This document shows positions 1 to 64,000 of a stretch of DNA of 64,000 nucleotides, piece by piece; position 1 is the stretch's first letter, and each line of letters starts with the position of its first letter. A program made the position numbers and the translations under genes. This DNA is from a virus (taxonomy: Duplodnaviria > Caudoviricetes). The notes under the pieces are model-generated. The model was not told the DNA's origin. It did no database searches and saw only the letters and a list, made by a program, of their open reading frames with translations. The stretch is from the IMG/VR virus record IMGVR_UViG_3300021185_003947; one strand, written 5' to 3'.

Positions 1-45
1 TTCATCGAATTGCCTAACGCTGAATTGTCCTCTGAGTGTCCACAT
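1..45 (-). CDS. 5' part of an early gene running off the window edge (MWTLRGQFSVRQFDE...)
   Basis: ATG at 45, AAAGGA Shine-Dalgarno 7 nt upstream, open to base 1, sigma70-type promoter at 74-102. Confidence 0.6.
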   Translation of the reverse strand, partial: MWTLRGQFSVRQFDE

Positions 46-73
46 AATATTTCCTTTATCATTTGTTATATTC

Positions 74-102
74 TTTATAATACATTTTAGAGTAAATGTA
101 AA
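74..102 (-). promoter_or_regulatory. sigma70-type early promoter TTTACA-N17-TATAAA
   Basis: -35 at 97-102, -10 at 74-79, 17-bp spacer; near-identical element at 39731-39784. Confidence 0.8.
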
Positions 103-136
103 GGAGTATTTTCAATGTTTTTTATTTTATTTCCAC

Positions 137-165
137 ATAAATAAAGGGCGCCCGAAAGCGCCCTT
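137..165 (-). terminator. Intrinsic terminator downstream of g23
   Basis: Minus strand reads AAGGGCGC-TTTCGG-GCGCCCTT followed by TATTTAT. Confidence 0.7.
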
Positions 166-180
166 GGTAGTTATTCTTAG

Positions 181-205
181 AGAGAGGTTGGTTCCTCTCT
201 TTTTT
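181..205 (+). terminator. Hairpin with a T-tract on the + strand, just past the g23 stop
   Basis: AGAGAGG-TTGGTT-CCTCTCT followed by TTTTT. Confidence 0.4.
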
Positions 206-206
206 C

Positions 207-1553
207 TTATACGTCGAGGATATTATCTACGCGGAAGATTCTGTAGTACTGGTTAGTCTTTGCATTAGCAAGACCGTTTGCTGGAGCGTTTCCAACAAAT
301 GGGTTTGATACCATACCATAACGAGTTTTGAACCCGATACGTGGCTGGAAGTCATTCTCACCTACGGCACGGACCATAGTCAGCGGTACGTATGGGCAAT
401 AGAAGAGACCTGCGTCATAAGCATTGGTACCTTTGTATCCAACGTTAATATAGTCTACAGTTGCATACGGATCGATGTATACTTTGGTACGACCATTAAG
501 AACACCAGCAAAAGTATTACCAGTATCGTCGACTGTCAGGCTATCTTTCAGAGCTGGAGCATAGTCCAACATTCCAGTAGCAGACAAGCAAGAAGCAACA
601 TCAGAAGAAGTAATGATGAAATTACCACGACCTCTACGAGTCAGTTTTGCAATTGCATTTGCTTCACGTTCGATCTGAACCATCAGACCTTTGAAACGCT
701 CTACACTCCAACGACCATCAGCATCATTCTTCAGATCAAAGACACCGTCAACTGCTGTTTGAGATGTAGAAGCACCAGTTCTAGCTTGGCTATTAATAGT
801 ACGGATTACTTCCCGGTTGATTTCAGCAAGAATTTCAGTTGAAAGAATGTTAGCCAGTTCGCTTTCAGCGTCCAGACCGTGGATTGCTTTCAGATCCTGT
901 GCGAGTTCAAGCGAATATTCTGCTTTCAATGCACGTGTTTTTGCTGATACAGTTGCTTTCTCAATGGTGAAACCCATTTCATTGAAAGCAGAGTTAGGAC
1001 TAGTACCAGTAGTACCAAGACCTTCACCGTTTGCTGTATCCATACCACCTCTTGGATGAACAGCTGAACGCTCATCATCGATAGTACCTGAAGTGTTAGC
1101 ATCTGTAAGACCACTAAGACCAGAACCATCAGTGGGCATAGCTGTACCAGATGAATCACCAGAGAACTTGGTATTTGCTTCGTTAAACAGTGCTTCGTCA
1201 TTAGTAGTTACACCACCATTGAAACGTGATTTCATCGCAAAGATCAGTCCAGTTGGACCAGTCATTGGCTGAACACCACAGACGTCATATGCCATCATGT
1301 TGGGCATTGCACGACGTACGAGCGAAATAAGGATTGGATCCCACTTATCGATCGAACCAGTATTTGCACCAGCAGGTGCATCCTCTGTCAAGTAACCTTG
1401 CTGAGCAGAACGGGCTTCTTGAAGAGCTTTTTCTTGGTTTTCAAGAACAACAGCCGTTACCGACTTTCTATATTGATCTTGAATTGTACCGGCTGATTCT
1501 TCGTTCAGAACCGGTGCCCACTTTTCAGTAAGCGATTTGTATGCGTTAGACAT
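207..1553 (-). CDS. gp23: Major capsid protein
   Basis: Typical gp23 motifs KWAPVL, LVRRAMP, GVQPMTGPTGLIFAMK, AGLFYCPYVPL, FQPRIGFKTRYG. Confidence 0.99.
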   Translation of the reverse strand: MSNAYKSLTEKWAPVLNEESAGTIQDQYRKSVTAVVLENQEKALQEARSAQQGYLTEDAPAGANTGSIDKWDPILISLVRRAMPNMMAYDVCGVQPMTGPTGLIFAMKSRFNGGVTTNDEALFNEANTKFSGDSSGTAMPTDGSGLSGLTDANTSGTIDDERSAVHPRGGMDTANGEGLGTTGTSPNSAFNEMGFTIEKATVSAKTRALKAEYSLELAQDLKAIHGLDAESELANILSTEILAEINREVIRTINSQARTGASTSQTAVDGVFDLKNDADGRWSVERFKGLMVQIEREANAIAKLTRRGRGNFIITSSDVASCLSATGMLDYAPALKDSLTVDDTGNTFAGVLNGRTKVYIDPYATVDYINVGYKGTNAYDAGLFYCPYVPLTMVRAVGENDFQPRIGFKTRYGMVSNPFVGNAPANGLANAKTNQYYRIFRVDNILDV

Positions 1554-1564
1554 CTTTTGTCTCC

Positions 1565-2716
1565 TTAGTTATTTGATCTGATTGCAGTTAGATATTGGTC
1601 CATCCGTGTGCTTGTTACAACTTCTTCACCATCATCGAGCTCATTAGCTTCGGTGATTGATTGGCTAGGTGTAGAAGCTTCAACTTCTACTTGAGGTTGA
1701 TCTGAAAAGTAAGATTCTACAAGAGTATCTACTTTAGCAGCAAATGCTTCAGATGATTCAAAATCAATTGATTCTGCAAGTTTAGTTAGTTTGTCGGCTT
1801 GAGTTCCAGCAAGATCTTTTGAAGCTTCTGCAATAATTGCATGCCGCTCAAGATTTTGCATTTCAGATCTCATTTCGATGATAGTAGATGTTTCTTGATT
1901 GAGTTTTTCTTCCAGAGCAATTACCTGCTCAGCAAGATCATCAACAAGATCAACTTTGGATTCTGGAACTTCGATGTAAGATTCAGTGAACAAGTCTTTC
2001 AGACTTCCCATGAATGTTTCAGCGATTTCAGTTCTAAGACCGGATTCAACAGCCAGTCTATTTTCTTCCATCCATGTTTCAACAACGTAGTTTAGATAAC
2101 CGTCGACTTTTTCGACAAGCTCTTCACGTGCTTCAACGACAGCTTCAGAGATTTCAGAAGTATATTGTTCTTCCAGCTCTTCTACTTTTTCAGCAATAAG
2201 GGTTGCAGTGACAAGTTCCATATCTGCAGCTTTTTCCATAATTTTGGAATTAACAGCAGCTTCGAAAATTGTAGAAGCTTTACCTTTAAAGTCGTCTGAA
2301 AGAGTTGCTTCGGATTCAACCAAAGCTTCCAGATCGTCATCAAAGTTATACTCTACCAATTCTTCATCGGACTCATCTAGATCCAAGTCAGTGCCAAATG
2401 CTTCTTGATACAATGTATTAATAACATCAGCAGGCAAAGCTGCCAACTTAGTCATATTTTCCATTTTGTTTTCGTATCCGTATCCAGCATTCAGTTTTTG
2501 CATTGGTTCTTGACCGGAAGTATCACCGTTTTTGGCTTTACTTGTTCCGGCCGCGCCTTTTTTAGCTTGGGCTTTAGGATCAGTCTTTGTCATTCCATCA
2601 GTTTCGGAATGATCAGGGTCTGGTGCCTTACCTTTTGTAGTTGGTGCCTTAGCCTCGTCCACAACTTCCGTTGCTTCATCGAGGTCGACATCCTGTTCGT
2701 AATTTTGATCAGTCAT
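1565..2716 (-). CDS. gp22: Prohead core scaffold protein
   Basis: Acidic and helical; KASTIFEAAV, VDGYLNYVVETWMEEN, LFTESYIEVPE motifs; lies between gp21 and gp23. Confidence 0.95.
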   Translation of the reverse strand: MTDQNYEQDVDLDEATEVVDEAKAPTTKGKAPDPDHSETDGMTKTDPKAQAKKGAAGTSKAKNGDTSGQEPMQKLNAGYGYENKMENMTKLAALPADVINTLYQEAFGTDLDLDESDEELVEYNFDDDLEALVESEATLSDDFKGKASTIFEAAVNSKIMEKAADMELVTATLIAEKVEELEEQYTSEISEAVVEAREELVEKVDGYLNYVVETWMEENRLAVESGLRTEIAETFMGSLKDLFTESYIEVPESKVDLVDDLAEQVIALEEKLNQETSTIIEMRSEMQNLERHAIIAEASKDLAGTQADKLTKLAESIDFESSEAFAAKVDTLVESYFSDQPQVEVEASTPSQSITEANELDDGEEVVTSTRMDQYLTAIRSNN

Positions 2717-2731
2717 GTTTTGACTCCTCTA

Positions 2732-3382
2732 TTATTTAAGCAACGAGAGGAAATTCTTAAACTCACGAGTTTGTACTTCATACAATCTCGATCGTGGAGC
2801 TTTCTTAATTTCAGTCTCAATCTTTTCAATGTCTCGAGCTTCTATCACGCCATTGTTCCATATCCAGTCGACCCCCTCCATAATGCCATTAACGAAAGCG
2901 TCTGGGGCGGATGGATCTTGAACAATGTCAACCGTTGCTAACATAAAATCTTCTTTTACATAGTTGGTTCCATTACGATTCTCTAGACTTCCCATACCAC
3001 GAGTTGATACACCTAGTTGAACGCCACCATCGAGTAAACCTTTAACGATCTGCCCCATTGGAGTGTCTAATATAAGTGCCTTACCCATCACGTTATTACC
3101 GGACCAATTTAGTTCGGTAATGCGATGGGATACTTTGTCTAAGTTTACAGTGGGACCATCTGGATGGTTCAATTCACCTACTGCTCTCTTAGGAATTACT
3201 TGTTCTTTGTTATACTTAGCGATTGCTTTTTCCATAATAGCTTTTGGATAAATTCTGCCATTACGGTTTTTGCTTTCAGCTTGTGCGAAAATACCTTCAA
3301 TTACATGATTTTTTCCACCGTTTTCGGTAGCTTCTGTCATATAAGATATTTCTTGATCTTGGTATTCTGCAATTAATTTCAT
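2732..3382 (-). CDS. gp21: Prohead protease
   Basis: IEGIFAQAESKNRNGRIYP, GELNHP, GVSTRGMGS, DIVQDPSAPDAFV. Confidence 0.98.
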   Translation of the reverse strand: MKLIAEYQDQEISYMTEATENGGKNHVIEGIFAQAESKNRNGRIYPKAIMEKAIAKYNKEQVIPKRAVGELNHPDGPTVNLDKVSHRITELNWSGNNVMGKALILDTPMGQIVKGLLDGGVQLGVSTRGMGSLENRNGTNYVKEDFMLATVDIVQDPSAPDAFVNGIMEGVDWIWNNGVIEARDIEKIETEIKKAPRSRLYEVQTREFKNFLSLLK

Positions 3383-3397
3383 TTTTTTTACCTTATT

Positions 3398-3823
3398 TTA
3401 ACCTACACGGTATTCAACACCGTCGTCTTCAGGTGCATTATGTGGTACATGCATGTCTGCTGCTGCATGTGCTTTTTTTGATGCATCATTTGCCTTTTCA
3501 GTTGGCCGCTTCATTCTTTTACCGCCCATTTGATCGTGACCTTGCTGTGGATTTTTACCTAATTTTGCATAATGATCTGCAGCACTGTAATGAAAAGCTG
3601 CAGCTTCACGATGTGCATAATGAGCTTCACTTTCTGTAGGAAACTCCTCTGCATCCTTTTCATGTTGGTATCCACGGTCTTCATGGTGTATTTCTTGCCG
3701 CTCGGCAAAATTTTTCACATGCTTAATGTCTCTATGACTCAATTCGGCGTCGTGGGGGTGATTGTGAAGTGGATACTGTGCCGCCTCATTAACTTCATTC
3801 ATAAAATTAGTAAATGTTTTCAT
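3398..3823 (-). CDS. His/Ala-rich probable internal head protein
   Basis: Likely start at 3823 (GGAGG RBS, directly after upstream TAA) giving MKTFTNFMNEVNE, which resembles the T4 capsid-targeting sequence; 16 His. Confidence 0.6.
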   Translation of the reverse strand: MKTFTNFMNEVNEAAQYPLHNHPHDAELSHRDIKHVKNFAERQEIHHEDRGYQHEKDAEEFPTESEAHYAHREAAAFHYSAADHYAKLGKNPQQGHDQMGGKRMKRPTEKANDASKKAHAAADMHVPHNAPEDDGVEYRVG

Positions 3824-3824
3824 T

Positions 3825-4094
3825 TTATCCTCCAAGATACCCGACGGGTACTAGTTTAACTGTTGCAGCTGCCGCGAATATTTTCTCGTCAGAATTTTTA
3901 TTTAAGTAAATTACTTCTTTTGGTCCAATAGTAGCAGTTCCAATAGTAACACCTGCTGCTGTACAACGTGTTACCAAAAGACTAGCAGTATGGCTATTGA
4001 ATACCCTTACACATTTTGCGCTGGAAAGATTGGTTGCAGCTCCATGCGTAGTAGCCGCATTTACTTCTGAACCCATGAGTGTAACCATTGTCAT
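3825..4094 (-). CDS. Small beta-rich hypothetical protein in the head cluster
   Basis: 89-aa ORF with AGGAAAA RBS, coupled to its neighbours; function not recognised. Confidence 0.7.
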   Translation of the reverse strand: MTMVTLMGSEVNAATTHGAATNLSSAKCVRVFNSHTASLLVTRCTAAGVTIGTATIGPKEVIYLNKNSDEKIFAAAATVKLVPVGYLGG

Positions 4095-4106
4095 ATTATT
4101 TTTCCT

Positions 4107-4574
4107 TTAACTTTCTTTAAGCGCGTTGTGCCCACGCTTAGTAAGATCTGATATTTTTTCAGCTGCTTCACCGTGATCAGCTTTGTGAAAAAAACTCTTT
4201 TTTTGACTTGCCAAGCTTCGACCTGGGTTTACATCACCTGATAGGCCTGTATGTTGTGCAGCAATCATATTGTGTTCACTACTTTTTTCTTTGTTACCTA
4301 TAAATCCGTGCACATTCGCAAGACCTGTATGAAACTTGGATAATTCATTATGATGGGTACTAAGAGCATTCAGATGTTTCTTTTCTTTTTCACTATGCAT
4401 GCCTTCACTATTTTTATACTTATTGTGAATTTTATTAATAGCGTCTGTATGTTCTTTATATACCGATACATGAGGACCTACAAGATGAAGACTACTTACA
4501 TCTTTGTCTTCTCTTATATTTTGCAGCAAAGAAGCATATGTCGTAAGTCGTTTTTCATTATTATTACTAAACAT
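4107..4574 (-). CDS. His-rich helical hypothetical protein, possibly internal head protein
   Basis: GGAGG RBS; 15 His, several spaced 7 residues apart. Confidence 0.6.
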   Translation of the reverse strand: MFSNNNEKRLTTYASLLQNIREDKDVSSLHLVGPHVSVYKEHTDAINKIHNKYKNSEGMHSEKEKKHLNALSTHHNELSKFHTGLANVHGFIGNKEKSSEHNMIAAQHTGLSGDVNPGRSLASQKKSFFHKADHGEAAEKISDLTKRGHNALKES

Positions 4575-4577
4575 TTG

Positions 4578-4790
4578 CTACCTCCCTTTGTACTGCTTAA
4601 TGAATTCTTTAGCCATTGCCATAGCTTCTTTTTCATTTGGATATGTGTCTAATTCATCGCCGTCAATCATTGTTTTAAATTTATTATGTGCAAGTTTATG
4701 AATGACTACATTTTTGCGGCCAATCTTTACTTTTTTAACTATATTAGAAGCTTCTTGTAAATTAGCTTTTAATTCTTTAAACTTAAGCAT
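4578..4790 (-). CDS. Small basic prohead core protein (gp68-like position)
   Basis: MLKFKELKANLQEA N-terminus; second small gene after the portal. Confidence 0.55.
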   Translation of the reverse strand: MLKFKELKANLQEASNIVKKVKIGRKNVVIHKLAHNKFKTMIDGDELDTYPNEKEAMAMAKEFIKQYKGR

Positions 4791-5037
4791 CTACCATTTC
4801 TTCCTGATCGCCACCAAATATATTACTAGAAACACTAATTCTTTCTTGCTCAATTGCATCACTTAATCTATCATTTAACTGACTTGAAAATATATTAGAA
4901 GCAGACGACAAATCTCCATCACCAATTGCATTAACCATATCCATTAAAGGATTAGCTTCAACTTCTGGCTCATCGAGATCCATATCTTCTTCTGCTGTAG
5001 TTTCAATTTCATAATCATTTTCAAATTCATCTTCCAT
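4783..5037 (-). CDS. gp67: Small acidic prohead core protein (gp67-like)
   Basis: Very acidic 84 aa directly after gp20, with its own late promoter. Confidence 0.55.
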   Translation of the reverse strand: MEDEFENDYEIETTAEEDMDLDEPEVEANPLMDMVNAIGDGDLSSASNIFSSQLNDRLSDAIEQERISVSSNIFGGDQEEMVDA

Positions 5038-5060
5038 TGTATTCTCCGCTTATTTAGTTA

Positions 5061-5068
5061 TATTTATA
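5061..5068 (-). promoter_or_regulatory. T4 late promoter TATAAATA
   Basis: Exact consensus upstream of the gp67-like gene. Confidence 0.85.
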
Positions 5069-5093
5069 CATTTAAATCTTTTAAATAATATTT

Positions 5094-6731
5094 TTATTGT
5101 TGTGGTGGCTCTTCAGTAGCTTGTTGTTGGCTCATTTGTTGTTGAATTGCAGCTTGTTGATCTGCTTGCTGTTGTTGTGCACTCATATGATTTTGTATAG
5201 CTTCATCTTCTCGTTCTTTGTTTTTATCTTCTAACTCATCAACTTTATCTTCTAATTCTTTTATATCTTCTTCAGATAACTTTAAAACATTTTTCATAAC
5301 CCAGTCTTTTGTAAAATACTCTCCTACATATTGACTAACCATATCTAATGTTTGTACTCTTTCTTTTAAAATTTCTGATTCTTTTAATTCTACAAAATGA
5401 TTATCTCTATTATAGTTAACTCGAATATCTTTTTCCCATTTTGCCCAATCTGCTTCAGTTATAACTTTCTTAAGTACAAGTTGTTTTTTAAGAATTCGTA
5501 AAAACAAATGAGAAAATCTATTACGAAGTCTATCAATAAACTTCTGAAACTTAACTTCATCTCTACTAATTTCAGTTGATCTTCCAATACTAAAACCATT
5601 ATTTTCTTGATCTAATCTTTGTAATGGAACATTTAAAGCCTTATACAAACGTTTTTGAAAGTAAATGATGTCATCAATCTGTCCTAGGTTGTCACCACCT
5701 GGAAGGCTTGAAATCTCAGTACTTCTATTACCTTCTCGGCGAGGTAACCAGAAATCTTCAAGCATTGACATATGTTTACGATCATCTCGTAAGTCACCAG
5801 TATTAGCATCATATACTAGTTTATTACGATATTTAGCCATAATATTTTTCATATATTCTTCGGCTTTACCTTTTGGAAGATTACCAACATCGATGTAAAA
5901 AATTCTTCTTTCCGGAGCTCGAGCTAGTCTATAAATGACAAGCGAGTCTTCCATCATTCTTAATTGATTAACAGGCTTAATAGCCTTCTGTAAATGCGAA
6001 AGAACTTTTTTTCTTTTTTCATCTAATAAACCTGATGTGACATAACTAATAGAATCTTCAGTAAATTTGACAGCCTGCCTATTTTGTGATGTATTAATAG
6101 ATCCAGCTCCACCTTTTCCAGGTGTTTCTTGATAAATGTAATACTCTTTTACGTTTTCAATAATATCAGCATTTGTTAATGGATCTTTTTTCTTTTTAAC
6201 TTCTTTTACTTTACGCATTTTTGGAGAATCAATAAATCGAATATCTTGAATACCCATTTTTTCATTATTTGGATCTACCACTAAATGATGATAAATTTTG
6301 CCATCAATATACCATCTGCGAAAGATATCATGGCCATCTTCTATAAAATTTAACATTCTTAAAATATTAGCAAATTCTTCTGTAATTTGTTCTTTAATAC
6401 TTTCACTGGCTTCAATTTTTTCTAGTTCAATTGATACTCCAGGACTTTCTTCATCTATAACAATTGATTCATTTACAATATCTTCAATTGCAGCATCACA
6501 TTCTGGATGTATAGCAACACCTCTATATTTCATTACTAATTGATAATTATCTTTAGATCCACTACCATCAATATCTACGTATTGGCCAAAATGCCCAGCT
6601 CCTGAAGCAGTCACATAACCTGCACCATCGTCGTCCTTTGCAGTAACAACTGATTTTAGCTTTTCTTCTTTGTCTTTTGATCCAGATCTTTTTATTTCAA
6701 AACCAAAAAGCTTAAGTGAATTATCTGCCAT
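5094..6731 (-). CDS. gp20: Portal vertex protein
   Basis: NQLRMMEDSLVIYRLARAPERRIFYIDVGNLP, EDFWLPRREG, LYKALNVP. Confidence 0.99.
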   Translation of the reverse strand: MADNSLKLFGFEIKRSGSKDKEEKLKSVVTAKDDDGAGYVTASGAGHFGQYVDIDGSGSKDNYQLVMKYRGVAIHPECDAAIEDIVNESIVIDEESPGVSIELEKIEASESIKEQITEEFANILRMLNFIEDGHDIFRRWYIDGKIYHHLVVDPNNEKMGIQDIRFIDSPKMRKVKEVKKKKDPLTNADIIENVKEYYIYQETPGKGGAGSINTSQNRQAVKFTEDSISYVTSGLLDEKRKKVLSHLQKAIKPVNQLRMMEDSLVIYRLARAPERRIFYIDVGNLPKGKAEEYMKNIMAKYRNKLVYDANTGDLRDDRKHMSMLEDFWLPRREGNRSTEISSLPGGDNLGQIDDIIYFQKRLYKALNVPLQRLDQENNGFSIGRSTEISRDEVKFQKFIDRLRNRFSHLFLRILKKQLVLKKVITEADWAKWEKDIRVNYNRDNHFVELKESEILKERVQTLDMVSQYVGEYFTKDWVMKNVLKLSEEDIKELEDKVDELEDKNKEREDEAIQNHMSAQQQQADQQAAIQQQMSQQQATEEPPQQ

Positions 6732-6752
6732 AATTAATCCTTTAAATACATT

Positions 6753-6782
6753 GGTAAGGGGGAAAGTATTTCCCCCTATACC
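6753..6782. terminator. GC-rich stem-loop between g19 and g20 (terminator or processing site)
   Basis: GGTA-AGGGGGAA...TTCCCCCT-A-TACC inverted repeat; only a weak U-tract on the minus strand. Confidence 0.55.
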
Positions 6783-6810
6783 TTTTCAATTAGTACTATT
6801 TATTACTTAA

Positions 6811-7362
6811 TTAAGAAGTAACTTTTTGACCAGTACCTGTTCCTGTGAAACTTTCCCAGTATTGTACCTGAAAACTGACGCCAAATTCTTCTACAGTATC
6901 ATTATTACCGTATGCAAGCTGTATTTCAGAAACATTTGTTGGAAAACACCCTCTAAATATATAAGTATATAGAGTTGATTCATTTTTATCAAGTTGCTCA
7001 ACAGTTAAATCAGCTTGATAGTCTAACGGTGAAGTAACACCTGTATTTGTTTGGTGAGCATTCATAGAGTTCATCCAAATTTCCATACTTTTTCTTACTT
7101 CGAAATTAGTATCGTTAATGATATTTACTGACCAAGGCTCAAATGTTCTATCACCAGCCATGTATAACATTCTGCCGCGATATGGAACAGTAACTGGATT
7201 AATAGTAGATGCTGGTAGTTGTCCGGCATTACACATAAATGATGTTAGTTCAACATCACCAGTCATGATTCTTGGATAAGCAAGTGTGATTTTAAACAGA
7301 TTCGGGCGAGCGCCTCCACCTGCTAATTTAGCTTTAAATTGGTCTACACCTAAAATTGCCAT
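6811..7362 (-). CDS. gp19: Tail tube protein
   Basis: GGGARPNLF, GDRTFEPW, GCFPTNVSEI, EEFGVSFQVQYW. Confidence 0.97.
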   Translation of the reverse strand: MAILGVDQFKAKLAGGGARPNLFKITLAYPRIMTGDVELTSFMCNAGQLPASTINPVTVPYRGRMLYMAGDRTFEPWSVNIINDTNFEVRKSMEIWMNSMNAHQTNTGVTSPLDYQADLTVEQLDKNESTLYTYIFRGCFPTNVSEIQLAYGNNDTVEEFGVSFQVQYWESFTGTGTGQKVTS

Positions 7363-7379
7363 TTTATTCTCCTATCCCT

Positions 7380-9128
7380 TTATGTAGCCTGACCAACAAC
7401 TTCTTCAAACGAAACACCGGTGCGAACAGCAACGAAGTTAAGAGTGATAAAGTTAATGGACCGCGCTGGTTTAATAAAGAGACTTGCTACAAATTGATTT
7501 GTATCAATAATCGATGGAGTATTATTTGTCTCATCGGCCAATAGCCTAAAGTCAGTAATACCTCTTCGACCTTTTATATCTCTCAATAATGGTTCAATGA
7601 TATTTACAAATTCTGCTCTTGTAAATTCATCATTAAATTCGAATAGAATATTTTTAGCAGCTTCTGCAATGGCTCTTTCGATAACCAAGAAGAGTCTACG
7701 AACATTAATTCTATCAAATGCTGATGGTCTATCTAAGTGTGTTTTATCACCAAATAATAGAATACCGTTTCCAGGCATATTAGTTACTGGATTAATACCA
7801 TTTCTATAAAGCTCATCTCTTTGAGATTTATTAGGTGAATAAGCTAATCCAGTTACACCAAAATATTGACCTCTTCGTGTACCAGCTGGTGACACCCAAG
7901 GAGCAAAATTATTATCAGTAGCTGCACATAGGCCAGCTGTTGATGATGCTGCAGGAATATGAATATACTTATCATTGTATTTATCATACACTTTTAAGAA
8001 GTTATTATCTACAGATAGATATGAGCTTCTTGTTAAGTTTTTAAGACCAGTTAAAATAGAAGCATTTGCTGTTGCTGGGCTATTAACAACACCAGTTCTC
8101 ATTGGAGAAGCAAAAACCATACAATCTTTTCTAGTTTGAGCAGCTATGCTTGTTAAGTGATTAGTAAGAGTAACATGATCTGTAGAACCATTTAAACTTG
8201 GTGCAATTATAAAATCAACTAGATACTGATTAGGATCATCAATTAAATCATAACATAGTTGATAATCGCCAACTTCTAAAGGATCACTATTTTCACCAGT
8301 GGTTAGTGTGACAGCTACTGGAGCAGATAGTTTCATATCACTCGTCGTTGTTGCTGCTGCACCGGAACCAACTCCCATACCGGTTGGGAATGTAACCATT
8401 CGAATATATTGTGATCTAATATTAATAGCATCAACAATATAATTATTGGTACCGTCGGCGTTTTGAGCACCTTTAGCTTGTGAAACATATGGATATGTTT
8501 CTAAAACTGACATTTTAATTCCAGAAATAAGTCCAGTTGTATCAATAACTGCTACATGTACTTCATCATTTTTACCGCCAATATTTGCAGTATGAGCTGA
8601 TGTTCCTGGACCTGTATCATAGTTATTTTTGTATGCCCAGGCATTAAAGTCTGTGTGATATGTAGCATTTGTAGGATCAGCGTGGTTTGATCCAATTATT
8701 TCTACTTTTATTGAATTTCCTAAATCACCAGGATGTCTTGCTATAAATGTGTGACCAACTGCTGTGGCAGAAGATATTTGTGATTCAAAATCTGTATCAT
8801 TTTTAACTGTGATATCATCTCTTGTACCCCCGGCTTCAAAAGCATTTACTCCTGTATTTGAATCCATGCCTCTAATAACAAGTAAGTCACTTGAATACCT
8901 CAAATAATATGAGGCGCTATGAAAGTCTACTGAATTTGTATCATTTGGTGTTCCAAATGTAGCTACTAAAGTACCTTCATTGTTTATGAGAATCGGTTCG
9001 TTTACAGGACCCCAACGAAAATCGCCTACAATAACACCTGTAGAAGTAGGTACATTGGGTACGCCATTTGTTAAGTCAATTTCTCTTGTAACTACTGCCG
9101 GAGACTCTGATGGTGCATATATTGCCAT
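7380..9128 (-). CDS. gp18: Contractile tail sheath protein
   Basis: SPAVVTREIDLT, FRWGPV, PWVSPAG, SAFDRINVRRLFL, FEFNDEFTR, PARSINFITLNF. Confidence 0.99.
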   Translation of the reverse strand: MAIYAPSESPAVVTREIDLTNGVPNVPTSTGVIVGDFRWGPVNEPILINNEGTLVATFGTPNDTNSVDFHSASYYLRYSSDLLVIRGMDSNTGVNAFEAGGTRDDITVKNDTDFESQISSATAVGHTFIARHPGDLGNSIKVEIIGSNHADPTNATYHTDFNAWAYKNNYDTGPGTSAHTANIGGKNDEVHVAVIDTTGLISGIKMSVLETYPYVSQAKGAQNADGTNNYIVDAINIRSQYIRMVTFPTGMGVGSGAAATTTSDMKLSAPVAVTLTTGENSDPLEVGDYQLCYDLIDDPNQYLVDFIIAPSLNGSTDHVTLTNHLTSIAAQTRKDCMVFASPMRTGVVNSPATANASILTGLKNLTRSSYLSVDNNFLKVYDKYNDKYIHIPAASSTAGLCAATDNNFAPWVSPAGTRRGQYFGVTGLAYSPNKSQRDELYRNGINPVTNMPGNGILLFGDKTHLDRPSAFDRINVRRLFLVIERAIAEAAKNILFEFNDEFTRAEFVNIIEPLLRDIKGRRGITDFRLLADETNNTPSIIDTNQFVASLFIKPARSINFITLNFVAVRTGVSFEEVVGQAT

Positions 9129-9193
9129 GTCGTTTCCTTTTCCAATCTAATTGAATTATAAGTTTCATAATACGGTTGTTTATCAATTACCTA

Positions 9194-9201
9194 TATTTAT
9201 A
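9194..9201 (-). promoter_or_regulatory. T4 late promoter TATAAATA
   Basis: Exact consensus upstream of gp18. Confidence 0.85.
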
Positions 9202-9212
9202 TACATATGATT

Positions 9213-10838
9213 TTAAAGATTTGCCCCATCCCAATTTTGTACCATCCATTCTTGATCTGGTGATTCTATTTGCCATTGATCAGATGTTAATGCTGGATGT
9301 GAAATATTATCTAAACCATCATCTACAAAACCCCAATTTAATACATCGTTTTCAATCTCTTGCATTCGCTGTTGAAACATCAAATCGCGTATGCTAATAT
9401 CAGTTAATTCGCCAAATGCACTAGTGCCAGCAAAATATCCAAACATAATTAAATTCATAACAATGTCATCATGATTACCATCCGATGCTTCGTATGACGA
9501 ACCTCTTGCAGTAAATGTAGAAATTTCTATAATTGTATCTTCATCTACAATTTCAAGTTTATTGTTTTCTAATAAATCTTTAAATGAAGAACATCCAATT
9601 CGTTTTACTTTACGAGTCATAAGAATACCAAGTGCATCCGCTTTAATAGCTGATTCAACAAACATATTTTCATATTCTAATTCATGATATAAGCCATTAC
9701 ATACAACCATACCAGCATCATTTGATTCTATTACAACCATTGCTTGATTATAAGAATTTGCATACTTATATATAATATTAGGGAAGAGGAGAGGAGAGAT
9801 AAGATTATTGCGATATACAGCAACCTGCTTAAACGGCTCCGCGCTAATATCGATTACACTAAAAGTACTATAGTCCTGTCCTCTTCCTTTAGCAACATCA
9901 ACTAACATTACATAATTGTGATCTTTGATTGGTTGATTATAAACTTTTACATCATCCTTTGTAATTTCTAATGGATCATGTCTTCTTAATTCAAGAAGTG
10001 TATTAGCATTAATAAGAGTGTCACCTGTACCAAAGAATGTGTTTCCAAACTCTTGATCAAATTGTACAGGCGAAGTATTAGCTACTGTAGCTTTTTTCCA
10101 CTCTTCGTCCCTTCCTGGAACGTCCCACCAGTCGACTCTAAATGGAATAAATTCGTTTGTTTCTTGTATTGCACCTTCCCATAATTTATGAAAAACATTA
10201 CCTAAACCGTTTGCTGTAGATGTAATAATAACTTTTGTATCTTTACCAGATGATACAACTGGATAAGTTGAGGTATAAAACTCAGAAGCTCTTTCAACAA
10301 ATGCAAACTCGTCAAGGTAAAGCAAATTAACTGACATCCCGCGAATAGATGATCCAGATGTCGCAGCAGCAACAATCCTTGAATTATTACTAAATTCAAT
10401 AGACCCTTTATTAAGAGCTTTACATCCAGGTTGTAAAAAAAATGGTAAGTTTTCTAGCATAAGTGTGACTCTACCAAGCATCTCACGAGCGGTAGCACCC
10501 TTGTTTGCCATAACAGCAATAACTTTTTCGCTATTAAAAAGTGCAAACCAAAGTAGATATGCCACTGATGAAATAGATTTACCAGATTGTCGACAGGCTA
10601 AAACAATATTAAATCTGTTTGTATTAAACTGATTAAACATTTTTTCTTGGTAGGGATATAAATCAAATGGAACTAAACCTTTATCAAGGTGAATTACTTT
10701 ACAATATTTTCTCGCAAAGTATGTAGGATCTTGCATGCATCTAGCATATTCTTTAACTTCGTCATTTGTCCAATTAGTAACAACACCATCACGCTTAACA
10801 CTTGGGTTGCCTAAATAAGAATCATTCTTTTCCATCAT
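9213..10838 (-). CDS. gp17: Terminase large subunit
   Basis: Walker A region CRQSGKS, Walker B LLYLDEFAF, STANG, nuclease DVAKG...DYS, HDDIVM. Confidence 0.99.
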   Translation of the reverse strand: MMEKNDSYLGNPSVKRDGVVTNWTNDEVKEYARCMQDPTYFARKYCKVIHLDKGLVPFDLYPYQEKMFNQFNTNRFNIVLACRQSGKSISSVAYLLWFALFNSEKVIAVMANKGATAREMLGRVTLMLENLPFFLQPGCKALNKGSIEFSNNSRIVAAATSGSSIRGMSVNLLYLDEFAFVERASEFYTSTYPVVSSGKDTKVIITSTANGLGNVFHKLWEGAIQETNEFIPFRVDWWDVPGRDEEWKKATVANTSPVQFDQEFGNTFFGTGDTLINANTLLELRRHDPLEITKDDVKVYNQPIKDHNYVMLVDVAKGRGQDYSTFSVIDISAEPFKQVAVYRNNLISPLLFPNIIYKYANSYNQAMVVIESNDAGMVVCNGLYHELEYENMFVESAIKADALGILMTRKVKRIGCSSFKDLLENNKLEIVDEDTIIEISTFTARGSSYEASDGNHDDIVMNLIMFGYFAGTSAFGELTDISIRDLMFQQRMQEIENDVLNWGFVDDGLDNISHPALTSDQWQIESPDQEWMVQNWDGANL

Positions 10839-11214
10839 CTAATCTATCTGTAATATCAATTACGTTATCATCTTTAACAGGGTTATTCATATCTTGTAAC
10901 ATTCTTTGTAAATCTACTGTAGATCCTACAAATAAATTATTTGTTGTGCCTTCTGGCGCAGTTACTTGAAGTACATCTTTTTGATCATATGCCTTTTTCT
11001 TCTTATGTAAATCCATAAGACGGTCATTTACATCTGAAACATTTTTAATCATACCAGACACAACTTCAAAAGCTCGAGGATGTTCAAGATTCCTAGCTAC
11101 TTCAATCATATCTTCTAGTGCAGCATTACCTTTTTCGATTAAATCGTAATATGTTCTACGAGAATAATCAAAGTCATCTTCTGGTAAATTGTCTGATTTT
11201 TTCCAATCACTCAT
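10822..11214 (-). CDS. gp16: Terminase small subunit
   Basis: HPRAFEV, NNLFVGSTVDLQ; overlaps the gp17 start. Confidence 0.9.
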   Translation of the reverse strand: MSDWKKSDNLPEDDFDYSRRTYYDLIEKGNAALEDMIEVARNLEHPRAFEVVSGMIKNVSDVNDRLMDLHKKKKAYDQKDVLQVTAPEGTTNNLFVGSTVDLQRMLQDMNNPVKDDNVIDITDRLDDGKE

Positions 11215-11454
11215 TTATCTAACTCTTTTTGTTCCGCTTAGCGAAGAAGCAGGTCCTGAAGGACTCGATGTAGAAGCTCTTTGCTCAATATCACGCATTG
11301 CTTTTGCCTGTGGTGATATTGTAACTCTATCAGGCAGTATCTCACGTGTTTTCTTTGTCTTATTTGGATTATGATTAGGACCATGCGGACTCATTAAGGC
11401 GCCTTTCATTGCTCCAACAAATGATTCTGAATTATATTGTTTAAATGATAACAT
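11215..11454 (-). CDS. Small basic hypothetical protein, possibly internal head protein
   Basis: MLSFKQYNSE N-terminus resembles a capsid-targeting sequence. Confidence 0.55.
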   Translation of the reverse strand: MLSFKQYNSESFVGAMKGALMSPHGPNHNPNKTKKTREILPDRVTISPQAKAMRDIEQRASTSSPSGPASSLSGTKRVR

Positions 11455-11475
11455 TATTAATTCCTTTATATTTAT

Positions 11476-12096
11476 TTACGGTGCTGGCCGACCAGTTACA
11501 GCTGCATAAGCATTTTTATAAATATTTCTAACAGCTTGTCTTCGTACCGCTGGCGCTGCAGCTCTTTTTTGAGCTTTTTGCTGAGTTCTCCAATTTTGAG
11601 TTGCTCTTTTTGCAGCATTTTTTATTATTGCTGCGTGTTGCTTAAAATCAGGATGATTATGAGAAATAGTTGTTGCTTTGCCATCAACACCTCTTAAAAC
11701 TTTTTTTCCAGTAGAAGTTGTCATAACTTTACCATGATCTGGATGAACCACTGATGATGGTGGTGTAGGTTTCATTGCTTCTATACCAGCACGACCAACA
11801 CTTTTTGCTACTTTTTTAATTCCTCTTCCAGTTGCATTTATTGCATTTGTGCGAGCTTTATTACCAGTAATAAAATCACCAATTTTTCCTCCAATGTTTC
11901 CGCCGGCGCTTCCACCCGCAAGCCCACCTGCTGCGAATCCAGCCATATTACCAATCCCAGGAGCAATAAAGCCGCCCGCAGTGCCACCAGCAATTGCTCC
12001 ACCTAATCCACCGACAGCCCGACCAATCCCTGTGCCAATAGCTTTACCTAATTTGCCTTCATTAAGTTCTTCTCTTAATTCAAAATATGTTTTCAT
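11476..12096 (-). CDS. Glycine-zipper protein with basic C-terminus, possibly an internal/ejected protein
   Basis: MKTYFELREELNE leader, then a run of GxxxG repeats and a K/R-rich tail. Confidence 0.6.
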   Translation of the reverse strand: MKTYFELREELNEGKLGKAIGTGIGRAVGGLGGAIAGGTAGGFIAPGIGNMAGFAAGGLAGGSAGGNIGGKIGDFITGNKARTNAINATGRGIKKVAKSVGRAGIEAMKPTPPSSVVHPDHGKVMTTSTGKKVLRGVDGKATTISHNHPDFKQHAAIIKNAAKRATQNWRTQQKAQKRAAAPAVRRQAVRNIYKNAYAAVTGRPAP

Positions 12097-12890
12097 TGTG
12101 ATGAATCTCCGTAATATTCTGTAACAGTTGTAAATCCAAAATCACTAAATGGTTGAGCATTTGCTGGGTTAGGCGTAGTAATTTGTTTAACATATAAACC
12201 ATCAGAATCCGATCCGGAAGTTAATAATGTGGTTTTGTCTATATAAACATCGGTTGTAGTTTTCTTAATAATTTTACTTTGACGAATTGGACCATGAAAA
12301 TTAACTCTCATTCCAAAATCAAGAGTATAAATTATAGTTCTTCTTTGTTCCAATGATCCTTCAAAATCATCTTGAAATGATACTGATTGTAATGTAATCG
12401 GAACATCTTCTTTTATATCTTCAAATCCAGAAAATGGTTTAAGAGTTAAAGTGTATTGTGGATTGAAATATGGTAAAATTTGTTCTACAATTTGTAAAGC
12501 ATCATCTTGCAATTTAGCATAAATGTTTAATGAGAAAAATATAGTGTATGGTGCTGGAGAATACATTTTATTTGAATGAGTAGTACTTGTACCATATGCT
12601 TTATTATAATTATTATTCTTTGGAAGAATTCTTTCTGGATCATAAGCTAATGAAGTAATTTCAAAAGACATTCGTGGCAACTTTAAAGCCACTTTAGTAT
12701 TGTCAACTAAAGATGGATTTTCTCTGATTCTTTCTAAATATTTATCTTTTGGTGCATATGCTAAAGGCACTTTTGTTTGGTCTATTATAGAACCATTTTT
12801 TGCAGTCCTTTGAACATAAATATCGTTAAATATTGTGCCAAATGTAGCAACAGCTTTTCTAATTCTTTCGTGATAAAAATATTGAAACAT
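12093..12890 (-). CDS. gp15: Tail sheath stabiliser/completion protein
   Basis: YHERIRKAVATFGTIFNDI, VPLAYAPKDK, LPRMSFEI, QIVEQILPYFNP. Confidence 0.96.
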   Translation of the reverse strand: MFQYFYHERIRKAVATFGTIFNDIYVQRTAKNGSIIDQTKVPLAYAPKDKYLERIRENPSLVDNTKVALKLPRMSFEITSLAYDPERILPKNNNYNKAYGTSTTHSNKMYSPAPYTIFFSLNIYAKLQDDALQIVEQILPYFNPQYTLTLKPFSGFEDIKEDVPITLQSVSFQDDFEGSLEQRRTIIYTLDFGMRVNFHGPIRQSKIIKKTTTDVYIDKTTLLTSGSDSDGLYVKQITTPNPANAQPFSDFGFTTVTEYYGDSSQ

Positions 12891-13942
12891 TATGGATCCT
12901 CTGCATCACCAAATGGGTTACCTTCAGAAAAATCTAAAAAGTCTATAGATGCTGTTGAATTAGCATCAAATATATCGTTTTGCGCTGAAAGGTATCCAGT
13001 GTCTTCATTAATTGAAAGAATAGTTCGTGTTCTCGGATATAGGTATGTATTTGAATCTACATTTCTTCCATAGAACACATTAAATGGGAATACAAACTGA
13101 TCATCAGGTCTATCATTAACAATTGTTTTACCAACCGTAAATCCAATTAATCCAGTTGCACCTGCTCCATTTGAATCAAGAGCACTATCTGCACCAACAT
13201 GTCCGAGTACAAGTGTTCGAGTAGTAGGACTGTATTCAATAACTTCTCCAACAATTTTAGGATGTCTACCAGTAATAGTTCTAAGTGCAGAATCAATCTG
13301 ATAAATATTTTCTCCAACAAAGAAGTCTACACCACCTTCCATTCTATCGCTATCACCAAAGAGAACCCCATTTTGATTACGTGCTGAATCAAGACCAAGC
13401 GTAATATTTGCAGCATCATTTTCAATACTGTCAATTGTTTCTATTCCAGTATCTAGATCTTCTCCACTATATACGAATAGCTCACAACGTAAATTATATG
13501 TTGGAACATTATTTAACTGATAAAACGGTTGCTCATGTTCAACATGCATAATTTCAAACATTGAATTAGAAAGTGGAAGATATAATACATCACCTTCTCT
13601 TGGTCTTTCTGATGAAATTTCATTTGCGTTTTGTTCAACAACATGCCGCCATCTTCTACGTGATACTACAAAATTAGCAGCATCTCTGATTTCAACACCA
13701 AATTTTGTAAAGAGATCTCCTTCTCCATCAAATCCTTGCTGATTCTCAATATACATTTCAATTTTATAAGCAGTTGAAAATTTAGATGGGACATCTTCAC
13801 CCAAAATTTTATCTTCATTAACGATTTCACGCGGCATGTAATAAACATCTTGACCATAGATTTTTAACGATTCTATGATAATATCTTCGTATAAATTTTG
13901 TTCATTTACCGGTTTATCGGCAAAAAAGAGATTCTTTGCCAT
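12890..13942 (-). CDS. gp14: Neck protein
   Basis: ESLKIYGQDVYYMPR, GEGDLFTKFG, EGDVLYLP, EHEQPFYQL; carries a DS-rich C-terminal extension. Confidence 0.95.
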   Translation of the reverse strand: MAKNLFFADKPVNEQNLYEDIIIESLKIYGQDVYYMPREIVNEDKILGEDVPSKFSTAYKIEMYIENQQGFDGEGDLFTKFGVEIRDAANFVVSRRRWRHVVEQNANEISSERPREGDVLYLPLSNSMFEIMHVEHEQPFYQLNNVPTYNLRCELFVYSGEDLDTGIETIDSIENDAANITLGLDSARNQNGVLFGDSDRMEGGVDFFVGENIYQIDSALRTITGRHPKIVGEVIEYSPTTRTLVLGHVGADSALDSNGAGATGLIGFTVGKTIVNDRPDDQFVFPFNVFYGRNVDSNTYLYPRTRTILSINEDTGYLSAQNDIFDANSTASIDFLDFSEGNPFGDAEDP

Positions 13943-13945
13943 AAG

Positions 13946-14710
13946 TTATCCTACAAATAAATCAATTGGTAATTCAAATTCTAGTCTAAGTTTTTCATCT
14001 AATTGTTGTATTTCAATATTTGCATCATCATATATTTGTCTACCATTTAGCATTACTCCACCTGGTAAAGTCATTCCTTCAAATTTCATGAGGTTTGATC
14101 CCCATTGTCTTTTAATTAAAGCAGTAGCATACATCTTTAACCACATATCGTTAAAAATAGATTTAGTTCCTGATGTTGTTGATGGATCTACAAGAGCATA
14201 ACATTCGGCTACAAGATAATCACCTTCTTTAATATCTCTATCTGAAAAGTCACCAAAAATATGTAATCTATTTTGTCTACGCTGATAAGATACCTGGGGA
14301 GTGCCATTTAGCGTCATATTAATAAGATCAAGATATTGTTTCATCTGTACAAAGTAGTCTAAACCACCAGTAAAATTATTTAAATTTACCATGTCGTTAA
14401 GCATCATTTGATACTTAATATCAAACATTCCAGCGCCAGATGATGAACCAACCCTAATAGGAAATAAATGAGTTACGAAAATAATATTATCTGGAACTGG
14501 AATGTATTTGTTCGTAACATCAGTCGCAGTAACTAAATGTTTAAAGTAGGTTTTTACGGTAGCATCAGAATGATATTCTTGGTATACTTCAAGAGCTTCG
14601 TCTATTCTATCATCGATTTGTTCGTCTGCAACATTAATATCAATTACAGGAGCGCCTAGTTTACGTAAACAATATTCCTCTAAATCAGTCCGCGAAGTTA
14701 CTATAGCCAT
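13946..14710 (-). CDS. gp13: Neck protein
   Basis: YCLRKLGAPVIDINV, KRQWGSNLMKF, LPGGVMLNG. Confidence 0.97.
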   Translation of the reverse strand: MAIVTSRTDLEEYCLRKLGAPVIDINVADEQIDDRIDEALEVYQEYHSDATVKTYFKHLVTATDVTNKYIPVPDNIIFVTHLFPIRVGSSSGAGMFDIKYQMMLNDMVNLNNFTGGLDYFVQMKQYLDLINMTLNGTPQVSYQRRQNRLHIFGDFSDRDIKEGDYLVAECYALVDPSTTSGTKSIFNDMWLKMYATALIKRQWGSNLMKFEGMTLPGGVMLNGRQIYDDANIEIQQLDEKLRLEFELPIDLFVG

Positions 14711-14740
14711 ATTGACATCCTATTTAAATAGTCTTTGTAC

Positions 14741-14748
14741 TATTTATA
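14741..14748 (-). promoter_or_regulatory. T4 late promoter TATAAATA
   Basis: Exact consensus upstream of gp13. Confidence 0.85.
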
Positions 14749-14776
14749 TAGTTTTTGCTTTAACTTTTACATTACT

Positions 14777-16168
14777 TTAAAACTGACTAAATCCGCTTGG
14801 TATTGAATAAACATATGTATCACTAGCAGATTGTTTTCCAGCTTCCCAAACACTAGTGTAACTACTTCCAGTACCAGTGGCTAAAATTAATGAATAGCCA
14901 GTTACACCACCAGCAGTAGCATCTACACTAATGCCAGCACCGCCCGCACCTGGATCACCACTGAGTGTACTCCATGTATTATTTTTACCTAACCAGACTT
15001 TTCCAGCATCGGTGTCATATGCAAGTTGTACAACATCACCGATGACAATCGAAGTTAGACCCTGTGCAGTTCCGCCTGGGTATTTATTGCCATTGTAGCC
15101 ATAGTAATAAGCAACATTAGTAGCAGTACCACTATATCCCACAACCGAACTATATTGTTCTGCATAGTATCTTGTTGCAACTCCTATCATAGCCCTGCGA
15201 CCATAGCTAGAAGAAGTTGTTGAAATATATTTGAACTCGATATATCTTTTACCAAGTGGAGCAATATTCGTTCCGCCGTATGGAAGATACAAAGTAGCAG
15301 TTGAACCTCCAGAATTTGTATTGTACCAGGATAGCGTCCCATTTGTAGTTGGTTGAATAGTATTACTACTTTGGCTCTGTTGTGTGTCTACAGTCACATA
15401 AGTAACAAAACTAAGTATTACGTTTGATATTGCTGGTGTTGAAAGAACTCCATCTGAGGCTTTGAACCTAAATGAAAAACTACCTGCATGAGCTTCATCT
15501 GATGACGGTGTTAATGTAATTACACCACTATCTCTAGAACTAGCCGTAATTTGTGGTGGTAGGTTTGATGAATCGTATACTGTTGAGCCACTAAATGCAT
15601 CCCAATCATATGTCACTGGAAATCCACCATCATCTAATGCAACACCAGTTATAGTAGTCGTAGAACCATCTTGTGGCAAAATAATGTCTGCTGAAGGAGT
15701 TGTAGTATATCTGGGACCAAGTTGATTACCGATAGACATTCTTTGCCAAGAAGAATCATCCCACATATATACGGCCTTAGTATCTGTTGCAAATCCCATA
15801 GCCCCAGAAAGATTATTAGAACTGGGAAATGCAGCAAAATTTGCATATGTGGTAACGGCTGCTCCTCCAACATCTTCCTCATCCTGATCTACTCCACCAA
15901 CTACTTTTCTAGTTTTTAATTTTCCACTTGCACTTGCTTGTAATTTAACTTTAGTATTTCCAGTGCCTATTTCAATTGATGGTAGTTCTATTACTCCACC
16001 ACTCCCAGCTGAAATAGAACCAGAATCACCGAGAAATAATGTATTACCACTTAAATGTAAAGATTTCCACTTTTTAGATGATGATCCTAAATCATATGCA
16101 GAATCTGCATCTGGAACTAATGATCCGTGCAGTGTTAAATTAGCTAATGATCTACCTTTAGTTGACAT
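14777..16168 (-). CDS. Fibre/receptor-binding accessory protein with C-terminal SPRY/B30.2-like domain
   Basis: N-terminal YDLGSSSKKWKSLHLSG fibre motif also present in the giant fibre; DDGGFPVTYDW module; GDVVQLAYDTDAGKVWLGKNNTW SPRY-like segment. Confidence 0.6.
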   Translation of the reverse strand: MSTKGRSLANLTLHGSLVPDADSAYDLGSSSKKWKSLHLSGNTLFLGDSGSISAGSGGVIELPSIEIGTGNTKVKLQASASGKLKTRKVVGGVDQDEEDVGGAAVTTYANFAAFPSSNNLSGAMGFATDTKAVYMWDDSSWQRMSIGNQLGPRYTTTPSADIILPQDGSTTTITGVALDDGGFPVTYDWDAFSGSTVYDSSNLPPQITASSRDSGVITLTPSSDEAHAGSFSFRFKASDGVLSTPAISNVILSFVTYVTVDTQQSQSSNTIQPTTNGTLSWYNTNSGGSTATLYLPYGGTNIAPLGKRYIEFKYISTTSSSYGRRAMIGVATRYYAEQYSSVVGYSGTATNVAYYYGYNGNKYPGGTAQGLTSIVIGDVVQLAYDTDAGKVWLGKNNTWSTLSGDPGAGGAGISVDATAGGVTGYSLILATGTGSSYTSVWEAGKQSASDTYVYSIPSGFSQF

Positions 16169-16198
16169 ACTTTAAATCCTATTTTACTTAGTTAACTC

Positions 16199-16206
16199 TA
16201 TTTATA
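16199..16206 (-). promoter_or_regulatory. T4 late promoter TATAAATA
   Basis: Exact consensus overlapping the stop codon of the upstream gene. Confidence 0.75.
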
Positions 16207-18787
16207 CACTTTTAATACTATAACTATTTTTAACACCAAAGCTTTGAACAGAACTTGTTGCAGTAGAAGATAAATCAGATCTTCCAGTAGTAATTAATTC
16301 AGAACCATTACCATTCCAATCAACACCAAATGCTGCTGCTTCAGATGGAGAGGCAAGAGTTAAAATAGCAGAATCTAATACACTACTATTAAGTATATTA
16401 TGATCAATATCTATTTCACGTATTTTATTTTCACTAGAAAAATTTAAAGTGTTATTTCTTAAATTCAGGGCAGATATACCAACAATTCCTAAAGAGTCTT
16501 CTTCCCACATACTATCAAGAGACATACTAGAAACACCAGCATTAGCATTGAAGCTATACTTGTGTATTTCAAATCCAGTACCTGCGCCGATGTAAAATTT
16601 AGATCGATCGCTATCGATTGCTAAACCACTTGCTCCAATAATATACCCACCAGTTCCTACATTTAATGTTTTAATTTTATTCGTATGTTCTCTTACAGCA
16701 GTTGAGGGATCATTTAATGTTGTCATCTTCCACTGATTAATTGTTCCGCTATCGTCATGAACTAATATTTTGTCGTCAACAATATTAACCCCAAAAATAG
16801 AATTTGAAGAATCCATACTTACATTAGAATCAGATTGTATAAGACTAGATACTAAATTAAATTGATTTAATTGAACTGTATGTAAATACTTATCTCCGGA
16901 TATTATCATTTTATTTGAGTCTATAATATTAATAGTATTAAATGTTCCAAGATCTTGTCCAATTTTAGATGCAGGAGAACCTAAAGAATTTAATTCTATT
17001 TTTAAATCCCATCCTCCAGCACTAATTTCTTTACTTAAAGATGTAATAGGCTGAGTTAATTGTGATATATTAAATAAATTAGAATCAGTTGTTATGTTTA
17101 AATTATATTGATAAATTTGATTTAATTTTTTATTTAATACATAAAATTTATTTCCATCTGGATTAAATCTTATAGACTCTGGCCCGTGAGGTCTTCTAGT
17201 TGCGAATCCATCTGACTGTGATAAATCTACTCCAAAACTAGGACTTGGATCTTCTAAGGATAGACTATTCATTTTAGTGCCTATTTCATGCGTCGCAGAA
17301 TCAAATGCAACTGCAGTACTAACATCCCACGGTGATGTTAGAGTATATTGTCTAAATTTTCCATCCACTGCTGCTATAGCTTCACCAGTATACATTTTGG
17401 TTCCATCATAATTAAAACACATAGATTGAGGCAAACCATAATGTTCAAATGTAGATATATATTTACGCCCAGTTGAGACAAAAGTGCTGCCACGTATACG
17501 TGCACCAGCTCGAGCTCTGCTTGCTATTCCAGAAGAACCCAACACCACTCCATCTTCAACGAATGTATGTGTATAAAATCCTGTTTCAAAAGATTTTGTT
17601 ATAGCATTTGAGTCAACTGATAGTGTATGTATTTGCCCAGAATCGTATAAAGTATATCTTTTGATTGTACCAGCATTAACAGATTTAGGCATACCTCTAC
17701 TACCTTCAAAGGTATTGGTCGTTCCACTAGGCTCAAGAGATATAACTGGTGTTTCTAATGTATAATAATACTTTCCATCAGGACTTACGTAAGTATCTTC
17801 AATATTTTTTAACTCAGTGGTGTTAGTTTTAAAATTGTCTTTTCTAATAGCAGTGTGTATATCCCATGGTGTAAGTAACCAATATTCTGCTATTTGATTT
17901 AATGTTTTGTCTAAAATAAATAATCTATAACCAGTATTATTAAATTTAAATGCCGATGGATTTTCAGCATTCCAGCTATCACTCTTTAAATTTAATGTTT
18001 TTTCTTGTGTATAATCAATTTCTCTTAACGAATATGGATTAGCCATAGGATAAGATAATAGCCTATTTTGATTATCATCCAATAAAAAGATAATTGACCC
18101 AGCAGAACTTCCTGTTGCAATTTGCATATCAACGTATTGATCAGTAGTTCTTGACGCATCTTTAATTTCTAAAAATTGTACATCTGGAACTGTAAATGTA
18201 GAAAGCTCTATTGCCTTATCATGATTAAAACCAGAAACACTTGTTTGTTCCCAATTATAAAAATATTGTATTTCAAGTTTATCTATAAAATTACTTCTTA
18301 ATCCTAATGAATCTGCGGTAAATGCACTATCAAAAAGTGGTAAAAAATTAATTTCTTTAAATCTAGGAGCTGAATCTACTCCAGACACATTAATTACACC
18401 ATTAAATACAATTTGATTTGATAATGAAGTATCACCAAGATTTTTTTTCGGAACTAAATCAAAACTTGGAGAAGTTCCACTAATATCTACTATAGCATTA
18501 GCCGGATCACCTATAATAGTATGAGTCCAAGTAATAGTATTTCCGTCGCTGTCAACACCGATCAAATTTATTCCAGATGACATTGATCTTTTTAAAGCAT
18601 CAAAATTTGAATCGTAACCAAAATTTAAACCATTAGGTCCTACACTACTACTTATATGCTGTGGATTAATTATTCCTACTGAAACCCAGCTATTAGATAA
18701 TTCGCTATATTGATAAATTTGTTTTTCTTTTTTAGAAAAAACTATTCCACCATTTTCCTTTACTTTTGATATATCAACTATACTCAT
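16202..18787 (-). CDS. Virion accessory protein with beta-propeller repeats
   Basis: Repeated blade motifs FNNTGYRLFIL, SPDGKYYY, FNYDGTKMY, FNPDGNKFYV, and Y.L..PWD. Confidence 0.55.
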   Translation of the reverse strand: MSIVDISKVKENGGIVFSKKEKQIYQYSELSNSWVSVGIINPQHISSSVGPNGLNFGYDSNFDALKRSMSSGINLIGVDSDGNTITWTHTIIGDPANAIVDISGTSPSFDLVPKKNLGDTSLSNQIVFNGVINVSGVDSAPRFKEINFLPLFDSAFTADSLGLRSNFIDKLEIQYFYNWEQTSVSGFNHDKAIELSTFTVPDVQFLEIKDASRTTDQYVDMQIATGSSAGSIIFLLDDNQNRLLSYPMANPYSLREIDYTQEKTLNLKSDSWNAENPSAFKFNNTGYRLFILDKTLNQIAEYWLLTPWDIHTAIRKDNFKTNTTELKNIEDTYVSPDGKYYYTLETPVISLEPSGTTNTFEGSRGMPKSVNAGTIKRYTLYDSGQIHTLSVDSNAITKSFETGFYTHTFVEDGVVLGSSGIASRARAGARIRGSTFVSTGRKYISTFEHYGLPQSMCFNYDGTKMYTGEAIAAVDGKFRQYTLTSPWDVSTAVAFDSATHEIGTKMNSLSLEDPSPSFGVDLSQSDGFATRRPHGPESIRFNPDGNKFYVLNKKLNQIYQYNLNITTDSNLFNISQLTQPITSLSKEISAGGWDLKIELNSLGSPASKIGQDLGTFNTINIIDSNKMIISGDKYLHTVQLNQFNLVSSLIQSDSNVSMDSSNSIFGVNIVDDKILVHDDSGTINQWKMTTLNDPSTAVREHTNKIKTLNVGTGGYIIGASGLAIDSDRSKFYIGAGTGFEIHKYSFNANAGVSSMSLDSMWEEDSLGIVGISALNLRNNTLNFSSENKIREIDIDHNILNSSVLDSAILTLASPSEAAAFGVDWNGNGSELITTGRSDLSSTATSSVQSFGVKNSYSIKSV

Positions 18788-21700
18788 AATAGATCTCCAA
18801 AACTGTCTGCAATACCAAAGAATGCGCCACCTTCTTCATAGGGGTCAAAACCACTAATTCCTTCTGCAGCAAATCCCCCTTGAGATATTTGATCCATAGT
18901 CATAAGTCTTAATACCGATTCGTTTGAACTTACTATGTGAAACTCATTTCTATTATATGCAGTATTGATTATTACTTCTTCGCCCGACATTTTTGTGCCG
19001 AAAGTATCTACATATAATACTGGCATTTCACCTGTATTTTTATTCTTTCCAGTAATAGTTGAAAATGCGTTTATAGGTCTAGAAGCAAATGAATCAGTCG
19101 AGCTAAAATAATCATTAAAATAAAAATTAGTATAATTGGTTGTGCTATCTCGAATGGTTTCGACTATTGGTTCAAAAAGTTGTGAAGTTTGTATCTGCCA
19201 ATCAATTCGTTGTTGATCATCATCTTTATTATACATACCAAGCTTTAATTGTAAACCTGGTATGTATCCAATTTCTCCAGATTCTTTTAGTTCTTCCCAG
19301 CTTGGATAATCGCTATCAGATCTTGTAATATGTAAATAACCGTATGAGTCATCTGGTAAATCTAAACCCAAACCATCTAATGCATTATCGGTTTTAGACA
19401 CTACGCTATCAGCATTAAAATCTATATTATTTTTATTAATAACTCCAACCTTAAACCAGTCTATTGTTGAAACTCCATCACCGAATGGGCTCCAGTCAAT
19501 CCCTCTTACTATATCGCCTGTAATAGTATCTTTTTTTATCTTACTAATAGGATTAAAAATAGTTACGCCTGAACTTGGTATAACACCTGGTATATTTACA
19601 GAAGTATTAAAAGCAAATGTATTACCTGCTGCCGTAATTTGATCAGTGGTAGGTAGATCAAAACTATCCCCAGTAAATTGTATTCCGGTTTGTATTCTAA
19701 AATCTTTTATATTACCTTGATATGTTCTAAATAAATTAGGTTCATTTCCGGCTATCCGGCCAGCTTGAATCGGCCGACCTTTAACTTGATTCCCGGCTCC
19801 AATAAATAATCTAGAATTTTTTATTGGAATGTGTGTAGTCATAAATGGTCCATATGGCGCTCGGCCATTAACACTGTCAAATTGCACGCCGTCTTTCCAT
19901 AATCTTATTTTATCTTGCTCAACCACTATTGCATTATGACACCATTTTGCTCCTGCTCCATATGCCATTGAAGTAGAATCTTGAGCATGAATCGTCAGCA
20001 CTTCGCGCTGATCTACAGTATAATTATAGTTTACATTTTTGGCTACAACTATCTGACCTAACGTATCAAAAGAAAGTAATGGCCCACCTTTAAATTCTCC
20101 TCCACCTTTTGCTTGAATTCCTCCCATTATCTGTAGAGCAGAATCCTTTGAAGCAAGACCGGATAAATCATTATTCCAGTTATTAATATGAAAAGAGGCA
20201 TAACTATCATCTGGAAGTCCAATTTCTGAGCCACTATTAGGAGATCTAATATATGAATAAACTACATATGAGTCAAGTTGCTGATGAAAATTAATTCCTG
20301 AATTCACTACATTCCAACCACCAGCTTTACCACTAGAAATTCTATTATCAGCAATATCATTAAATAAATGAAAATCTTTCATATGGCCTTTAAATGGCGA
20401 CGTTACAAAATTTGAATCATTAATTGAACTAAAATCATTAGTATTCCACCAAGGTTCTAGCTCGGTATGGTCAAATTTTGGCTGATCTACACCATCAAGA
20501 ATCTGATTAGAAATGCCACTTCCCTTAGAAAATATCGGATCTATAACTTTAGCATTTGCATATGGTTTACCAGTATAATAATCTTCTTCATCTTTTACAT
20601 TCTTATAGTTTGAAAACACACATTTTTCAAACACATTTTGAGTACCTGGTTTAAACTTATTATTTATTAAAGCCCACGACCAACTGAAAAGATCAGCACC
20701 AGAAAAATCAAAATGTACTTTATATGCCTTTGCGCCAGTTGAAGCATAACATAATGCTGTTTCACCAGCGGCTTCATTTTTCTTTGTCTGTATAAATTTC
20801 TTAAATGTTAAAAATGCTAATTCTGTATTTTCGTCTTGATTTGGACCAAATATAGGAGAAATTCCATCATAATTATTTCCACTCGCCACATAATTAATAT
20901 GTACAGCCGCAATATCATTAGTATTACCACATATCATAATATTTTTTATGCCAAAGGGTGTAGATAAACTTTCTGTACCTTTAGGTACAGATGTGTCGGG
21001 TACGGTTGTGTTAACGCCAAAAGCCCCACCTGGAGAAGCGGTAATACTATAATTACCCGGTTCTAATAATAAACAATTACCATCCGCTAATCCTGATATA
21101 ACAGAAGTTATATCTCCAGCCGTAGAATGATTTACTATACTTCCACCAGTTCTTAAAATATATGCTCTAGCTTTATTAATTCCATGATCAGTTCCTTTAT
21201 GTGTTGCTACTCTTCCAGCCCAACTAGCTCGAGCATTTTTATATTCATCAGTTTCACCTGTTAAATTAGTAATTGTTCCTGTGCTAATAGCTGGATTATA
21301 TGCTTCTTTATAGTATATTAAGTGATCAGCTAGTGGCCAAGAAAATTTTCCTGTTCCCCATATACTATTTTTTAAATAAAAATCTCTTACATTCGCATTT
21401 GGCGCTACACTATGATCTATGAATGGATTAATATCATTAGGATTTATATTACCAGTAGTAGAATTAAATATTCCATCATTAACAAAAGCTGGAGTACTAG
21501 TAGCTGTTCTTGCCGCGTTAATTAATTTAGCTGGATCATAAACCCAATCCTTTGCTAAAAGTGCAACCTTTGCTTCATATCTTTCTCCTTCAGCTGCAAG
21601 AAAATTTACGTATCCCTTTGGAGCAGGGTTTCCACTTGAACTTTTCCATCCTTTAGAATATACTATTGGAGGATCAAACACTAATGCAGGATCTGGATGA

Positions 21701-23982
21701 TAGCTAGTGCCAATTGCACTTTGAATCGCACTCGTAAGACCATCAACAGGATTTATATGATAACGTGAGGCAAACCATAGATTTCGAAATTGAAATCCTA
21801 ATTCCATAGTGGTATCAGTTCCTGGACTTGAATTAAAGGCTTTACTTCCTACATAAGCTCCATCTTTAAAGGTATGTAACTGTCCAGTTTGTTCATCAAT
21901 TATAAAACTACTTAACGATTCTTCTAGAGATTTAGTAACAGTATCAGTATAAGGAAATAAATATGAATTTGGAGCAGATGTGTTATCTAATATTTCTGCC
22001 CCAAAGTGTCCAGCTGAATTCGGATTTCTTACATTGACTGTATCATCTGCATCATATGGAGTATCTTGATGTACCATATTAGTAGAAGCAATAAACGGTA
22101 TAAACCGCATTATATCTGAAATACCAGTTACGGTTACTCTTTGATCACCTGCACTATTTTTATTATGTATTTCAAAATAAATTATTCTACCAGTTGAATT
22201 TGGGCTAGATGTTGTTCCGCAATCACTTAATAATATTTTATCGTTGCCTCCACCATCACTTTTTAAAATAGAATATCCAAAATTGGTTTTTTCAAATAGC
22301 CTTAAAAATAAATTACCAGCATTATCTGTTCTAAAGGGATCTCGTCCTGGAAGACCAGTGTGTATCTCTAATAGTGCATCAGTTCCAGATGTATATGTCC
22401 TTTTATCTCCTTCATGCTTCACGCCCATATTTGCTTGATTTGTTAAAACTTTAAATTCACTTATTCCAGTATTGTTATTAGCCCATCTTAATAATCCTGA
22501 AGAACTACTAGGTCGGTGGCTAGATATTCTTATATCGTCCCCGCCATTCGGATAATATTTCTTTGAACCCTGTTGACTTGGTAAATTACCAATTTTTTTA
22601 GTCATTAAAGTTACTTCTGCTGGAAATAACTTAACAGAGAATCTTACTTCATGCCATCTATTTCCTCTTTTTCTTTTAGAAGTTCCGGCCGGAACTGGAT
22701 ATCCAGTGTAATCAGAATCTATTTCAATATTATTATTACCTGAAGTAGTTGGTAAAGGTAACTCACATGCTAAAGCCCCGTTTCCAGCAGAAAGATTTAG
22801 TTTAGGTGTACCACCTGAATTAATTACTTTTAACTCTAAAGCCTCAGTATCACCTCCAGCTTTAAATAAGAGTTTATCATAAACAGGTGAACTATCGATC
22901 CAAAAATACCCAGCAAAAGTTGCATCGTTATAAACATCAAAATTGTTAGTAATAATATTACGTTTGCCGGTAAGATAAGAACTATTCATAACATCATTTG
23001 TAGCATATAGCCTATCACTGTCAGGAACCAAATACCCACCACTAAGATAATCATACGTTTTAACTGGATCGCTAACAGAAAGATAACCCATTTTTGGAGC
23101 TGTCATATCTATATCAGTTGTAATTTGCTCCCATTTTAAATTATTTCCAATTCTATATTCATATGGTGCACTATCATGATAAGACCAGTCTAAACCTCTA
23201 ATACGAATACCATTTGTATGTACCATTGCAATATTATCTAAGCCGTCGTCTAGACTCTGATAAGAAAAATTAGAAGTATTATAAGTATGTTTATTATCGC
23301 CTATTGTCGTATTCGGCATTGAATTATCATTTTTTCTATACCAAGCGCCCATTGTGGTATGAGTTGATTTAGATGAACTTAGTGCATCAGATGAGAATAC
23401 AGCATACATCCCAGAGTCTTTTCCATCCGGAGATGCTCTTTCATGAACAACATCTGTTATAGGAGAAATTGAAGGGGTTGTGTATATACCTGAAGGATGT
23501 GATGTGGTGGCATGTAAACTTTTTCCAAATAAATATGAGCTTCCTCCCCAAGAATCACTGTAAGGATTAACTCCTCTATCAATTTGTACTTCACCGCCCG
23601 CTATTTCAATTGAATGGCTTCTATCTGGAATTAAATTTATTGGCTCACCAAGACTTGAATCATTTTCTACAATATCAAAAATAACTGCTGCATGATCAAG
23701 CGTATCTAAAGTAGTAAATTGCCAAAAATCTATACTAAAATTATCAGTAATTTGATCGTAACCAGTAATTGGAACTTTAAACGCGCTATCAATTCTTAAG
23801 TGAGCACCGATTGGATTAACTAGATCATGACCAGAAAAATACATACTCCTACTAGGAAGTATATTTAAATTTAATTTAGTTCTAATAGATCCATCTTCTT
23901 TAACAAAGGCTACTTTACCAATATCAACCGGATCTGATGGAAGCGATAAATCACTTATTAAATTTTTAATATAATTAGCCAA
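18784..23982 (-). CDS. Large virion structural protein with LamG/concanavalin A-like domain(s)
   Basis: FSIDFWQF and WCHNAIVVEQDKIRLWKDG...LFIG...GNIKDFRI segments; late promoter upstream. Confidence 0.55.
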   Translation of the reverse strand: MANYIKNLISDLSLPSDPVDIGKVAFVKEDGSIRTKLNLNILPSRSMYFSGHDLVNPIGAHLRIDSAFKVPITGYDQITDNFSIDFWQFTTLDTLDHAAVIFDIVENDSSLGEPINLIPDRSHSIEIAGGEVQIDRGVNPYSDSWGGSSYLFGKSLHATTSHPSGIYTTPSISPITDVVHERASPDGKDSGMYAVFSSDALSSSKSTHTTMGAWYRKNDNSMPNTTIGDNKHTYNTSNFSYQSLDDGLDNIAMVHTNGIRIRGLDWSYHDSAPYEYRIGNNLKWEQITTDIDMTAPKMGYLSVSDPVKTYDYLSGGYLVPDSDRLYATNDVMNSSYLTGKRNIITNNFDVYNDATFAGYFWIDSSPVYDKLLFKAGGDTEALELKVINSGGTPKLNLSAGNGALACELPLPTTSGNNNIEIDSDYTGYPVPAGTSKRKRGNRWHEVRFSVKLFPAEVTLMTKKIGNLPSQQGSKKYYPNGGDDIRISSHRPSSSSGLLRWANNNTGISEFKVLTNQANMGVKHEGDKRTYTSGTDALLEIHTGLPGRDPFRTDNAGNLFLRLFEKTNFGYSILKSDGGGNDKILLSDCGTTSSPNSTGRIIYFEIHNKNSAGDQRVTVTGISDIMRFIPFIASTNMVHQDTPYDADDTVNVRNPNSAGHFGAEILDNTSAPNSYLFPYTDTVTKSLEESLSSFIIDEQTGQLHTFKDGAYVGSKAFNSSPGTDTTMELGFQFRNLWFASRYHINPVDGLTSAIQSAIGTSYHPDPALVFDPPIVYSKGWKSSSGNPAPKGYVNFLAAEGERYEAKVALLAKDWVYDPAKLINAARTATSTPAFVNDGIFNSTTGNINPNDINPFIDHSVAPNANVRDFYLKNSIWGTGKFSWPLADHLIYYKEAYNPAISTGTITNLTGETDEYKNARASWAGRVATHKGTDHGINKARAYILRTGGSIVNHSTAGDITSVISGLADGNCLLLEPGNYSITASPGGAFGVNTTVPDTSVPKGTESLSTPFGIKNIMICGNTNDIAAVHINYVASGNNYDGISPIFGPNQDENTELAFLTFKKFIQTKKNEAAGETALCYASTGAKAYKVHFDFSGADLFSWSWALINNKFKPGTQNVFEKCVFSNYKNVKDEEDYYTGKPYANAKVIDPIFSKGSGISNQILDGVDQPKFDHTELEPWWNTNDFSSINDSNFVTSPFKGHMKDFHLFNDIADNRISSGKAGGWNVVNSGINFHQQLDSYVVYSYIRSPNSGSEIGLPDDSYASFHINNWNNDLSGLASKDSALQIMGGIQAKGGGEFKGGPLLSFDTLGQIVVAKNVNYNYTVDQREVLTIHAQDSTSMAYGAGAKWCHNAIVVEQDKIRLWKDGVQFDSVNGRAPYGPFMTTHIPIKNSRLFIGAGNQVKGRPIQAGRIAGNEPNLFRTYQGNIKDFRIQTGIQFTGDSFDLPTTDQITAAGNTFAFNTSVNIPGVIPSSGVTIFNPISKIKKDTITGDIVRGIDWSPFGDGVSTIDWFKVGVINKNNIDFNADSVVSKTDNALDGLGLDLPDDSYGYLHITRSDSDYPSWEELKESGEIGYIPGLQLKLGMYNKDDDQQRIDWQIQTSQLFEPIVETIRDSTTNYTNFYFNDYFSSTDSFASRPINAFSTITGKNKNTGEMPVLYVDTFGTKMSGEEVIINTAYNRNEFHIVSSNESVLRLMTMDQISQGGFAAEGISGFDPYEEGGAFFGIADSFGDLL

Positions 23983-24010
23983 CCATACATTCCTTAATAG
24001 TATTTTCTAC

Positions 24011-24018
24011 TATTTATA
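24011..24018 (-). promoter_or_regulatory. T4 late promoter TATAAATA
   Basis: Exact consensus in the intergenic gap. Confidence 0.85.
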
Positions 24019-24049
24019 TACTTAAAATGGATAATATATTAAGGTTTAG

Positions 24050-25654
24050 CTATTGAACTAACACTTTCATAAGATCTCCTGATCCAATTCCATAAACACA
24101 AGCAGTCAATCCATCTCCACTTAATCGTACATCTCTTCCCATTTGCGTGTTTGCTGGACCCGTATAAGTGCCTTCTTTAGTCCAAGTTGATCCAGACCTC
24201 CTAAAAAATTCTACTATACCATTTGATGATGCGCCACCACCCTGTTGGCCAAATGCAGCGACATTTCCGTCATTACTTAAATCTGGACGAATTTCCGTTG
24301 TTTGGTTAAGAGTAAGAGTTGCTTGTAAAGAGTTGGTAACCCAATTGTCTGTTGTTACATAAATTTTATTGCCATACGCAAATGTGTTACCATCACCAGA
24401 AATAGCACCGTTTAATCCTGTACCAGAATTATAAATGGCGGCTCTGGTCGTCCAAGTTGATCCACTGCGAGTAGCAATAGTGTGTTCTCCTACCCGCGTA
24501 CCATACTTATATGCACTATGAATTACATTACCGTCAAAACTTATTCCAGAGTTAAAATAAGATACTCCGTTCTCACCGCCCATTTGTGCATTATCAACAA
24601 AACTATGAGGTCCAAATTTTGCCTCATATGCCCAATTGGTACCAGTTCTTTTATAAACTATAATTGCTCCTGCTCTGTTTCCAAAAGTACTACTTTGGTG
24701 ATCTACTACCATAACTGTTGAACCATCACCAGAAATGGCGGCTCTCATTGCATAATTAGTATATGATGTAATACTTGCATTAAATTGTTGAGACCATGAA
24801 GAACCATCGTAATACCATATTTCAAGATATTGATTATTCTCATGCATAGCAGCAACATATAATCCATTTGCGCTCATATCTGCATGTCTCACACCATATT
24901 GAGTAGATGAAACTGTGTGTGCTAATGAGTGATTTGTCCCAGAATTTGCACGTTCATGTATCCTAAAGTCATAAGCAGTAGGAATTCCTCCAATACAAAA
25001 GCTATTACCATTAGTACTAAGAGAAAAAGTGGTACTGGCACTGACCCCAGCTGTCGTTTCGAAAGCGGTAGTTGGTGTTGCCCAAGACGCAAATGCTAAT
25101 GTAAATCCACTTACATAACTTACTGATCCATTAACTCCATCAGTCACACTAAATGTTAAACTAAAAGTTCCAGCATGAGCTTCAGTTGTTGAAGGTGTAA
25201 TAGTAAATACGTTATCAGCTTGAGATACTGTTGCTGTAGAACCAAGCGATCCTGTTGTAACTGCATAGGACCATGTAAGCGGGAATCCTTCTGGGTCGGT
25301 AGAAACTGCAGTAATTGTGGTAGCAGTGCCATCAGATGCTAAATCATATGTTGCGTCAACTCCTGAAATTGCGGATGGAGATGAATTTGTAATAGTAGCA
25401 ATTAAATACCAACCAACACCATCAAAAATATATAATTTATCAGTATTAGTTACGAGAACAATATCACCGCTATTCATTCCTGTTAAAGCTGATAACTCGC
25501 TAAATGCAGTGACAGTTCTCATTCCGCCAGCGCCTTCTGCCAGAGAATCAGCTGTTATTTTTCTATTTTCTGCAGTTAATGATTCATCAGCTATTGGTGC
25601 TAAAGCGCCAGTTTTACCAAATGCCTTTGAAATGAGAGCTGCTTTCGATACCAT
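24050..25654 (-). CDS. Fibre accessory protein with C-terminal FG-GAP-like beta-propeller
   Basis: STDPEGFPLTWSY module; repeated A-I-S-G-D-G-x-T blades. Confidence 0.6.
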   Translation of the reverse strand: MVSKAALISKAFGKTGALAPIADESLTAENRKITADSLAEGAGGMRTVTAFSELSALTGMNSGDIVLVTNTDKLYIFDGVGWYLIATITNSSPSAISGVDATYDLASDGTATTITAVSTDPEGFPLTWSYAVTTGSLGSTATVSQADNVFTITPSTTEAHAGTFSLTFSVTDGVNGSVSYVSGFTLAFASWATPTTAFETTAGVSASTTFSLSTNGNSFCIGGIPTAYDFRIHERANSGTNHSLAHTVSSTQYGVRHADMSANGLYVAAMHENNQYLEIWYYDGSSWSQQFNASITSYTNYAMRAAISGDGSTVMVVDHQSSTFGNRAGAIIVYKRTGTNWAYEAKFGPHSFVDNAQMGGENGVSYFNSGISFDGNVIHSAYKYGTRVGEHTIATRSGSTWTTRAAIYNSGTGLNGAISGDGNTFAYGNKIYVTTDNWVTNSLQATLTLNQTTEIRPDLSNDGNVAAFGQQGGGASSNGIVEFFRRSGSTWTKEGTYTGPANTQMGRDVRLSGDGLTACVYGIGSGDLMKVLVQ

Positions 25655-25666
25655 TACTTTCGTCCT

Positions 25667-28600
25667 TTATTTTTCTATGAACAGCCAACCATTAGCTACA
25701 TTATAATATACTAATCCAAATGCTGCTCTATTAACATCAATTGTTAGATCTGAATCTCCGCCTTCAATTTTATGACCATTTCTTCCAATTGTAATAGCGT
25801 TTGTAGCAGCCTGACCAGTTCCATCAATAATTCTAATTTCATCTCCAAGCGATGCAGCTACTGGAAGATTAACTGTTTTAGTAGTGCTTGTATCAATAAT
25901 TAATCTTTGCCCAGCGACCGCAGTAATCGGTGTTGTAGTAATCTCTGCCCATGCTGCAGGAAGATTAACTCTTGCTGCAACATATGCACTATCAACTAAT
26001 CCCTGTAATGCTTGTTCATTAACAGTAACATTACCTGCTTTATTTTCAATTGCAGTAATTGTGATTTCATCAGATGCGGAAGCACCAGACGTTAGTGTAA
26101 TAGTATTTGTTATTGGATTAGATGTAAAGTCATCTGAATCCATAAGTTTAATACCATTTTGGAATACACTAAAGTTACTTGAATCGATTCCTAATGTTTT
26201 AGAATTAGCATCAGCACCAGTAAACGCTGTTTGACCATTTGTAGCGATAAACTTAAAGGTGTTTATAAATGTATCGCCAACCATAATATGTGATGTCGTT
26301 TGTAATAAAGTATTAATTACAAGATCATCACCCGAGTCAGCAGTAAATCCATTTAATGTTATTGAATTTGCTGCAGCATTAACTGTATAATCTACAGCAG
26401 ATATTAAACGAATACCATTATTAAATACTTGATAATTATCAGTATCAATTGCTAGAGGTAAGCCATTTTTATCATTACCAGAGAATACTGTTTGTCCAGA
26501 ATCAGCTTCAAAATAATAATTAGCAAAACTAACGCCAGTCGTAGCTGTTCCGCCCGATGATCGAGCCGCAACATATGCGCTATCAATCATTCCAGTTACA
26601 GCAGCAGAATCTGTACCTGCTGGTAACACGCCTGGAGCCCAATACTTATTTGAGTTGTCCCAAATTAATATCTGACCTTCAGTTGGCGGAGTTGTATGAA
26701 CATCTTGAGCTAATGTAATGATATTACCTGTTGTTGATCTAGTTAATGTTTGAATAACTACATCATCTGAATCAGCTGCGCCTAATGTTAAAGTAACAGT
26801 ATTAGTACTAGAGTTAACATTATAATCTTCAACTCTATTTAAACGAATACCATTTAAATATACTTGATGATTACTATCTGTTATTGATAGAGATTGTGAA
26901 TTGAGATCATTACCAGTAAATGCTGTTTGACCAGCTGTTGCTCTAAACTTATAGTCTTTAAAATTAGTTTTACCAGCAAGAATATAGTTAGCTCCAGTAC
27001 CAGTGCTAATATTAGTTATGACTAAATCATCTCCAACATTTGCTCCAGTAGTAAGAACAACTCCTGTTGTTCCAGATACTGTATAATCAATATCTTTAAG
27101 AAGGTGAATACCATTTAAATATACTTGAATTCCAGTAGCAGTTACTGCAAGAGTATTACCAGCAACATCAGTACCACTAAATGTTGTTTGGTTAGCAGTT
27201 GCAGTAAATCTAAAGTTAGAATATTCAGATGAAACTGCAGCACCACCACTAGAAGTTTGTCTTGCTTGAATATAATCGCTATCAATTAAAGCTATTATTG
27301 TTGCACTATCAGCTGAACCGCCAGCGCTAGAAGCTGCTCCTGGAATCCATTTACTTGTTGCGGTATTATATACTAATGCTTGTCCATTTGTTGGAGATGG
27401 AGCATTAACATCTGTAAGAGCACCAAGTGTTGTTACTCCAGCTGAAGATCTTGCTAAAACATATGCTGAATCAATCATCCCACTTACGGCTGAACTATCA
27501 ATCCCTTGTGGAACAACTCTTGCTTGAACATATGCTGAATCAACTAATGTTCTTACGCCGACAGAATCATATTTTTCTCCAATAAGAGCTGTAATAGTAG
27601 TTGAGAAATTAGCATCATTTCCAAGTGCAGTTGCAAACTCATTTAGAGTATCCATTGCAGCTGGAGCCCCATCAATTAAATTATTAATAGCAGTGGTAAT
27701 ATCAGCGCCAGAAGCAAGATCTACCCAAGAACCAGCATGAGCAAAATATGCTTTGCCTGTTGCATGGACATGGGCGAACATACCATGATAAGACGCAGCG
27801 CTTGGAAGATCACTTAGCGCTGAATAAACATTAGAATATAGGATCTTATTCGCACCCATATCCAGATCTTTACCGGTAATATTGCTATCAACTCGTAAAT
27901 CTGTATAATATAAATTTGAATCTTCGGCAAGATTCTTTGTAGTTGCTCCACTTAGATCAATTGGAAGAGCCACACCTAAAGAATCAGTAGTAGTAAATAC
28001 ACCATTACTTTCTTTAATTCTTATTCCACCAAGATGGATAGTTGAACCACTTAAATATAAATCTCTCCATGCAGCAGTTGAACTACCGAGATCAAATAAT
28101 TTATCTGCACCTGGAATAATAGTATTGAATGTTACGTTAGTATTTTCTAATGGAATGCCTTGCCAATTTCCGCCTTTTGCTATTCTTGCAGTATTATCAC
28201 CTGTAGTAACTGCAACCATACCAGTATGCGTAGCGGCATTGGGTAATGCACCAGTATTGGATGCACTTGATTTAAATGTAATATTATGGCTACCAAAATC
28301 AACTGGTCTACTGCCTATTCCAGTTATTAGATTAACATGAGCACTATCAGCTATTGATTTAATATAATCACTATCAGCTACAAACTTAATATAATCGCTA
28401 TCAGCTATTGATTTCACATAATCTGAATCTGCAATTGATTTCACATAATCTGAATCTGCAATTGATTTCACATAATCGCTATCAATGATTCCTTTAATAT
28501 AGTCACTATCAGCTATTGATTTTACATAATCTGAATCTGCTACTGATTTAATGTAATCACTATCAGCTATTGATTTAATATAGTCCGAATCTGCTGCCGA

Positions 28601-31600
28601 TTTAATATAATCGCTATCAGCTATTGATTTAATATAAACATCATTAGCAATAAATTTAATGTAATCACTGTCAGCTACCGTTTTAATATAATCGCTATCA
28701 GCTATTGATCTAATATAATCACTGTCAGCTACTGTTTTAACATAATCACTATCAGCAATTGATTTAATATATTCAGAATTAATAATAAATTTAAAATGAT
28801 CTGAATCAAGTTTACCAGCAGCAACCAGATCTCCTTTTTGTATTCTTCTGTTAATAAAGTCTGAATCCATAATGCCGTCAATAATATCAACACCATTAAT
28901 GTGATATTTCATACCTGCAGCAATATTAATACCGTCTTTTGCGATTTTGGGGAGAGCAGGTACGCCTATGTCAATTGCAAAATTGCCAGATGGAGAAGTG
29001 CGGTCATAAAGTATTGATGACCGAGTCGTTGTAGCTTCTGGATCAATCTCATAGCCACCAAGTTCTTGTGATAAAATATTTGATGTATTTAGAGCAACAC
29101 CATTTAGTAGTATTTGAGAGGTGCCGCCGATATTACCAATTTCTAAATTTCCTGCTTTACCATTACCAGACTGAATTTTTGCATTGCCGGAAACTAGTAA
29201 ATGATAATTAGGATCAGCAATTGCGCCTATACCCATTTTAAAGCCAGGAAGATCACCATTAAATACGCCGCTAAGTTCACGCCTCATGTAATTGTTAGTA
29301 GTTAATATTTGATTAACTAAACCAATTCCTTCATCCGAATTTAAAAATGCAGTATCATCAAGATTCGCCATAATATAATTTTGATCAATCGCCTGTTGAT
29401 AAGTTTGACCTTTTGTAAATCCATGATTTTGTTGTCTTTCAAATACATAATCAGAATCAAAATATTCTGTAGCAGAATCAGGACCAATATAAAATTGTGC
29501 AGTTTGGTGAGTAAGATAAACTTGATTTCCCTGATGCGAATCAAGAATCTTATCACCTTGCCAATACAGTGATTGTACGTTAACACTACCATTAACATCT
29601 AAATCGTAACCAGGTGATGAAGTTTTAATCCCGACTCTTGGAGCTGTAGTACAAAGATAACCAGTGGTTGCATCATTGTAAAAATACATTGATTTCGGCA
29701 TAGTTGCTCGATAGTGTGTAGGATCAATATGTGATTGTACCCACGCAGCATCAGCATTAAATCTTATCCAAGCTTGATTAGCAACATTGTTTCTAATGTA
29801 ATGATAAAGAGTTTGACCTTGATGATATGCATCACCCGACCAATTTATGCTTCCATCAATATCTACCATATAAGCCGTATTAGGACTTACTTTATTAACC
29901 CCTACTGTTCCACCCATCAGAGCTATGACATTATTAGCTGCAACAGTTGCTTGTACAGAACTACTTGTATATGAACCAATTGCAACAGAATTTGTTCCAG
30001 TTACAGATACACCGGAACCTATCGATATTGCACCGTTACCCGAAGCTTGAGCATATGAACCTAAAGCCATACCGCCATTACTGACAATGTTTTCTTTACC
30101 AAATCCAAACCCATTTTCGCTTACATTATTTTTATTACCAAATGCATAAGCAAGATTAGATGTGCCACCATCAACAGCGTTCTCGTAACCATAAGCGTGA
30201 CCTCCATTAACAATAGTATTTAGATCGCCATAAGCCCAGCCAAAATCAGTAATTATATTGTCTTTACCGTAAGCATCACCAAATCCAGTAATGTTATTAC
30301 GAGTACCGTAAATATTCCCGCCTTTGGTTTGTACATTTTGACCACCAAATATATAGTTACCCTGACCCCCATTTGCGGAACTGTTTCTACCGGTAAGGTT
30401 TTTGTTGTCTGAACCATATACCCTTGTTCCATACCAATTCTCATTAGAAGAGCCATATACTTCTGAATTATATACAATATTTTTATTTTCATTGCCATAA
30501 ACTTTAGCCGCGTTGTTTACAGTCTCATTTGCATCACCATAAATTTTAGCATTTTTAGATGCACCTGAATTAACAGAACCAAATACATGTGATTCAGAGA
30601 TACTAGTATTATCGCCACCAAAGACTCTAGAAGCTTTACCAGTGGTATTACTAACTCCAAATGTAACTGATCCATTACCAGATCCAACATTATCTTTACC
30701 AAAGACAGTGGAGTTATTGCCACTTGCTCTATTAGATACACCGTAAGATATAGCACTTTTTCCAGTTGCATCAGTATTAATACCAATTGCAACTGAGTTA
30801 TTAGCAGACGATTTACTTCCAATACCAATCGCGGTAGATGTAGTACCACTTGCTGCCACGCCTGAACCCATTGATACTGCGGTTTTTCCTGCAGCTGAAC
30901 TATGACCTATTGCTATACCACCAACACCAGTAGTATTATTTTGACCTATTAAAATAGAGTTTTTTGGCGGTGCTGTGCCTGCGCTGGTAGGATAATTATC
31001 TCTACCAATATTTAATCCTGCTTCTCCGCCTGTTAAATTATATCCAATTGTTACAGCATTTATTCTTGTATTAACAAGTAAAGATCCAATAGCAGTATTA
31101 TTTACGTGAGAAGGTTGATTGCCATCATCGCCAGTAATATCTCTACCAATTACAACTCCACGGCCAGTTTCAAGTGTTTTACCAATTGCAACTCCACCTT
31201 CATCTGTTTTAGATGTACCCTTTGCTCCTACGTTAGTGATACCAATACCAAGAGATAGTGAATTTTGCTTATTGCTATTTGTAATATCTTTACCTACCGC
31301 AACACTAAATTGTCCAGGATTGGTAATTGTATGTCCTATTGAAACAACTCTAGTAGTGTGTAATGGTTGTTTTGTATGGCCATCAGCAGCATAATCAACG
31401 TTACCAGCAGATACATTATAACCGATAGCTGTTGAATGATCAGTAGCTACAACATTTGCACCAATACCTTGTGAGAATATGCCAACTTCTCCACTATCCC
31501 AAGTTGCCTTTTTACCGTCAACCCAACCGGCTCTAAAGGCTGCATAGCCAGGAATCCACATTAATCTTGCGCCAGAATCGAGTTGTTCACCTCCACCTGT

Positions 31601-34600
31601 TCTTGGAACTACGCCTGCTTTTGGATGCTCTGAGCTATCAATTAGGATTGAGCTTAAGAATAATACATTACCAGAATCTACGGCAAATCTAGTTTGATCA
31701 AATGGATCGATCATATCTCTTTTACCGATAATCACGCCGCCTTCTTCATCATAGTATATTTGTTGATTCGGAGACGTTCCTATTCTATTCCAAGGATCGG
31801 TAATTCTTGATCCAATATAATCATCATTGACAATTCTCATAATATTAGAATCAAAAGATCTTCCAACATAAGGATTAACTAAATTAAAACCTTTTGCTGA
31901 ATCATATGATACTGGATAATATGGACCAAAATAGAATTCAGCAGATTCGCCAGATGTCATGGTTTGTCCAACAGAATCCCAAACAGCTCCACCATATAAT
32001 GTTCGCCAAGCTTCATCGGCCCTGCGCTCTTTATAACCAAATAGCAATCCGCCATTTTGGATTTTACCAATACCACTGTCTAATGTAAATCCAGTTTTAA
32101 ATATAGCACTATCTTCAAATGTAAACTGTGTAGTAGCTTTTGCTGAACCGCTATCCCCTTCACTAGCAATATTTAAATTACCACTTAATAAAATTTGTGG
32201 ATTGCGAAGATTTCTATCACCAATAACAGAAAGAGGACCTTTAACTGTAAGAGATGCATCATTCTTTCTGCTTCTTGTTTTAACTTTAATTTGATCGCCG
32301 ACTGCCAATCTTGTATTAGCTTCTGAATCATAAATGTGTATGAGAGAGTTAGTTACTTCTTCCCATTTCTCTCCACCAGATTCAAGTTCAATATCATTAA
32401 TAAATATTTGTGTTAAACCATTTTTAATATATTCAAGAACATTAGGTGAAGTTGAATTATCAGTATCTTGAAGTCTTAGTCCACTGCGGGACGAGATTGT
32501 AGATGAAGTTAAAAGATGTAAACCTCTATTAATAATGTCAATAGAATGAGTATGTGTCATCGACGGAGTACTGTCATATCCAGGAATAGATTGCTCGCGT
32601 ATTTTAATTTGATTGCCATTGACCCAAGCCCAATCACCGGTAGATATTCCGTTTCCAACAGCGTTTAGCGTTCCTTTTGTTAAAGCGGTAGAATCAAATC
32701 CACTAGTTAATGGGCTAGTAACATCTTTAGGAGTAACTAACATCACACTCATAAAATTTGAGTCTAGTCCAGGCGTTCCACTGATACTAAAGTCTGCTGC
32801 AGATTCACCATAGGGCAGACCTGGGCTTGTCGCAGACGTCAGTATTGAATATAATACAGGATCACCATAAATTATTGAATTAGGATGTGTGATGAAATAG
32901 CTATCAGCTGCATTTACAGTAAAATTAAATATGTATTCTGAATCTACTGTTACCTTAGATCCTTCAATAATACTATGTCCACCAGCGCTAAATCCAGAAT
33001 CAACTCTTACATCACCTCTAACGTATAACTTAGATCCAGGATGATCGATAGGTGCACTATCAGCGCCAATCGCCACGTTAGCATATGAGTTAAACCCAAC
33101 ACCACCAAAATAAAGAGTATGACCATCAGCGGATCTTCTCCAATGTGAACTATCATTAGCATGATGAAGAATATAGTTAGGACTAATAATAGTTTTCATA
33201 TAACCAGAATCAATAACAGAAGAAATAACTGCCGAGTCAATATTCATTCTATTTTTTACATAATCATTAGTAACAATCGTTGCAATATAGTCTTCGGTTG
33301 GCCAAGCAGCTTCGTTTCCAAGATTATTAGTAGTAATAATAGGAGATTTATGATCAATTGCAGCTTGACGTGAAGCCTTGTCTTCTGCTGGCCTAGAAGC
33401 ATAAGCAGCTGGAATATCTATTCTAGCTTTACCATCCATATCAAGCTGGAATTTCCATCTTGCATTCCCAGTTGCATCGACTTCTTCATAATCTGCAGCA
33501 TTGACATCTATATTATTTTTATTAATTACGACTGGATTTGTTCTGCCCGGGCTTTGGTCATTAATAAGCTGATTGCCACCTTTTAATGACCAGAAATTAT
33601 CAATAGAAACTCTTGCTTGAACATATGCAGAATCAAGATGATTTTCTAGAATTGGAATAAGTCCACCAGTTGGTCTTACAACAAAACTGTCAAATGACAT
33701 TCTTTCACCAGTACCAGGATTATCACCAATTGTAAATGTACTACCTGCAATAGATTGTCTAAAATGAACTGAGCCTTCTACAGTAGCGCTATCACCAACA
33801 GTTAATTTACCTAGAACATTTAAATTAGCGCTTGAAGTAGTTTTTTGTTTAGGTATGACATGAATATAATTTGCTGAGGTAGTAACTGGAGTTCCGGTAT
33901 AATCTGCGCTTAAAACTGGAACTGTTAATACATCATCTGTAAATAATTCAAATTTATTAGTATAACCAGCATCTAGTAATCCATCAGCATTTGCATCAGG
34001 TCCAACAAAATATGTATTTCCATTTAGATCTGTAAATGTTCCGCCAGTAATACCTGATAATCTAACACCATCACCTACTGTTAATCCATGAGCTGTTGAT
34101 GTAATTGTTAAATTTGTTCCGGTAGTATCAAATGCCCATGCAGCGCCTGAGACGGGTGCTGCAACTATTACAACTTCATATGATCCGGTCGGTGGGCTTG
34201 GAACAAATATAGTTTCACTTTGAGTATCAAGTGCAGTAGTACATGCTCTATCAGTAAATAACTCAAAATTATTAGCGTCAACTGCCTGAACAAAATATAC
34301 ATTATCAGCAGCAGATGTATAATTAAAGCTACTAGAAGGTCCAGCATTTCCATCAGTGAGACCACTAAATTTAACAGCTAATCCAGATCCAGCCCCACCT
34401 CCACCAGGATGCGTCAATGCAGTACCACCTCCACCGGCTGATCCAAGTAAATGCCCGCCAGCAGGTACGTTTACAACCGCCGCCGCGGCTTTGGAAACAG
34501 AAAATGCTGATGTTTGTACAGAGGGTGGAGTAACCGGGGTAGTTTTTATTACACCAGTAACAACAACTGTTGGAGCAGTTCCGGCAATATAGTCTTTAAT

Positions 34601-37600
34601 ATTAAGACCGCCGATGTGAAGTGTAGCACCACTATCAATATTTACATCACCATGAATATCTAATGTATAATTTCTATTAAAGCCAGAATTATAAATTGTA
34701 GAATTACCATGTGCCACCTGCGCAGTTTTACCAATCATAATATTGGTATTATTTAAACCTTTATTAACAAGAGCGCTATCAAAAAGACTTGATCCAGAAT
34801 CGTTAAAAATTGCTGGCTTCATAATCACAATGCCGTTTTCTAATCCTGTAGGGATAAACGCATTTCCACCTATGAAAGTTGTATTTTTAGCCCCACCGCC
34901 AGTTATTCCACCATATTGTGGATTTACATTATTAACTGAATGTGAATCTTTCCAACCAGCACCAATAATATAATTGTTAGTAAAATTATCATGGAAAACT
35001 TCGTTACTTTCACCAAATATGAAATTTTGATTTCCATTTGTATAAAGAGTATTACTTGTTCCTATTACATAAGATTTATTTGTACTTCTTACTGTAGAAG
35101 CATTTGCTAATCCGAACAAATTATCTCTACCTATAGTATAAAGATCTGTTCCACTATTCATTGAGTCTTGAATATTATTTTGGCCAAGGAATAGATTATT
35201 ATCTGTTAAAATAATATTTTCTTTACCGATAGCAATACTGTTTCTACCTTGTGTAGTGGTAGCAGTGCCTCTAAATACTATATTTCCTTGACTTCTTCTT
35301 TGTCCAACTTTATTTTTTTCGCCAAGAGATATAGAGTTTTTACCTCTAGCATAAGGTTCTTCACCCATACCTATAGAGAAGATTCCTAAATCAGAATTTA
35401 CATGCTCATCAAGTAAAACCTTACCGGCTCTAATAAGTCCAGCTCTTGAACTATACATAAACATATTATTATATGTGTTACCTGGGAAGGTTCCGGCAGA
35501 ATCAAATATAGCAGAATCTGTGGATGCATAAGTTAATAGCGTAGTTCCATCAACTTGGAAATCACCTCTAATATCAAATTCTGTATTAGGAGTCGTTTTT
35601 CCAACACCAACATTCCTTGGTGTTTCCATAAGAATAAATTCTCCATTGTCTTCAAATGGATTGCCGGCGATTGGAGACCCGCCGAGCGGATTTAATTTCA
35701 TTACGTCCCCGCCGTAAAGAATATCACCGCCTACAAATAAATTACCAGCACCTTTAACAGATGGATCAAACATATCAGATTCTCTACCAATCGATACGTT
35801 ACCACCTTGAATAGCTAAAAGATTTTCATCATCAACTTGACCCACAATATTCCGAAGTGTATTAGCCGGATCTTGACCAGCGCCTGGAGTTGCTGTTGAT
35901 GGTCTTAAACTAATATTCATGCTGTTATTAGCAACAACCTTACCGCCGCCACCAATAGCAAACGAGTTAGCTCCCTGAATAACTTGATCATGGCCTATAG
36001 CAAACGATGTATTACCAGAAACTTTATTATTAAAACCAAAAGCAAACGCCAAAGTTCCGCTAACTGAATCTAAAGCACCAAATATAAATGATGATTGTCC
36101 GTCAGCTATATTATCAATACCAATTATATTATTGTTATTGCCACCAAGCGACCTATTTCCTGCACCAATTAACAATGTGCTATTACCAGATGGTAAAGCC
36201 ATATTGTTTTTACCAAACATATAGCTTGCATTTCCAGCAGTAGTATTATTATGGCCAATCAGAACACTATTAATACCAATTGTTGTTGCAAACCCACCAC
36301 TTCGATCTGAGTTTTCAATTCCTATTAATACATTATTCCCACCTTTAACTATATTGCGCTGGCCCATAGCAATTGAATTAGTGGCGCCGGTGTTAACACT
36401 ACTACTATCACCTACAACAAAACTAAAATCACCTTTAGCTTTAACATTTTTGCCAAATGCTACGGAATAAGTACCAATATCGTTCCAGCTGTAATCGTTA
36501 TGATTTGTAAAATAGCCGCCGCGAGTTGCAGCTTTACCCGGAATAAATGAAAACCTTGAACCTTTATCTGAATCTATATCAGCTTCATCATAATTAGCTA
36601 AACCACTATATATAGTTTTTGCATCTAGATGCATTGATATCTCACCTGAAGTTTGGGGAGAATAGCCAGCATCTGTATTAAGTGGACCTTTAACTTGGAA
36701 TGGGCCACCATGTACTTCAAATCGTGCTTTAGATCTAGTAGTTCCTACACCTATTCTACCAAATCCTCCAGATGGATATGTAGCAGTAAAATCTCTTGGC
36801 TCAAAATAAGCATTATCTATATTATCAGATGTAAATAGACCGCCGCCAGTAAACGGAATTCCGTTTTGCATAAGAGAACCGGTGAAGTTAATAGTACCAT
36901 CTTTATGAACTTCAAATAAAGAGCTATCTTCAAGAGACATTGCTCTTATTAGAACTGATACATCTGAATCGTTTGCAGCATTAACACCATCTCCAGGAAA
37001 TCTTCTAATCGATGCCCCGTCTGCTTTTGATATATCACTTTTAAAATAGTTGATAGGTAAAGTAGATTGTAAATAGTGTCTACCCTGTGAGTCTTTTCCA
37101 GCGTGAGAAGCACTTATTTTTAAACCATAAAAATCTCTTGTTTGAGCTGAATCAGGAAAATATACTGAGTTAGCATCAAAATTATTTCTTAATTCAGGTC
37201 TATATTTGTAAGATCCAATTTTTACTCCGGATGCATCGATATTACCAGTTGATTTATGAACAATAAATCTATTCCATCCAGAGTCTTGCGCAACTTGTTT
37301 TGCTGTCATAAGACCATCAAAAGAAGCACCCGCCGCTAAACCGTAATAGAAAGATTGATGTTCGCCAAAATGTAATTCGCCGCCTTGAATTGAGTCGCTT
37401 AATCCTACAGTTAAAAGCGCACCAGGCACTAAAGAGTTAACTCTGAGTTTATCAAACACAGCTGGTGCATATGATATAACTTCACCGGTTGGTAAAATAG
37501 TTAATCCTGTATTTACTCCTTGTGTTGCTCCAATCCGTAATCCATTAGTTGAATCATATAAAAAGTCAGAATCGCCTTGTAAAGAAAAATCAGGTCCTAC

Positions 37601-38938
37601 ATGTGCAACCGCGCCTAATTTTAATGCGCCGCCCGGAACATTTAAATCTAGTTTATCAACTTTTAAATACTCAACAAAAGCAGAATCTGCTTTAAGGTAT
37701 TTGAAATATGCTGAGTCAGCTTGTAAATCTTTATTATAGAAAAGTCTATTTGTTGTCCAATAATTTTCATATTGTGTTCCGGCAGCTCCAGCCTGCCAGG
37801 TAAAAGATGCTCCAACAGGACCGCCTACTGTAATGCCTGCTCCTGATGCAAATGCAGAGTCGGCAGCATTATCAGCCACAACAATGTTTTTATCTACAAT
37901 AGTAACAGTTTCAGATTGAATTGATGTTGTTGTTCCTTGCACATTAAGATTACCAATAATATTAACATCACCCGCAACATCACCAAACGGAAATGGATCA
38001 ATATTAATAGTAGTTGGACCACGATATTCCGGGCTATGTGCAATACCAAAACTATGATATAAAGAATGTCCACTGTCAATTAAAGCCCCGTCAATATGGG
38101 CATAAGTTAAATGAGCAGAATCAACATCAAGTTGGCTAATATCAGCTGAATCTGCTTTAAAATGACTAATATATGCGCTATCAACATCAAGCTGACTGAT
38201 GTAGGCAGAATCACCCTTTAATCTAGAAATAAACGCAGAATCGACATCGAGCTGACTGATGTAGGCAGAATCGCCCTTTAATCTTGAAATATAGGCACTA
38301 TCAACATCTAACTGAGAAATGTATGCGGAATCGCCCTTTAATCTAGAAATAAACGCAGAGTCAACATCTAACTGACTAATATAACCACTATCAACATCAA
38401 GCCTTGAAATATACGCAGAATCGACATCAAGCTGACTAATATATGCTGAGTCTGCAGTTAGCCTTGAAATATATGCAGAGTCCACATCTAAATCAAATAT
38501 GTATGCTGAATCTGCTGTTAATCTAGAAATATAACCCGAGTCAACATCTAATTTCCATATAAACGCTGAGTCTGCAGTTAACCGTTTTAAATGGGCGCTA
38601 TCAACATCTAAATCTTTAATATGAGCTGAGTCTGCGGTTAGTCCATGGACATATAATAGATCAACTGCTTTTTCTGAGTCAAGAAGAAGAAATTTATTTC
38701 CAACTGCAATACCAGGATTTCCTGCTGACTGCAATAGAGACATAAATTTTTCGCCGCCAACTGCAGCTACTCTACTTGCTATTTGTGGAACTGCAGTTGA
38801 GTCAACGGCTGGTCCTACGCCAACATATAATGTTCCGCCTGCAATACTATCATAATATGAATATGCTAATTCACCTAGTGCTAAACTTGACGGTGCAGTT
38901 GCCGTGCCTGATCTTTTAATCTGGATTATAGATGCCAT
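25667..38938 (-). CDS. Giant mosaic tail fibre/adhesin (4423 aa)
   Basis: Phage fibre N-terminus MASIIQIKRS...LGELAY, DS-rich tandem arrays, YadA-like (A/S)IG repeats, four ~80-aa C-terminal repeats, gp34-like terminal domain; late promoter upstream. Confidence 0.85.
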   Translation of the reverse strand: MASIIQIKRSGTATAPSSLALGELAYSYYDSIAGGTLYVGVGPAVDSTAVPQIASRVAAVGGEKFMSLLQSAGNPGIAVGNKFLLLDSEKAVDLLYVHGLTADSAHIKDLDVDSAHLKRLTADSAFIWKLDVDSGYISRLTADSAYIFDLDVDSAYISRLTADSAYISQLDVDSAYISRLDVDSGYISQLDVDSAFISRLKGDSAYISQLDVDSAYISRLKGDSAYISQLDVDSAFISRLKGDSAYISQLDVDSAYISHFKADSADISQLDVDSAHLTYAHIDGALIDSGHSLYHSFGIAHSPEYRGPTTINIDPFPFGDVAGDVNIIGNLNVQGTTTSIQSETVTIVDKNIVVADNAADSAFASGAGITVGGPVGASFTWQAGAAGTQYENYWTTNRLFYNKDLQADSAYFKYLKADSAFVEYLKVDKLDLNVPGGALKLGAVAHVGPDFSLQGDSDFLYDSTNGLRIGATQGVNTGLTILPTGEVISYAPAVFDKLRVNSLVPGALLTVGLSDSIQGGELHFGEHQSFYYGLAAGASFDGLMTAKQVAQDSGWNRFIVHKSTGNIDASGVKIGSYKYRPELRNNFDANSVYFPDSAQTRDFYGLKISASHAGKDSQGRHYLQSTLPINYFKSDISKADGASIRRFPGDGVNAANDSDVSVLIRAMSLEDSSLFEVHKDGTINFTGSLMQNGIPFTGGGLFTSDNIDNAYFEPRDFTATYPSGGFGRIGVGTTRSKARFEVHGGPFQVKGPLNTDAGYSPQTSGEISMHLDAKTIYSGLANYDEADIDSDKGSRFSFIPGKAATRGGYFTNHNDYSWNDIGTYSVAFGKNVKAKGDFSFVVGDSSSVNTGATNSIAMGQRNIVKGGNNVLIGIENSDRSGGFATTIGINSVLIGHNNTTAGNASYMFGKNNMALPSGNSTLLIGAGNRSLGGNNNNIIGIDNIADGQSSFIFGALDSVSGTLAFAFGFNNKVSGNTSFAIGHDQVIQGANSFAIGGGGKVVANNSMNISLRPSTATPGAGQDPANTLRNIVGQVDDENLLAIQGGNVSIGRESDMFDPSVKGAGNLFVGGDILYGGDVMKLNPLGGSPIAGNPFEDNGEFILMETPRNVGVGKTTPNTEFDIRGDFQVDGTTLLTYASTDSAIFDSAGTFPGNTYNNMFMYSSRAGLIRAGKVLLDEHVNSDLGIFSIGMGEEPYARGKNSISLGEKNKVGQRRSQGNIVFRGTATTTQGRNSIAIGKENIILTDNNLFLGQNNIQDSMNSGTDLYTIGRDNLFGLANASTVRSTNKSYVIGTSNTLYTNGNQNFIFGESNEVFHDNFTNNYIIGAGWKDSHSVNNVNPQYGGITGGGAKNTTFIGGNAFIPTGLENGIVIMKPAIFNDSGSSLFDSALVNKGLNNTNIMIGKTAQVAHGNSTIYNSGFNRNYTLDIHGDVNIDSGATLHIGGLNIKDYIAGTAPTVVVTGVIKTTPVTPPSVQTSAFSVSKAAAAVVNVPAGGHLLGSAGGGGTALTHPGGGGAGSGLAVKFSGLTDGNAGPSSSFNYTSAADNVYFVQAVDANNFELFTDRACTTALDTQSETIFVPSPPTGSYEVVIVAAPVSGAAWAFDTTGTNLTITSTAHGLTVGDGVRLSGITGGTFTDLNGNTYFVGPDANADGLLDAGYTNKFELFTDDVLTVPVLSADYTGTPVTTSANYIHVIPKQKTTSSANLNVLGKLTVGDSATVEGSVHFRQSIAGSTFTIGDNPGTGERMSFDSFVVRPTGGLIPILENHLDSAYVQARVSIDNFWSLKGGNQLINDQSPGRTNPVVINKNNIDVNAADYEEVDATGNARWKFQLDMDGKARIDIPAAYASRPAEDKASRQAAIDHKSPIITTNNLGNEAAWPTEDYIATIVTNDYVKNRMNIDSAVISSVIDSGYMKTIISPNYILHHANDSSHWRRSADGHTLYFGGVGFNSYANVAIGADSAPIDHPGSKLYVRGDVRVDSGFSAGGHSIIEGSKVTVDSEYIFNFTVNAADSYFITHPNSIIYGDPVLYSILTSATSPGLPYGESAADFSISGTPGLDSNFMSVMLVTPKDVTSPLTSGFDSTALTKGTLNAVGNGISTGDWAWVNGNQIKIREQSIPGYDSTPSMTHTHSIDIINRGLHLLTSSTISSRSGLRLQDTDNSTSPNVLEYIKNGLTQIFINDIELESGGEKWEEVTNSLIHIYDSEANTRLAVGDQIKVKTRSRKNDASLTVKGPLSVIGDRNLRNPQILLSGNLNIASEGDSGSAKATTQFTFEDSAIFKTGFTLDSGIGKIQNGGLLFGYKERRADEAWRTLYGGAVWDSVGQTMTSGESAEFYFGPYYPVSYDSAKGFNLVNPYVGRSFDSNIMRIVNDDYIGSRITDPWNRIGTSPNQQIYYDEEGGVIIGKRDMIDPFDQTRFAVDSGNVLFLSSILIDSSEHPKAGVVPRTGGGEQLDSGARLMWIPGYAAFRAGWVDGKKATWDSGEVGIFSQGIGANVVATDHSTAIGYNVSAGNVDYAADGHTKQPLHTTRVVSIGHTITNPGQFSVAVGKDITNSNKQNSLSLGIGITNVGAKGTSKTDEGGVAIGKTLETGRGVVIGRDITGDDGNQPSHVNNTAIGSLLVNTRINAVTIGYNLTGGEAGLNIGRDNYPTSAGTAPPKNSILIGQNNTTGVGGIAIGHSSAAGKTAVSMGSGVAASGTTSTAIGIGSKSSANNSVAIGINTDATGKSAISYGVSNRASGNNSTVFGKDNVGSGNGSVTFGVSNTTGKASRVFGGDNTSISESHVFGSVNSGASKNAKIYGDANETVNNAAKVYGNENKNIVYNSEVYGSSNENWYGTRVYGSDNKNLTGRNSSANGGQGNYIFGGQNVQTKGGNIYGTRNNITGFGDAYGKDNIITDFGWAYGDLNTIVNGGHAYGYENAVDGGTSNLAYAFGNKNNVSENGFGFGKENIVSNGGMALGSYAQASGNGAISIGSGVSVTGTNSVAIGSYTSSSVQATVAANNVIALMGGTVGVNKVSPNTAYMVDIDGSINWSGDAYHQGQTLYHYIRNNVANQAWIRFNADAAWVQSHIDPTHYRATMPKSMYFYNDATTGYLCTTAPRVGIKTSSPGYDLDVNGSVNVQSLYWQGDKILDSHQGNQVYLTHQTAQFYIGPDSATEYFDSDYVFERQQNHGFTKGQTYQQAIDQNYIMANLDDTAFLNSDEGIGLVNQILTTNNYMRRELSGVFNGDLPGFKMGIGAIADPNYHLLVSGNAKIQSGNGKAGNLEIGNIGGTSQILLNGVALNTSNILSQELGGYEIDPEATTTRSSILYDRTSPSGNFAIDIGVPALPKIAKDGINIAAGMKYHINGVDIIDGIMDSDFINRRIQKGDLVAAGKLDSDHFKFIINSEYIKSIADSDYVKTVADSDYIRSIADSDYIKTVADSDYIKFIANDVYIKSIADSDYIKSAADSDYIKSIADSDYIKSVADSDYVKSIADSDYIKGIIDSDYVKSIADSDYVKSIADSDYVKSIADSDYIKFVADSDYIKSIADSAHVNLITGIGSRPVDFGSHNITFKSSASNTGALPNAATHTGMVAVTTGDNTARIAKGGNWQGIPLENTNVTFNTIIPGADKLFDLGSSTAAWRDLYLSGSTIHLGGIRIKESNGVFTTTDSLGVALPIDLSGATTKNLAEDSNLYYTDLRVDSNITGKDLDMGANKILYSNVYSALSDLPSAASYHGMFAHVHATGKAYFAHAGSWVDLASGADITTAINNLIDGAPAAMDTLNEFATALGNDANFSTTITALIGEKYDSVGVRTLVDSAYVQARVVPQGIDSSAVSGMIDSAYVLARSSAGVTTLGALTDVNAPSPTNGQALVYNTATSKWIPGAASSAGGSADSATIIALIDSDYIQARQTSSGGAAVSSEYSNFRFTATANQTTFSGTDVAGNTLAVTATGIQVYLNGIHLLKDIDYTVSGTTGVVLTTGANVGDDLVITNISTGTGANYILAGKTNFKDYKFRATAGQTAFTGNDLNSQSLSITDSNHQVYLNGIRLNRVEDYNVNSSTNTVTLTLGAADSDDVVIQTLTRSTTGNIITLAQDVHTTPPTEGQILIWDNSNKYWAPGVLPAGTDSAAVTGMIDSAYVAARSSGGTATTGVSFANYYFEADSGQTVFSGNDKNGLPLAIDTDNYQVFNNGIRLISAVDYTVNAAANSITLNGFTADSGDDLVINTLLQTTSHIMVGDTFINTFKFIATNGQTAFTGADANSKTLGIDSSNFSVFQNGIKLMDSDDFTSNPITNTITLTSGASASDEITITAIENKAGNVTVNEQALQGLVDSAYVAARVNLPAAWAEITTTPITAVAGQRLIIDTSTTKTVNLPVAASLGDEIRIIDGTGQAATNAITIGRNGHKIEGGDSDLTIDVNRAAFGLVYYNVANGWLFIEK
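26048..27229 (-). repeat. Four ~80-aa beta-rich repeats within the giant fibre
   Basis: Consensus F.AT..QT.F.G.D...L....QV..NGI.L....DY.V......L...A...DD..I. Confidence 0.85.
28328..28759 (-). repeat. Coding tandem repeat, 16 x 27 bp (IADSDYIKS)
   Basis: Read directly from the translation; in frame, with synonymous variation. Confidence 0.95.
38099..38638 (-). repeat. Coding tandem repeat, 18 x 30 bp (xxDSAYISxL)
   Basis: Residues 101-280; units mostly alternate DVDSA and TADSA/KGDSA. Confidence 0.95.
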
Positions 38939-38977
38939 GAAATAAACAACCTATCTAAATGCTTTATTATTTAATCT

Positions 38978-38985
38978 TATTTATA
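38978..38985 (-). promoter_or_regulatory. T4 late promoter TATAAATA
   Basis: Exact consensus upstream of the giant fibre gene. Confidence 0.85.
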
Positions 38986-38990
38986 TGATT

Positions 38991-39227
38991 TTAGAAGGTA
39001 TCTCCACCATCTATTATTTGTGCCTTTAAGTGGCTTGTAGCTGTCCATTTTTCGGTTACACCATCAAATGCAATCATTGTTCCTTCTGGTATTTGACCAG
39101 CTGCAATAGCAGTATCACTTACATCTCTAAGACTATTTCTAATTCTAATTTCTTTAATTGCCGGAATTGGAGTTCCAACTTTAATATTTTTAACGATTGT
39201 ACGATTTGATGTTATTTTAATTGCCAT
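38991..39227 (-). CDS. Small hypothetical protein in the tail region
   Basis: 78-aa ORF ending IIDGGDTF; AGGA RBS. Confidence 0.7.
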   Translation of the reverse strand: MAIKITSNRTIVKNIKVGTPIPAIKEIRIRNSLRDVSDTAIAAGQIPEGTMIAFDGVTEKWTATSHLKAQIIDGGDTF

Positions 39228-39236
39228 ATCGTTATC

Positions 39237-39626
39237 CTATGTTGTTACTTGAGGAGAAAGTGTTAATTTTCCTTCTAGTATTCTTTCAACTACACCTAAT
39301 CCTGTATTACTATCTGTTCCTTCTAACTCAACATCATACACGTATCTACCAGCTTTCATACGGGTTGTTTGTGCATTTGTTAATGATAGTTGTAAAATAT
39401 TTTCTTGATTAAGTGGGTTAAATGCTGTAACGTTAAATAATTCAGCTGAATCTGTAGAATTATAGCTTTTTTTAATCTTACCTCTCATAAGATAATATGA
39501 TCCAAACGAACCAGCATCTGAATCCCAATTGATTAAAAGTTTCCTACTTCCATCAGGATTAAATAATTCAAGTTGGATAGTAACGTCTGATCCTTGGTCG
39601 ATTGTTAAGTCTTCGTAGTGTGCCAT
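39237..39626 (-). CDS. Small beta-sandwich-like structural protein
   Basis: LTIDQGSD...GRYVYDVEL...RILEG pattern typical of fibre-adjacent proteins in T4-like phages; second Met chosen because of the GAGG RBS. Confidence 0.65.
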   Translation of the reverse strand: MAHYEDLTIDQGSDVTIQLELFNPDGSRKLLINWDSDAGSFGSYYLMRGKIKKSYNSTDSAELFNVTAFNPLNQENILQLSLTNAQTTRMKAGRYVYDVELEGTDSNTGLGVVERILEGKLTLSPQVTT

Positions 39627-39650
39627 ACCCACCTCTTATCTATTTTACTG

Positions 39651-39658
39651 TATTTATA
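39651..39658 (-). promoter_or_regulatory. T4 late promoter TATAAATA (second copy at 39704-39711)
   Basis: Two exact consensus copies in the divergent intergenic region. Confidence 0.8.
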
Positions 39659-39743
39659 ATGCTTTACACATGTAGGTGCAAGCAGAATAATGATCTATTC
39701 TGCTATTTATATATTTTTATTTTCAAAAAGTTGAAAATAGTCC

Positions 39744-39772
39744 TTTACAATCGCTCAAAAATGTGTTATAAA
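39744..39772 (+). promoter_or_regulatory. sigma70-type early promoter TTTACA-N17-TATAAA with TG extended -10
   Basis: -35 at 39744-39749, -10 at 39767-39772; AAGGAG RBS follows. Confidence 0.85.
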
Positions 39773-39796
39773 GGTATTAACAAAGGAGACTACCAA

Positions 39797-40318
39797 ATGG
39801 AACAGATCATTTCAAACTTAGAAAATGTCTTTACCGATCTCGATAAAAAATTCACCGAAGGGCAAATCGAATGGGCCTTAGGACGGAAAGTAGCTCTTAA
39901 AGAATGGCGGATGGATAACATCCTCGGACATCATTATGGTGCAAAAGTAAATAAAGGTTACAAAAATTGGGGTAGAGATAGCTGGGGTTTCTACGAAGAA
40001 ATGTTTCGGATTTGCGGCGGTAAAGGTCACTATAACACAATCACTCAAAATAACAATGCAGGAATTACTCAGATATTTGAAAAGAACTGCAAAAAAACAA
40101 TTGAAGCAAGAAATGCTAAAGTAGCTAAAAAGCTGGAAAAATTCGGTATCACAGAAGTTAAAGACTCAAATATTTCTAAAACCTCAGATGGTTTTCACGG
40201 CGTCTTTAATGTAGAAACAGACAAAGGAAACAAGCGGATTGAAATCGATACAATCTTAGCTGGCGGATATAACATCCAATGTCTTCACCTTCGTACTCTA
40301 GTAAAAATGAAGAAATGA
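39797..40318 (+). CDS. Hypothetical early protein (173 aa), the only supported + strand gene
   Basis: AAGGAG RBS before the ATG at 39797, own promoter and terminator; C-terminal AGGYNIQCLHLR motif. Confidence 0.85.
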   Translation: MEQIISNLENVFTDLDKKFTEGQIEWALGRKVALKEWRMDNILGHHYGAKVNKGYKNWGRDSWGFYEEMFRICGGKGHYNTITQNNNAGITQIFEKNCKKTIEARNAKVAKKLEKFGITEVKDSNISKTSDGFHGVFNVETDKGNKRIEIDTILAGGYNIQCLHLRTLVKMKK

Positions 40319-40348
40319 AAAGAGGAGTTTTATAATGCAAGTTGTAAT

Positions 40349-40374
40349 AAAGAGCTCTCAGGAGCTCTTTTTTT
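40349..40374 (+). terminator. Intrinsic terminator, probably bidirectional, between convergent genes
   Basis: AAAGAGCTC-TCAG-GAGCTCTTT followed by TTTT; overlaps the stop of the convergent minus-strand gene. Confidence 0.8.
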
Positions 40375-40933
40375 GTTTAATAAAAATATCGACTGGAACA
40401 GCTAGTCTAAGATTAGAGTGATATGTTTTTACTAGATGATAAACATATCCTGGCATAATTATCACATCACTAGTTTTAGGTGCGTACTCAATAGGTTTAA
40501 ACATTTCAGTGGTTTTACCAAAATAACCTCTGTTAGCATTTGCTCTTGGATCGTACGCTACTAGCTCTCCACCTTTATCAATATCATCAGCAAGAACATA
40601 AAATACTGCAGCAAACTGAGCTCCGGAATGATTATGAATATTCATTGAATATCCCTTTTGAGATCCTGTTAACCAAGAACTAAATTCATAAGACATATCG
40701 TTTAAATCACTATTAAATACTTCTTTAAAAAATTCTGAATATTTTTCTATAGCCAAATCTTTTAATAATGGAATTTTATCTGTCAGTGTACCGCTGTCGT
40801 ATTCAGCCTGTGGTTTCATAATATTAGTACTAAGTAAAATCTCTTGAACTAATTCTTCGCATTGGTCTGAAGTAATTTGAGTTTTGTATATTGGTGTGGA
40901 CCAACACTGATTAATACCCGATTTCAACATCAT
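40358..40933 (-). CDS. Putative Fe(II)/2OG oxygenase (TIGR02466/PF13759-like)
   Basis: HNHSG...AVFYV...GGEL...DPR...PGYVYHLV. Confidence 0.8.
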   Translation of the reverse strand: MMLKSGINQCWSTPIYKTQITSDQCEELVQEILLSTNIMKPQAEYDSGTLTDKIPLLKDLAIEKYSEFFKEVFNSDLNDMSYEFSSWLTGSQKGYSMNIHNHSGAQFAAVFYVLADDIDKGGELVAYDPRANANRGYFGKTTEMFKPIEYAPKTSDVIIMPGYVYHLVKTYHSNLRLAVPVDIFIKQKKSS

Positions 40934-41315
40934 AATATCCTTTTATGTCACGAACCATACCATGAATTACCATCAGTGGCCAATCTATATTGTTGAGTAT
41001 ACTATCGTATATTTCTTTACTATTTTTATATGTTTTAAAATATGGATCATTACCAGCTAAAAGCATTGGATCATTTAACAAATCATAAAAATCTTCATTG
41101 AAGTCTTTACTAATCCAATAAGCATAGCATATTGCTACAACATAACTCTTGGCTGGATATAGCCATTCATCTACTTTTTCATTAAAGTGTCGAATAGCAT
41201 TTTTAATAATAACCTCTTGATTATCATCAAAAACTATTTCTACTTTATTTAAATCATCTGTATGATCTTTATTTAATCTATGGTAAACTTCTTGTTTAAC
41301 TTGCCATTCTTTCAT
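40911..41315 (-). CDS. Hypothetical protein of the radical SAM island
   Basis: 134-aa ORF overlapping both neighbours. Confidence 0.8.
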   Translation of the reverse strand: MKEWQVKQEVYHRLNKDHTDDLNKVEIVFDDNQEVIIKNAIRHFNEKVDEWLYPAKSYVVAICYAYWISKDFNEDFYDLLNDPMLLAGNDPYFKTYKNSKEIYDSILNNIDWPLMVIHGMVRDIKGYYDVEIGY

Positions 41316-42204
41316 GATACCAATCCAATAATCCTCTATATCCGTTACAGCTATTATTTAAATCTTTGACATATCGATAATGCTCTGTTAAGCAGTTTCC
41401 AAAATACTTACATGAAGCACATATAGGACTTATCATTTCTTCTTTTTCTTTATTTGTCCAATCAATGTATTGTTCCCAAGAATCCAATTCAAGAAAGAAT
41501 TCTTTATCCTCTTCATCAAATTCCAAGACACCAAATTTGCCAGAAGGAGTGATGTATATATGATCATCCGAAAATGCATTGTATCTTCCTTTCATTGATT
41601 CTATAATTCTGTCTTCATTTACAAATTCAAACTTCATAGTGTCTTTTAATTTAAGCCACTTTATAACAAAATCTTCAAAGTCTTTGTGTGTCACATTGTG
41701 AGCATTTGCTTGATTAATTGAATATGGTTTAATCTCAACAGATGTAATTGACGAACACATATTCAACATATTAATCATTTCAGATACATCTTTTTCTAAC
41801 ACCTTTGGAGAAGCTAAAACCAAAACTGCAATAGGTACTGTACTCATTAACATATTATTAAATACAAGTTCAGACTTTTCTCTTGCTTCAAAATCATATG
41901 AAACAGAAAGATATACATCATCATCAAAAAAGCCTGGATGCATCATAGAATAATTTGTGTTGATGCTAATTTTACCTGAATAGTATTTTTTTATAACATC
42001 TTTAATGCCATAAAAATATGACTTTTTCATTGCGCCAACTTCGCCGCCGTATAAGTCAATATGTTCAATATTATGTACCTGAGATAGCAATATGTCTAGT
42101 TTATTGAACGAAATTTGTTTTTGATCTCCAAGTTGCTTAGTAGATAGGTAACAAAAATCACATCTAAAATTACAAAAATATGAAGGATTGATCGATACGA
42201 TCAT
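41296..42204 (-). CDS. Radical SAM protein with C-terminal Cys cluster (SPASM/twitch-like)
   Basis: CNFRCDFC, YGGE, C-terminal CASCKYFGNC...C. Confidence 0.92.
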   Translation of the reverse strand: MIVSINPSYFCNFRCDFCYLSTKQLGDQKQISFNKLDILLSQVHNIEHIDLYGGEVGAMKKSYFYGIKDVIKKYYSGKISINTNYSMMHPGFFDDDVYLSVSYDFEAREKSELVFNNMLMSTVPIAVLVLASPKVLEKDVSEMINMLNMCSSITSVEIKPYSINQANAHNVTHKDFEDFVIKWLKLKDTMKFEFVNEDRIIESMKGRYNAFSDDHIYITPSGKFGVLEFDEEDKEFFLELDSWEQYIDWTNKEKEEMISPICASCKYFGNCLTEHYRYVKDLNNSCNGYRGLLDWYHERMAS

Positions 42205-42815
42205 TACCTGGCCGGAAAGGAAATATTCATTACTACTGCAAGTCTATCTTCTTCACCATAATAAGGAGTTACTTCATGCCATACATGTGCCGGAACAATA
42301 ATAATTGTATTTTTTTCAGTCTCAATAGACATTTTAGATTTAGGTCTTGTTTTTATAACCTGGTTAAATGCTGGGTCATGAAAAATTAATTTGCCACCAT
42401 CTTTATCATTATCTACACAGTCTAAATAATAAACCGCAACCATTGAAGCACCACTATGACAATGCAAACCTTTATAATCACCATTTCTCATAAAGGGCAA
42501 TCTTCCGGTGGTCAATTCCATCCGTTCTAAAATTTCGGCATGTGTAATTGATTCATCATATTCATTAGCTAGTTTTAAAAATGACTTTGCAAAAAAATCA
42601 TATAAACTTTTTATTTCATTATAATTTTTAATATTATCATCTGTAAATAACGGGATATGCACTCCATCATCTCCACCATCTTGATATGAAAGACCGGCCA
42701 TAGCTAAATGATTTCTAAATATTGCTTGACATACTGAATTAAGTGTACTACTTTCTTCTTCATTAATATCATGCAATTCATGTAACATTTTTATTGGAAA
42801 AATAGTTTTTATCAT
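42204..42815 (-). CDS. Putative Fe(II)/2OG oxygenase (TIGR02466/PF13759-like)
   Basis: HCHSG..VAVYY...GGKLIFHDP...PAHVWHEV...R. Confidence 0.8.
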   Translation of the reverse strand: MIKTIFPIKMLHELHDINEEESSTLNSVCQAIFRNHLAMAGLSYQDGGDDGVHIPLFTDDNIKNYNEIKSLYDFFAKSFLKLANEYDESITHAEILERMELTTGRLPFMRNGDYKGLHCHSGASMVAVYYLDCVDNDKDGGKLIFHDPAFNQVIKTRPKSKMSIETEKNTIIIVPAHVWHEVTPYYGEEDRLAVVMNISFPAR

Positions 42816-43846
42816 GCGTATTCCCTCTCATACGGCGTCAATTGTCTATCGATGCTATTTATACTGATTATATCAGTTGCTAAAGTCTTCATATGTTTAC
42901 AATGATCTTCTACCATATTATGCTGTTTTAAATCTTTAATAGTTTTTTTACATCCATTACAAATTTCAAACATAGGACAAGTATAACATGCATTTTTTAA
43001 ACTCATTAAACTTAAATCTGTTGCAAGAGGTGTTGAAAACCCACCACTCATTTCGTAATCAAAATCAATAGCCTTATCTAAATCATCGCCAAATGCACCA
43101 CATGAATAGTAGTCACCTTCAGGTTGAAGTGTCCGAATGCCAGAATCGCATGTTCTTGTTTGTGGACATATAGTAGATTCTCCTCTTAGTCGTACCATCA
43201 TCTGTTGAGTGTTATGTTCCCAATCGCTTAATCCAGCTTTCCATATTTCAACATAACGTTCATATATTTTCGATAATTGATATGGAGCAGACTGAGAACC
43301 TGATGCCATAGCATAATTTACTTTACAGACTACATCCATTTTCTTTGCAAGTTCAACTGTCTTAATATGAGTATCTTCATTCTCTTCAACAATAACTGCT
43401 ATGAATGAAGGTCTATACCCAACATGTTCAACCATTGCATCTGAACACTTCCAAAAATCTTCTTCTGTAAATTCACTATAATCACCTTTTAATCTCCCTC
43501 CTCCATATTGAAATGATGTAGCTACACCAACTCGAGGATGGTTAAAAAGTTTTTTCCATTTCATTGGTTTCATAAGAAATGGATATAAATTTGTTGTAAG
43601 TGATATTGTTGCAGGCAGCTCATGCTTATCAAGATACTCTATAATTTTCCAATAGTAATTTGGTTTCATCATTAATGGATCGCCACCATTAACAATAATT
43701 GTTTGAGTATCTGGAAAACGTTTTAAAAACTTAAATATTTTATTTAAATCAAGAGTAGCAGTATTATCTTCAAACGTAATTTTAGATGATGAACAAAATG
43801 AACATTTAAAATTACACAATTCTGTTGGTTTGACAATTAGGTCCAT
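42812..43846 (-). CDS. Radical SAM/SPASM protein
   Basis: CNFKCSFC, GGDPL, CPQTRTC...YSC, CYTCPMFEICNGC. Confidence 0.95.
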   Translation of the reverse strand: MDLIVKPTELCNFKCSFCSSSKITFEDNTATLDLNKIFKFLKRFPDTQTIIVNGGDPLMMKPNYYWKIIEYLDKHELPATISLTTNLYPFLMKPMKWKKLFNHPRVGVATSFQYGGGRLKGDYSEFTEEDFWKCSDAMVEHVGYRPSFIAVIVEENEDTHIKTVELAKKMDVVCKVNYAMASGSQSAPYQLSKIYERYVEIWKAGLSDWEHNTQQMMVRLRGESTICPQTRTCDSGIRTLQPEGDYYSCGAFGDDLDKAIDFDYEMSGGFSTPLATDLSLMSLKNACYTCPMFEICNGCKKTIKDLKQHNMVEDHCKHMKTLATDIISINSIDRQLTPYEREYA

Positions 43847-44382
43847 GGCGAATTGCTAACTTTAAACCCAAAATTCATAGTGATTCTGTGCATATCAGGA
43901 TCTCTGAAATGTTCAACTCTGTGTTCGAACTGTTTATCTTGGCTTCCTACTACTACATCATATTTTTGAGGTAAATGAAAGGCTGTGATTCTATTATTTT
44001 GTGATATATTTCTAAACATAATTTCACCACCAGCGTCTTTATTCATATCAGTAAAATATAAAAGAAACATTATATTTGCACCTTCACAAAAATCATTATG
44101 CCAATGACATGAAGTTTGTTCGGTGCCATTCCAACAATGATAATAAATCAAATCTTGTTTTTCTGAATATGGTTTTAAATAATGATTAAAAAGATAATCA
44201 GCAGTCATTAGCATTTTCTTTCGCATACCCAATATATAATAATTTAAAGGAAATCGATAATCTTTTCTATTACCAATACCTCTAAGCCATTTTATATTAG
44301 GAATAGTATCTTCTAAATATTGAAACGCTCGAACGTTATTTTCTGTGTAAAATCCATCATCCATTTTCCAACCATTTTTCAT
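43837..44382 (-). CDS. Fe(II)/2OG oxygenase (prolyl-hydroxylase-like fold)
   Basis: H-N-D (WHND), LLYF, GGEI, distal EHRV and R. Confidence 0.8.
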   Translation of the reverse strand: MKNGWKMDDGFYTENNVRAFQYLEDTIPNIKWLRGIGNRKDYRFPLNYYILGMRKKMLMTADYLFNHYLKPYSEKQDLIYYHCWNGTEQTSCHWHNDFCEGANIMFLLYFTDMNKDAGGEIMFRNISQNNRITAFHLPQKYDVVVGSQDKQFEHRVEHFRDPDMHRITMNFGFKVSNSPWT

Positions 44383-45524
44383 AGCATTTTTACCTTTTGT
44401 CTAAATCCATATGATAAATCATCTTCACCATCACGTTTTGGTTTAAATCCCTTTGTTTTTTTAACGTAGTTAAACGTTTCTTTAAAAACACATTCTTCCA
44501 TATCATTGTGATCACCTGGCATATCAGCTTTTACAAAGCATGTGAATGGACAGTTTTCATAATATTCACACTCAAAACAATTATATTTTTTTAAAAACTT
44601 TTCTACCATCTCTCCTGTTTCAAATAGTGTTTCACCAGTTTTTTTATCTCGCTGATATGCTACACCACAACATCCACCGGGTGATGAACCATCAGGTTGA
44701 ATAGTTATTGAATTACCTCTTGTGCACATCATTGCACCAGTTTGATTCAATGGATCATGAAATGCATCCATATTTTCGCACTCAGGATAGTTATCTACTA
44801 AATATTTATTGAATGCTAATAACTCACTGTCTTTAGGAATTAATTTTGCATCTGCTTTAATTAATGGCGATGGCATATAAGCATCAAAATCAACTGGGAA
44901 GTTTTTATACAAATAATCAAAAGTGCTTTTATCGTTACTTTTTATAATTGTTTGTACATTTTGGCTAGTAGTAACAATTGAAACGTTTCTAATATAATCT
45001 TTAAAAGTCTCAACATTTTCTAAGAATATTTCTAGTTGACCTTTGTTAAATCTACCTCTTGGATCATAAGAAGTTGAAAGCTTTACATCGTGCTTATTAC
45101 AAAAGTCCATAACCTTATCTGAATTTTTTTTGTCAAACATAAAATTAGTAAGATAATTAAAATAAATTCTTTTGTCACCAATGTTAATCTTGGATTTGAC
45201 TAAGTCCATAAATTCTTCATATACATCTAAAAAGCCTTTTTCAATCCATAGATCTTCAAATAATTCTCCACCTAATAGATGTAATTTATAGTCTTTTGAT
45301 CTTGGCGAATTGTTAATAAATTTAGCAACAGTATCGCTTTTTGCTAAAATTTCTTCTCGAGTAGCTCCAACCATTGAGTTATGATCTTGTGGACAAAACA
45401 CACATTTTAAATTACAATGTTCAAAGAATATTATAACAAGTTCACTTGATCGAGTAATCTTGCTTCCTAAGATTTTGTATATATCAAAATCAAGTGGAGC
45501 TGGATTAATAGGTGCTACAGACAT
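44379..45524 (-). CDS. Radical SAM/SPASM-like protein
   Basis: CNLKCVFC, LGGE, CTRG...GCC, CFECEYYENCPFTC. Confidence 0.92.
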   Translation of the reverse strand: MSVAPINPAPLDFDIYKILGSKITRSSELVIIFFEHCNLKCVFCPQDHNSMVGATREEILAKSDTVAKFINNSPRSKDYKLHLLGGELFEDLWIEKGFLDVYEEFMDLVKSKINIGDKRIYFNYLTNFMFDKKNSDKVMDFCNKHDVKLSTSYDPRGRFNKGQLEIFLENVETFKDYIRNVSIVTTSQNVQTIIKSNDKSTFDYLYKNFPVDFDAYMPSPLIKADAKLIPKDSELLAFNKYLVDNYPECENMDAFHDPLNQTGAMMCTRGNSITIQPDGSSPGGCCGVAYQRDKKTGETLFETGEMVEKFLKKYNCFECEYYENCPFTCFVKADMPGDHNDMEECVFKETFNYVKKTKGFKPKRDGEDDLSYGFRQKVKML

Positions 45525-47185
45525 TCTTTACTTACCTCTGACATAATTATATGTCTATTTTTTTCTATAAATTTATTTATAGTATTTGCTCTAAACTCTT
45601 GATTTAAAACTTTAATGCTTTTTGGTTGAGAATTTGGATTAAATATATCTCTTATTTCAGAATGTATATCATCCCATCTATCTAATTTACTTATAGCTTC
45701 ATATGCTTTTTTAGTAAAGACTGATGGCGATATGCTATTTTCAAGCATAGGATAAAAGTGCTGCAATAAATAATTTCCAGCACTATTCATAAACCACATT
45801 TCATGCATTTCTTCAATTGTAAACGAAAAGCACGATGATATTGTTTTGAAATACGATTTTTTATTTTTGTACAAATTATTCCAGCTATCAATTCCCTGTT
45901 CATCCGCAATATCAGTATAAACTTCAACTGTTCGAATATCATATTTAATTTTATATTCCTGAGAATTAAGCGCTGAATCCGGAAGAAACATATAATCATG
46001 TCTATAAGAACCAAACGATTTAAAATTCCAGATATATTCCATTTCATTATAAAAGTCTTCTATTGTAGAACCTGGCATTGCAAGGATCATTTCTAAATTA
46101 GGTATCGGAAACCCATGCTTTGAACATTGCTCATTAATGTGTTTACTTAATTTTAATTTATCTTCTGTATTTAAATCAACTCTTTCAGCTATTTTCATTG
46201 CAATGTCAGAACTGCTTTGAATAGACACTGATGGAACTATCGATATATTGGCCATCTCACTCCACATATCTTTTCCATTTTTCATATTTGGAGAAGTGTA
46301 ATTTGTTCCAACAATTTCAAAATACTTATCAATTAATTTTTTTCTTCTATTTAAATCCTTAGATTTCATGGTAGAAATATCAGTTAAATTAAAACCATTT
46401 GTCCAAGCATATTCGAATATTTCAAAGTCTCTTTCAAAAAAAGCTCCAAAGTTTGCATCATTTAAATAAGCAGATCTATAACCGGCTTTTAGCATAGCAT
46501 TGATATCACGTTTTACTATGTCCAAGGATTTCTTATAAATCTTTGTATTAATACCTCCACCCCATTCGCAAAATACACACTTATAAGGACAACCTCTTGT
46601 TGTCTCTAAAACAATAAACGGTTCCATTTTATTATTACGAGCGTATTTAAGTAATTTTGTAAGATATTCTAAATGATCTTCGTATACTGAATAATCTTCT
46701 TTTGATAAATCATGTATGAATTTTACATCAGATCTTAATTCCCATGGAATACTTGTTGGATCTATTCTGTTTTCAATAAACTGATCGATAAGCTCAGCCA
46801 TAAATGGCTCACCTGGTTTAGTAGGTCTACAAATTAAATCATACTGAGGACGTGATGCTAATAGTTCTGGTTCATTGGTTCCAATATGTGGACCACCTAA
46901 AACTAGTATTTTTTCTGGATATTTATTTTTAATTTTATTAGAAATTTCATCACATATCATATAGTTCCAAGTATAAGAAGAAAACATAATTATATCTGCT
47001 TCAATTATATCATTTATTACTTCATCATAAGATTTATAGCTATTCCATTTATATGGTGATTCTAACCACTTTACTTTTTTACTGTATTTGCCAAAACGAG
47101 AATAGTAACTTTGCATTAATAAAAATGTAAAGTTATTTGCTAGTGACCAGTCAGCGTGAGGAGGATTAATAAATGCTATAATCAT
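45515..47185 (-). CDS. Cobalamin-binding radical SAM protein (class B methyltransferase-like)
   Basis: N-terminal Rossmann-like FSSYTWN...LGGPH, ETTRGCPYKCVFCEWG, DANFG. Confidence 0.88.
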   Translation of the reverse strand: MIIAFINPPHADWSLANNFTFLLMQSYYSRFGKYSKKVKWLESPYKWNSYKSYDEVINDIIEADIIMFSSYTWNYMICDEISNKIKNKYPEKILVLGGPHIGTNEPELLASRPQYDLICRPTKPGEPFMAELIDQFIENRIDPTSIPWELRSDVKFIHDLSKEDYSVYEDHLEYLTKLLKYARNNKMEPFIVLETTRGCPYKCVFCEWGGGINTKIYKKSLDIVKRDINAMLKAGYRSAYLNDANFGAFFERDFEIFEYAWTNGFNLTDISTMKSKDLNRRKKLIDKYFEIVGTNYTSPNMKNGKDMWSEMANISIVPSVSIQSSSDIAMKIAERVDLNTEDKLKLSKHINEQCSKHGFPIPNLEMILAMPGSTIEDFYNEMEYIWNFKSFGSYRHDYMFLPDSALNSQEYKIKYDIRTVEVYTDIADEQGIDSWNNLYKNKKSYFKTISSCFSFTIEEMHEMWFMNSAGNYLLQHFYPMLENSISPSVFTKKAYEAISKLDRWDDIHSEIRDIFNPNSQPKSIKVLNQEFRANTINKFIEKNRHIIMSEVSKECL

Positions 47186-47218
47186 ACTTCATTCTATACA
47201 TTACAAATTAAAAAATAT

Positions 47219-48349
47219 TTAAACTGTTACATATTTAGCAATAGTTGTTTTATCAGAAACAGAATTAGCATCTAGTAGCGAATGAATTAAATAATGATTT
47301 ACAGTTTCAAGTTCTAATGCAAAGAATTTTTCAGGTTCTTTATCATCTGATGATTCAATTAAAATAAGCTTATCTAATAGTTCATCTGTTAATTCAGTAT
47401 TAATTGCTGGTAAGAATTCTAATATGCTATCATCTCTTAAAGTAAAATCAGACCATTGACTTTCTATAATAGCTACAAACTCTTTAATAGTATTAAGATC
47501 TGAATCAGAAATATTTTCGAATATTACATTATCACTACTAGAAGCGCCACTTAGATATTTTATAGACCACATATCGTCTTTAATAAACAGTTGAGCAAAT
47601 TTAGAAGTATCTGTAAAAATGTCATTAATATTATTTAATGTGTAAGTTTTGTCTAAATTTAATTTATTAGCAAAAGATTTAGTTAAGAAATGTTGAAAAA
47701 ATATTTCTTTTAATTCGTAAAGATATTGTTCAAACACTTTTTTCAGCAAAGGTTTAACTACACCTTTTAACTCTGCTTTTGAAGATTTGTCATTAAGATA
47801 ATTTGCTAGTAGATGTTCAACACTTATTGTGCTTTTATATTTTACCATAAACGCTTTTTTCTTGGCGGCTGAAGGGGCTTTAACACTATCATAAATGGTA
47901 TTGAAATTTTCTACTTTTAAAATTTCACCAGATCCTAATTTTGCATTATTACTTGAAAACCTGCCTCTAAAAAATGTATTAAATTTAAAAGCATGTGCTT
48001 TTACTAATGATTCTACTGAATCAGCTTTCGGAGTTTTTAAAATAAATTTATACCAAGTAGACATAATAAATTGAAATGCTGCACTATCGCAATAAACAAC
48101 GATTCTTTTATTTGTAGAATCACATTTGGCAGCTAATTCATCAAAAAGAGTTGTAGCATCTTTAAACGTTTTATCTTTTCCTAGAATATCATTCCATTCA
48201 AGTCCATATGCAATGAGTTGACCAGATAATATTTTTTGAAGATCTTCTAAAAGATTAAAACCGTTACTTTGCGATACAACAATACGATCAAAATTTGGAT
48301 CGATGATATTATCTGTTGTTACATAAATCTTCTTAAACAGATGTATCAT
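47219..48349 (-). CDS. Hypothetical protein of the radical SAM island
   Basis: 376-aa ORF coupled to the upstream gene; no family recognised. Confidence 0.85.
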   Translation of the reverse strand: MIHLFKKIYVTTDNIIDPNFDRIVVSQSNGFNLLEDLQKILSGQLIAYGLEWNDILGKDKTFKDATTLFDELAAKCDSTNKRIVVYCDSAAFQFIMSTWYKFILKTPKADSVESLVKAHAFKFNTFFRGRFSSNNAKLGSGEILKVENFNTIYDSVKAPSAAKKKAFMVKYKSTISVEHLLANYLNDKSSKAELKGVVKPLLKKVFEQYLYELKEIFFQHFLTKSFANKLNLDKTYTLNNINDIFTDTSKFAQLFIKDDMWSIKYLSGASSSDNVIFENISDSDLNTIKEFVAIIESQWSDFTLRDDSILEFLPAINTELTDELLDKLILIESSDDKEPEKFFALELETVNHYLIHSLLDANSVSDKTTIAKYVTV

Positions 48350-48993
48350 AACTGTTCTCCTGTGGCGATTGAACTTGTTAGTAAAAACATTGGGTTATTA
48401 ACATTCGCCCAATAACTAAATAGATTATTTCCTTTAAACATATACTCATTAAAATATGATTTATAATATGTTTTATGATGTTCAATTACATTGGCATAAA
48501 ATAAATAAAAGCTTTCGTATTTAAGTAAATTTACAAAATTTATTCCAGTTAAATCTTTTGTATCATCTTCTGGAAATGATTTAACGTAGTCTTTTAATTC
48601 ATCACATTCAACAGTGTACAAATTATAAAGCGAAAGTGAATCTAATTTCTTAGCCCAAGTAGTAAGTATTTCAACGTTATCATCAATAAAATCTTTTTCT
48701 ATTAACTCACTAATACCTTTCATCTGCAATAATAAACTAATTACTCTTTCTTCAAGAATAGGAATACTTATAATAAAATTAGCTAAAAGATATTCTCTAG
48801 TAAGATCATCAAAATCTTTCTGATCAGTAAAACCAATATTGCATGGCAATTCCAGATTACTGAGATATGTTAATAGCTTTGTTCCCTGCAATTGTGAATT
48901 TTCATAATCAACCATATAAAAAGTTTGATCATCTTCAAAATACAATTTCAAATCTTCAATACTAAATGGTGCAGTAACATCAATAACTTTCAT
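48346..48993 (-). CDS. Hypothetical protein of the radical SAM island
   Basis: Likely start MKVIDV at 48993, forming an ATGA overlap with the stop of the CHxS-repeat gene. Confidence 0.8.
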   Translation of the reverse strand: MKVIDVTAPFSIEDLKLYFEDDQTFYMVDYENSQLQGTKLLTYLSNLELPCNIGFTDQKDFDDLTREYLLANFIISIPILEERVISLLLQMKGISELIEKDFIDDNVEILTTWAKKLDSLSLYNLYTVECDELKDYVKSFPEDDTKDLTGINFVNLLKYESFYLFYANVIEHHKTYYKSYFNEYMFKGNNLFSYWANVNNPMFLLTSSIATGEQL

Positions 48994-49553
48994 CTTCTTC
49001 CTCTCGAGCCATGACAACTGCTATGACAACTTGCATGACAAATATTAATATTTACAGTAACAGTATTGGAAACTAAACTATTAAAACGGGTCTGTAAGTC
49101 TGTAAATTTAGCTTCAAGACCAGAAGCACTAATTTGAGTACCAGCAGTTAAAGTAACTCCAGCCGCAGATAATGTTTGTGCATAACTACTGTTTAAATAA
49201 GCTTTTCGTGTTTGATTAAAAATTTGTCCAGGATTAGGATATGTTCCTGTATTACCACCAGGGCCTGTTACTGTTCGGGTTGCCTTTAAATTTCTAATTT
49301 GACTATACGCCGCGGTTTCATTTTCAATTGCAGTATTGATAACAGAAGCAGTGATTGGATTTTGATTTATATCGGCTCCAGTAATTCCAATGCTCCGACC
49401 AGCAGTCGTTCCACCAAAATATGATGTAGAAAATCCACTAAACGGAACTGAATTAGTACCCCAAACAATACCAGAGTTTGCACTTGCCGGTGCAAAATCC
49501 GCAAATCTATCTATTATATTCTGTGCGCTAATTGGACTTGTTAGTGTAGCCAT
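48990..49553 (-). CDS. Putative modification target/precursor: T/S/A/G/N-rich protein ending CHASCHSSCHGSRGRR
   Basis: All three Cys and all three His lie in the last 16 residues; own late promoter; GAGG RBS; surrounded by radical SAM genes. Confidence 0.75.
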   Translation of the reverse strand: MATLTSPISAQNIIDRFADFAPASANSGIVWGTNSVPFSGFSTSYFGGTTAGRSIGITGADINQNPITASVINTAIENETAAYSQIRNLKATRTVTGPGGNTGTYPNPGQIFNQTRKAYLNSSYAQTLSAAGVTLTAGTQISASGLEAKFTDLQTRFNSLVSNTVTVNINICHASCHSSCHGSRGRR

Positions 49554-49579
49554 TTCATTCCTCTTTTGTTATATACGTG

Positions 49580-49587
49580 TATTTATA
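49580..49587 (-). promoter_or_regulatory. T4 late promoter TATAAATA driving the CHxS-repeat gene
   Basis: Exact consensus overlapping the stop codon of the upstream radical SAM gene. Confidence 0.8.
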
Positions 49588-50602
49588 CATGTTTTGCGAG
49601 TTCCATCATTAAACTTTTTGGTGCACCACAAATATCTCCATCCCATCCTAATTGATGACAATCACCTCCACAAAATCTAGATACAGGGCAAGATAAACAA
49701 TTAGGATTACGCATTTTTTCTTCTAATATAGTACGAATTCTTTTTGGACTTTTTAACAATGTATCAATTGAATCGTCTAAACTTCCAAAGGCTTGTTCTG
49801 GCGCGCTGTTTGGACATCCTGCAATAGTACCATTGCCGTTTATTGTAAATAGCTTTTGTTCACAATCTCTACAAAAAGTTCCACATGTAGTCATAGTCTT
49901 TTCAAACTTAGCATATACATTTTCTAGAAAGTCGTTTTCAAACCAATCTCGTGCTCCGTGCTCTTCACTTTGCATGTGCATTTTTAAAAAATATTCATCA
50001 AGTTCTTTATTGCTTGGAAATATTTCTGATGCTTCTCGGGCACTACCATTATTAGTTAGTCTTTCCAGTGAAACTTCTTGCACACCAAGTCGGCGGCACC
50101 ATCTTAATAATACTATGGGATCTTTTGCAAGCGTATCTTTTGTAAGACTAATAAACAAACGAATAGTAACACCATCTGCCAAAAGTGTTTTAACATTTTT
50201 ATGCCAAAGATTATATTGGTTTTTATTTTCAAATCGAATCTTACGATCCCACGATGTGCCAAGTCTATTTCCAAGAGGACCTTTAATAAAATCCATATGC
50301 TGATCTTTTAATTTAAAAACTAAATTAGTTGTGGCACCCCACGACATTTGATCCCATAAACCATCACATGCATCATATACCTTTCGCATTTGGCCAACCG
50401 GCACAAGAAACGGTTCACCGCCATGAAATTCCATATGTATAGAATCTTGTGCTGCAGGTTTTTCTTTTCTAAATCTATGAATCCAGTCAACTAGCTTATC
50501 AGTATTCCAATAAATCTTTTGACCACTTCTTCCGCTTGTAAAACAATGCGCACAATTAAGCTGACATGTTTCTGTTGTTTTGAGATACATCAGCCAGTTC
50601 AT
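49583..50602 (-). CDS. Radical SAM/SPASM peptide-maturase-like protein
   Basis: CQLNCAHC, FHGGEP, CGTFCRDC...GCPN, CLSCPVSRFCGGDC...C. Confidence 0.95.
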   Translation of the reverse strand: MNWLMYLKTTETCQLNCAHCFTSGRSGQKIYWNTDKLVDWIHRFRKEKPAAQDSIHMEFHGGEPFLVPVGQMRKVYDACDGLWDQMSWGATTNLVFKLKDQHMDFIKGPLGNRLGTSWDRKIRFENKNQYNLWHKNVKTLLADGVTIRLFISLTKDTLAKDPIVLLRWCRRLGVQEVSLERLTNNGSAREASEIFPSNKELDEYFLKMHMQSEEHGARDWFENDFLENVYAKFEKTMTTCGTFCRDCEQKLFTINGNGTIAGCPNSAPEQAFGSLDDSIDTLLKSPKRIRTILEEKMRNPNCLSCPVSRFCGGDCHQLGWDGDICGAPKSLMMELAKHV

Positions 50603-51083
50603 TATTAATTTTATCCTCTGTATAATTTTCTAAACCAAAGCTTAAAGTTAATGCTTCATCTTTATTTAATGCTTGATGAGGCGTATAAGCTGGTATATGT
50701 ATATATTCTCCTTGAATAATAGTCACTGGCTTATCATCAATTATTAAAGACTTAGATCCTTCACAGCAATATATAACAACATCATCTGGATCGGTATGCA
50801 TATCAAAAGAATAAGACCCAGCCATTGCAAAAAATAAATGACATGTAACATGTTGTTCATGTTTCCAATCAGTTTTTATTTTCCAACAATATTCATATAT
50901 TGTTGAATTAAAGTTTTCCATACGTTCGATTTTTATAGAATGGTTTTGTTTTTGTACTTTACAAAAATCACTGAAACTAGTAATTAGCTGTTCACGACCC
51001 TGTTCATCTATAGCATAAACCATATTTTGTTCATACATATGATTTGCAGTAAGTGCAGATATGAGTTGAGATTTATTAATCAT
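50556..51083 (-). CDS. JmjC/cupin-4-like Fe(II)/2OG oxygenase
   Basis: SFDMHTDPDDV...EGSK...YIHIPAYTPHQA (HxD...H triad). Confidence 0.82.
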   Translation of the reverse strand: MINKSQLISALTANHMYEQNMVYAIDEQGREQLITSFSDFCKVQKQNHSIKIERMENFNSTIYEYCWKIKTDWKHEQHVTCHLFFAMAGSYSFDMHTDPDDVVIYCCEGSKSLIIDDKPVTIIQGEYIHIPAYTPHQALNKDEALTLSFGLENYTEDKINNELADVSQNNRNMSA

Positions 51084-51089
51084 TATTTA

Positions 51090-51118
51090 ATTATATACTA
51101 TTTTTAATTAAATGTAAA
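51090..51118 (-). promoter_or_regulatory. sigma70-type early promoter TTTACA-N17-TATAAT, probably leaderless transcript
   Basis: -35 at 51113-51118, -10 at 51090-51095, ATG only 6 nt further on, no Shine-Dalgarno. Confidence 0.75.
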
Positions 51119-51125
51119 CAGTTAT

Positions 51126-52685
51126 TTACACTTTAAGGACACATTCTATCAATTTTTCTTCATCTACAGTAGACGATTCTAAAGCTACACCTACCATCAT
51201 AGCTCCATTAAATTCTTTACTTGCTCGGCCATTATGGTGTGTATATACTGGATCACCTTTATGAACTCCACCAACAACCCTTACTGGAACTCTTCCTTTA
51301 AGACCTAAAGCTTGACCAGGAGCGTCTGCATTCATTAAATAAGCAGGTTGAGCTGAAATTACGCCGACTGGAATTCCACTTGATGTGCAAGGAGTAGTTT
51401 CTTCAGTTTTATTAAATGACGCCATCATTACTGTTCCAACTGGATGCTCTTCGCTTGTAGTATATTTTTCTGCAAGGTCAGCATAATTTGCAGTTGCAGC
51501 ATTACCAGCAATTGTACCGGAAGATAATGTTTGTGTTGATGGATTATACATTAAATGTCCATCATCAGTATCAATATAAGGTCTTTGATAACCTGTGCCA
51601 TTATTATCGCTAAATAATACTTGGTAATTTACATCGTCATTTTTTTCATCAACTTTTACAAAATCAGCTTCGCCTCCAGAAACTGTACAAGCGCCAGTAT
51701 TTGCCATTGTAACATGACCAGATAATGCTGCAGTAGTAAAACCTGAGCCATTACCAATTAGAATTTGTGTGTCTGCTACTGTAATATCTGAAGGATCTGC
51801 TGCTGAAGAACTATTTCCAACTTTTACTGAATTTGCTGGCATATTGGCAAGCTTATCATTAGTCACAGCATCATCAGTTATTTGACCTGTTATTACTTGC
51901 CCTGCCTGAATACCTCCAGATGCTTGGCGACCAATTACAGTATTAGTTCCTGCTTGTACAGAGCCAATATCACCAGCAGCTGATCTACCAATAACTGAAT
52001 GATCTGGTATTGCTAAATCTCCTGGATCACCACTAGTACCTGCCTGGCGAGTTTTTATTGTATATCCTGCCATATTAGCAAGCTTAGCATTAGTTACTTG
52101 ATCATCTGATATCATATCAGTTTGAATTTGCACTTCTTCAATTGTTCCAGAATCTGTTTTACCAAGCACTCTATTTGCAGTTACGATGTCTTGCATTTTA
52201 TCATAGGTTACAACATCAGGCTGAATTGTGACCACGCCAGCATTTGTCATAAGAACATCTTGAGATAAAGCGGTAGATGTAAAACCAGTTCCATTACCAA
52301 TTAAAATTTGCTCGTTAGTAACTGCCTTATTTGATGATGCTCCAGTAGTTCCGGCATCTCTTACCTTAACAGTATTTGCTGGCATATCTTCTAATTTAAG
52401 ACCAGATGCTTCTTGAGTTAAACCGTGACCACCCGCTACTGAAAATGTTCCACTTGAATCTCCAGTAAGGTTTCCATTAACACTAGTTTTTAAAATTCCA
52501 TTTCCTGCATTATAGTTTCTTCGCACAGCTTTACTAAAATTTAAGGCTTTTACTATATTTGAATCATGGCCAGCATAGTCACTACTAAGATCATCTAGAT
52601 CACCGATGTGAGCAGCAATATTATTAGATTTTACTCTAAAAGTGTTAATTGTATCACTTAAATTTATAACTGTCTGTCTAGCCAT
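51126..52685 (-). CDS. Tail fibre/spike protein with C-terminal chaperone-like domain
   Basis: N-terminal DTINTFRVKSN adaptor, VTxxKL/M repeats, C-terminal YADLAEKY...GLKGRVPVRV. Confidence 0.7.
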   Translation of the reverse strand: MARQTVINLSDTINTFRVKSNNIAAHIGDLDDLSSDYAGHDSNIVKALNFSKAVRRNYNAGNGILKTSVNGNLTGDSSGTFSVAGGHGLTQEASGLKLEDMPANTVKVRDAGTTGASSNKAVTNEQILIGNGTGFTSTALSQDVLMTNAGVVTIQPDVVTYDKMQDIVTANRVLGKTDSGTIEEVQIQTDMISDDQVTNAKLANMAGYTIKTRQAGTSGDPGDLAIPDHSVIGRSAAGDIGSVQAGTNTVIGRQASGGIQAGQVITGQITDDAVTNDKLANMPANSVKVGNSSSAADPSDITVADTQILIGNGSGFTTAALSGHVTMANTGACTVSGGEADFVKVDEKNDDVNYQVLFSDNNGTGYQRPYIDTDDGHLMYNPSTQTLSSGTIAGNAATANYADLAEKYTTSEEHPVGTVMMASFNKTEETTPCTSSGIPVGVISAQPAYLMNADAPGQALGLKGRVPVRVVGGVHKGDPVYTHHNGRASKEFNGAMMVGVALESSTVDEEKLIECVLKV

Positions 52686-52917
52686 TTGATTCTACCATTT
52701 TCTTTGTTATTTGCGCCAGCATTTGTTTTATTTCGCTTACATCATTTTTCAACTCGGCAAGTTCTTTTTCTTTTTCAGCGTCTAATTTTTTCTTTATTCT
52801 AGCTCTATTGATAGCATCACTATTAATATTTAATATAGCACCACTATTTAAATCTTTAACTAAATTGGGATGGCCCTGAATTTTTATACTGTTTATTTTA
52901 CTTTTCACCTTAAACAC
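52678..52917 (-). CDS. Small hypothetical protein with coiled-coil C-terminus
   Basis: GHPNLVKD..SGAILN...LKNDVSEIKQML; coupled to both neighbours. Confidence 0.75.
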   Translation of the reverse strand: MFKVKSKINSIKIQGHPNLVKDLNSGAILNINSDAINRARIKKKLDAEKEKELAELKNDVSEIKQMLAQITKKMVESNG

Positions 52918-55900
52918 CCAATGCTATAACTCTTAAATCTTTAACTGTTGGAACTTTTGAACTATTATTAGCAAAGAATACTATTTTTATTTGAAACGTA
53001 GTAAATGCTGGTATAGTTCCATCAGTTCCACCAATTAAATAATTGTATTCTTTATATGAATATGGATCATCTGATATTGAAACTGGCGCTTCAAGTGTGG
53101 CAAGTTCCCAATTAATATCTGTCAATATAGTATCTTCTGTACCCGTTTTAAAATATACGTCAAATAAAGCACCGGTTGGTCTATTTGCTGCTAACATTAC
53201 TTTTAAACCAACTGCAGTATTTGTTAACGTTACAGGTTTTGTAATATGTTTAGCAAGCGCACTTCCACTAAATGGTGTTGTTTCTGCAGCATAATCGAAG
53301 ACCACGTTTTGACCAGAAGTAGCTACATCAATAGGTCTATCAATTTCATTTTTTGTAAGTACTAATGAAGCTCTTTGTAAATCTATTACTGGAGAAACAA
53401 ATGAACTTGTTGTACTTAATGATATTCTTAAAGATCCAGTATTAACTCCACCTAATCCACCAATACCTGTTGCAGTGTCTTCTTTTACGGCATTGGCTAC
53501 CATTATTGGATTTTCAAAATGATTTTTTTGATTAAGCGCAATATCAGTATATCCTCCAGCTGGCGCAATGTATGGTGTTTCTAATGCAACATTAGAATAT
53601 CCACTATAAATGCTTGCTTTTGGAATTACACTTGTTAAAGGTGGATTAAGCATTTGAACAATAGGATATAAAGTATTTCCTTGAATATTTTTAGTTGCGG
53701 ATATTACACTACCACCACCTTGAGCAGCTGAAGTAGCTGATCCTGCAGCTAATGTAATTTTATATCCTGTTGGATCTATATGCGTTATCGTATGAGTAGT
53801 GTTAAGTTGAACGGCTGTAACACCACCAACTGCTATAGCTCCAGTAATAGCAACTTTATCTCCAACAAATAAATTATGATTCTTATGGAAAACTCTTATT
53901 GAAGTTGGAGCTGAAGTATTTGTTAGAATTGGATTAGGACCTAATAATGCAAGAGGTAAATCTGCTGTATTAAGTTGAGCAATTGCTTGTATATTAGTAG
54001 CAAAATCAGCTCTATATAATGTAAATTTCATATCTTGTTCTTGAGAAGCTTCCCAAGTGGTACTGTTTTGCGACTTAAAGAAAGATCCTAAGAATGGTTG
54101 TTTTGTAATTCTTCTTGAAGTAGAACCTAATTCAAAGTCACCCATGAATGATGTCCATAGTAAATAATCAGTATTATCACATATACATACAACTGCATAT
54201 TCAGTTCTACCAGACAAATAAATCGGCTCATCAAAAGTAAATGTCGTAGGAAGCGATGCATCATCAGAAATACTAACATTTCCAGGTGATAAGTATTTTC
54301 TAGATCCTGGTACAATTGTATTTGATGCTGGATAGCCATTTACAAGAGGTCTTAATTCAATCCATACTGGTAATGTAGCATGCTTTGTTTTAAAATATAA
54401 ATCAATTTTGCAAACAAATATACCTTCATCTTGAGGAATATAAAACGATTGACCTAATGGATCCCTTTGCCTATTATCATCCTCCACCCGCACAGGTGGT
54501 ATAGGTCTCAATCTAGATCCAGTAACTACTCTACTACTACTTGAAACTCTAGAGCCAACTACAGTAAGATGTCGAGTAGATAATATTTGTTCTTGAAAAG
54601 TTTCTAGAGCGCCAGAAGCATTATATGATGTTACTGCAGATGATCCTACCACGCCTCCGTTTTCAGGAGTTTCTGTAACATCAAGTAACATAAAATCAGC
54701 TTGACCAGTTCTAAATTTAGTTGTACTATTATTGGGAATAAAAAATGATCCTGATATTCCTCCTAGTGCATCACTAAGTAAAGCACCTGCCCCATCCGGG
54801 TGAGTTGTAAGATTATTTGGTGATTCAAATTCAACTCTTGCTGAATTAATTCTATCAAAGTTTCCAGTACTTCTAACAAAATCATCCATTTTAACGTTAT
54901 TTAAGTATGCAAAATGATATGCATTTGGCCGCAACCCAATAGCTTCAAAACTAACTTTTCTACTTCTCATAAATGGTATAACTGCTACATCAATAATTCT
55001 ATCACCCAATGATGTTCTAATAGTTTCAGAAGCTACTACTCTATTTACAATTGAACTTGTGGTTTGGTCAAATCCCCAAACAGTTAATCTTCCACTAGTC
55101 TGAGAGAATGCTCGACTAGATGATGTTGTAGTTCCTGCTACTGTAGTTTCATCACCAACTTCAAGACCTTCAATATCATTACCTAACCAACCCCATTCGG
55201 ATTGATCAAAGAGAAGTGCTTGGTCAAGATTTAATCTTGTTCCACCATCTATTACTTTTGCCGCCGCTCTTTGATCTACTTTCCATTCATCTGATTGAGG
55301 AGATAGATTTATTGACCCATTATATATAGAAATCATATATGGATTAACATTTTCTGTACGAGATACAACTGTTTGACTGATATATTCAACATCTGTATAT
55401 TTAATGTAAACGTTATCTCCTTTTAGAACAGTATCTGGAGTATCTACACCACTAACAGTCCTTGAAGAAGAAGTTGCAGCATCATAAATAAGTCCTACAT
55501 TGTATTCAGTAAATGGTGGATGTAAAGTCATAGTTTTTGGATTAACTGAAGCTCTATATTCTACTGAATTAGTATTTGAATGAAATAGATCTTTAAAATT
55601 GTCTACAAGAAATCCAGATTTAGTTCTATTATTTCCACTGCCGTCAACTACTTCAAAAGCGTTTGTATCAAGTTCTAATAAACTAAGTGATACGGTTTCT
55701 TCAAGTAAATCTACTCGCTTATCGATTTTACCAATATCTTTCATGGTATAACCTTTATTTTCAACAAACTTAACGACCATGTCAGAAGAAGAAATTGTAC
55801 CACCATTAAGTGATGATCTATATAGTTCTAAAGATTTAGGTGGTTGAGATGGTAATACTGGATTATCGGCTGGAGTTCCTTCTAGATTTTCTAAAATACC

Positions 55901-58174
55901 CTCAGCATTTATAATGATTCTATCTTGTCTTGGTAGATAGTGCTCGATTCTAACATTTATGAGTGTATCGTTTTGAGGCAACTCGTTAACTACACCACCA
56001 GTTGCTCCGCCGACGTCGTTATATACTGTTCCGCCTGGTGCAATTGCTGATCTAAAATCTACTACATCTCTTAATTGAACTACTGTTCCATCTCTCATAA
56101 TATATTCTGGAATATCACCATATGCTGCTGGAAGACCAGGATAAGATCCTACCGCAAAACATACACCAGCTCCATGTTGATAATATGTGAATTCAACATA
56201 AACATTACCAGTAAGACTGCTTGTAGATTTTCTTATTAATTTTCCAAGACCATAAAAGCCATCTCGCTGACCATTATCGACTACAAATTGATCACTTACA
56301 TCTGCTCCGCTTGAAGATCCGGCTTTAATCATTGTTACTGCAATAATATCATTTTGATCTAAATCAACTGTACCAATACCACCACTTACAGAAATAGCAA
56401 TTGTCTTTTGCTGATTAGCCGAGATTGTTTTTGATCTAACAGAGATATTACTTGATTTTTTAACGTATGCTAATACTTCAACATCATTAGTAGCATGAGG
56501 CAAACTAGTAATTTGAATTGTTTGACTACCTGGCGATCCTATTGTTGCTGCGGTTGTAACTGTTCCACCTTGCATTACAATCCAATCACCAGTATTATCA
56601 AATACTTCTCCAGAAAGTGCTGTAAGTGTTATGGAATTACTTGAAGGTGTTCCAGTAAATTTTCTCATTACTGTTAAATTAACAATTGCAATATCTTTAG
56701 GTCTTTTATAAGGAACTTCAAAAAATAAATTATTATCATTTGCTTCTTTAAGAACTGCTCCAGCAGGGCTTCCTTCTAATACTAATGTTGAACATGCACT
56801 TGTACTAGGACCAATTTTAACTGCATCTCTAAAACTATTTGTACCTGTCATTACTACATCAAATATAAAGACTCTAAAGTTAGAACCAAATGCTGCCGGA
56901 GCATCAACGTGTCGTACTCTACAAGTTCCTAATACTGAATTATCAGCTTTGTAAATATTGACTGCTGGAAATGTAGTTTTTTGATTGCCACTTGGTGAAT
57001 CCATTGGTAATTCACCAACAAATCCTGATACAATTACATAGCTTCCATATTCTGCAGGAATAGAACTAATATCGCCAGTTGAAGTATTTCCAGCAAAAGT
57101 AGTAGCTTTATTAATAGCTAATGTCGTTTGAGTGGGACGATTAATTCTATGTCCATTCACATATGCTTTACCTGAACTTAATACCGCATTAAGTGTTGAA
57201 GCTGATCCAGAATCATATGTTAAATAAAATGGATCTACAACATAATTACCAGATTCTTCAGAAGTTCTTTGAGCAATTAAATCATTAATTTTATTGTATT
57301 GATTAAAACCAGTTGCTTGTTCGACTATTACAGAATTAATTATATTTGCAATATACATAAACGTTTCTAAACCTGGAGTAGATGGTTTAGTTGCAAGTGT
57401 TAACGTTATTCTATAACGATCAGCTCCAGGAGCAGAAATATTTGGAAATTGTCCTTGATTATCAAATAATGAAACGTCGTCAGATGCTGTAACAATATCT
57501 TGAACTACATTAAATCCTACAATTCCTGTAAAATCATTACTATATTTGGAAATAATTTTTGATTGCGATTTAGCATGGACAAAATGTCCTTGAGCAAAAT
57601 AATCACCAGCCGCAACCGATAGTCTTACACCTTGACCATATGATGGATCAGCATCTGTATGGTTAGCTTTAATTTTATATGACTCACTACCATTGTCTAT
57701 TTGAATAGTTTCATCTGGTAAAAATCTTAATGTAGATGTCCCAGCGGTTTGCGATCCTCCACTTCGATACATAATATAAAGTGTAGGTGGACAACTTGCA
57801 GTGCCATCGCCGTTTTCAGCAGAAATAATCTCAGCGCTAATGCCAGATGTTAATCCATTAAATATGGCACCTGGTACAGCTAATGTATTTGCCGGCCATT
57901 CAGTTGCAGGAGCTTGTAAAACACTAGGTTGTAATTTAACAAATTCAATATTAGCATTAATACTAATACCGCCTGGATTAACCATTGCTCCTTCTTTAAA
58001 GATATTTCTACCAAACCGCTCCAGATCTTTTTGAATAATAGTTTGAGACTGAGTTAGTTCTCTGGCCTGTAGAGCTCGCCGAGGATTAAAAAGAATTCTT
58101 TTAAACCCGTCACTATCGGAAAAATCATCCTTATAGGTAGCATTCATTAAGTTTTCTGAAAAAGTTACTGTCAT
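52910..58174 (-). CDS. Large baseplate/virion structural protein (DUF4815/VrlC-like)
   Basis: YKDDF...RILFNP..ALQARELTQ.Q, APGADRY, RTSEESGNY, KSGFLVDNF, DPLGQSF. Confidence 0.8.
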   Translation of the reverse strand: MTVTFSENLMNATYKDDFSDSDGFKRILFNPRRALQARELTQSQTIIQKDLERFGRNIFKEGAMVNPGGISINANIEFVKLQPSVLQAPATEWPANTLAVPGAIFNGLTSGISAEIISAENGDGTASCPPTLYIMYRSGGSQTAGTSTLRFLPDETIQIDNGSESYKIKANHTDADPSYGQGVRLSVAAGDYFAQGHFVHAKSQSKIISKYSNDFTGIVGFNVVQDIVTASDDVSLFDNQGQFPNISAPGADRYRITLTLATKPSTPGLETFMYIANIINSVIVEQATGFNQYNKINDLIAQRTSEESGNYVVDPFYLTYDSGSASTLNAVLSSGKAYVNGHRINRPTQTTLAINKATTFAGNTSTGDISSIPAEYGSYVIVSGFVGELPMDSPSGNQKTTFPAVNIYKADNSVLGTCRVRHVDAPAAFGSNFRVFIFDVVMTGTNSFRDAVKIGPSTSACSTLVLEGSPAGAVLKEANDNNLFFEVPYKRPKDIAIVNLTVMRKFTGTPSSNSITLTALSGEVFDNTGDWIVMQGGTVTTAATIGSPGSQTIQITSLPHATNDVEVLAYVKKSSNISVRSKTISANQQKTIAISVSGGIGTVDLDQNDIIAVTMIKAGSSSGADVSDQFVVDNGQRDGFYGLGKLIRKSTSSLTGNVYVEFTYYQHGAGVCFAVGSYPGLPAAYGDIPEYIMRDGTVVQLRDVVDFRSAIAPGGTVYNDVGGATGGVVNELPQNDTLINVRIEHYLPRQDRIIINAEGILENLEGTPADNPVLPSQPPKSLELYRSSLNGGTISSSDMVVKFVENKGYTMKDIGKIDKRVDLLEETVSLSLLELDTNAFEVVDGSGNNRTKSGFLVDNFKDLFHSNTNSVEYRASVNPKTMTLHPPFTEYNVGLIYDAATSSSRTVSGVDTPDTVLKGDNVYIKYTDVEYISQTVVSRTENVNPYMISIYNGSINLSPQSDEWKVDQRAAAKVIDGGTRLNLDQALLFDQSEWGWLGNDIEGLEVGDETTVAGTTTSSSRAFSQTSGRLTVWGFDQTTSSIVNRVVASETIRTSLGDRIIDVAVIPFMRSRKVSFEAIGLRPNAYHFAYLNNVKMDDFVRSTGNFDRINSARVEFESPNNLTTHPDGAGALLSDALGGISGSFFIPNNSTTKFRTGQADFMLLDVTETPENGGVVGSSAVTSYNASGALETFQEQILSTRHLTVVGSRVSSSSRVVTGSRLRPIPPVRVEDDNRQRDPLGQSFYIPQDEGIFVCKIDLYFKTKHATLPVWIELRPLVNGYPASNTIVPGSRKYLSPGNVSISDDASLPTTFTFDEPIYLSGRTEYAVVCICDNTDYLLWTSFMGDFELGSTSRRITKQPFLGSFFKSQNSTTWEASQEQDMKFTLYRADFATNIQAIAQLNTADLPLALLGPNPILTNTSAPTSIRVFHKNHNLFVGDKVAITGAIAVGGVTAVQLNTTHTITHIDPTGYKITLAAGSATSAAQGGGSVISATKNIQGNTLYPIVQMLNPPLTSVIPKASIYSGYSNVALETPYIAPAGGYTDIALNQKNHFENPIMVANAVKEDTATGIGGLGGVNTGSLRISLSTTSSFVSPVIDLQRASLVLTKNEIDRPIDVATSGQNVVFDYAAETTPFSGSALAKHITKPVTLTNTAVGLKVMLAANRPTGALFDVYFKTGTEDTILTDINWELATLEAPVSISDDPYSYKEYNYLIGGTDGTIPAFTTFQIKIVFFANNSSKVPTVKDLRVIALGV

Positions 58175-58189
58175 ATTATTACTCTACTT

Positions 58190-59599
58190 TTATAGTTGGA
58201 TGATGACTTTAATGTCTTCGGATTGGTTTGCAGTTCGTTGAACTGATGCTCTATTATCTAGATATAATACATCTCCAGTTAATCTATCAACTTCAGCGTT
58301 ATTATCAAATGATTCCATTACACCTTCACCATTTCCATCTACTTCTTGAATAGTTTCACCTACATTAAATAATTTAAATCCTGTATCAGGAGATTGATGA
58401 TAGTGAATTCTTGTTCCACCTGAAACACTTGAATCTACGTTATCTATATATGCTTGTGCACTTGAGCTTACACCTTTAATTTTACGATCTTTACTAAATG
58501 CAATAGTATAAGAAGATAATTTCATATTTCTTGTAGCTATGCCAGTAAGCTCTGTAAAGAGACCTGTAGAATCAGGTTGAAGTGGATTTTTAATAAGACC
58601 AACTTGTCTAAAATCCTGAGATAAAATAAAATCATCATCAGCATCTAAAATTTTAGATCTAAACATTACTGCATCAGCTTTTAAATCTTTTCTAGCGTCA
58701 AATCCAAATCCTGGAGTTGGACCTACAACTGGCCTTGCTCGTGCACTATCTCCACCAGATCCATCTGGTAAAATAATAAGTTCAGCATAATCATAACTAT
58801 CTAAATAATTTAAAGTAGAGCCAGCTGATTTAGTTTGAATTGCTGTAATTGTTCCATTATCTGAGTCAATAATAGGTTTTAAAAAGTTTGCGGCGGAATC
58901 ACCAAATGTTAATGTACCGTTACCTCTAATAACAAGATTAGGAATTGCGCCGGCAGTGCCATATCCACTACCACCGTTTGTCATTACAAATGAAGTGATT
59001 CTACCTGGTACAGCATTTTGCTGAATTTCATATTGTTTAATTTCAATACCAGTAGAATTAGAATCAGGTGCAGTTTCTTGAATATGAACAGGCATATATT
59101 GAGAAGATAAAAAGAAATTTGCTTTCAAAGCACTGATTGTATAAAGAAATTTCCATACATAACCATCAGATGTAGAAAACGGCGCAACATTTTCATTGCC
59201 ACTAGGTTTAACAAGAGATGGTTGTGGGACTCCTTGTTTATTTACACCCGTTCTTAAACAAATATATACTCCAAAATTATCTGTTAAAACATAATATCTT
59301 TTACCAACACTTAAACTTCCTGCTCGTCGGTCATCCCATTGTGGATAAATTGTTCCATATACCCAATCTTGTCTTGGTACAATAAAACTGGCTGCTTCTA
59401 CTTTTTTAACAGATTGAAGTTTTTCTTTAAAATCAATTGCATCAAATTTTGAGTTTAATGGGGTGGTAGCGGCATCATTACTATCCCATTGTTCAGATCT
59501 GCCAATTCCAATATAATACTCATTACCAGCTGAATTATAATCAGCTAATAACTCTTTTAAAATATTGTGTTTTAAATCATCAGTGACGATAGCTACCAT
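58190..59599 (-). CDS. gp8: Baseplate wedge subunit
   Basis: YYIGIGRSEQW, YVLTDNFGVYICL, DGYVWKFLYTI, DFRQVGLIKNP, GDVLYLDNR. Confidence 0.9.
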   Translation of the reverse strand: MVAIVTDDLKHNILKELLADYNSAGNEYYIGIGRSEQWDSNDAATTPLNSKFDAIDFKEKLQSVKKVEAASFIVPRQDWVYGTIYPQWDDRRAGSLSVGKRYYVLTDNFGVYICLRTGVNKQGVPQPSLVKPSGNENVAPFSTSDGYVWKFLYTISALKANFFLSSQYMPVHIQETAPDSNSTGIEIKQYEIQQNAVPGRITSFVMTNGGSGYGTAGAIPNLVIRGNGTLTFGDSAANFLKPIIDSDNGTITAIQTKSAGSTLNYLDSYDYAELIILPDGSGGDSARARPVVGPTPGFGFDARKDLKADAVMFRSKILDADDDFILSQDFRQVGLIKNPLQPDSTGLFTELTGIATRNMKLSSYTIAFSKDRKIKGVSSSAQAYIDNVDSSVSGGTRIHYHQSPDTGFKLFNVGETIQEVDGNGEGVMESFDNNAEVDRLTGDVLYLDNRASVQRTANQSEDIKVIIQL

Positions 59600-59664
59600 A
59601 GTTTATTTCCTATCTTAATATGTTCAAATTGTAATACTAAAAATATTAATTCTGTTGTTGGTTA

Positions 59665-59672
59665 TATTTATA
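59665..59672 (-). promoter_or_regulatory. T4 late promoter TATAAATA
   Basis: Exact consensus upstream of gp8. Confidence 0.85.
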
Positions 59673-59685
59673 TAGTTTTTTGCCT

Positions 59686-60864
59686 TTATGGTCTTAAATC
59701 TGAATCATAAAGTGGATAAGCTTGTGTCATATCAGAATCTGCAGCAAAGTGAGATGCACCAAGTTCAGCATATGCAAGCGATGTAGTAATAATAGATGGA
59801 TACGGAGTTTTCATATAGCTTGGATTATCTCCAGTGCCAACATAGAATGATGGATATGTTCCATAGTAACCATAAGAATCGATACCGTTTCCAAGATGAA
59901 GCGATGGATTACTATCAACTCTAATTAAAGTAGCACTATCAGTTGTTGTATTCCAACTTTGTCGTGTTTGTGCTGCCCAAGCATATGTAGTAGGATATGC
60001 TGCATTTAATTCAGCTATAGTTCTATTTAAATAAATATTTTCGCTTAATGGTCTAACATGTAATCGATAGTTATAAGAAATTCCATTATATACTTCTGAT
60101 ACAAGAGCAGTAATATCAACTAACTGTAAAGTATCTTCAACTGGTCTTGTTCCAAGTGAATCATATATAAAATTATCTGATAAATTTGCATTACTAATTA
60201 CAGAAAATGGAAAAGTATCTGCAAATGGTACGGGTGCAGCTGAGATTGCAGCATTAATTGCCGGCTCTTGAATTACTATTTCAGCCGCTAAATGAAAACC
60301 TGCGGGATGTACAAATTTCTTATATAACTCTTCCCACTCTGGCATACCTCTATCTGTTCTAATAAGGTGTGATAATAACTGATATATTCCGCCATCCTGT
60401 ATAACTTTTTGTTGGTCCACACCAATTTCAGAACTACTATCATTAAGATAAAACAAATCATTTTTTGGATAATGTATTTCGGCATCGGTTAAAAAGAAAG
60501 CTCTAAAAAATCCTTCAGATGAATATTTAGAACCTTTTACTCGATAAAATTTTGCAAAATTACGAATAATTTCTCTTGGCTTAACTGGGAATTTTTTAAT
60601 GCCTACACCTAAAGCAAATTCATTTAATAATAAATCTAATTGTTGTAAAGAATTATCTTCAATATCTCTACAAGTGTAAATATCTTTTATTAAACTACCA
60701 AATCCTTCAGCATCCATAAAGTCATAATAATATTCTAAAAATAAAATAATATTTGGATATTCTTTAATAAAATATTCTGGTAAGATTTCTTTTACAGAAC
60801 TCCTATGTAATTCTAATGGAAGTCTATTAAAATCTTTTAATGTTCTTTCGCGGCCATTTGACAT
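59686..60864 (-). CDS. Baseplate wedge protein (gp7-like N-terminal region)
   Basis: LPEYF..EYP..FLEYYY, FYRVKGS, KFVHPAGFHL; lies between gp6 and gp8. Confidence 0.7.
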   Translation of the reverse strand: MSNGRERTLKDFNRLPLELHRSSVKEILPEYFIKEYPNIILFLEYYYDFMDAEGFGSLIKDIYTCRDIEDNSLQQLDLLLNEFALGVGIKKFPVKPREIIRNFAKFYRVKGSKYSSEGFFRAFFLTDAEIHYPKNDLFYLNDSSSEIGVDQQKVIQDGGIYQLLSHLIRTDRGMPEWEELYKKFVHPAGFHLAAEIVIQEPAINAAISAAPVPFADTFPFSVISNANLSDNFIYDSLGTRPVEDTLQLVDITALVSEVYNGISYNYRLHVRPLSENIYLNRTIAELNAAYPTTYAWAAQTRQSWNTTTDSATLIRVDSNPSLHLGNGIDSYGYYGTYPSFYVGTGDNPSYMKTPYPSIITTSLAYAELGASHFAADSDMTQAYPLYDSDLRP

Positions 60865-60866
60865 TA

Positions 60867-62792
60867 TTAATACCCGCCTCCGCCAGAGCCATTAGATGAT
60901 ACACTGGAACTACCAGTTGATGATGTACCTACCACAGATCTACCGCTTGAACTATTTAATACTATATTTGTATTTTGGTAATCAATATTAACACCAACAA
61001 CTAAATTTGTTTCAGCAACTTTTAAAATATAATTTCTAAGAGGTTTAACCGATGTTTGATCTTGAGGAGTAGCTGAAATTTTAATGCTTGTTGAACCATC
61101 AATAATTGCTCTTGGTTCAAATCCATTTAATTGAACTAATCCACTTTGTGGAAAGTAAGATCCAATATTATCAACTAACACTGAACTATTTGCATCAATA
61201 ATTTGAAGTATTGTAGTATTTAATTTATTTCTCATTCTTGCAATAGTATTATTTTCACCATATGTAAAAGATGTAGATGTAATACTATAAGCATCTAAAC
61301 CAGGTTGTTCTAATCTTATTGGAAAATATATACTATAAGTATCTTGTAAATTTAATGTCGGTTTAAATTCAATTTGAAGTCTAACATTCATGCTTGAAGA
61401 AAGAATTGATTGATCATATGCATCAATCTGAGTTAGTAATGTTGATCTTCTGAAGGTTTTACCAAATCCTTTTAATACTGTATTAAAATGAGTAGTAATA
61501 AGTTCTTTTACTCTACCTTCAATATTACCAGATTTTAGACCAGTAAGATTAGGATCCCATTGAACTCTTGTATCTAGTTCAAAATTTAAAACTACTGGAT
61601 CTACAAATTTTGTTCCAATAGCCATAATTCCAAGATTGTTTGCATATGTATTAACTATATTTGCTTTAATATCTGTTTGTTCTGCTACAGTAGTAGTATT
61701 AGCAAATTGAGTGCTAATATAAACACATCCATAATCAACTGGAATATTATCTTGACTACCCCAACAAGCTACTGCTTCTATTTGTGGAAAATTAGCTTTG
61801 ATCATAGATTCATAATCAAGAGCTGTAACTAATCTTTGTTGAGTAGCAAATGCTGCTGGAGCTAACTGCTTAATAGTATCAATAGACTGTAATTCTGAAC
61901 CACTAATAGATTTTGTAATTCCAATAACATTTACGGGGTAACTTTGACCAAGTACACCAATGGTATCATTAGCTGTAAATGTAACTCCACCATTGCCAAC
62001 AGATCCTGCTGTGCTAAGATAATTAATAATAATTTTATTACCAGCAACTGGAGCTCTACCAAATGATACACCATCACCAAAATTTAACTCATAATATCCA
62101 TTAGGCATTTCTCTTAATGTGTAATAAGCTGAAGTAGAATCTACTGTTACTGCTCTACTTAATTCAGTATAAGTGTCGTAATCTTCTGATGTTGTAGAAT
62201 TATATACATCTACAACTGCAGTTTTAATATCCATATTTGGATCTGGTATTATATAAACTTGTCTATCAGATGTTTCACCAACATAAAAAGTTTTTGTAGT
62301 TACTTTACCTTCATATGCCATAATTTCTTGAACACCAGTATCTGTTGTAAATGTATATACGCCATTTGCTTCTATACCAGTATATTTTTGTCTAGTATGA
62401 AATTGATATGTATTGCCATCAATATTTGTATTAAAAGTAAAACCAGAAGGAAGAAGAATTGAAGTAGGTCTTCCTACAACTAAACCAGTATTGATACTTA
62501 CTCTTAATGTAACTTTTGAAGATGTTTTTGATGCAACATCTAAACCAAGCATTTCTGCGTGTGATACTACCGAAGGTCTTAATTGTGCTGTATCAAGAAA
62601 TGATTCGTTTAATGCAAAATTAGCTATAAGTCCATTATAGTGTGTATTATATGCTAATACATCTAAAATATTATTTAAACCCGATGCTTCAAAATCATAA
62701 TCTGCAAACTCAGATTTTGCTTTGAAAAAAGTTTTTAATGAAGACTTAATATTTTCAAAGTCAAGCTGCGTTGATGTAATATTAGTTGCCAT
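60867..62792 (-). CDS. gp6: Baseplate wedge subunit
   Basis: LDFENIK, DYDFEASGL..LDVLAYNTHY, ESFLDTA, FGDG, QQRLVTALDY. Confidence 0.97.
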   Translation of the reverse strand: MATNITSTQLDFENIKSSLKTFFKAKSEFADYDFEASGLNNILDVLAYNTHYNGLIANFALNESFLDTAQLRPSVVSHAEMLGLDVASKTSSKVTLRVSINTGLVVGRPTSILLPSGFTFNTNIDGNTYQFHTRQKYTGIEANGVYTFTTDTGVQEIMAYEGKVTTKTFYVGETSDRQVYIIPDPNMDIKTAVVDVYNSTTSEDYDTYTELSRAVTVDSTSAYYTLREMPNGYYELNFGDGVSFGRAPVAGNKIIINYLSTAGSVGNGGVTFTANDTIGVLGQSYPVNVIGITKSISGSELQSIDTIKQLAPAAFATQQRLVTALDYESMIKANFPQIEAVACWGSQDNIPVDYGCVYISTQFANTTTVAEQTDIKANIVNTYANNLGIMAIGTKFVDPVVLNFELDTRVQWDPNLTGLKSGNIEGRVKELITTHFNTVLKGFGKTFRRSTLLTQIDAYDQSILSSSMNVRLQIEFKPTLNLQDTYSIYFPIRLEQPGLDAYSITSTSFTYGENNTIARMRNKLNTTILQIIDANSSVLVDNIGSYFPQSGLVQLNGFEPRAIIDGSTSIKISATPQDQTSVKPLRNYILKVAETNLVVGVNIDYQNTNIVLNSSSGRSVVGTSSTGSSSVSSNGSGGGGY

Positions 62793-63236
62793 TTATCTTA
62801 GCCTCGCTACTGATGTTTCAATGACTTCTATTGAGCCTGTTGAAATTACTTGAAACTCTATTCTACAAAAAATATTGTTTAAGTCTGGTTGAATTACTGA
62901 TTGAACATTTATAAGCCTAGCTCTTGGTTCCCAATTTTTTATTGCCATTGCAATTTCTTCATTTACATCATCTTCTATTAAATCATCATTTAATTCAAAT
63001 AATAAACCTGATAAATCAGCACCAAAATTATGTGAAAACGGTTTTTCAAATTTATTAGTCATTAATAAATTCTTTATGGCCTGTTTAACTGCTGCAGCAT
63101 CTTCTTTTTTAAAAACATCACCATTAGTTTTTTTATTAAATGATAAATTAATATCCTTGCTCGTCCGCGTTCCCGAAGTAATAATACTCGGAGTAGATAA
63201 AATGCCATCTTCTGTTGCAAAAGCTCTTGTTACCAT
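62793..63236 (-). CDS. gp25: Baseplate wedge subunit
   Basis: AVKQAIKNLLMT..FEKPF..FG..L...LFE, IKNWEPR. Confidence 0.93.
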   Translation of the reverse strand: MVTRAFATEDGILSTPSIITSGTRTSKDINLSFNKKTNGDVFKKEDAAAVKQAIKNLLMTNKFEKPFSHNFGADLSGLLFELNDDLIEDDVNEEIAMAIKNWEPRARLINVQSVIQPDLNNIFCRIEFQVISTGSIEVIETSVARLR

Positions 63237-63261
63237 TTTGTTTATCTTCTATTGTTTATTC

Positions 63262-63269
63262 TATTTATA
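63262..63269 (-). promoter_or_regulatory. T4 late promoter TATAAATA
   Basis: Exact consensus upstream of gp25. Confidence 0.85.
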
Positions 63270-63279
63270 CATTTATTTG

Positions 63280-63999
63280 TTATTTTAAACTCCAATTAAG
63301 GCCTCCGCCGGTGCGAGATGCGCCTAGAATAAAGTCCTCTGCGCCTTCTTCAATAGCTATATACAGATGTTTAGATGGGATGGCTCTACTTATATACACT
63401 TTATATTCTGAAGGACCAAATCCATAGCCATTGGATCCATATCTATCAAACCATTCTTTTTCACCTTCAACATCATGATATGTAAGAGTACTTCCTGGAG
63501 CATGTTTACCAGCTTTTGCTGCTGCCAATAATTCTTCTCTACTGCCATACGTACCAGATGGTAATTCTGTTTCTATTTTAGCTTTTTTCGGTTTAGGTTC
63601 TTGTACCTGTTTTTTCTCTTCAACCGGTTTTGCTGCTTCAGCTTTTGTTTCGGCAGTTTGATAAACTTTATTTGTCCTCGGTGCTGGTAATGATCCACCT
63701 TCTTCATCTCTCATAGAAAACAAACTAGCATCCTTATACACAGAAAAATCACCTCCCCAGCCAAGACCATGCTCTCGAGCAATTTGCGATATTGCACTAG
63801 GGAAATCATGAACTAATGTAGTACCTTTTAAATTCTGAGAAATATTTATGTTTATTCCTAATCCAGATGCGTTTGATGTCCATAAATCTTCACCAGTAAA
63901 TTCATCTGGAAGATTTGAATATTTTTGAGTAGTGGTCGCATATCCATCAAGAGTTTTGATTTCATAATTATAATCTGGTCCTTCAAGTTTATTAATAAA
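63280..63999 (-). CDS. 3' part of a larger probable tail-associated protein with a degenerate M15-like peptidase domain
   Basis: The frame of the 63280-63741 ORF is open to the window edge and adds FINKLEGPDY...TSNASGLGININ...IAREHGLGWGGDFSVYKDASLFS. Confidence 0.75.
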   Translation of the reverse strand, partial: FINKLEGPDYNYEIKTLDGYATTTQKYSNLPDEFTGEDLWTSNASGLGININISQNLKGTTLVHDFPSAISQIAREHGLGWGGDFSVYKDASLFSMRDEEGGSLPAPRTNKVYQTAETKAEAAKPVEEKKQVQEPKPKKAKIETELPSGTYGSREELLAAAKAGKHAPGSTLTYHDVEGEKEWFDRYGSNGYGFGPSEYKVYISRAIPSKHLYIAIEEGAEDFILGASRTGGGLNWSLK

Positions 64000-64000
64000 T

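Follow-up and report, generated by a model that had tools for sequence, protein, structure and literature searches.

A recurrent phage cassette of radical-SAM enzymes and oxygenases that may modify the tail of a particle protein

The window analysed here is a 64,000-nucleotide stretch of a marine T4-like phage (IMG/VR record IMGVR_UViG_3300021185_003947), in which a cassette of 10.7 kb is embedded among the baseplate and fibre genes. The cassette comprises 13 translationally coupled ORFs, all on the minus strand (40358-51083), which overlap by 1-47 nt or are separated by gaps of 29-33 nt (Table 1). They encode a JmjC/cupin oxygenase, four SPASM/twitch radical-SAM (rSAM) enzymes, a cobalamin-type rSAM and three 2OG oxygenases, in addition to a 187-aa tailed protein and three proteins without a known family; the genes are here lettered A to M in the order of transcription. 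Baseplate wedge genes are located at 58190-63236 and fibre-like genes on either side of the cassette, whose T4-like structural surroundings extend to neck, sheath, portal and capsid genes farther away in the same window. Both the same-strand cluster of 13 genes, with five rSAMs, four oxygenases and a CHxS-repeat protein, and its position among baseplate and fibre genes had been claimed in a sequence-only reading, and both are confirmed, the former with its coordinates.

Table 1. Cassette genes and associated features in the window, in the order of transcription
Feature	Positions	Strand	Basis or remark
Sigma-70-like promoter, TTTACA-17-TATAAT, 11/12	51090..51118	-	Only gap upstream of first cassette gene
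A, JmjC/cupin Fe(II) oxygenase, 175 aa, core	50556..51083	-	Cupin_2 33.2 bits, JmjC_2 30.4 bits, both above cut-off
B, rSAM/SPASM, 339 aa, core, directly upstream of tailed gene	49583..50602	-	PHROG 1802 3.8e-58
T4-type late promoter motif TATAAATA	49580..49587	-	27 nt before tailed-gene start, overlaps stop of B
C, tailed protein, 187 aa	48990..49553	-	Translation; 396 clusters of relatives
Coding stretch of 16-residue tail CHASCHSSCHGSRGRR, presumed modification site	48993..49040	-	Conservation in 70 distinct proteins
D, no known family, 223 aa	48346..49017	-	PHROG 20767 7.6e-54
E, no known family, 376 aa, accessory	47219..48349	-	Found in 37/58 complete loci
F, cobalamin-type (class B) rSAM, 556 aa, accessory	45515..47185	-	B12-binding and Radical_SAM, both just below Pfam cut-offs
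G, rSAM/SPASM-like, 381 aa, core	44379..45524	-	Fer4_12 above cut-off; PHROG 1802 2.3e-30
H, 2OG-Fe(II) oxygenase, 181 aa, accessory	43837..44382	-	PF13640 matched by 17/21 family members
I, rSAM/SPASM, 344 aa, core	42812..43846	-	Radical_SAM 37.4 bits, above cut-off
J, 2OG-Fe(II) oxygenase, 203 aa, accessory, rare	42204..42815	-	PF13759 39.7 bits, above cut-off
K, rSAM with partial SPASM or twitch-like Cys cluster, 302 aa, core	41296..42204	-	PHROG 1802 4.7e-29
L, no known family, 134 aa, core, partner of K	40911..41315	-	PHROG 20737 7e-38
M, 2OG-Fe(II) oxygenase, 191 aa, frequent accessory	40358..40933	-	PF13759 37.7 bits, above cut-off
Palindromic GC-containing hairpin at cassette 3' end	40349..40370	.	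Between M and convergent plus-strand ORF

The sigma-70-like site has the top score in its region; since the total number of such sites is not above chance, this promoter is suggestive only. A Shine-Dalgarno sequence, AAGAGGA, follows the T4-type late promoter motif ahead of the tailed gene. Thirteen of the 14 copies of the late motif in the window are on the coding strand, and most are found 19-66 nt before a start codon; among relatives, the motif precedes the tail gene in only 13 of 72. The hairpin is terminator-like and was called on the plus strand; its function on the minus strand is putative.

Outside its C-terminal tail, C contains neither Cys nor His. The tail follows the pattern (Cys-His-x-Ser)x3-R-x-R-R, and the number of repeats is always exactly three among 70 distinct tailed proteins. 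Across these proteins, Cys or His at positions 1, 2, 5, 6, 9 and 10 and Arg at positions 13, 15 and 16 are invariant, and positions 4, 8 and 12 are occupied by Ser, Asn or Ala. The tails share 84% identity, whereas the bodies share 32%. Under the same tail, the body varies from 125 to 306 aa, and it is free of Cys in 55 of the 70 proteins. An AF2 model of C (pLDDT 84.5, pTM 0.78) predicts a folded alpha/beta body of no known fold, the tail, of low confidence, being the sole part predicted to be disordered. No structure in PDB or AFDB matched C except those of orthologues.

Using enzyme I as a probe, we found 142 loci in IMG/VR, among which the recurrent core consists of the cupin, four rSAMs, the tailed protein and L. 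Hundreds of large phages carry the cassette, and its core is also present in cultured jumbo phages that belong to three lineages (Atu_ph07/Phosso; RSL2/RSF1/FLC6; DT01). Within the fetched DNA, the tail gene is alongside the first rSAM (B) in 57 of 64 loci. The other seven loci form one sub-lineage in which the tail genes have a different location, at a distance of about 5 kb in L053 and L077 and just beyond the flank in G002. The enzymes are thus almost inseparable from the tailed protein, and a search of viral databases for homologous clusters lacking the CHxS protein does not refute the modification reading. Of the five cultured phages examined, four (Atu_ph07, Phosso, RSL2 and DT01) have baseplate or fibre genes adjoining the cassette, as does this window. 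In one relative, L007, the cassette is located among small early-type genes rather than structural ones. The cassette can also be found on contigs binned with Bdellovibrio-like and Bacilli MAGs.

All nine enzymes retain intact catalytic residues across 15-77 homologues. Each of B, G, I and K has a CX3CX2C motif, together with eight further Cys in B (eleven Cys in total, invariant in 64 homologues) and with six, eight and four conserved C-terminal Cys in G, I and K, respectively. B contains a SPASM domain (TIGR04085, 35.3 bits; cut-off 27) and has no match in Pfam; its best full-length matches, DynA, anSME and PapB, are all far under their cut-offs. Compared with orthologues from cultured phages, identity is 41-50% for B, 30-33% for G, which is found in 56 of 58 complete loci (the set over which all component frequencies were counted), and 45-56% for K. 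The most conserved component is I, with 53-61% identity to its orthologues in Atu_ph07, Phosso, RSL2 and DT01. PHROG 1802 is common to all four enzymes, yet they are mutually deep paralogues (B and I share 27% identity over 91 aa; similarity between G and K is not significant), and each is 30-61% identical to its own orthologue in Rak2-like, phiKZ-like and T4-like phages. These results point to four distinct conserved jobs. The cobalamin-type enzyme F matches the KedN5 family (1.8e-23), has TokK (5e-20) and then CysS (1.6e-15) as its nearest PDB structures, and is found in 30 of the 58 complete loci and missing from the cultured jumbo phages.

The SPASM rSAMs match DynA, anSME, PapB, CbpB and Hxs models best, and the best matches of the core rSAMs are SPASM maturases of peptides and proteins. 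Because the matches to characterised maturases are all far below the family cut-offs, the chemistry is not readable from homology. Nor was an RRE-type recognition domain detected, and both points weigh against the modification reading. Together with the class-B rSAM and the JmjC and 2OG oxygenases, these matches bear out the earlier claim of peptide- or protein-modifying enzyme types. The DT01 paper ties its rSAM genes to DNA repair and host metabolism, Nishimura et al. put such genes among Fe-S related ones, and some N-terminal regions match MoaA, NrdG and viperin models. However, the latter matches span only the shared rSAM core (about 60-100 residues), and the full-length matches are to SPASM maturases. 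It is extremely improbable that the rSAMs serve auxiliary metabolism or repair (Fe-S metabolism, DNA repair, or the synthesis of nucleotides or cofactors) and that the tailed protein is unrelated to them, as neither the co-occurrence with that protein nor the location in structural modules would be explained.

The oxygenase A, found in 54 of the 58 complete loci, has an HxD...H motif plus Lys (H96, D98, H136 and K111 invariant in 56 homologues); in Atu_ph07, Phosso, RSL2 and DT01, an orthologue of A lies ahead of the first rSAM. H has no family match itself and retains an invariant HxD...H...R (H95, D97, H154 and R166). J occurs in 12 of the 58 loci and M in 43, as well as in DT01 and RSL2; the number of oxygenases per complete locus ranges from 1 to 5. 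As for the proteins of no known family, L is found in all 58 complete loci and has 283 representatives among 1.84 billion proteins. It forms the C-terminus of several proteins of 410-463 aa, two of which (P0125 and P0192) are verified K-L fusions, with 50% and 27% identity to K, spanning two divergent lineages. D probably starts at 48993, where its start codon and the stop codon of the tailed gene overlap as ATGA. It follows the tailed gene in most lineages, has orthologues in all five cultured lineages and occurs in 50 of the 58 loci, being missing where the tail is on small bodies of 125-137 aa. Its AF2 model (pLDDT 84) has no known fold. E has no match in Pfam, PHROG, NCBIfam or PDB, and RSL2 ORF069 is a weak homologue.

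Published proteomics of purified Atu_ph07 virions includes gp170 (31.89 kDa, tail CHSSCHASCHNSRSRR), a homologue of C, with 8 peptides (35% coverage) and its highest abundance in the top gel band. Neither gp165-169 nor gp171 and gp172 are among the listed virion proteins, and none of the cassette enzymes was found in virions. The virion location, which comes from this one distant homologue, fits the proposal that the phage modifies a protein of its own. The recurrence in hundreds of phages and the virion-borne homologue suggest that the cassette probably finishes a particle protein chemically. No reducing agent is listed for the gel buffer, and enzymatic cross-links are therefore not required to account for gp170 having shifted to the top band.

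The same shift could be explained by an unmodified tail that serves as a plain metal (Zn, Fe or Cu) site or as an inter-subunit disulphide staple of a fibre-like oligomer, the rSAMs and oxygenases acting instead on another virion protein, such as the neighbouring giants, or on a small molecule. Three Cys-His pairs with a period of four make a credible ligand set, the low model confidence of the tail suits either case, and giant structural proteins are always near the cassette. Nevertheless, we regard this combination as unlikely. It gives no reason for four distinct SPASM rSAMs to accompany the tail from one phage family to the next when all else around them changes, for B to lie immediately against the tail gene or overlap it, or for Ser/Asn at positions 4, 8 and 12 and the closing R-x-R-R to be conserved like the ligand residues. 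SPASM enzymes typically act on peptide or protein substrates encoded next to them, which also argues against it.

PQQ from PqqA, mycofactocin from MftA and pearlin-type products are precedents for a scaffold from which a small molecule is built and released. C might be such a scaffold, with a cofactor or metabolite made from its C-terminal residues and the virion copy incidental: the modification site would be at the extreme C-terminus, PqqE/MftC-type SPASM enzymes are of the same superfamily, and cofactor and natural-product pathways typically combine rSAM with oxygenase genes. We consider this quite doubtful. Family scans of the cassette genes found no peptidase, amidase or ligase, the scaffold would be a conserved folded protein of 125-306 aa that is recovered from purified virions, and the cassette is set in structural gene modules in three phage families. 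The same scans revealed no protease, transporter or exporter, which, with the recovery of the gp170 body from virions, disfavours the earlier suggestion of a released bioactive peptide. Matured HxS-repeat proteins can be antiphage effectors, and the setting of the L007 cassette and the contigs binned with bacterial MAGs would also suit a matured C that acts in or on cells as a non-structural effector (host takeover, counter-defence or bacteriocin-like). Such a role is very unlikely: the sole experimental datum is a virion location, the late promoter motif and the usual baseplate or fibre neighbourhood point away from it, and family scans found neither a signal peptide on the C body nor an export gene.

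We favour, as reasonably probable, the reading that the target of the cassette is the C-terminal tail of a virion protein associated with the baseplate or fibres, and that the product remains on that protein. The cassette would then be devoted to the maturation of a phage particle protein. C would be made late, its expression driven by a T4-type late promoter of its own and a strong ribosome-binding site, and its disordered 16-residue tail would be modified inside the infected cell by a core machinery in which the JmjC-type oxygenase A joins B, G, I and K, with L as the partner of K. The core chemistry is likely radical C-C or C-S cross-linking at His, Ser and Cys side chains, plus hydroxylation. 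Further changes in this lineage may be made by F, probably a C-methylase, and by H, J and M, probably hydroxylases. F and the 2OG oxygenases are accessories whose presence varies, and their target could be a different one; of the claimed methylation and hydroxylation, the former and most of the latter would thus fall to accessory genes. The modified tail would not be cleaved, and C would be incorporated into the particle close to the baseplate or fibres; there, a rigid, basic and possibly metal-binding tail may act at host contact or in particle assembly.

The closest characterised analogue is HXS, a bacterial system known since 2026 in which a folded HxS-repeat protein is matured by rSAM enzymes (PMC13128918), although the cassette falls outside HXS by the membership criteria of that system. 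If the favoured reading is true, the cassette represents a finishing chemistry for particle proteins of a sort not yet described. Published papers call these rSAM clusters unusual and give no explanation. The claim that there is no characterised phage system of this kind holds, but the same architecture was already present, unremarked, in GenBank records of jumbo phages.

The cassette at 40358-51083 consists of 13 ORFs (genes A to M in transcription order), all on the minus strand and joined by overlaps of 1-47 nt or by gaps of 29-33 nt. It is located in a T4-like structural module, with fibre-like genes on both sides and with neck, sheath, terminase, portal and major head genes downstream. 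The sequence-only reading had described a tightly coupled cluster of radical-SAM (rSAM) enzymes and Fe/2-oxoglutarate (2OG) oxygenases around a CHxS-repeat protein among baseplate and fibre genes, and this gene order, the enzyme classes and the setting are borne out in every particular by the ORFs, their motifs and their neighbours. All catalytic motifs of the enzymes are retained in alignments of 15-77 homologues. We refer to A, B, C, G, I, K and L as the core genes and to the others as accessory.

Genes of the cassette and neighbouring structural genes, with the basis of each assignment and, for the cassette genes, their presence in 58 complete loci of relatives (scores in bits)
Feature	Position	Strand	Basis of assignment	Present in 58 loci
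A, cupin/JmjC oxygenase	50556-51083	-	Cupin_2 33.2 vs cut-off 27.2; JmjC_2 30.4 vs 22	54
B, rSAM/SPASM	49583-50602	-	PHROG 1802 at 3.8e-58; SPASM TIGR04085 35.3 bits vs cut-off 27	58
C, tailed protein, 187 aa	48990-49553	-	C-terminus CHASCHSSCHGSRGRR; Cys/His nowhere else in protein	
D	48346-49017	-	matches no known family	50
E	47219-48349	-	matches no known family	37
F, B12-binding + rSAM	45515-47185	-	closest solved structures are cobalamin methylases TokK (5e-20) and CysS (1.6e-15)	30
G, rSAM	44379-45524	-	PHROG, Pfam; Radical_SAM (PF04055) score below cut-off	56
H, 2OG oxygenase	43837-44382	-	assigned through family: PF13640 matched by 17/21 members	48
I, rSAM	42812-43846	-	sole one of five rSAMs with PF04055 match above cut-off	58
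J, 2OG oxygenase	42204-42815	-	PF13759 39.7 bits vs cut-off 27	12
K, rSAM	41296-42204	-	PF04055 match below cut-off, as for F and G	58
L	40911-41315	-	matches no known family; PHROG 20737 at 7e-38	58
M, 2OG oxygenase	40358-40933	-	PF13759 37.7 bits vs cut-off 27	43
Baseplate wedge genes	58190-63236		structural module around cassette	
Tail-fibre-assembly-like gene	39237-39632		structural module around cassette	

The CX3CX2C motif, which holds the SAM-cleaving 4Fe-4S cluster in a partial TIM barrel, is invariant in all five rSAM enzymes (33-77 homologues) and places them in the radical SAM superfamily, and the earlier count of five stands. B found no match in the Pfam search and was recognised via PHROG 1802 and NCBIfam. 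Additional conserved C-terminal cysteines are present in B (8), I (8), G (6) and K (4) and, together with the TIGR04085 match of B, agree with the proposed SPASM/twitch character, in which a Cys-rich extension at the C-terminus (about 7 Cys in SPASM, fewer in twitch) carries auxiliary Fe-S clusters; I scores 21.8 bits with the same model, under the cut-off of 27, and K is best called partial SPASM or twitch-like on its sequence. F carries a B12-binding domain followed by an rSAM domain, the expected order, with Pfam scores slightly below the cut-offs (29.3 vs 32.1 and 28.4 vs 29.5) and with 82.6 bits against the KedN5 family, whose cut-off is 700. It resembles the class B rSAM methylases, and methyl transfer by F is putative. 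The four oxygenases that had been proposed are likewise upheld, three of them (A, J and M) by scores above Pfam cut-offs and H through its family, and their HxD...H triads and 2OG-binding Lys or Arg are conserved. H96, D98, H136 and K111 are invariant among 56 aligned homologues of A, as expected of the double-stranded beta-helix of JmjC/cupin proteins (PF08007, PF07883), and H95, D97, H154 and R166 are invariant in the H family.

Between B and I there is 27% identity across 91 residues, and G and K share no significant similarity. The four core rSAM enzymes are deep paralogues and are therefore each likely to be kept for a separate job. Single-sequence searches of the PDB with B and I returned no match. 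Their full-length family matches are all to SPASM peptide or protein maturases (DynA, anaerobic sulfatase maturase, PapB, CbpB, DarE, QhpD and HxsB), but with scores this far under the family cut-offs the matches do not reveal the chemistry.

The tail of protein C comprises its 16 C-terminal residues, (Cys-His-x-Ser)x3-R-x-R-R. Among 70 distinct tailed proteins of 125-306 aa, tail positions 1, 2, 5, 6, 9 and 10 (Cys and His) and 13, 15 and 16 (Arg) are invariant, positions 4, 8 and 12 mostly hold Ser and otherwise Asn or Ala, and the number of repeats is always exactly three. The mean pairwise identity is 0.84 in the tail vs 0.32 in the remaining body, and 55 of the 70 bodies contain no Cys. 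An AlphaFold2 model of protein C, built with 66 homologues, has a confident alpha/beta body (pLDDT 84.5, pTM 0.78) and the tail as its sole disordered part. A short, invariant and flexible C-terminal segment on variable bodies, encoded beside SPASM genes, is the signature of a modification site. For the body, no relative of known structure was found with Foldseek in the PDB (best E 0.8) or with VIA-align (best Z 3.5), and searches of BFVD and the AFDB clusters retrieved only orthologues, including those of phages DT01 and Atu_ph07, and three uncharacterised Myoviridae proteins. These three proteins (A0A8S5USJ7, A0A8S5USJ8 and A0A8S5USV2, 504-660 aa, from the uncultured Myoviridae sp. ctijX18) match the body fold in BFVD at E 4.6e-4 to 8.5e-3 and may contain the same domain inside larger structural proteins.

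We probed IMG/VR with enzyme I, not with protein C, so that cassettes without C could appear. The probe identified 142 loci, 80 of which were analysed. When the DNA was examined, an ORF ending in C-x3-C-x3-C-x3-R-x-R-R was present in 57 of the 64 loci that contain B, and the 7 exceptions form one sub-lineage in which I directly follows A and B. Two tandem small tailed proteins (125-137 aa) take the place of one in this sub-lineage, and D and E are absent. The small tailed proteins are encoded about 5 kb from the enzymes in two better-covered members (L053, 3477-4237; L077, 3390-4207) and just outside the examined flank in a third (G002, C1:24244-24992). Thus, homologous clusters do not commonly lack the tailed protein, and the co-occurrence anticipated in the sequence-only reading holds in this viral database. 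At least five rSAM enzymes and at least four oxygenases, the complement of the window, were found in 17 loci. A direct search with protein C yielded 396 clusters at 90% identity, mostly from marine metagenomes and on contigs of up to 206 kb, and a profile of L retrieved 283 representatives (clustered at 50% identity) from a set of 1.84 billion proteins. The tail was also found on nine MAG contigs, some of them binned as Bacteriovoracaceae, Bdellovibrionota or Bacilli. Five MAG contigs of 178-249 kb carry the cassette (L094-L098) and are either jumbo-phage contigs or cellular loci; one of these loci (L097) has six rSAM genes around the tailed gene, and the genes flanking another (L096) match only PHROGs of unknown function.

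With D and B as protein queries, orthologous clusters were identified in cultured jumbo phages of three lineages: Rak2-like phages (Agrobacterium phage Atu_ph07 and Sinorhizobium phage Phosso), a group of Ralstonia phages (RSL2, RSF1 and RsoM3USA) and Burkholderia phages (FLC6, FLC8 and SURPRISE13), and the phiKZ-like Pseudomonas phage pPa_SNUABM_DT01. In the regions compared from Atu_ph07, RSL2, Phosso and DT01, the next gene after the first rSAM gene encodes the same tail end: the C-terminus is CHSSCHASCHNSRSRR in gp170 of Atu_ph07 and CHSSCHTSCHGSRGRR in ORF068 of RSL2, and the Phosso and DT01 homologues can be aligned with protein C up to the last residue. By BLASTP, A, B, C, D, G, I and K are present in all four phages, with identities to the proteins of the window of 41-50% for B, 53-61% for I and 45-56% for K. 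L has a BLASTP match only in Phosso and DT01 among the four, M has a counterpart in the cultured phages, and F, H and J have none. The cluster of the window differs from these in belonging to a marine T4-like phage and in having in addition the B12 rSAM enzyme and two more 2OG oxygenases. In all four jumbo phages the cassette adjoins baseplate or fibre genes. BLAST searches of the cassette DNA and proteins against 50,697 phage records returned nothing for protein C, because the shared tail is too short for a database of that size.

Some of these clusters have been listed before. The papers on FLC6, SURPRISE13, RP12/RP31 and DT01 list cupin, rSAM and 2OG genes and leave them uninterpreted or guess at DNA repair; eight rSAM genes within the structural cluster of Aeromonas phage 332-Vera were termed highly unusual, and Nishimura et al. 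reported a T4-like marine genome with 12 rSAM genes. None of these papers mentions the tailed protein or proposes a function. A full-text literature search gave no account of such a system, in agreement with the sequence-only reading, which knew of no characterised phage system with this architecture; the clusters themselves were already in print. We consider a role of the genes in auxiliary metabolism or repair highly improbable; repair has been guessed in this literature, and the full-length matches of B and I are to maturases.

The homologue gp170 was detected by ESI-MS/MS among the virion proteins of Atu_ph07 (PMC6102473, Table S5), with 8 unique peptides, 35% coverage and a mass of 31.89 kDa, which agrees with the 31.89 kDa that we computed from the translated gene. 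By comparison, gp165-169, 171 and 172 are absent from the virion table, in which the neighbours gp176, 177, 181 and 182 are listed (PMC6102473). It is quite improbable that the tailed protein is a non-structural effector, given the recovery of gp170 in particles. gp170 was found in gel bands 1-9 but mostly in band 1, where proteins of about 87-127 kDa peak (PMC6102473), so most of this 32-kDa protein migrates as a far larger species. Since the buffer used for loading is described without a reductant, disulphides could explain the shift as well as enzymatic cross-links. The shift would thus also fit the alternative that the tail is a plain metal or disulphide motif and that the enzymes act elsewhere, which we regard as unlikely. 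Family searches detected no protease or transporter among the 13 genes, so the release and export features of RiPP pathways are missing here. As the body of gp170 was also recovered from virions, the product would stay on the protein, which argues against the released bioactive peptide that had been entertained earlier. The same two observations count against the tail being a scaffold for a released cofactor, and we consider this improbable.

We favour, with moderate confidence, tail maturation, in which the enzymes of the cassette would modify the tail of a virion protein. General knowledge of the enzyme families suggests Cys-to-carbon thioethers, His-to-beta-carbon cyclophanes on the His-x-Ser units, or oxidation of Cys or Ser as candidate chemistry, and a further step could be JmjC-type hydroxylation of His or Arg. 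In the lineage of the window, C-methylation by F and more hydroxylation by H, J and M might be added.

[quoted passage not shown] In HXS, the HxS-repeat protein HxsA is matured by HxsB and HxsC, with the small HxsD bound to HxsC; the change, of +8 Da, falls on an SHRSS motif, and the product acts in the periplasm, where it stops phage DNA from entering (PMC13128918). Similarly, the cassette would direct several rSAM enzymes to a folded protein, not a short peptide, with basic-rich His-x-Ser repeats. One rSAM enzyme has a small partner in both systems (HxsC-HxsD; K-L, fused in some lineages), and in HXS, as presumably in the cassette, the modified motif stays on the protein and functions at the phage-cell envelope interface. 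The repeats of HXS have a period of three, whereas those of the tail have a period of four with an invariant Cys before each His, are always three in number, and stand at the extreme C-terminus ending in R-x-R-R. HXS has two rSAM enzymes and the cassette four core rSAM enzymes and a JmjC oxygenase. Furthermore, neither a peptidoglycan-binding domain nor processing of the N-terminus is evident for the cassette, which, unlike HXS, belongs to phages and is represented in the virion of Atu_ph07. Protein C has no NCBIfam match at E 0.01, including the HxsA model (TIGR03979), and the HxsD model matches neither D nor E nor the L family. The HxsB model gives 33.8 bits with B and 23.9 with G vs a cut-off of 370, and the HxsC model 28.8 with I vs 268. 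Membership in HXS is rejected on these scores, about one tenth of the cut-offs, on the lack of HxsA and HxsD matches, and on the differences in repeat, Cys, position and enzyme number. It is conceivable, though rather unlikely, that the matured tail is the phage-side counterpart of the HXS effector: an rSAM-cross-linked, basic and possibly metal-loaded appendage on a baseplate or ejection protein that acts in the periplasm at DNA entry. There it might, for instance, guide or shield the incoming genome, or neutralise barriers of the HxsA type. Phage and host would then each rely on rSAM-matured HxS-type proteins at one and the same step of their conflict.

Other maturation systems share single features with the cassette. 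In triceptides, a SPASM rSAM enzyme joins an aromatic ring to the beta-carbon of the third residue in an aromatic-X-X motif. Every tail contains His-x-Ser/Asn/Ala three times, a match at the sequence level only, and Ser, Asn and Ala all have the beta-carbon that such a linkage uses. The triceptide maturase families (XyeB, GrrM, FxsB, YhhB and AmcB) score 19-28 bits vs cut-offs of 310-445, and the matches of FxsB, GrrM, YhhB and AmcB are mostly confined to the first 60-190 residues, the N-terminal rSAM core. In contrast to triceptide systems (with maturases such as GrrM/OscB), the candidate substrate here is a folded virion protein that shows neither a leader-core arrangement nor cleavage, and the invariant Cys and the four separate rSAM enzymes have no triceptide counterpart. 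Cys-to-carbon thioethers are also formed by SPASM rSAM enzymes, among them the ranthipeptide and sactipeptide maturases (PapB, CteB); PapB acts on Cys motifs of period four or five, and QhpD acts within QhpC, a subunit kept in the final assembly. B matches the PapB and QhpD models over the full length of the models (40 and 25 bits, cut-offs 340 and 453), and the tail, unlike the substrates of thioether systems of the QhpD/PapB/CteB type, offers no Asp or Glu acceptor residues. In the proteusin pathway of polytheonamide, an rSAM epimerase, B12-rSAM C-methylases and an Fe/2OG hydroxylase act many times on one ribosomal product. The cassette has the same mix of enzyme classes (rSAM, class-B rSAM methylase-like and 2OG oxygenase), with homology at the superfamily level only; proteusins are released peptide toxins with a nitrile-hydratase-like leader, whereas the cassette has no leader family or protease and a virion protein as its candidate substrate. 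As in CXXX-repeat systems, Cys recurs in the tail at period four; the maturase model TIGR04115 matches B only at residues 8-66 (37.4 bits vs 350). RiPP precursors have a leader or follower and a core that enzymes encoded beside them modify; in the cassette, a candidate substrate gene with a conserved putative core of 16 residues lies beside maturase-type enzymes, and its would-be 'leader' is a folded domain of 125-306 aa. We file the cassette as a candidate for rSAM/SPASM maturation of a gene-encoded substrate, with the substrate family and the biological setting being new.

To our knowledge, hardly anything has been explored of how the proteins of phage particles are modified after translation, apart from proteolysis, glycosylation and a few cross-links. 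Radical-SAM enzymes are oxygen-sensitive, and hundreds of large phages in three unrelated lineages, from soil, sewage and ocean, appear from their genomes to keep four of them for sixteen residues of one particle protein; the selective value of this retention must be large. If tail maturation is correct, the cassette would stand for a class of protein modification not described before, in which the radical chemistry on Cys, His and Ser is probably new as well, and would supply a new substrate family that genome mining can recognise by a very simple signature. It would also explain the rSAM clusters termed unusual in several phage genome papers and raise a possible link to the newly described HXS defence. 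These predictions are directly testable, since the cassette is present in four cultured and tractable phage-host pairs (with Agrobacterium, Ralstonia/Burkholderia, Pseudomonas and Sinorhizobium).

For two of the proteins of no known family, partners can be proposed. L is always present and follows K, and a representative library contains several proteins of 410-463 aa with L at the C-terminus. Two of them are fusions with K: in P0125, residues 1-304 share 50% identity with K and L occupies 310-439, and in P0192 the identity to K is 27% and L occupies 282-406. About six more proteins of this size end in L. The fusions in two divergent lineages indicate that L would be a partner domain with which K works. 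Where the tail is carried by the 125-137-aa bodies, D is absent; a link of D to the body of C, for instance in its folding or assembly, is therefore more likely than a role in the chemistry of the tail. D has a confident predicted model, for which neither Foldseek (best E 0.69) nor VIA (best Z 4.5, over 55 residues) retrieved a known fold; a prediction of the D-C complex, run without controls, scored 0.00 and counts neither for nor against contact. No PDB sequence matched the profiles of D, L or E at an E-value below 0.1, D and E had no usable match in the ESM Atlas, and neither the E family in Pfam nor the L family in NCBIfam found a match.

A T4-type late-promoter motif lies 27 nt upstream of the start of C, overlapping the stop of B, with a strong Shine-Dalgarno sequence, and the best sigma-70-like site of the region is in the gap upstream of A. 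This arrangement hints at different timing of the enzymes and the substrate in this phage; the late motif precedes the tail gene in only 13 of 72 relatives and is not general. The motif TATAAATA has 14 copies in the window, 13 of them on the coding strand and most of them 19-66 nt upstream of a start codon, and three are within the cassette, upstream of C, G (45574-45581) and J (42856-42863). The placement of these copies, whose total is not above chance, suggests that late transcription is of the T4 type and has internal start sites. Contigs at least 99% identical across nearly the whole cassette were found in four oligo-dT RNA-seq runs of one marine study; these are assembled contigs, possibly including DNA, and are evidence of presence only, not of transcription, strand or level.

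A single ORF of 4423 aa occupies 25667-38938 on the minus strand, and a TATAAATA motif precedes it by 40 nt. Atu_ph07 and Phosso encode virion structural proteins of about 4450-4555 aa immediately upstream of their cassettes, and the tailed protein may therefore regularly have a giant structural protein as its neighbour or its partner. A 238-aa ORF at 39602-40318, with no family in Pfam or PHROG, is on the plus strand and convergent with the end of the cassette, the other long ORFs of the region being on the minus strand, and a palindromic hairpin (40349-40370) is located between it and M. In one relative, on a 106-kb contig (L007, GCA_013565555.1), many small genes, an HNH endonuclease and a DUF454 protein are found upstream of the cassette instead of structural genes, so the position in a structural module is usual, not universal. 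In a 202-kb relative (L006), a gene for an A-type Fe-S carrier (PF01521) directly follows the cassette at 17013-17342, which fits a phage that supplies clusters to its own rSAM enzymes.

Follow-up and report, generated by a model that had tools for sequence, protein, structure and literature searches.

Introduction

PapB-like enzymes form one small thioether ring per repeat of their substrate, whereas in three-residue cyclophanes an aromatic ring is joined to the β-carbon of the residue at position +2, and DynA couples a His to the +2 residue. In the QhpC/QhpD pair a SPASM-type radical SAM (rSAM) enzyme puts several Cys thioethers into a protein that is kept as an assembly subunit. The fibre tips of phage T4, gp37 and gp12, contain His-x-His metal sites. 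In the HXS antiphage system the effector HxsA, a His-Xaa-Ser repeat protein, is matured by the rSAM enzymes HxsB and HxsC together with HxsD, and its modification, which amounts to +8 Da, was mapped to one HxS-type motif, SHRSS (PMC13128918).

Marine myophages and jumbo phages have repeatedly been seen to carry rSAM cassettes in their host-recognition regions, for which no explanation has been given (PMC7029224, PMC5332604, PMC8066314, PMC5468394, PMC11898562, PMC8541153). Here, we analysed a stretch of 64,000 nucleotides from a marine T4-like phage of the Caudoviricetes (IMG/VR record IMGVR_UViG_3300021185_003947; "the window"), in which such a cassette includes a gene, TAIL, for a protein with a repetitive C-terminal tail. 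This protein is a concrete candidate substrate, combining a sharp motif with a conserved gene order led by a fibre gene.

Results

The TAIL gene and its product

TAIL occupies positions 48990..49553 on the minus strand, and its translation is the 187-aa protein P0001; the plus-strand reading of the same interval is full of stops. As described in the initial annotation, residues 1-171 contain neither Cys nor His, with T, S, A, G and N accounting for 55% of them, and the protein ends in CHAS-CHSS-CHGS-RGRR (final 16 residues: CHASCHSSCHGSRGRR). This tail core, C172-R187, is encoded by 16 codons (48993..49040, minus strand), followed by the stop codon at 48990-48992 on the same strand. At the DNA level the three-fold C-H-x-x pattern is found once in the window and in 0 of 100 dinucleotide-preserving shuffles, and none of the other real ORFs of the window has a C-H-x-x repeat or an RxRR C-terminus.

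Read from the sequence, TAIL has a strong ribosome-binding site, i.e. the Shine-Dalgarno element AAGAGGAA (49558..49565, minus strand). A box resembling a T4-type late promoter, TATAAATA (49580..49587, minus strand), lies 26 nt before the ATG and overlaps the stop codon of the upstream rSAM gene. The window contains 14 such boxes with 14.8 expected by chance, 13 of the 14 being located on the coding strand and most of them within ~70 nt upstream of a gene start; as the total is not above chance, strand and position are suggestive of late promoters, but not more. Downstream, the TGA stop of TAIL and the ATG of the next gene (48993) share an ATGA overlap, and the RGRR codons (AGA GGA AGA AGA) double as the Shine-Dalgarno element of that gene, a caveat that had been raised early on and that holds.

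The C-terminal tail is conserved, the body varies

We collected 396 homologues of P0001, which form 279 sequence clusters at 50% identity, and examined the conservation of the tail versus the divergence of the body in 120 close homologues, 150 representatives of the 279 clusters and an alignment of 87 sequences. Over the 279 clusters the tail has the near-invariant consensus [VI]-C-H-x-[SN], repeated three times and followed by R-x-R-R-COOH, whereas the bodies of the tailed homologues have only ~30-50% identity. In the 87-sequence alignment C172, H173, C180, H181, R184, R186 and R187 are invariant, S175, C176 and H177 are conserved to at least 90%, and the mean frequency of the top residue is 0.86 in the tail, but 0.44 in the body. 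The initial annotation had proposed to align homologues in order to see if the tail is constant while the body varies, and this is exactly the picture obtained. The Ser residue at the fourth repeat position is conserved to 80-94%, and rare tail variants have CY instead of CH (P0271).

Over 143 tailed ORFs the Arg codons AGA, CGT, CGC, AGG and CGA are mixed, Cys is encoded by TGT or TGC, His by CAT or CAC, and the conserved Ser by both AGY and TCN codons. As synonymous codons are mixed, selection acts on the amino acids and not on the overlapping ribosome-binding site.

The tail is common to several body families that are not linked by BLAST, among them the RSL2 and Atu_ph07 types and a family of 124-140 aa that is usually encoded in tandem pairs, and profile comparison reveals that the body families share just the final 55-118 columns. 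Altogether, 279 sequence clusters belong to the tail system, which is present on at least 120 viral contigs. Tailed proteins are present in cultivable phages of Agrobacterium, Ralstonia/Burkholderia, Pseudomonas and Sinorhizobium; the 124-140 aa tandem family was not found in cultured phages, and megablast/tblastn searches with the cassette of the window and P0001 against cultured phages gave no match.

TAIL is embedded in a conserved rSAM/oxygenase cassette next to a fibre gene

Unless stated otherwise, gene neighbourhood counts given here refer to 120 listed viral loci, for whose retrieval no criterion other than the tail pattern was used. They typically begin with the fibre gene, followed by cupin, anSME-like rSAM/SPASM enzyme, TAIL, phrog_20767, further rSAMs and 2OG oxygenases. 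An rSAM-like ORF on the same strand lies within 3 kb of TAIL in 104 of 118 listed loci, and the tail is nearly always accompanied by rSAM/SPASM genes; the remaining 14 loci are mostly short or cut off near the tail gene. Upstream of TAIL, on the same strand, 64 of the 120 listed loci have a fibre gene whose product carries an intramolecular-chaperone-type C-terminal domain, and one TAIL homologue additionally carries a fused glycine-rich domain (Gly_rich_2 in Pfam). The 124-140 aa tandem family has a separate rSAM gene set. The same cassette is present in Pseudomonas phage pPa_SNUABM_DT01, Ralstonia phage RSL2 and Agrobacterium phage Atu_ph07, and in these three phages the next gene begins ~10-13 nt past the TAIL stop without overlap. 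Moreover, the cassette occurs in chromosomes of Bdellovibrionota; its neighbour is a fibre-type gene in one genome and the gene for a 2355-aa Big_2/RCC1 protein in another. Inspection by eye revealed no N-terminal signal peptide in the Bdellovibrionota homologues that would take them to the cell surface, which counts against the reading preferred below.

In the window, all cassette genes are on the minus strand. Upstream of the cassette lies the gene for a 519-aa fibre protein (51126..52685; phrog_22593 and phrog_19602, tail fibre), the final ~140 aa of which match the Peptidase_G2 intramolecular chaperone domain (1.1e-5; 25.5 bits, cutoff 25). The enzyme block is headed by a 175-aa cupin/JmjC-like Fe(II) oxygenase (50556..51083; Cupin_2 4.4e-8, JmjC_2 3.2e-7), present in 64 of the 120 listed loci. 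Directly upstream of TAIL follows a 339-aa rSAM/SPASM enzyme (49583..50602; phrog_1802, 3.8e-58), which contains a SPASM domain (TIGR04085, 35.3 bits, cutoff 27) and has DynA, anSME and PapB as best, weak NCBIfam matches. In a profile search against the PDB its closest solved relative is anSME (4K36, E 4.4e-12, full length). Adjoining TAIL in 90 of the 120 listed loci, it is the enzyme most tightly linked to the tail gene and the most likely candidate for the tail modifier.

On the other side, TAIL is translationally coupled via ATGA to the gene for a phrog_20767 protein (48346..48993; 215 aa from the ATG at 48993; 7.6e-54), which is found in 87 of the 120 listed loci. Next comes a 376-aa protein (47219..48349), a frequent cassette member (38 of 120 listed loci) that has no Pfam, PHROG or NCBIfam match, and a class B, methyltransferase-like B12-binding rSAM (45515..47185) with B12-binding and Radical_SAM domains, which matches the KedN5 family (1.8e-23) and is optional (12 of 120 listed loci). 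It is followed by a 381-aa rSAM with a Cys-rich C-terminus (44379..45524; phrog_1802 2.3e-30; Fer4_12; 64 of 120 listed loci), a 181-aa phrog_19592 protein (43837..44382) with a possible cupin/2OG-like HxD motif recognised by eye, and a 344-aa rSAM/SPASM enzyme (42812..43846; Radical_SAM 3.8e-9; phrog_1802 1.9e-55), which matches DynA at 1.1e-13 and the SPASM domain weakly (21.8 bits, cutoff 27). The remaining genes encode a 203-aa 2OG-Fe(II) oxygenase (42204..42815; 2OG-FeII_Oxy_5 6.6e-10), a 302-aa rSAM (41296..42204; phrog_1802 4.7e-29), a recurrent 134-aa cassette member of phrog_20737 (40911..41315) and, closing the cassette, a 191-aa 2OG-Fe(II) oxygenase (40358..40933; phrog_81; 2OG-FeII_Oxy_5 2.9e-9). 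Single-sequence PDB searches with three of the cassette rSAMs yielded no match, and protease or exporter families were not detected in the cassette.

P0001 is predicted to combine a compact domain with a flexible tail

The initial annotation had regarded the body of P0001 as fibre-like. This view is not borne out by the AF2 monomer model, which predicts a compact α/β domain (pLDDT 90.3, pTM 0.82), with the confidence dropping to 55-61 in the tail. Substrates accessible to enzymes are usually modelled in this way, with a folded body and a tail of low confidence. The body has no structural neighbour in the PDB according to Foldseek at E ≤ 0.001 (E > 1), and the highest Z that VIA-align reached among 48,161 chains was 4.2, with an rmsd of 6.7 for 135 residues. 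Searches of the AFDB clusters retrieved two family members and nothing else, matches in the ESM Atlas did not exceed a TM of 0.30, and the only matches in BFVD were family members and some proteins of 500-660 aa from one uncultured myovirus. P0001 has no NCBIfam match at E ≤ 0.01. The prediction of a two-copy complex scored 0.00, which says nothing for or against self-association. The phrog_20767 partner is predicted with a pLDDT of 95.7 (AF2), and neither the PDB nor the AFDB contains a match beyond its family (best VIA-align Z 4.8 over 57 residues); feature searches of the Atlas provided no helpful clue to this partner or the 376-aa protein.

A tailed homologue was detected in virions

The homologue from Agrobacterium phage Atu_ph07, gp170 (AUZ94952), has 296 aa and the tail FCHSSCHASCHNSRSRR; in profile comparison it shares only the C-terminal ~72 columns with P0001. 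Its computed mass, 31.89 kDa, is the exact value of Table S5 of the published virion proteomics (PMC6102473). In that study, which reports no open-modification search, 8 unique peptides from purified virions were assigned to gp170, corresponding to a coverage of 35%, peptide identities not being given (PMC6102473). At 35% coverage of a 296-aa protein most peptides must come from outside the 16-residue tail, which argues against removal of the body. Thus, the idea of a protein retained in the virion, put forward in the initial annotation for P0001, fits the published data on this homologue.

According to the same Table S5, gp170 is present in gel bands 1-9 and peaks in band 1, i.e. at the top, whereas most other Atu_ph07 virion proteins of 29-34 kDa peak in bands 7-8; at least gp321 and gp616 (~32-36 kDa) likewise peak in band 1 (PMC6102473). 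This migration hints, at the experimental level, at a high-molecular-weight virion form of unusual stability, but could alternatively be due to aggregation or to a non-covalent oligomer that withstands SDS. None of the other Atu_ph07 cassette proteins with computed masses is contained in Table S5 (PMC6102473), and a literature search retrieved no virion proteomics for pPa_SNUABM_DT01 or RSL2/RSF1.

Discussion

In hundreds of phages and in predatory bacteria the tail lies nearly always beside rSAM genes and often beside a fibre gene and thus probably marks a hitherto undescribed, enzyme-modified part of the prey-gripping apparatus. Our preferred reading, held with moderate confidence, is that TAIL encodes a late-expressed accessory protein of host recognition, whose tail is the substrate of the cassette and whose body is kept in the virion, i.e. 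probably an rSAM-modified protein that is retained in the host-recognition module of the particle. We infer the tail modification itself, as well as the roles of the enzymes and the purpose of the modification.

The protein would consist of two parts, a fast-evolving compact α/β body and a conserved C-terminal portion comprising a helix, a β-strand and the flexible 16-residue stretch (C-H-x-S)3-R-x-R-R-COOH, and this tail would be the substrate ("core") of the co-encoded enzymes. The anSME-like rSAM/SPASM enzyme encoded just upstream would probably act first, on the Cys and perhaps on the His or Ser side chains, introducing thioether or other cross-links or carrying out a formylglycine-type oxidation. 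The other rSAMs, the optional B12-rSAM, the cupin and the 2OG oxygenases may then add more cross-links, methyl or hydroxyl groups. Unlike in a classical RiPP, the body would not be removed; instead, the complete protein, once modified, would become part of the particle along with the fibre whose gene heads the cassette. In this position its modified, cationic tail may serve as a rigid tip for binding or form an attachment that is very stable and possibly covalent.

The most serious rival of this reading, although we regard it as unlikely, is an unmodified metal-binding clasp, in which three Cys and three His residues, perhaps from different subunits, bind Zn, Fe, Cu or an Fe-S cluster and stabilise an oligomer or a fibre joint, while the enzymes act on other substrates, or the tail protein serves as a scaffold or Fe-S/electron donor. 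A Cys3His3 tail could indeed be a simple metal binder, which counts against the modification model: invariant residues are Cys and His, a period of four residues would align them along a single side of a helix, His-metal sites occur in T4 fibres, and a metal-bridged oligomer could run slowly on SDS-PAGE. Additionally, the nine to eleven enzymes are far more than a 16-residue core seems to need, and the fibre or other virion proteins may be the targets of some. However, the Ser residues (80-94%, both codon families) and the C-terminal R-x-R-R are equally conserved and not needed for metal binding, the tail is modelled at low confidence and unpacked against the fold, the CY-for-CH variants (P0271) retain an aromatic ring, but not a typical ligand pair, and the tail gene is translationally coupled within the enzyme block.

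An N-terminal body with a C-terminal repeat core beside SPASM rSAMs is also the layout of a classical RiPP, and long protein-like leaders have been described (PMC12537861). In such a scenario the 171-residue body would be a long, structured leader of the nitrile-hydratase type that is cut off, releasing the modified 16-mer as bioactive peptide against hosts or competitors. This we consider improbable, as no protease or exporter families were detected in the cassette, the virion peptides cover 35% of the 296-aa gp170 (PMC6102473), and the cassette is tied to fibre genes. Moreover, RiPP leaders are normally the conserved recognition element, whereas here the body is variable and belongs to several families, and it is the core that is constant. 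Conservation of the tail for a reason other than the protein, i.e. nucleotide constraint by the ribosome-binding site, low complexity or chance, may be suspected from the Shine-Dalgarno element within the RGRR codons of the window, but is virtually eliminated by the codons, which are mixed at every conserved position and refute it by themselves, by the non-overlapping next genes in pPa_SNUABM_DT01, RSL2 and Atu_ph07, and by the absence of the pattern from the shuffled sequences. Two further readings of the tail were dropped, a heme CXXXCH motif, for which the cassette has no sign of heme attachment, and a C-terminal sorting signal, for which the hydrophobic segment is absent.

If the tail is modified as in our preferred reading, RiPP-type chemistry would extend to structural proteins of viruses and predators, new Cys/His/Ser cross-linking chemistry might be involved, and the way in which fibre accessories are fixed, or tuned to recognise prey, might find an explanation. 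We further speculate, tentatively and with clear doubt, that several unrelated myovirus lineages and predatory Bdellovibrionota share an rSAM/oxygenase machine that turns a portable 16-residue tag into a cross-link or reactive anchor, welding a variable accessory protein onto the fibre. This would constitute a new, enzymatic and non-isopeptide, way of covalent virion or adhesin assembly and a ready-made tag for protein ligation. As the tail system occurs in cultivable phages and predatory bacteria, it is directly testable at the bench.

Comparison with known systems

The initial annotation had referred to known maturase families, but no enzyme of the cassette reaches the curated scores of His-Xaa-Ser, triceptide, ranthipeptide or CXXX-repeat maturases. 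With scores that fall far short of the cutoffs of all curated families, homology does not reveal the chemistry of the enzymes.

HxsA, which is matured by at least two rSAM enzymes, resembles P0001 in being a whole protein, and not a small peptide, with His-x-Ser repeats rich in basic residues, and P0001 contains H-A-S, H-S-S and H-G-S in tandem. In contrast to HxsA, its repeat is C-H-x-S with an invariant Cys and a period of four, it is present three times instead of five and at the extreme C-terminus, ending in RxRR, and the system belongs to phages and predatory bacteria and to fibre modules. P0001 is not a member of the HxsA family (TIGR03979), given the lack of any NCBIfam match at the threshold stated above, and among ten cassette proteins the scores are 33.8 and 23.9 bits for HxsB (cutoff 370) and 28.8 bits for HxsC (cutoff 267.9), with no match to HxsD.

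Like anSME, which modifies Cys or Ser within whole proteins, the 339-aa rSAM is a minimal rSAM/SPASM enzyme (~340-370 aa), and the final repeat together with the following Arg, C-H-x-S-R, matches the Cys-to-Arg spacing of the formylglycine motif C/S-x-P/A-x-R. Nevertheless, the 339-aa enzyme scores 42.3 bits against TIGR03942 (cutoff 349), position 3 of the final repeat is G, S, T or N, with Ala in 5 of 143 tails and Pro in none, repeats 1 and 2 precede Cys and not Arg, and there is no sulfatase domain.

With ranthipeptides, sactipeptides, CXXX-repeat and Cys-every-fifth systems (PapB/PapA, SCIFF, TIGR04115, CefB) the locus shares a C-terminal Cys core of short period beside SPASM rSAMs, the adjacent rSAM having a SPASM domain above the cutoff (TIGR04085). 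It differs from PapB in score (40.5 bits versus 340) and in lacking an Asp/Glu acceptor in the tail; CteB (5WGG) matches just the N-terminal ~100 residues of the adjacent rSAM, and the CXXX-repeat maturase TIGR04115 only residues 8-66 (37.4 bits versus 350), although the tail does have the C-X-X-X period. Moreover, the body of P0001 is a folded protein of ~170 residues that is apparently retained.

The aromatic-X-X motif of triceptides is present three times as H-x-S, in rare variants as Y-x-x, and within the dynobactin/darobactin type (DynA, DarE) DynA is the top NCBIfam match of two rSAMs with full-length alignments. However, these matches reach 45-51 bits with a cutoff of 450, and maturases of the GrrM/OscB, FxsB, YhhB, AmcB or Xye type 15-28 bits with cutoffs of 310-445, and the substrates of triceptide and dynobactin enzymes are short secreted peptides without an invariant Cys. 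The T4 fibre tips are, like the proposed role of P0001, host-recognition proteins with repeated His near the C-terminus, but they are trimeric and β-helical with buried His-metal sites, whereas the body of P0001 is predicted to be globular, its motif adds Cys, Ser and RxRR, and its tail is modelled at low confidence. Finally, QhpD is unrelated in fold, motif (Cys to Asp/Glu) and biology and is matched with 25 bits (cutoff 453), but its substrate, the γ subunit of quinohemoprotein amine dehydrogenase, is a precedent for an rSAM-modified protein that is retained.

A near-constant tail on divergent bodies

The gene at 48990-49553 (TAIL), an open reading frame solely on the minus strand, encodes a protein of 187 residues (P0001) that ends in NICHASCHSSCHGSRGRR, i.e. 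in a (CHxS)3-RGRR tail formed by residues 172-187. Residues 1-171, the body, contain neither Cys nor His, as described in the initial annotation, and consist to 55% of T/S/A/G/N. Expressed as a DNA pattern, the three C-H-x-x repeats have a single match across the 64-kb window and none in 100 shuffles, and no other real ORF of the window carries repeats of this kind or an RxRR C-terminus. TAIL is preceded by a strong Shine-Dalgarno sequence and is translationally coupled to the next gene, its stop codon TGA overlapping the following ATG (ATGA). A TATAAATA box lies 26 nt upstream of the TAIL ATG. T4-type late promoters are expected on the coding strand, shortly upstream of gene starts, and 13 of the 14 TATAAATA sites in the window (e.g. 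5061, 14741, 16199, 24011, 38978, 39651, 49580 and 63262) are on the coding strand, most of these 13 within ~70 nt 5' of gene starts. As their total number equals the chance expectation, however, a role as late promoters is only suggestive.

The initial annotation had proposed to test whether the tail is kept among homologues while the body varies, and this is what the alignments reveal. A word-indexed search yielded 396 homologues of P0001 (~187-201 aa, 50-97% identity), and C-[HNQ]-x-x-C-H-x-x-C-[HP]-x-x-R-x-R-R ends 120 of the 120 matches listed, with departures from C-H in three only. HMMER, run exhaustively against 1.84 billion cluster representatives, gave 279 clusters at E<=1e-3 with identities down to ~28%, in which the tail is again almost constant. 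Across an 87-sequence alignment C172, H173, C180, H181, R184, R186 and R187 never vary, S175, C176 and H177 are conserved to at least 90%, and the mean frequency of the top residue is 0.86 in the tail versus 0.44 in the body. Rare variants have four repeats, an extra Gly before RxRR or C-Y for C-H, or have lost RxRR. The variant entries (protein P0271 and loci L035:1204-1977, L153, L161 and L152) include tails with C-Y in all three repeats, with four repeats instead of three, and with a doubled module, the latter in L152, a contig assigned to Dysosmobacter segnis (CHxSCHxSCHSNVV followed by CHxSCHxSCHxARGRR).

The body had been taken for fibre-like, but AlphaFold2 (87-sequence alignment) predicts a compact rather than fibrous α/β domain (pLDDT 90.3, pTM 0.82) with helices 10-26, 69-85 and 143-161 and strands 86-96, 109-120 and 164-172, the last 15 residues being modelled at low confidence. 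Among solved or predicted structures we found no resemblance to this model outside its own family. Weak BFVD matches of the body to three larger proteins of a single uncultured myovirus, A0A8S5USJ7, A0A8S5USJ8 and A0A8S5USV2 from Myoviridae sp. ctijX18 (504-660 aa, E 5e-4 to 1e-2), may represent fusions or paralogues of the fold, and in the metagenomic homologue P0169 (453 aa) a Gly_rich_2 domain (PF21722) is naturally fused to the N-terminal side of a tailed body.

When viral contigs were scanned with the back-translated tail alone, at least 143 tailed ORFs were found on at least 120 contigs, and BLAST clustering of their bodies, among the matches listed, separates a large family including P0001 and a protein of Pseudomonas phage pPa_SNUABM_DT01, a family of 124-140 aa that usually occurs as two adjacent paralogues, the Ralstonia RSL2 type, two types of 247-309 aa that likewise form a tandem pair, and singletons, e.g. 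the 296-aa protein of Agrobacterium phage Atu_ph07. In profile comparisons only the last 55-118 columns, i.e. helix, β-strand and tail, can be aligned between these groups; the conserved unit proper is this C-terminal module. The tailed bodies may be very distant relatives, as a BFVD structural match to a 296-aa Atu_ph07 protein (TM 0.53) points that way. The paralogues of the 124-140 aa family (L003:2523-3286, L056:6046-6857, L090:4689-5452 and ~20 further viral loci) lie directly after a fibre gene and ahead of their own radical SAM (rSAM) set; their pairing suggests a hetero-oligomer. This family is absent from every cultured phage searched.

A recurrent cassette beginning with a putative fibre gene

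The window is the part of a marine T4-like myovirus genome that codes for structural proteins; baseplate wedge genes are found in it, as are ORFs of 4423, 1754 and 1732 aa, and its gp6-like protein is nearest to those of phage C48C1 (40% identity), Pelagibacter phage HTVC008M (33%) and Methylophilales phage Melnitz (32%). The same-strand cassette around TAIL encodes, in the order of transcription, a 519-aa fibre protein, a cupin/JmjC-like oxygenase, an rSAM/SPASM enzyme, the tailed protein, a phrog_20767 protein, a 376-aa unknown, a B12-rSAM, an rSAM, a 181-aa unknown, an rSAM/SPASM, a 2OG-Fe(II) (2OG) oxygenase, an rSAM, a phrog_20737 protein and a second 2OG oxygenase. The last ~140 residues of the 519-aa protein (51126-51548, minus strand) match tail-fibre PHROGs and a Peptidase_G2 intramolecular-chaperone autoproteolytic domain, the latter at 25.5 bits versus a Pfam cutoff of 25.

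This arrangement recurs. The loci compared (at least 120, viral) were selected by the tail pattern only. Among the matches listed the order is cupin, rSAM, TAIL, phrog_20767, (376-aa protein), three rSAMs, phrog_20737 and 2OG, the rSAM adjacent to TAIL being present in 90 of 120 loci, phrog_20767 in 87, and the cupin and a second rSAM (381 aa) in 64 each. In 104/118 of the listed loci an rSAM-like ORF on the same strand is at most 3 kb away from TAIL; the 14 others are mostly short or end close to TAIL. The 124-140 aa family has a variant cassette (TAIL, TAIL, rSAM, two unknowns, then 3-4 more rSAMs). The cassette is also found in pPa_SNUABM_DT01, the RSL2/RSF1/FLC/SURPRISE13 group and Atu_ph07, and a phrog_20767 homologue in Sinorhizobium phage Phosso. 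Moreover, a protein with a Peptidase_G2-type C-terminal domain is encoded upstream of TAIL on the same strand in 64 of the 120 loci listed, either abutting TAIL or separated from it only by cupin and rSAM genes, so the unit begins with a fibre gene. Without this domain, the fibre protein measures anything between a few hundred and more than 2800 aa, depending on the locus.

In 185,579 species-representative genomes the tail pattern occurs at 47 loci, ~40 of them with a real tailed ORF, and 27 of the 47 are labelled as members of the predatory Bdellovibrionota (Bacteriovoracaceae, Halobacteriovoraceae, Pseudobdellovibrionaceae, Bdellovibrio). Several of these lie, with the same cassette, on contigs of 1.3-2.8 Mb; the whole cassette is present in a Halobacteriovoraceae MAG (L176:9765-19475 and L177:1-3785; G003:C1, 1.29-Mb contig) and in a Bacteriovoracaceae genome (L174:5856-19758; G002:C2, 2.84-Mb contig). 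In two genomes the cassette is flanked by chromosomal housekeeping genes (for a helicase, transporters, acyl-CoA dehydrogenase, serine dehydratase, YchF and a penicillin-binding protein) and does not look like a prophage. One of the two has a 413-aa fibre-type neighbour with an endosialidase-chaperone (Peptidase_S74) domain, the other a 2355-aa Big_2/RCC1 protein. By eye, no signal peptide was seen in the predators' tailed proteins. The other matches appear to be either phage contigs that were binned into MAGs or chance hits lacking an ORF. The task common to phages and these predators is gripping another bacterium's surface.

Fate of the tailed protein

On the most economical reading, which we hold to be reasonably probable, the tail serves the cassette as substrate, and the protein, once modified, is kept whole and joins the fibre or the baseplate periphery. 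Here we infer the modification itself, the order of the enzymes and the purpose of the modification. Alternatively, though in our view this is rather unlikely, the tail could stay unmodified and hold a metal as a Cys3His3 clasp, and the cassette enzymes would act on other targets.

That a tailed protein reaches the virion is shown by Atu_ph07. Its tailed protein, AUZ94952.1 (296 aa, tail FCHSSCHASCHNSRSRR), has a computed mass of 31.89 kDa, and its neighbours AUZ94958 and AUZ94959 have 66.07 and 21.66 kDa; as the three masses match gp170, gp176 and gp177 in Supplementary Table S5 of Attai et al. 2018 (PMC6102473) exactly, AUZ94952.1 is gp170. According to this table, purified virions contained gp170 (8 unique peptides, 35% coverage), which was present in gel bands 1-9 and peaked in band 1 (top) after boiling in SDS, whereas most other 29-34 kDa proteins peak in bands 7-8. 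This is a hint of a high-molecular-weight form that would be very stable and perhaps covalent, but no proof of covalent linkage as at least two other ~32-36 kDa proteins in the table peak there. No other cassette protein of computed mass, including the rSAM, cupin and phrog_20767 homologues, is in that virion list. In Table S5 the entry for gp177 is followed by that for gp181, with none between them for gp180, the giant T4-like structural protein encoded just upstream of the Atu_ph07 cassette (MF403008.1, 127978-141327; locus L123), whereas the 31.9-kDa tailed protein peaks in the top band. A classical RiPP, from which the body would be cleaved off as leader, is quite improbable given the presence of gp170 in virions, the lack of a detected protease in the cassette and the variability of the "leader".

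The initial annotation had cautioned that the RGRR codons also carry the ribosome-binding site of the next gene, which is correct for the window. This overlap fails to account for the conservation of the tail, since Cys, His and Arg codons are synonymously mixed and the conserved Ser is encoded by both AGY and TCN in at least 143 tailed ORFs, and since in cultured jumbo phages the next gene begins ~10-13 nt past the TAIL stop, without overlap. An artefact at the nucleotide level, refuted by the codon data, has a negligible probability.

Enzymes and comparison with known systems

The adjacent rSAM (339 aa) has a SPASM domain scoring above cutoff and weakly resembles DynA, anSME, PapB and CbpB over its full length, all far under the family cutoffs. 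With a profile of 22 orthologues the closest solved protein is anSME (4K36/4K37; E 4.4e-12, full length). The substrate of anSME, a minimal SPASM enzyme, is a Cys or Ser within an entire protein, which it oxidises. In the last tail repeat, C-H-x-S-R, Cys and Arg are spaced as in the sulfatase motif, but the Pro/Ala of that motif is absent. None of the cassette enzymes can be placed in the HXS, triceptide, ranthipeptide or CXXX-repeat maturase families, so we do not assign the tail chemistry to one type; the sequence would be compatible with cross-links of Cys (thioether or other), with His-to-Ser cyclophanes and with oxidation of the formylglycine type.

In papers dealing with RSL2-like phages, Atu_ph07, pPa_SNUABM_DT01 or pelagimyophages, the rSAM, cupin and 2OG genes appear as annotations only, and we found no paper on the tail, the cassette or their connection to fibres. 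In its logic, the nearest described system is the bacterial HXS defence system, in which rSAM enzymes mature an entire HxS-repeat protein, with +8 Da on an SHRSS motif (PMC13128918); tested for HXS family membership, the cassette has the mere presence of H-x-S and none of the other features tested. Modification of a ribosomally made protein by rSAM enzymes is thus an already known kind of process; the putative function, fixing a fibre accessory enzymatically, has a fair chance of being new in kind.
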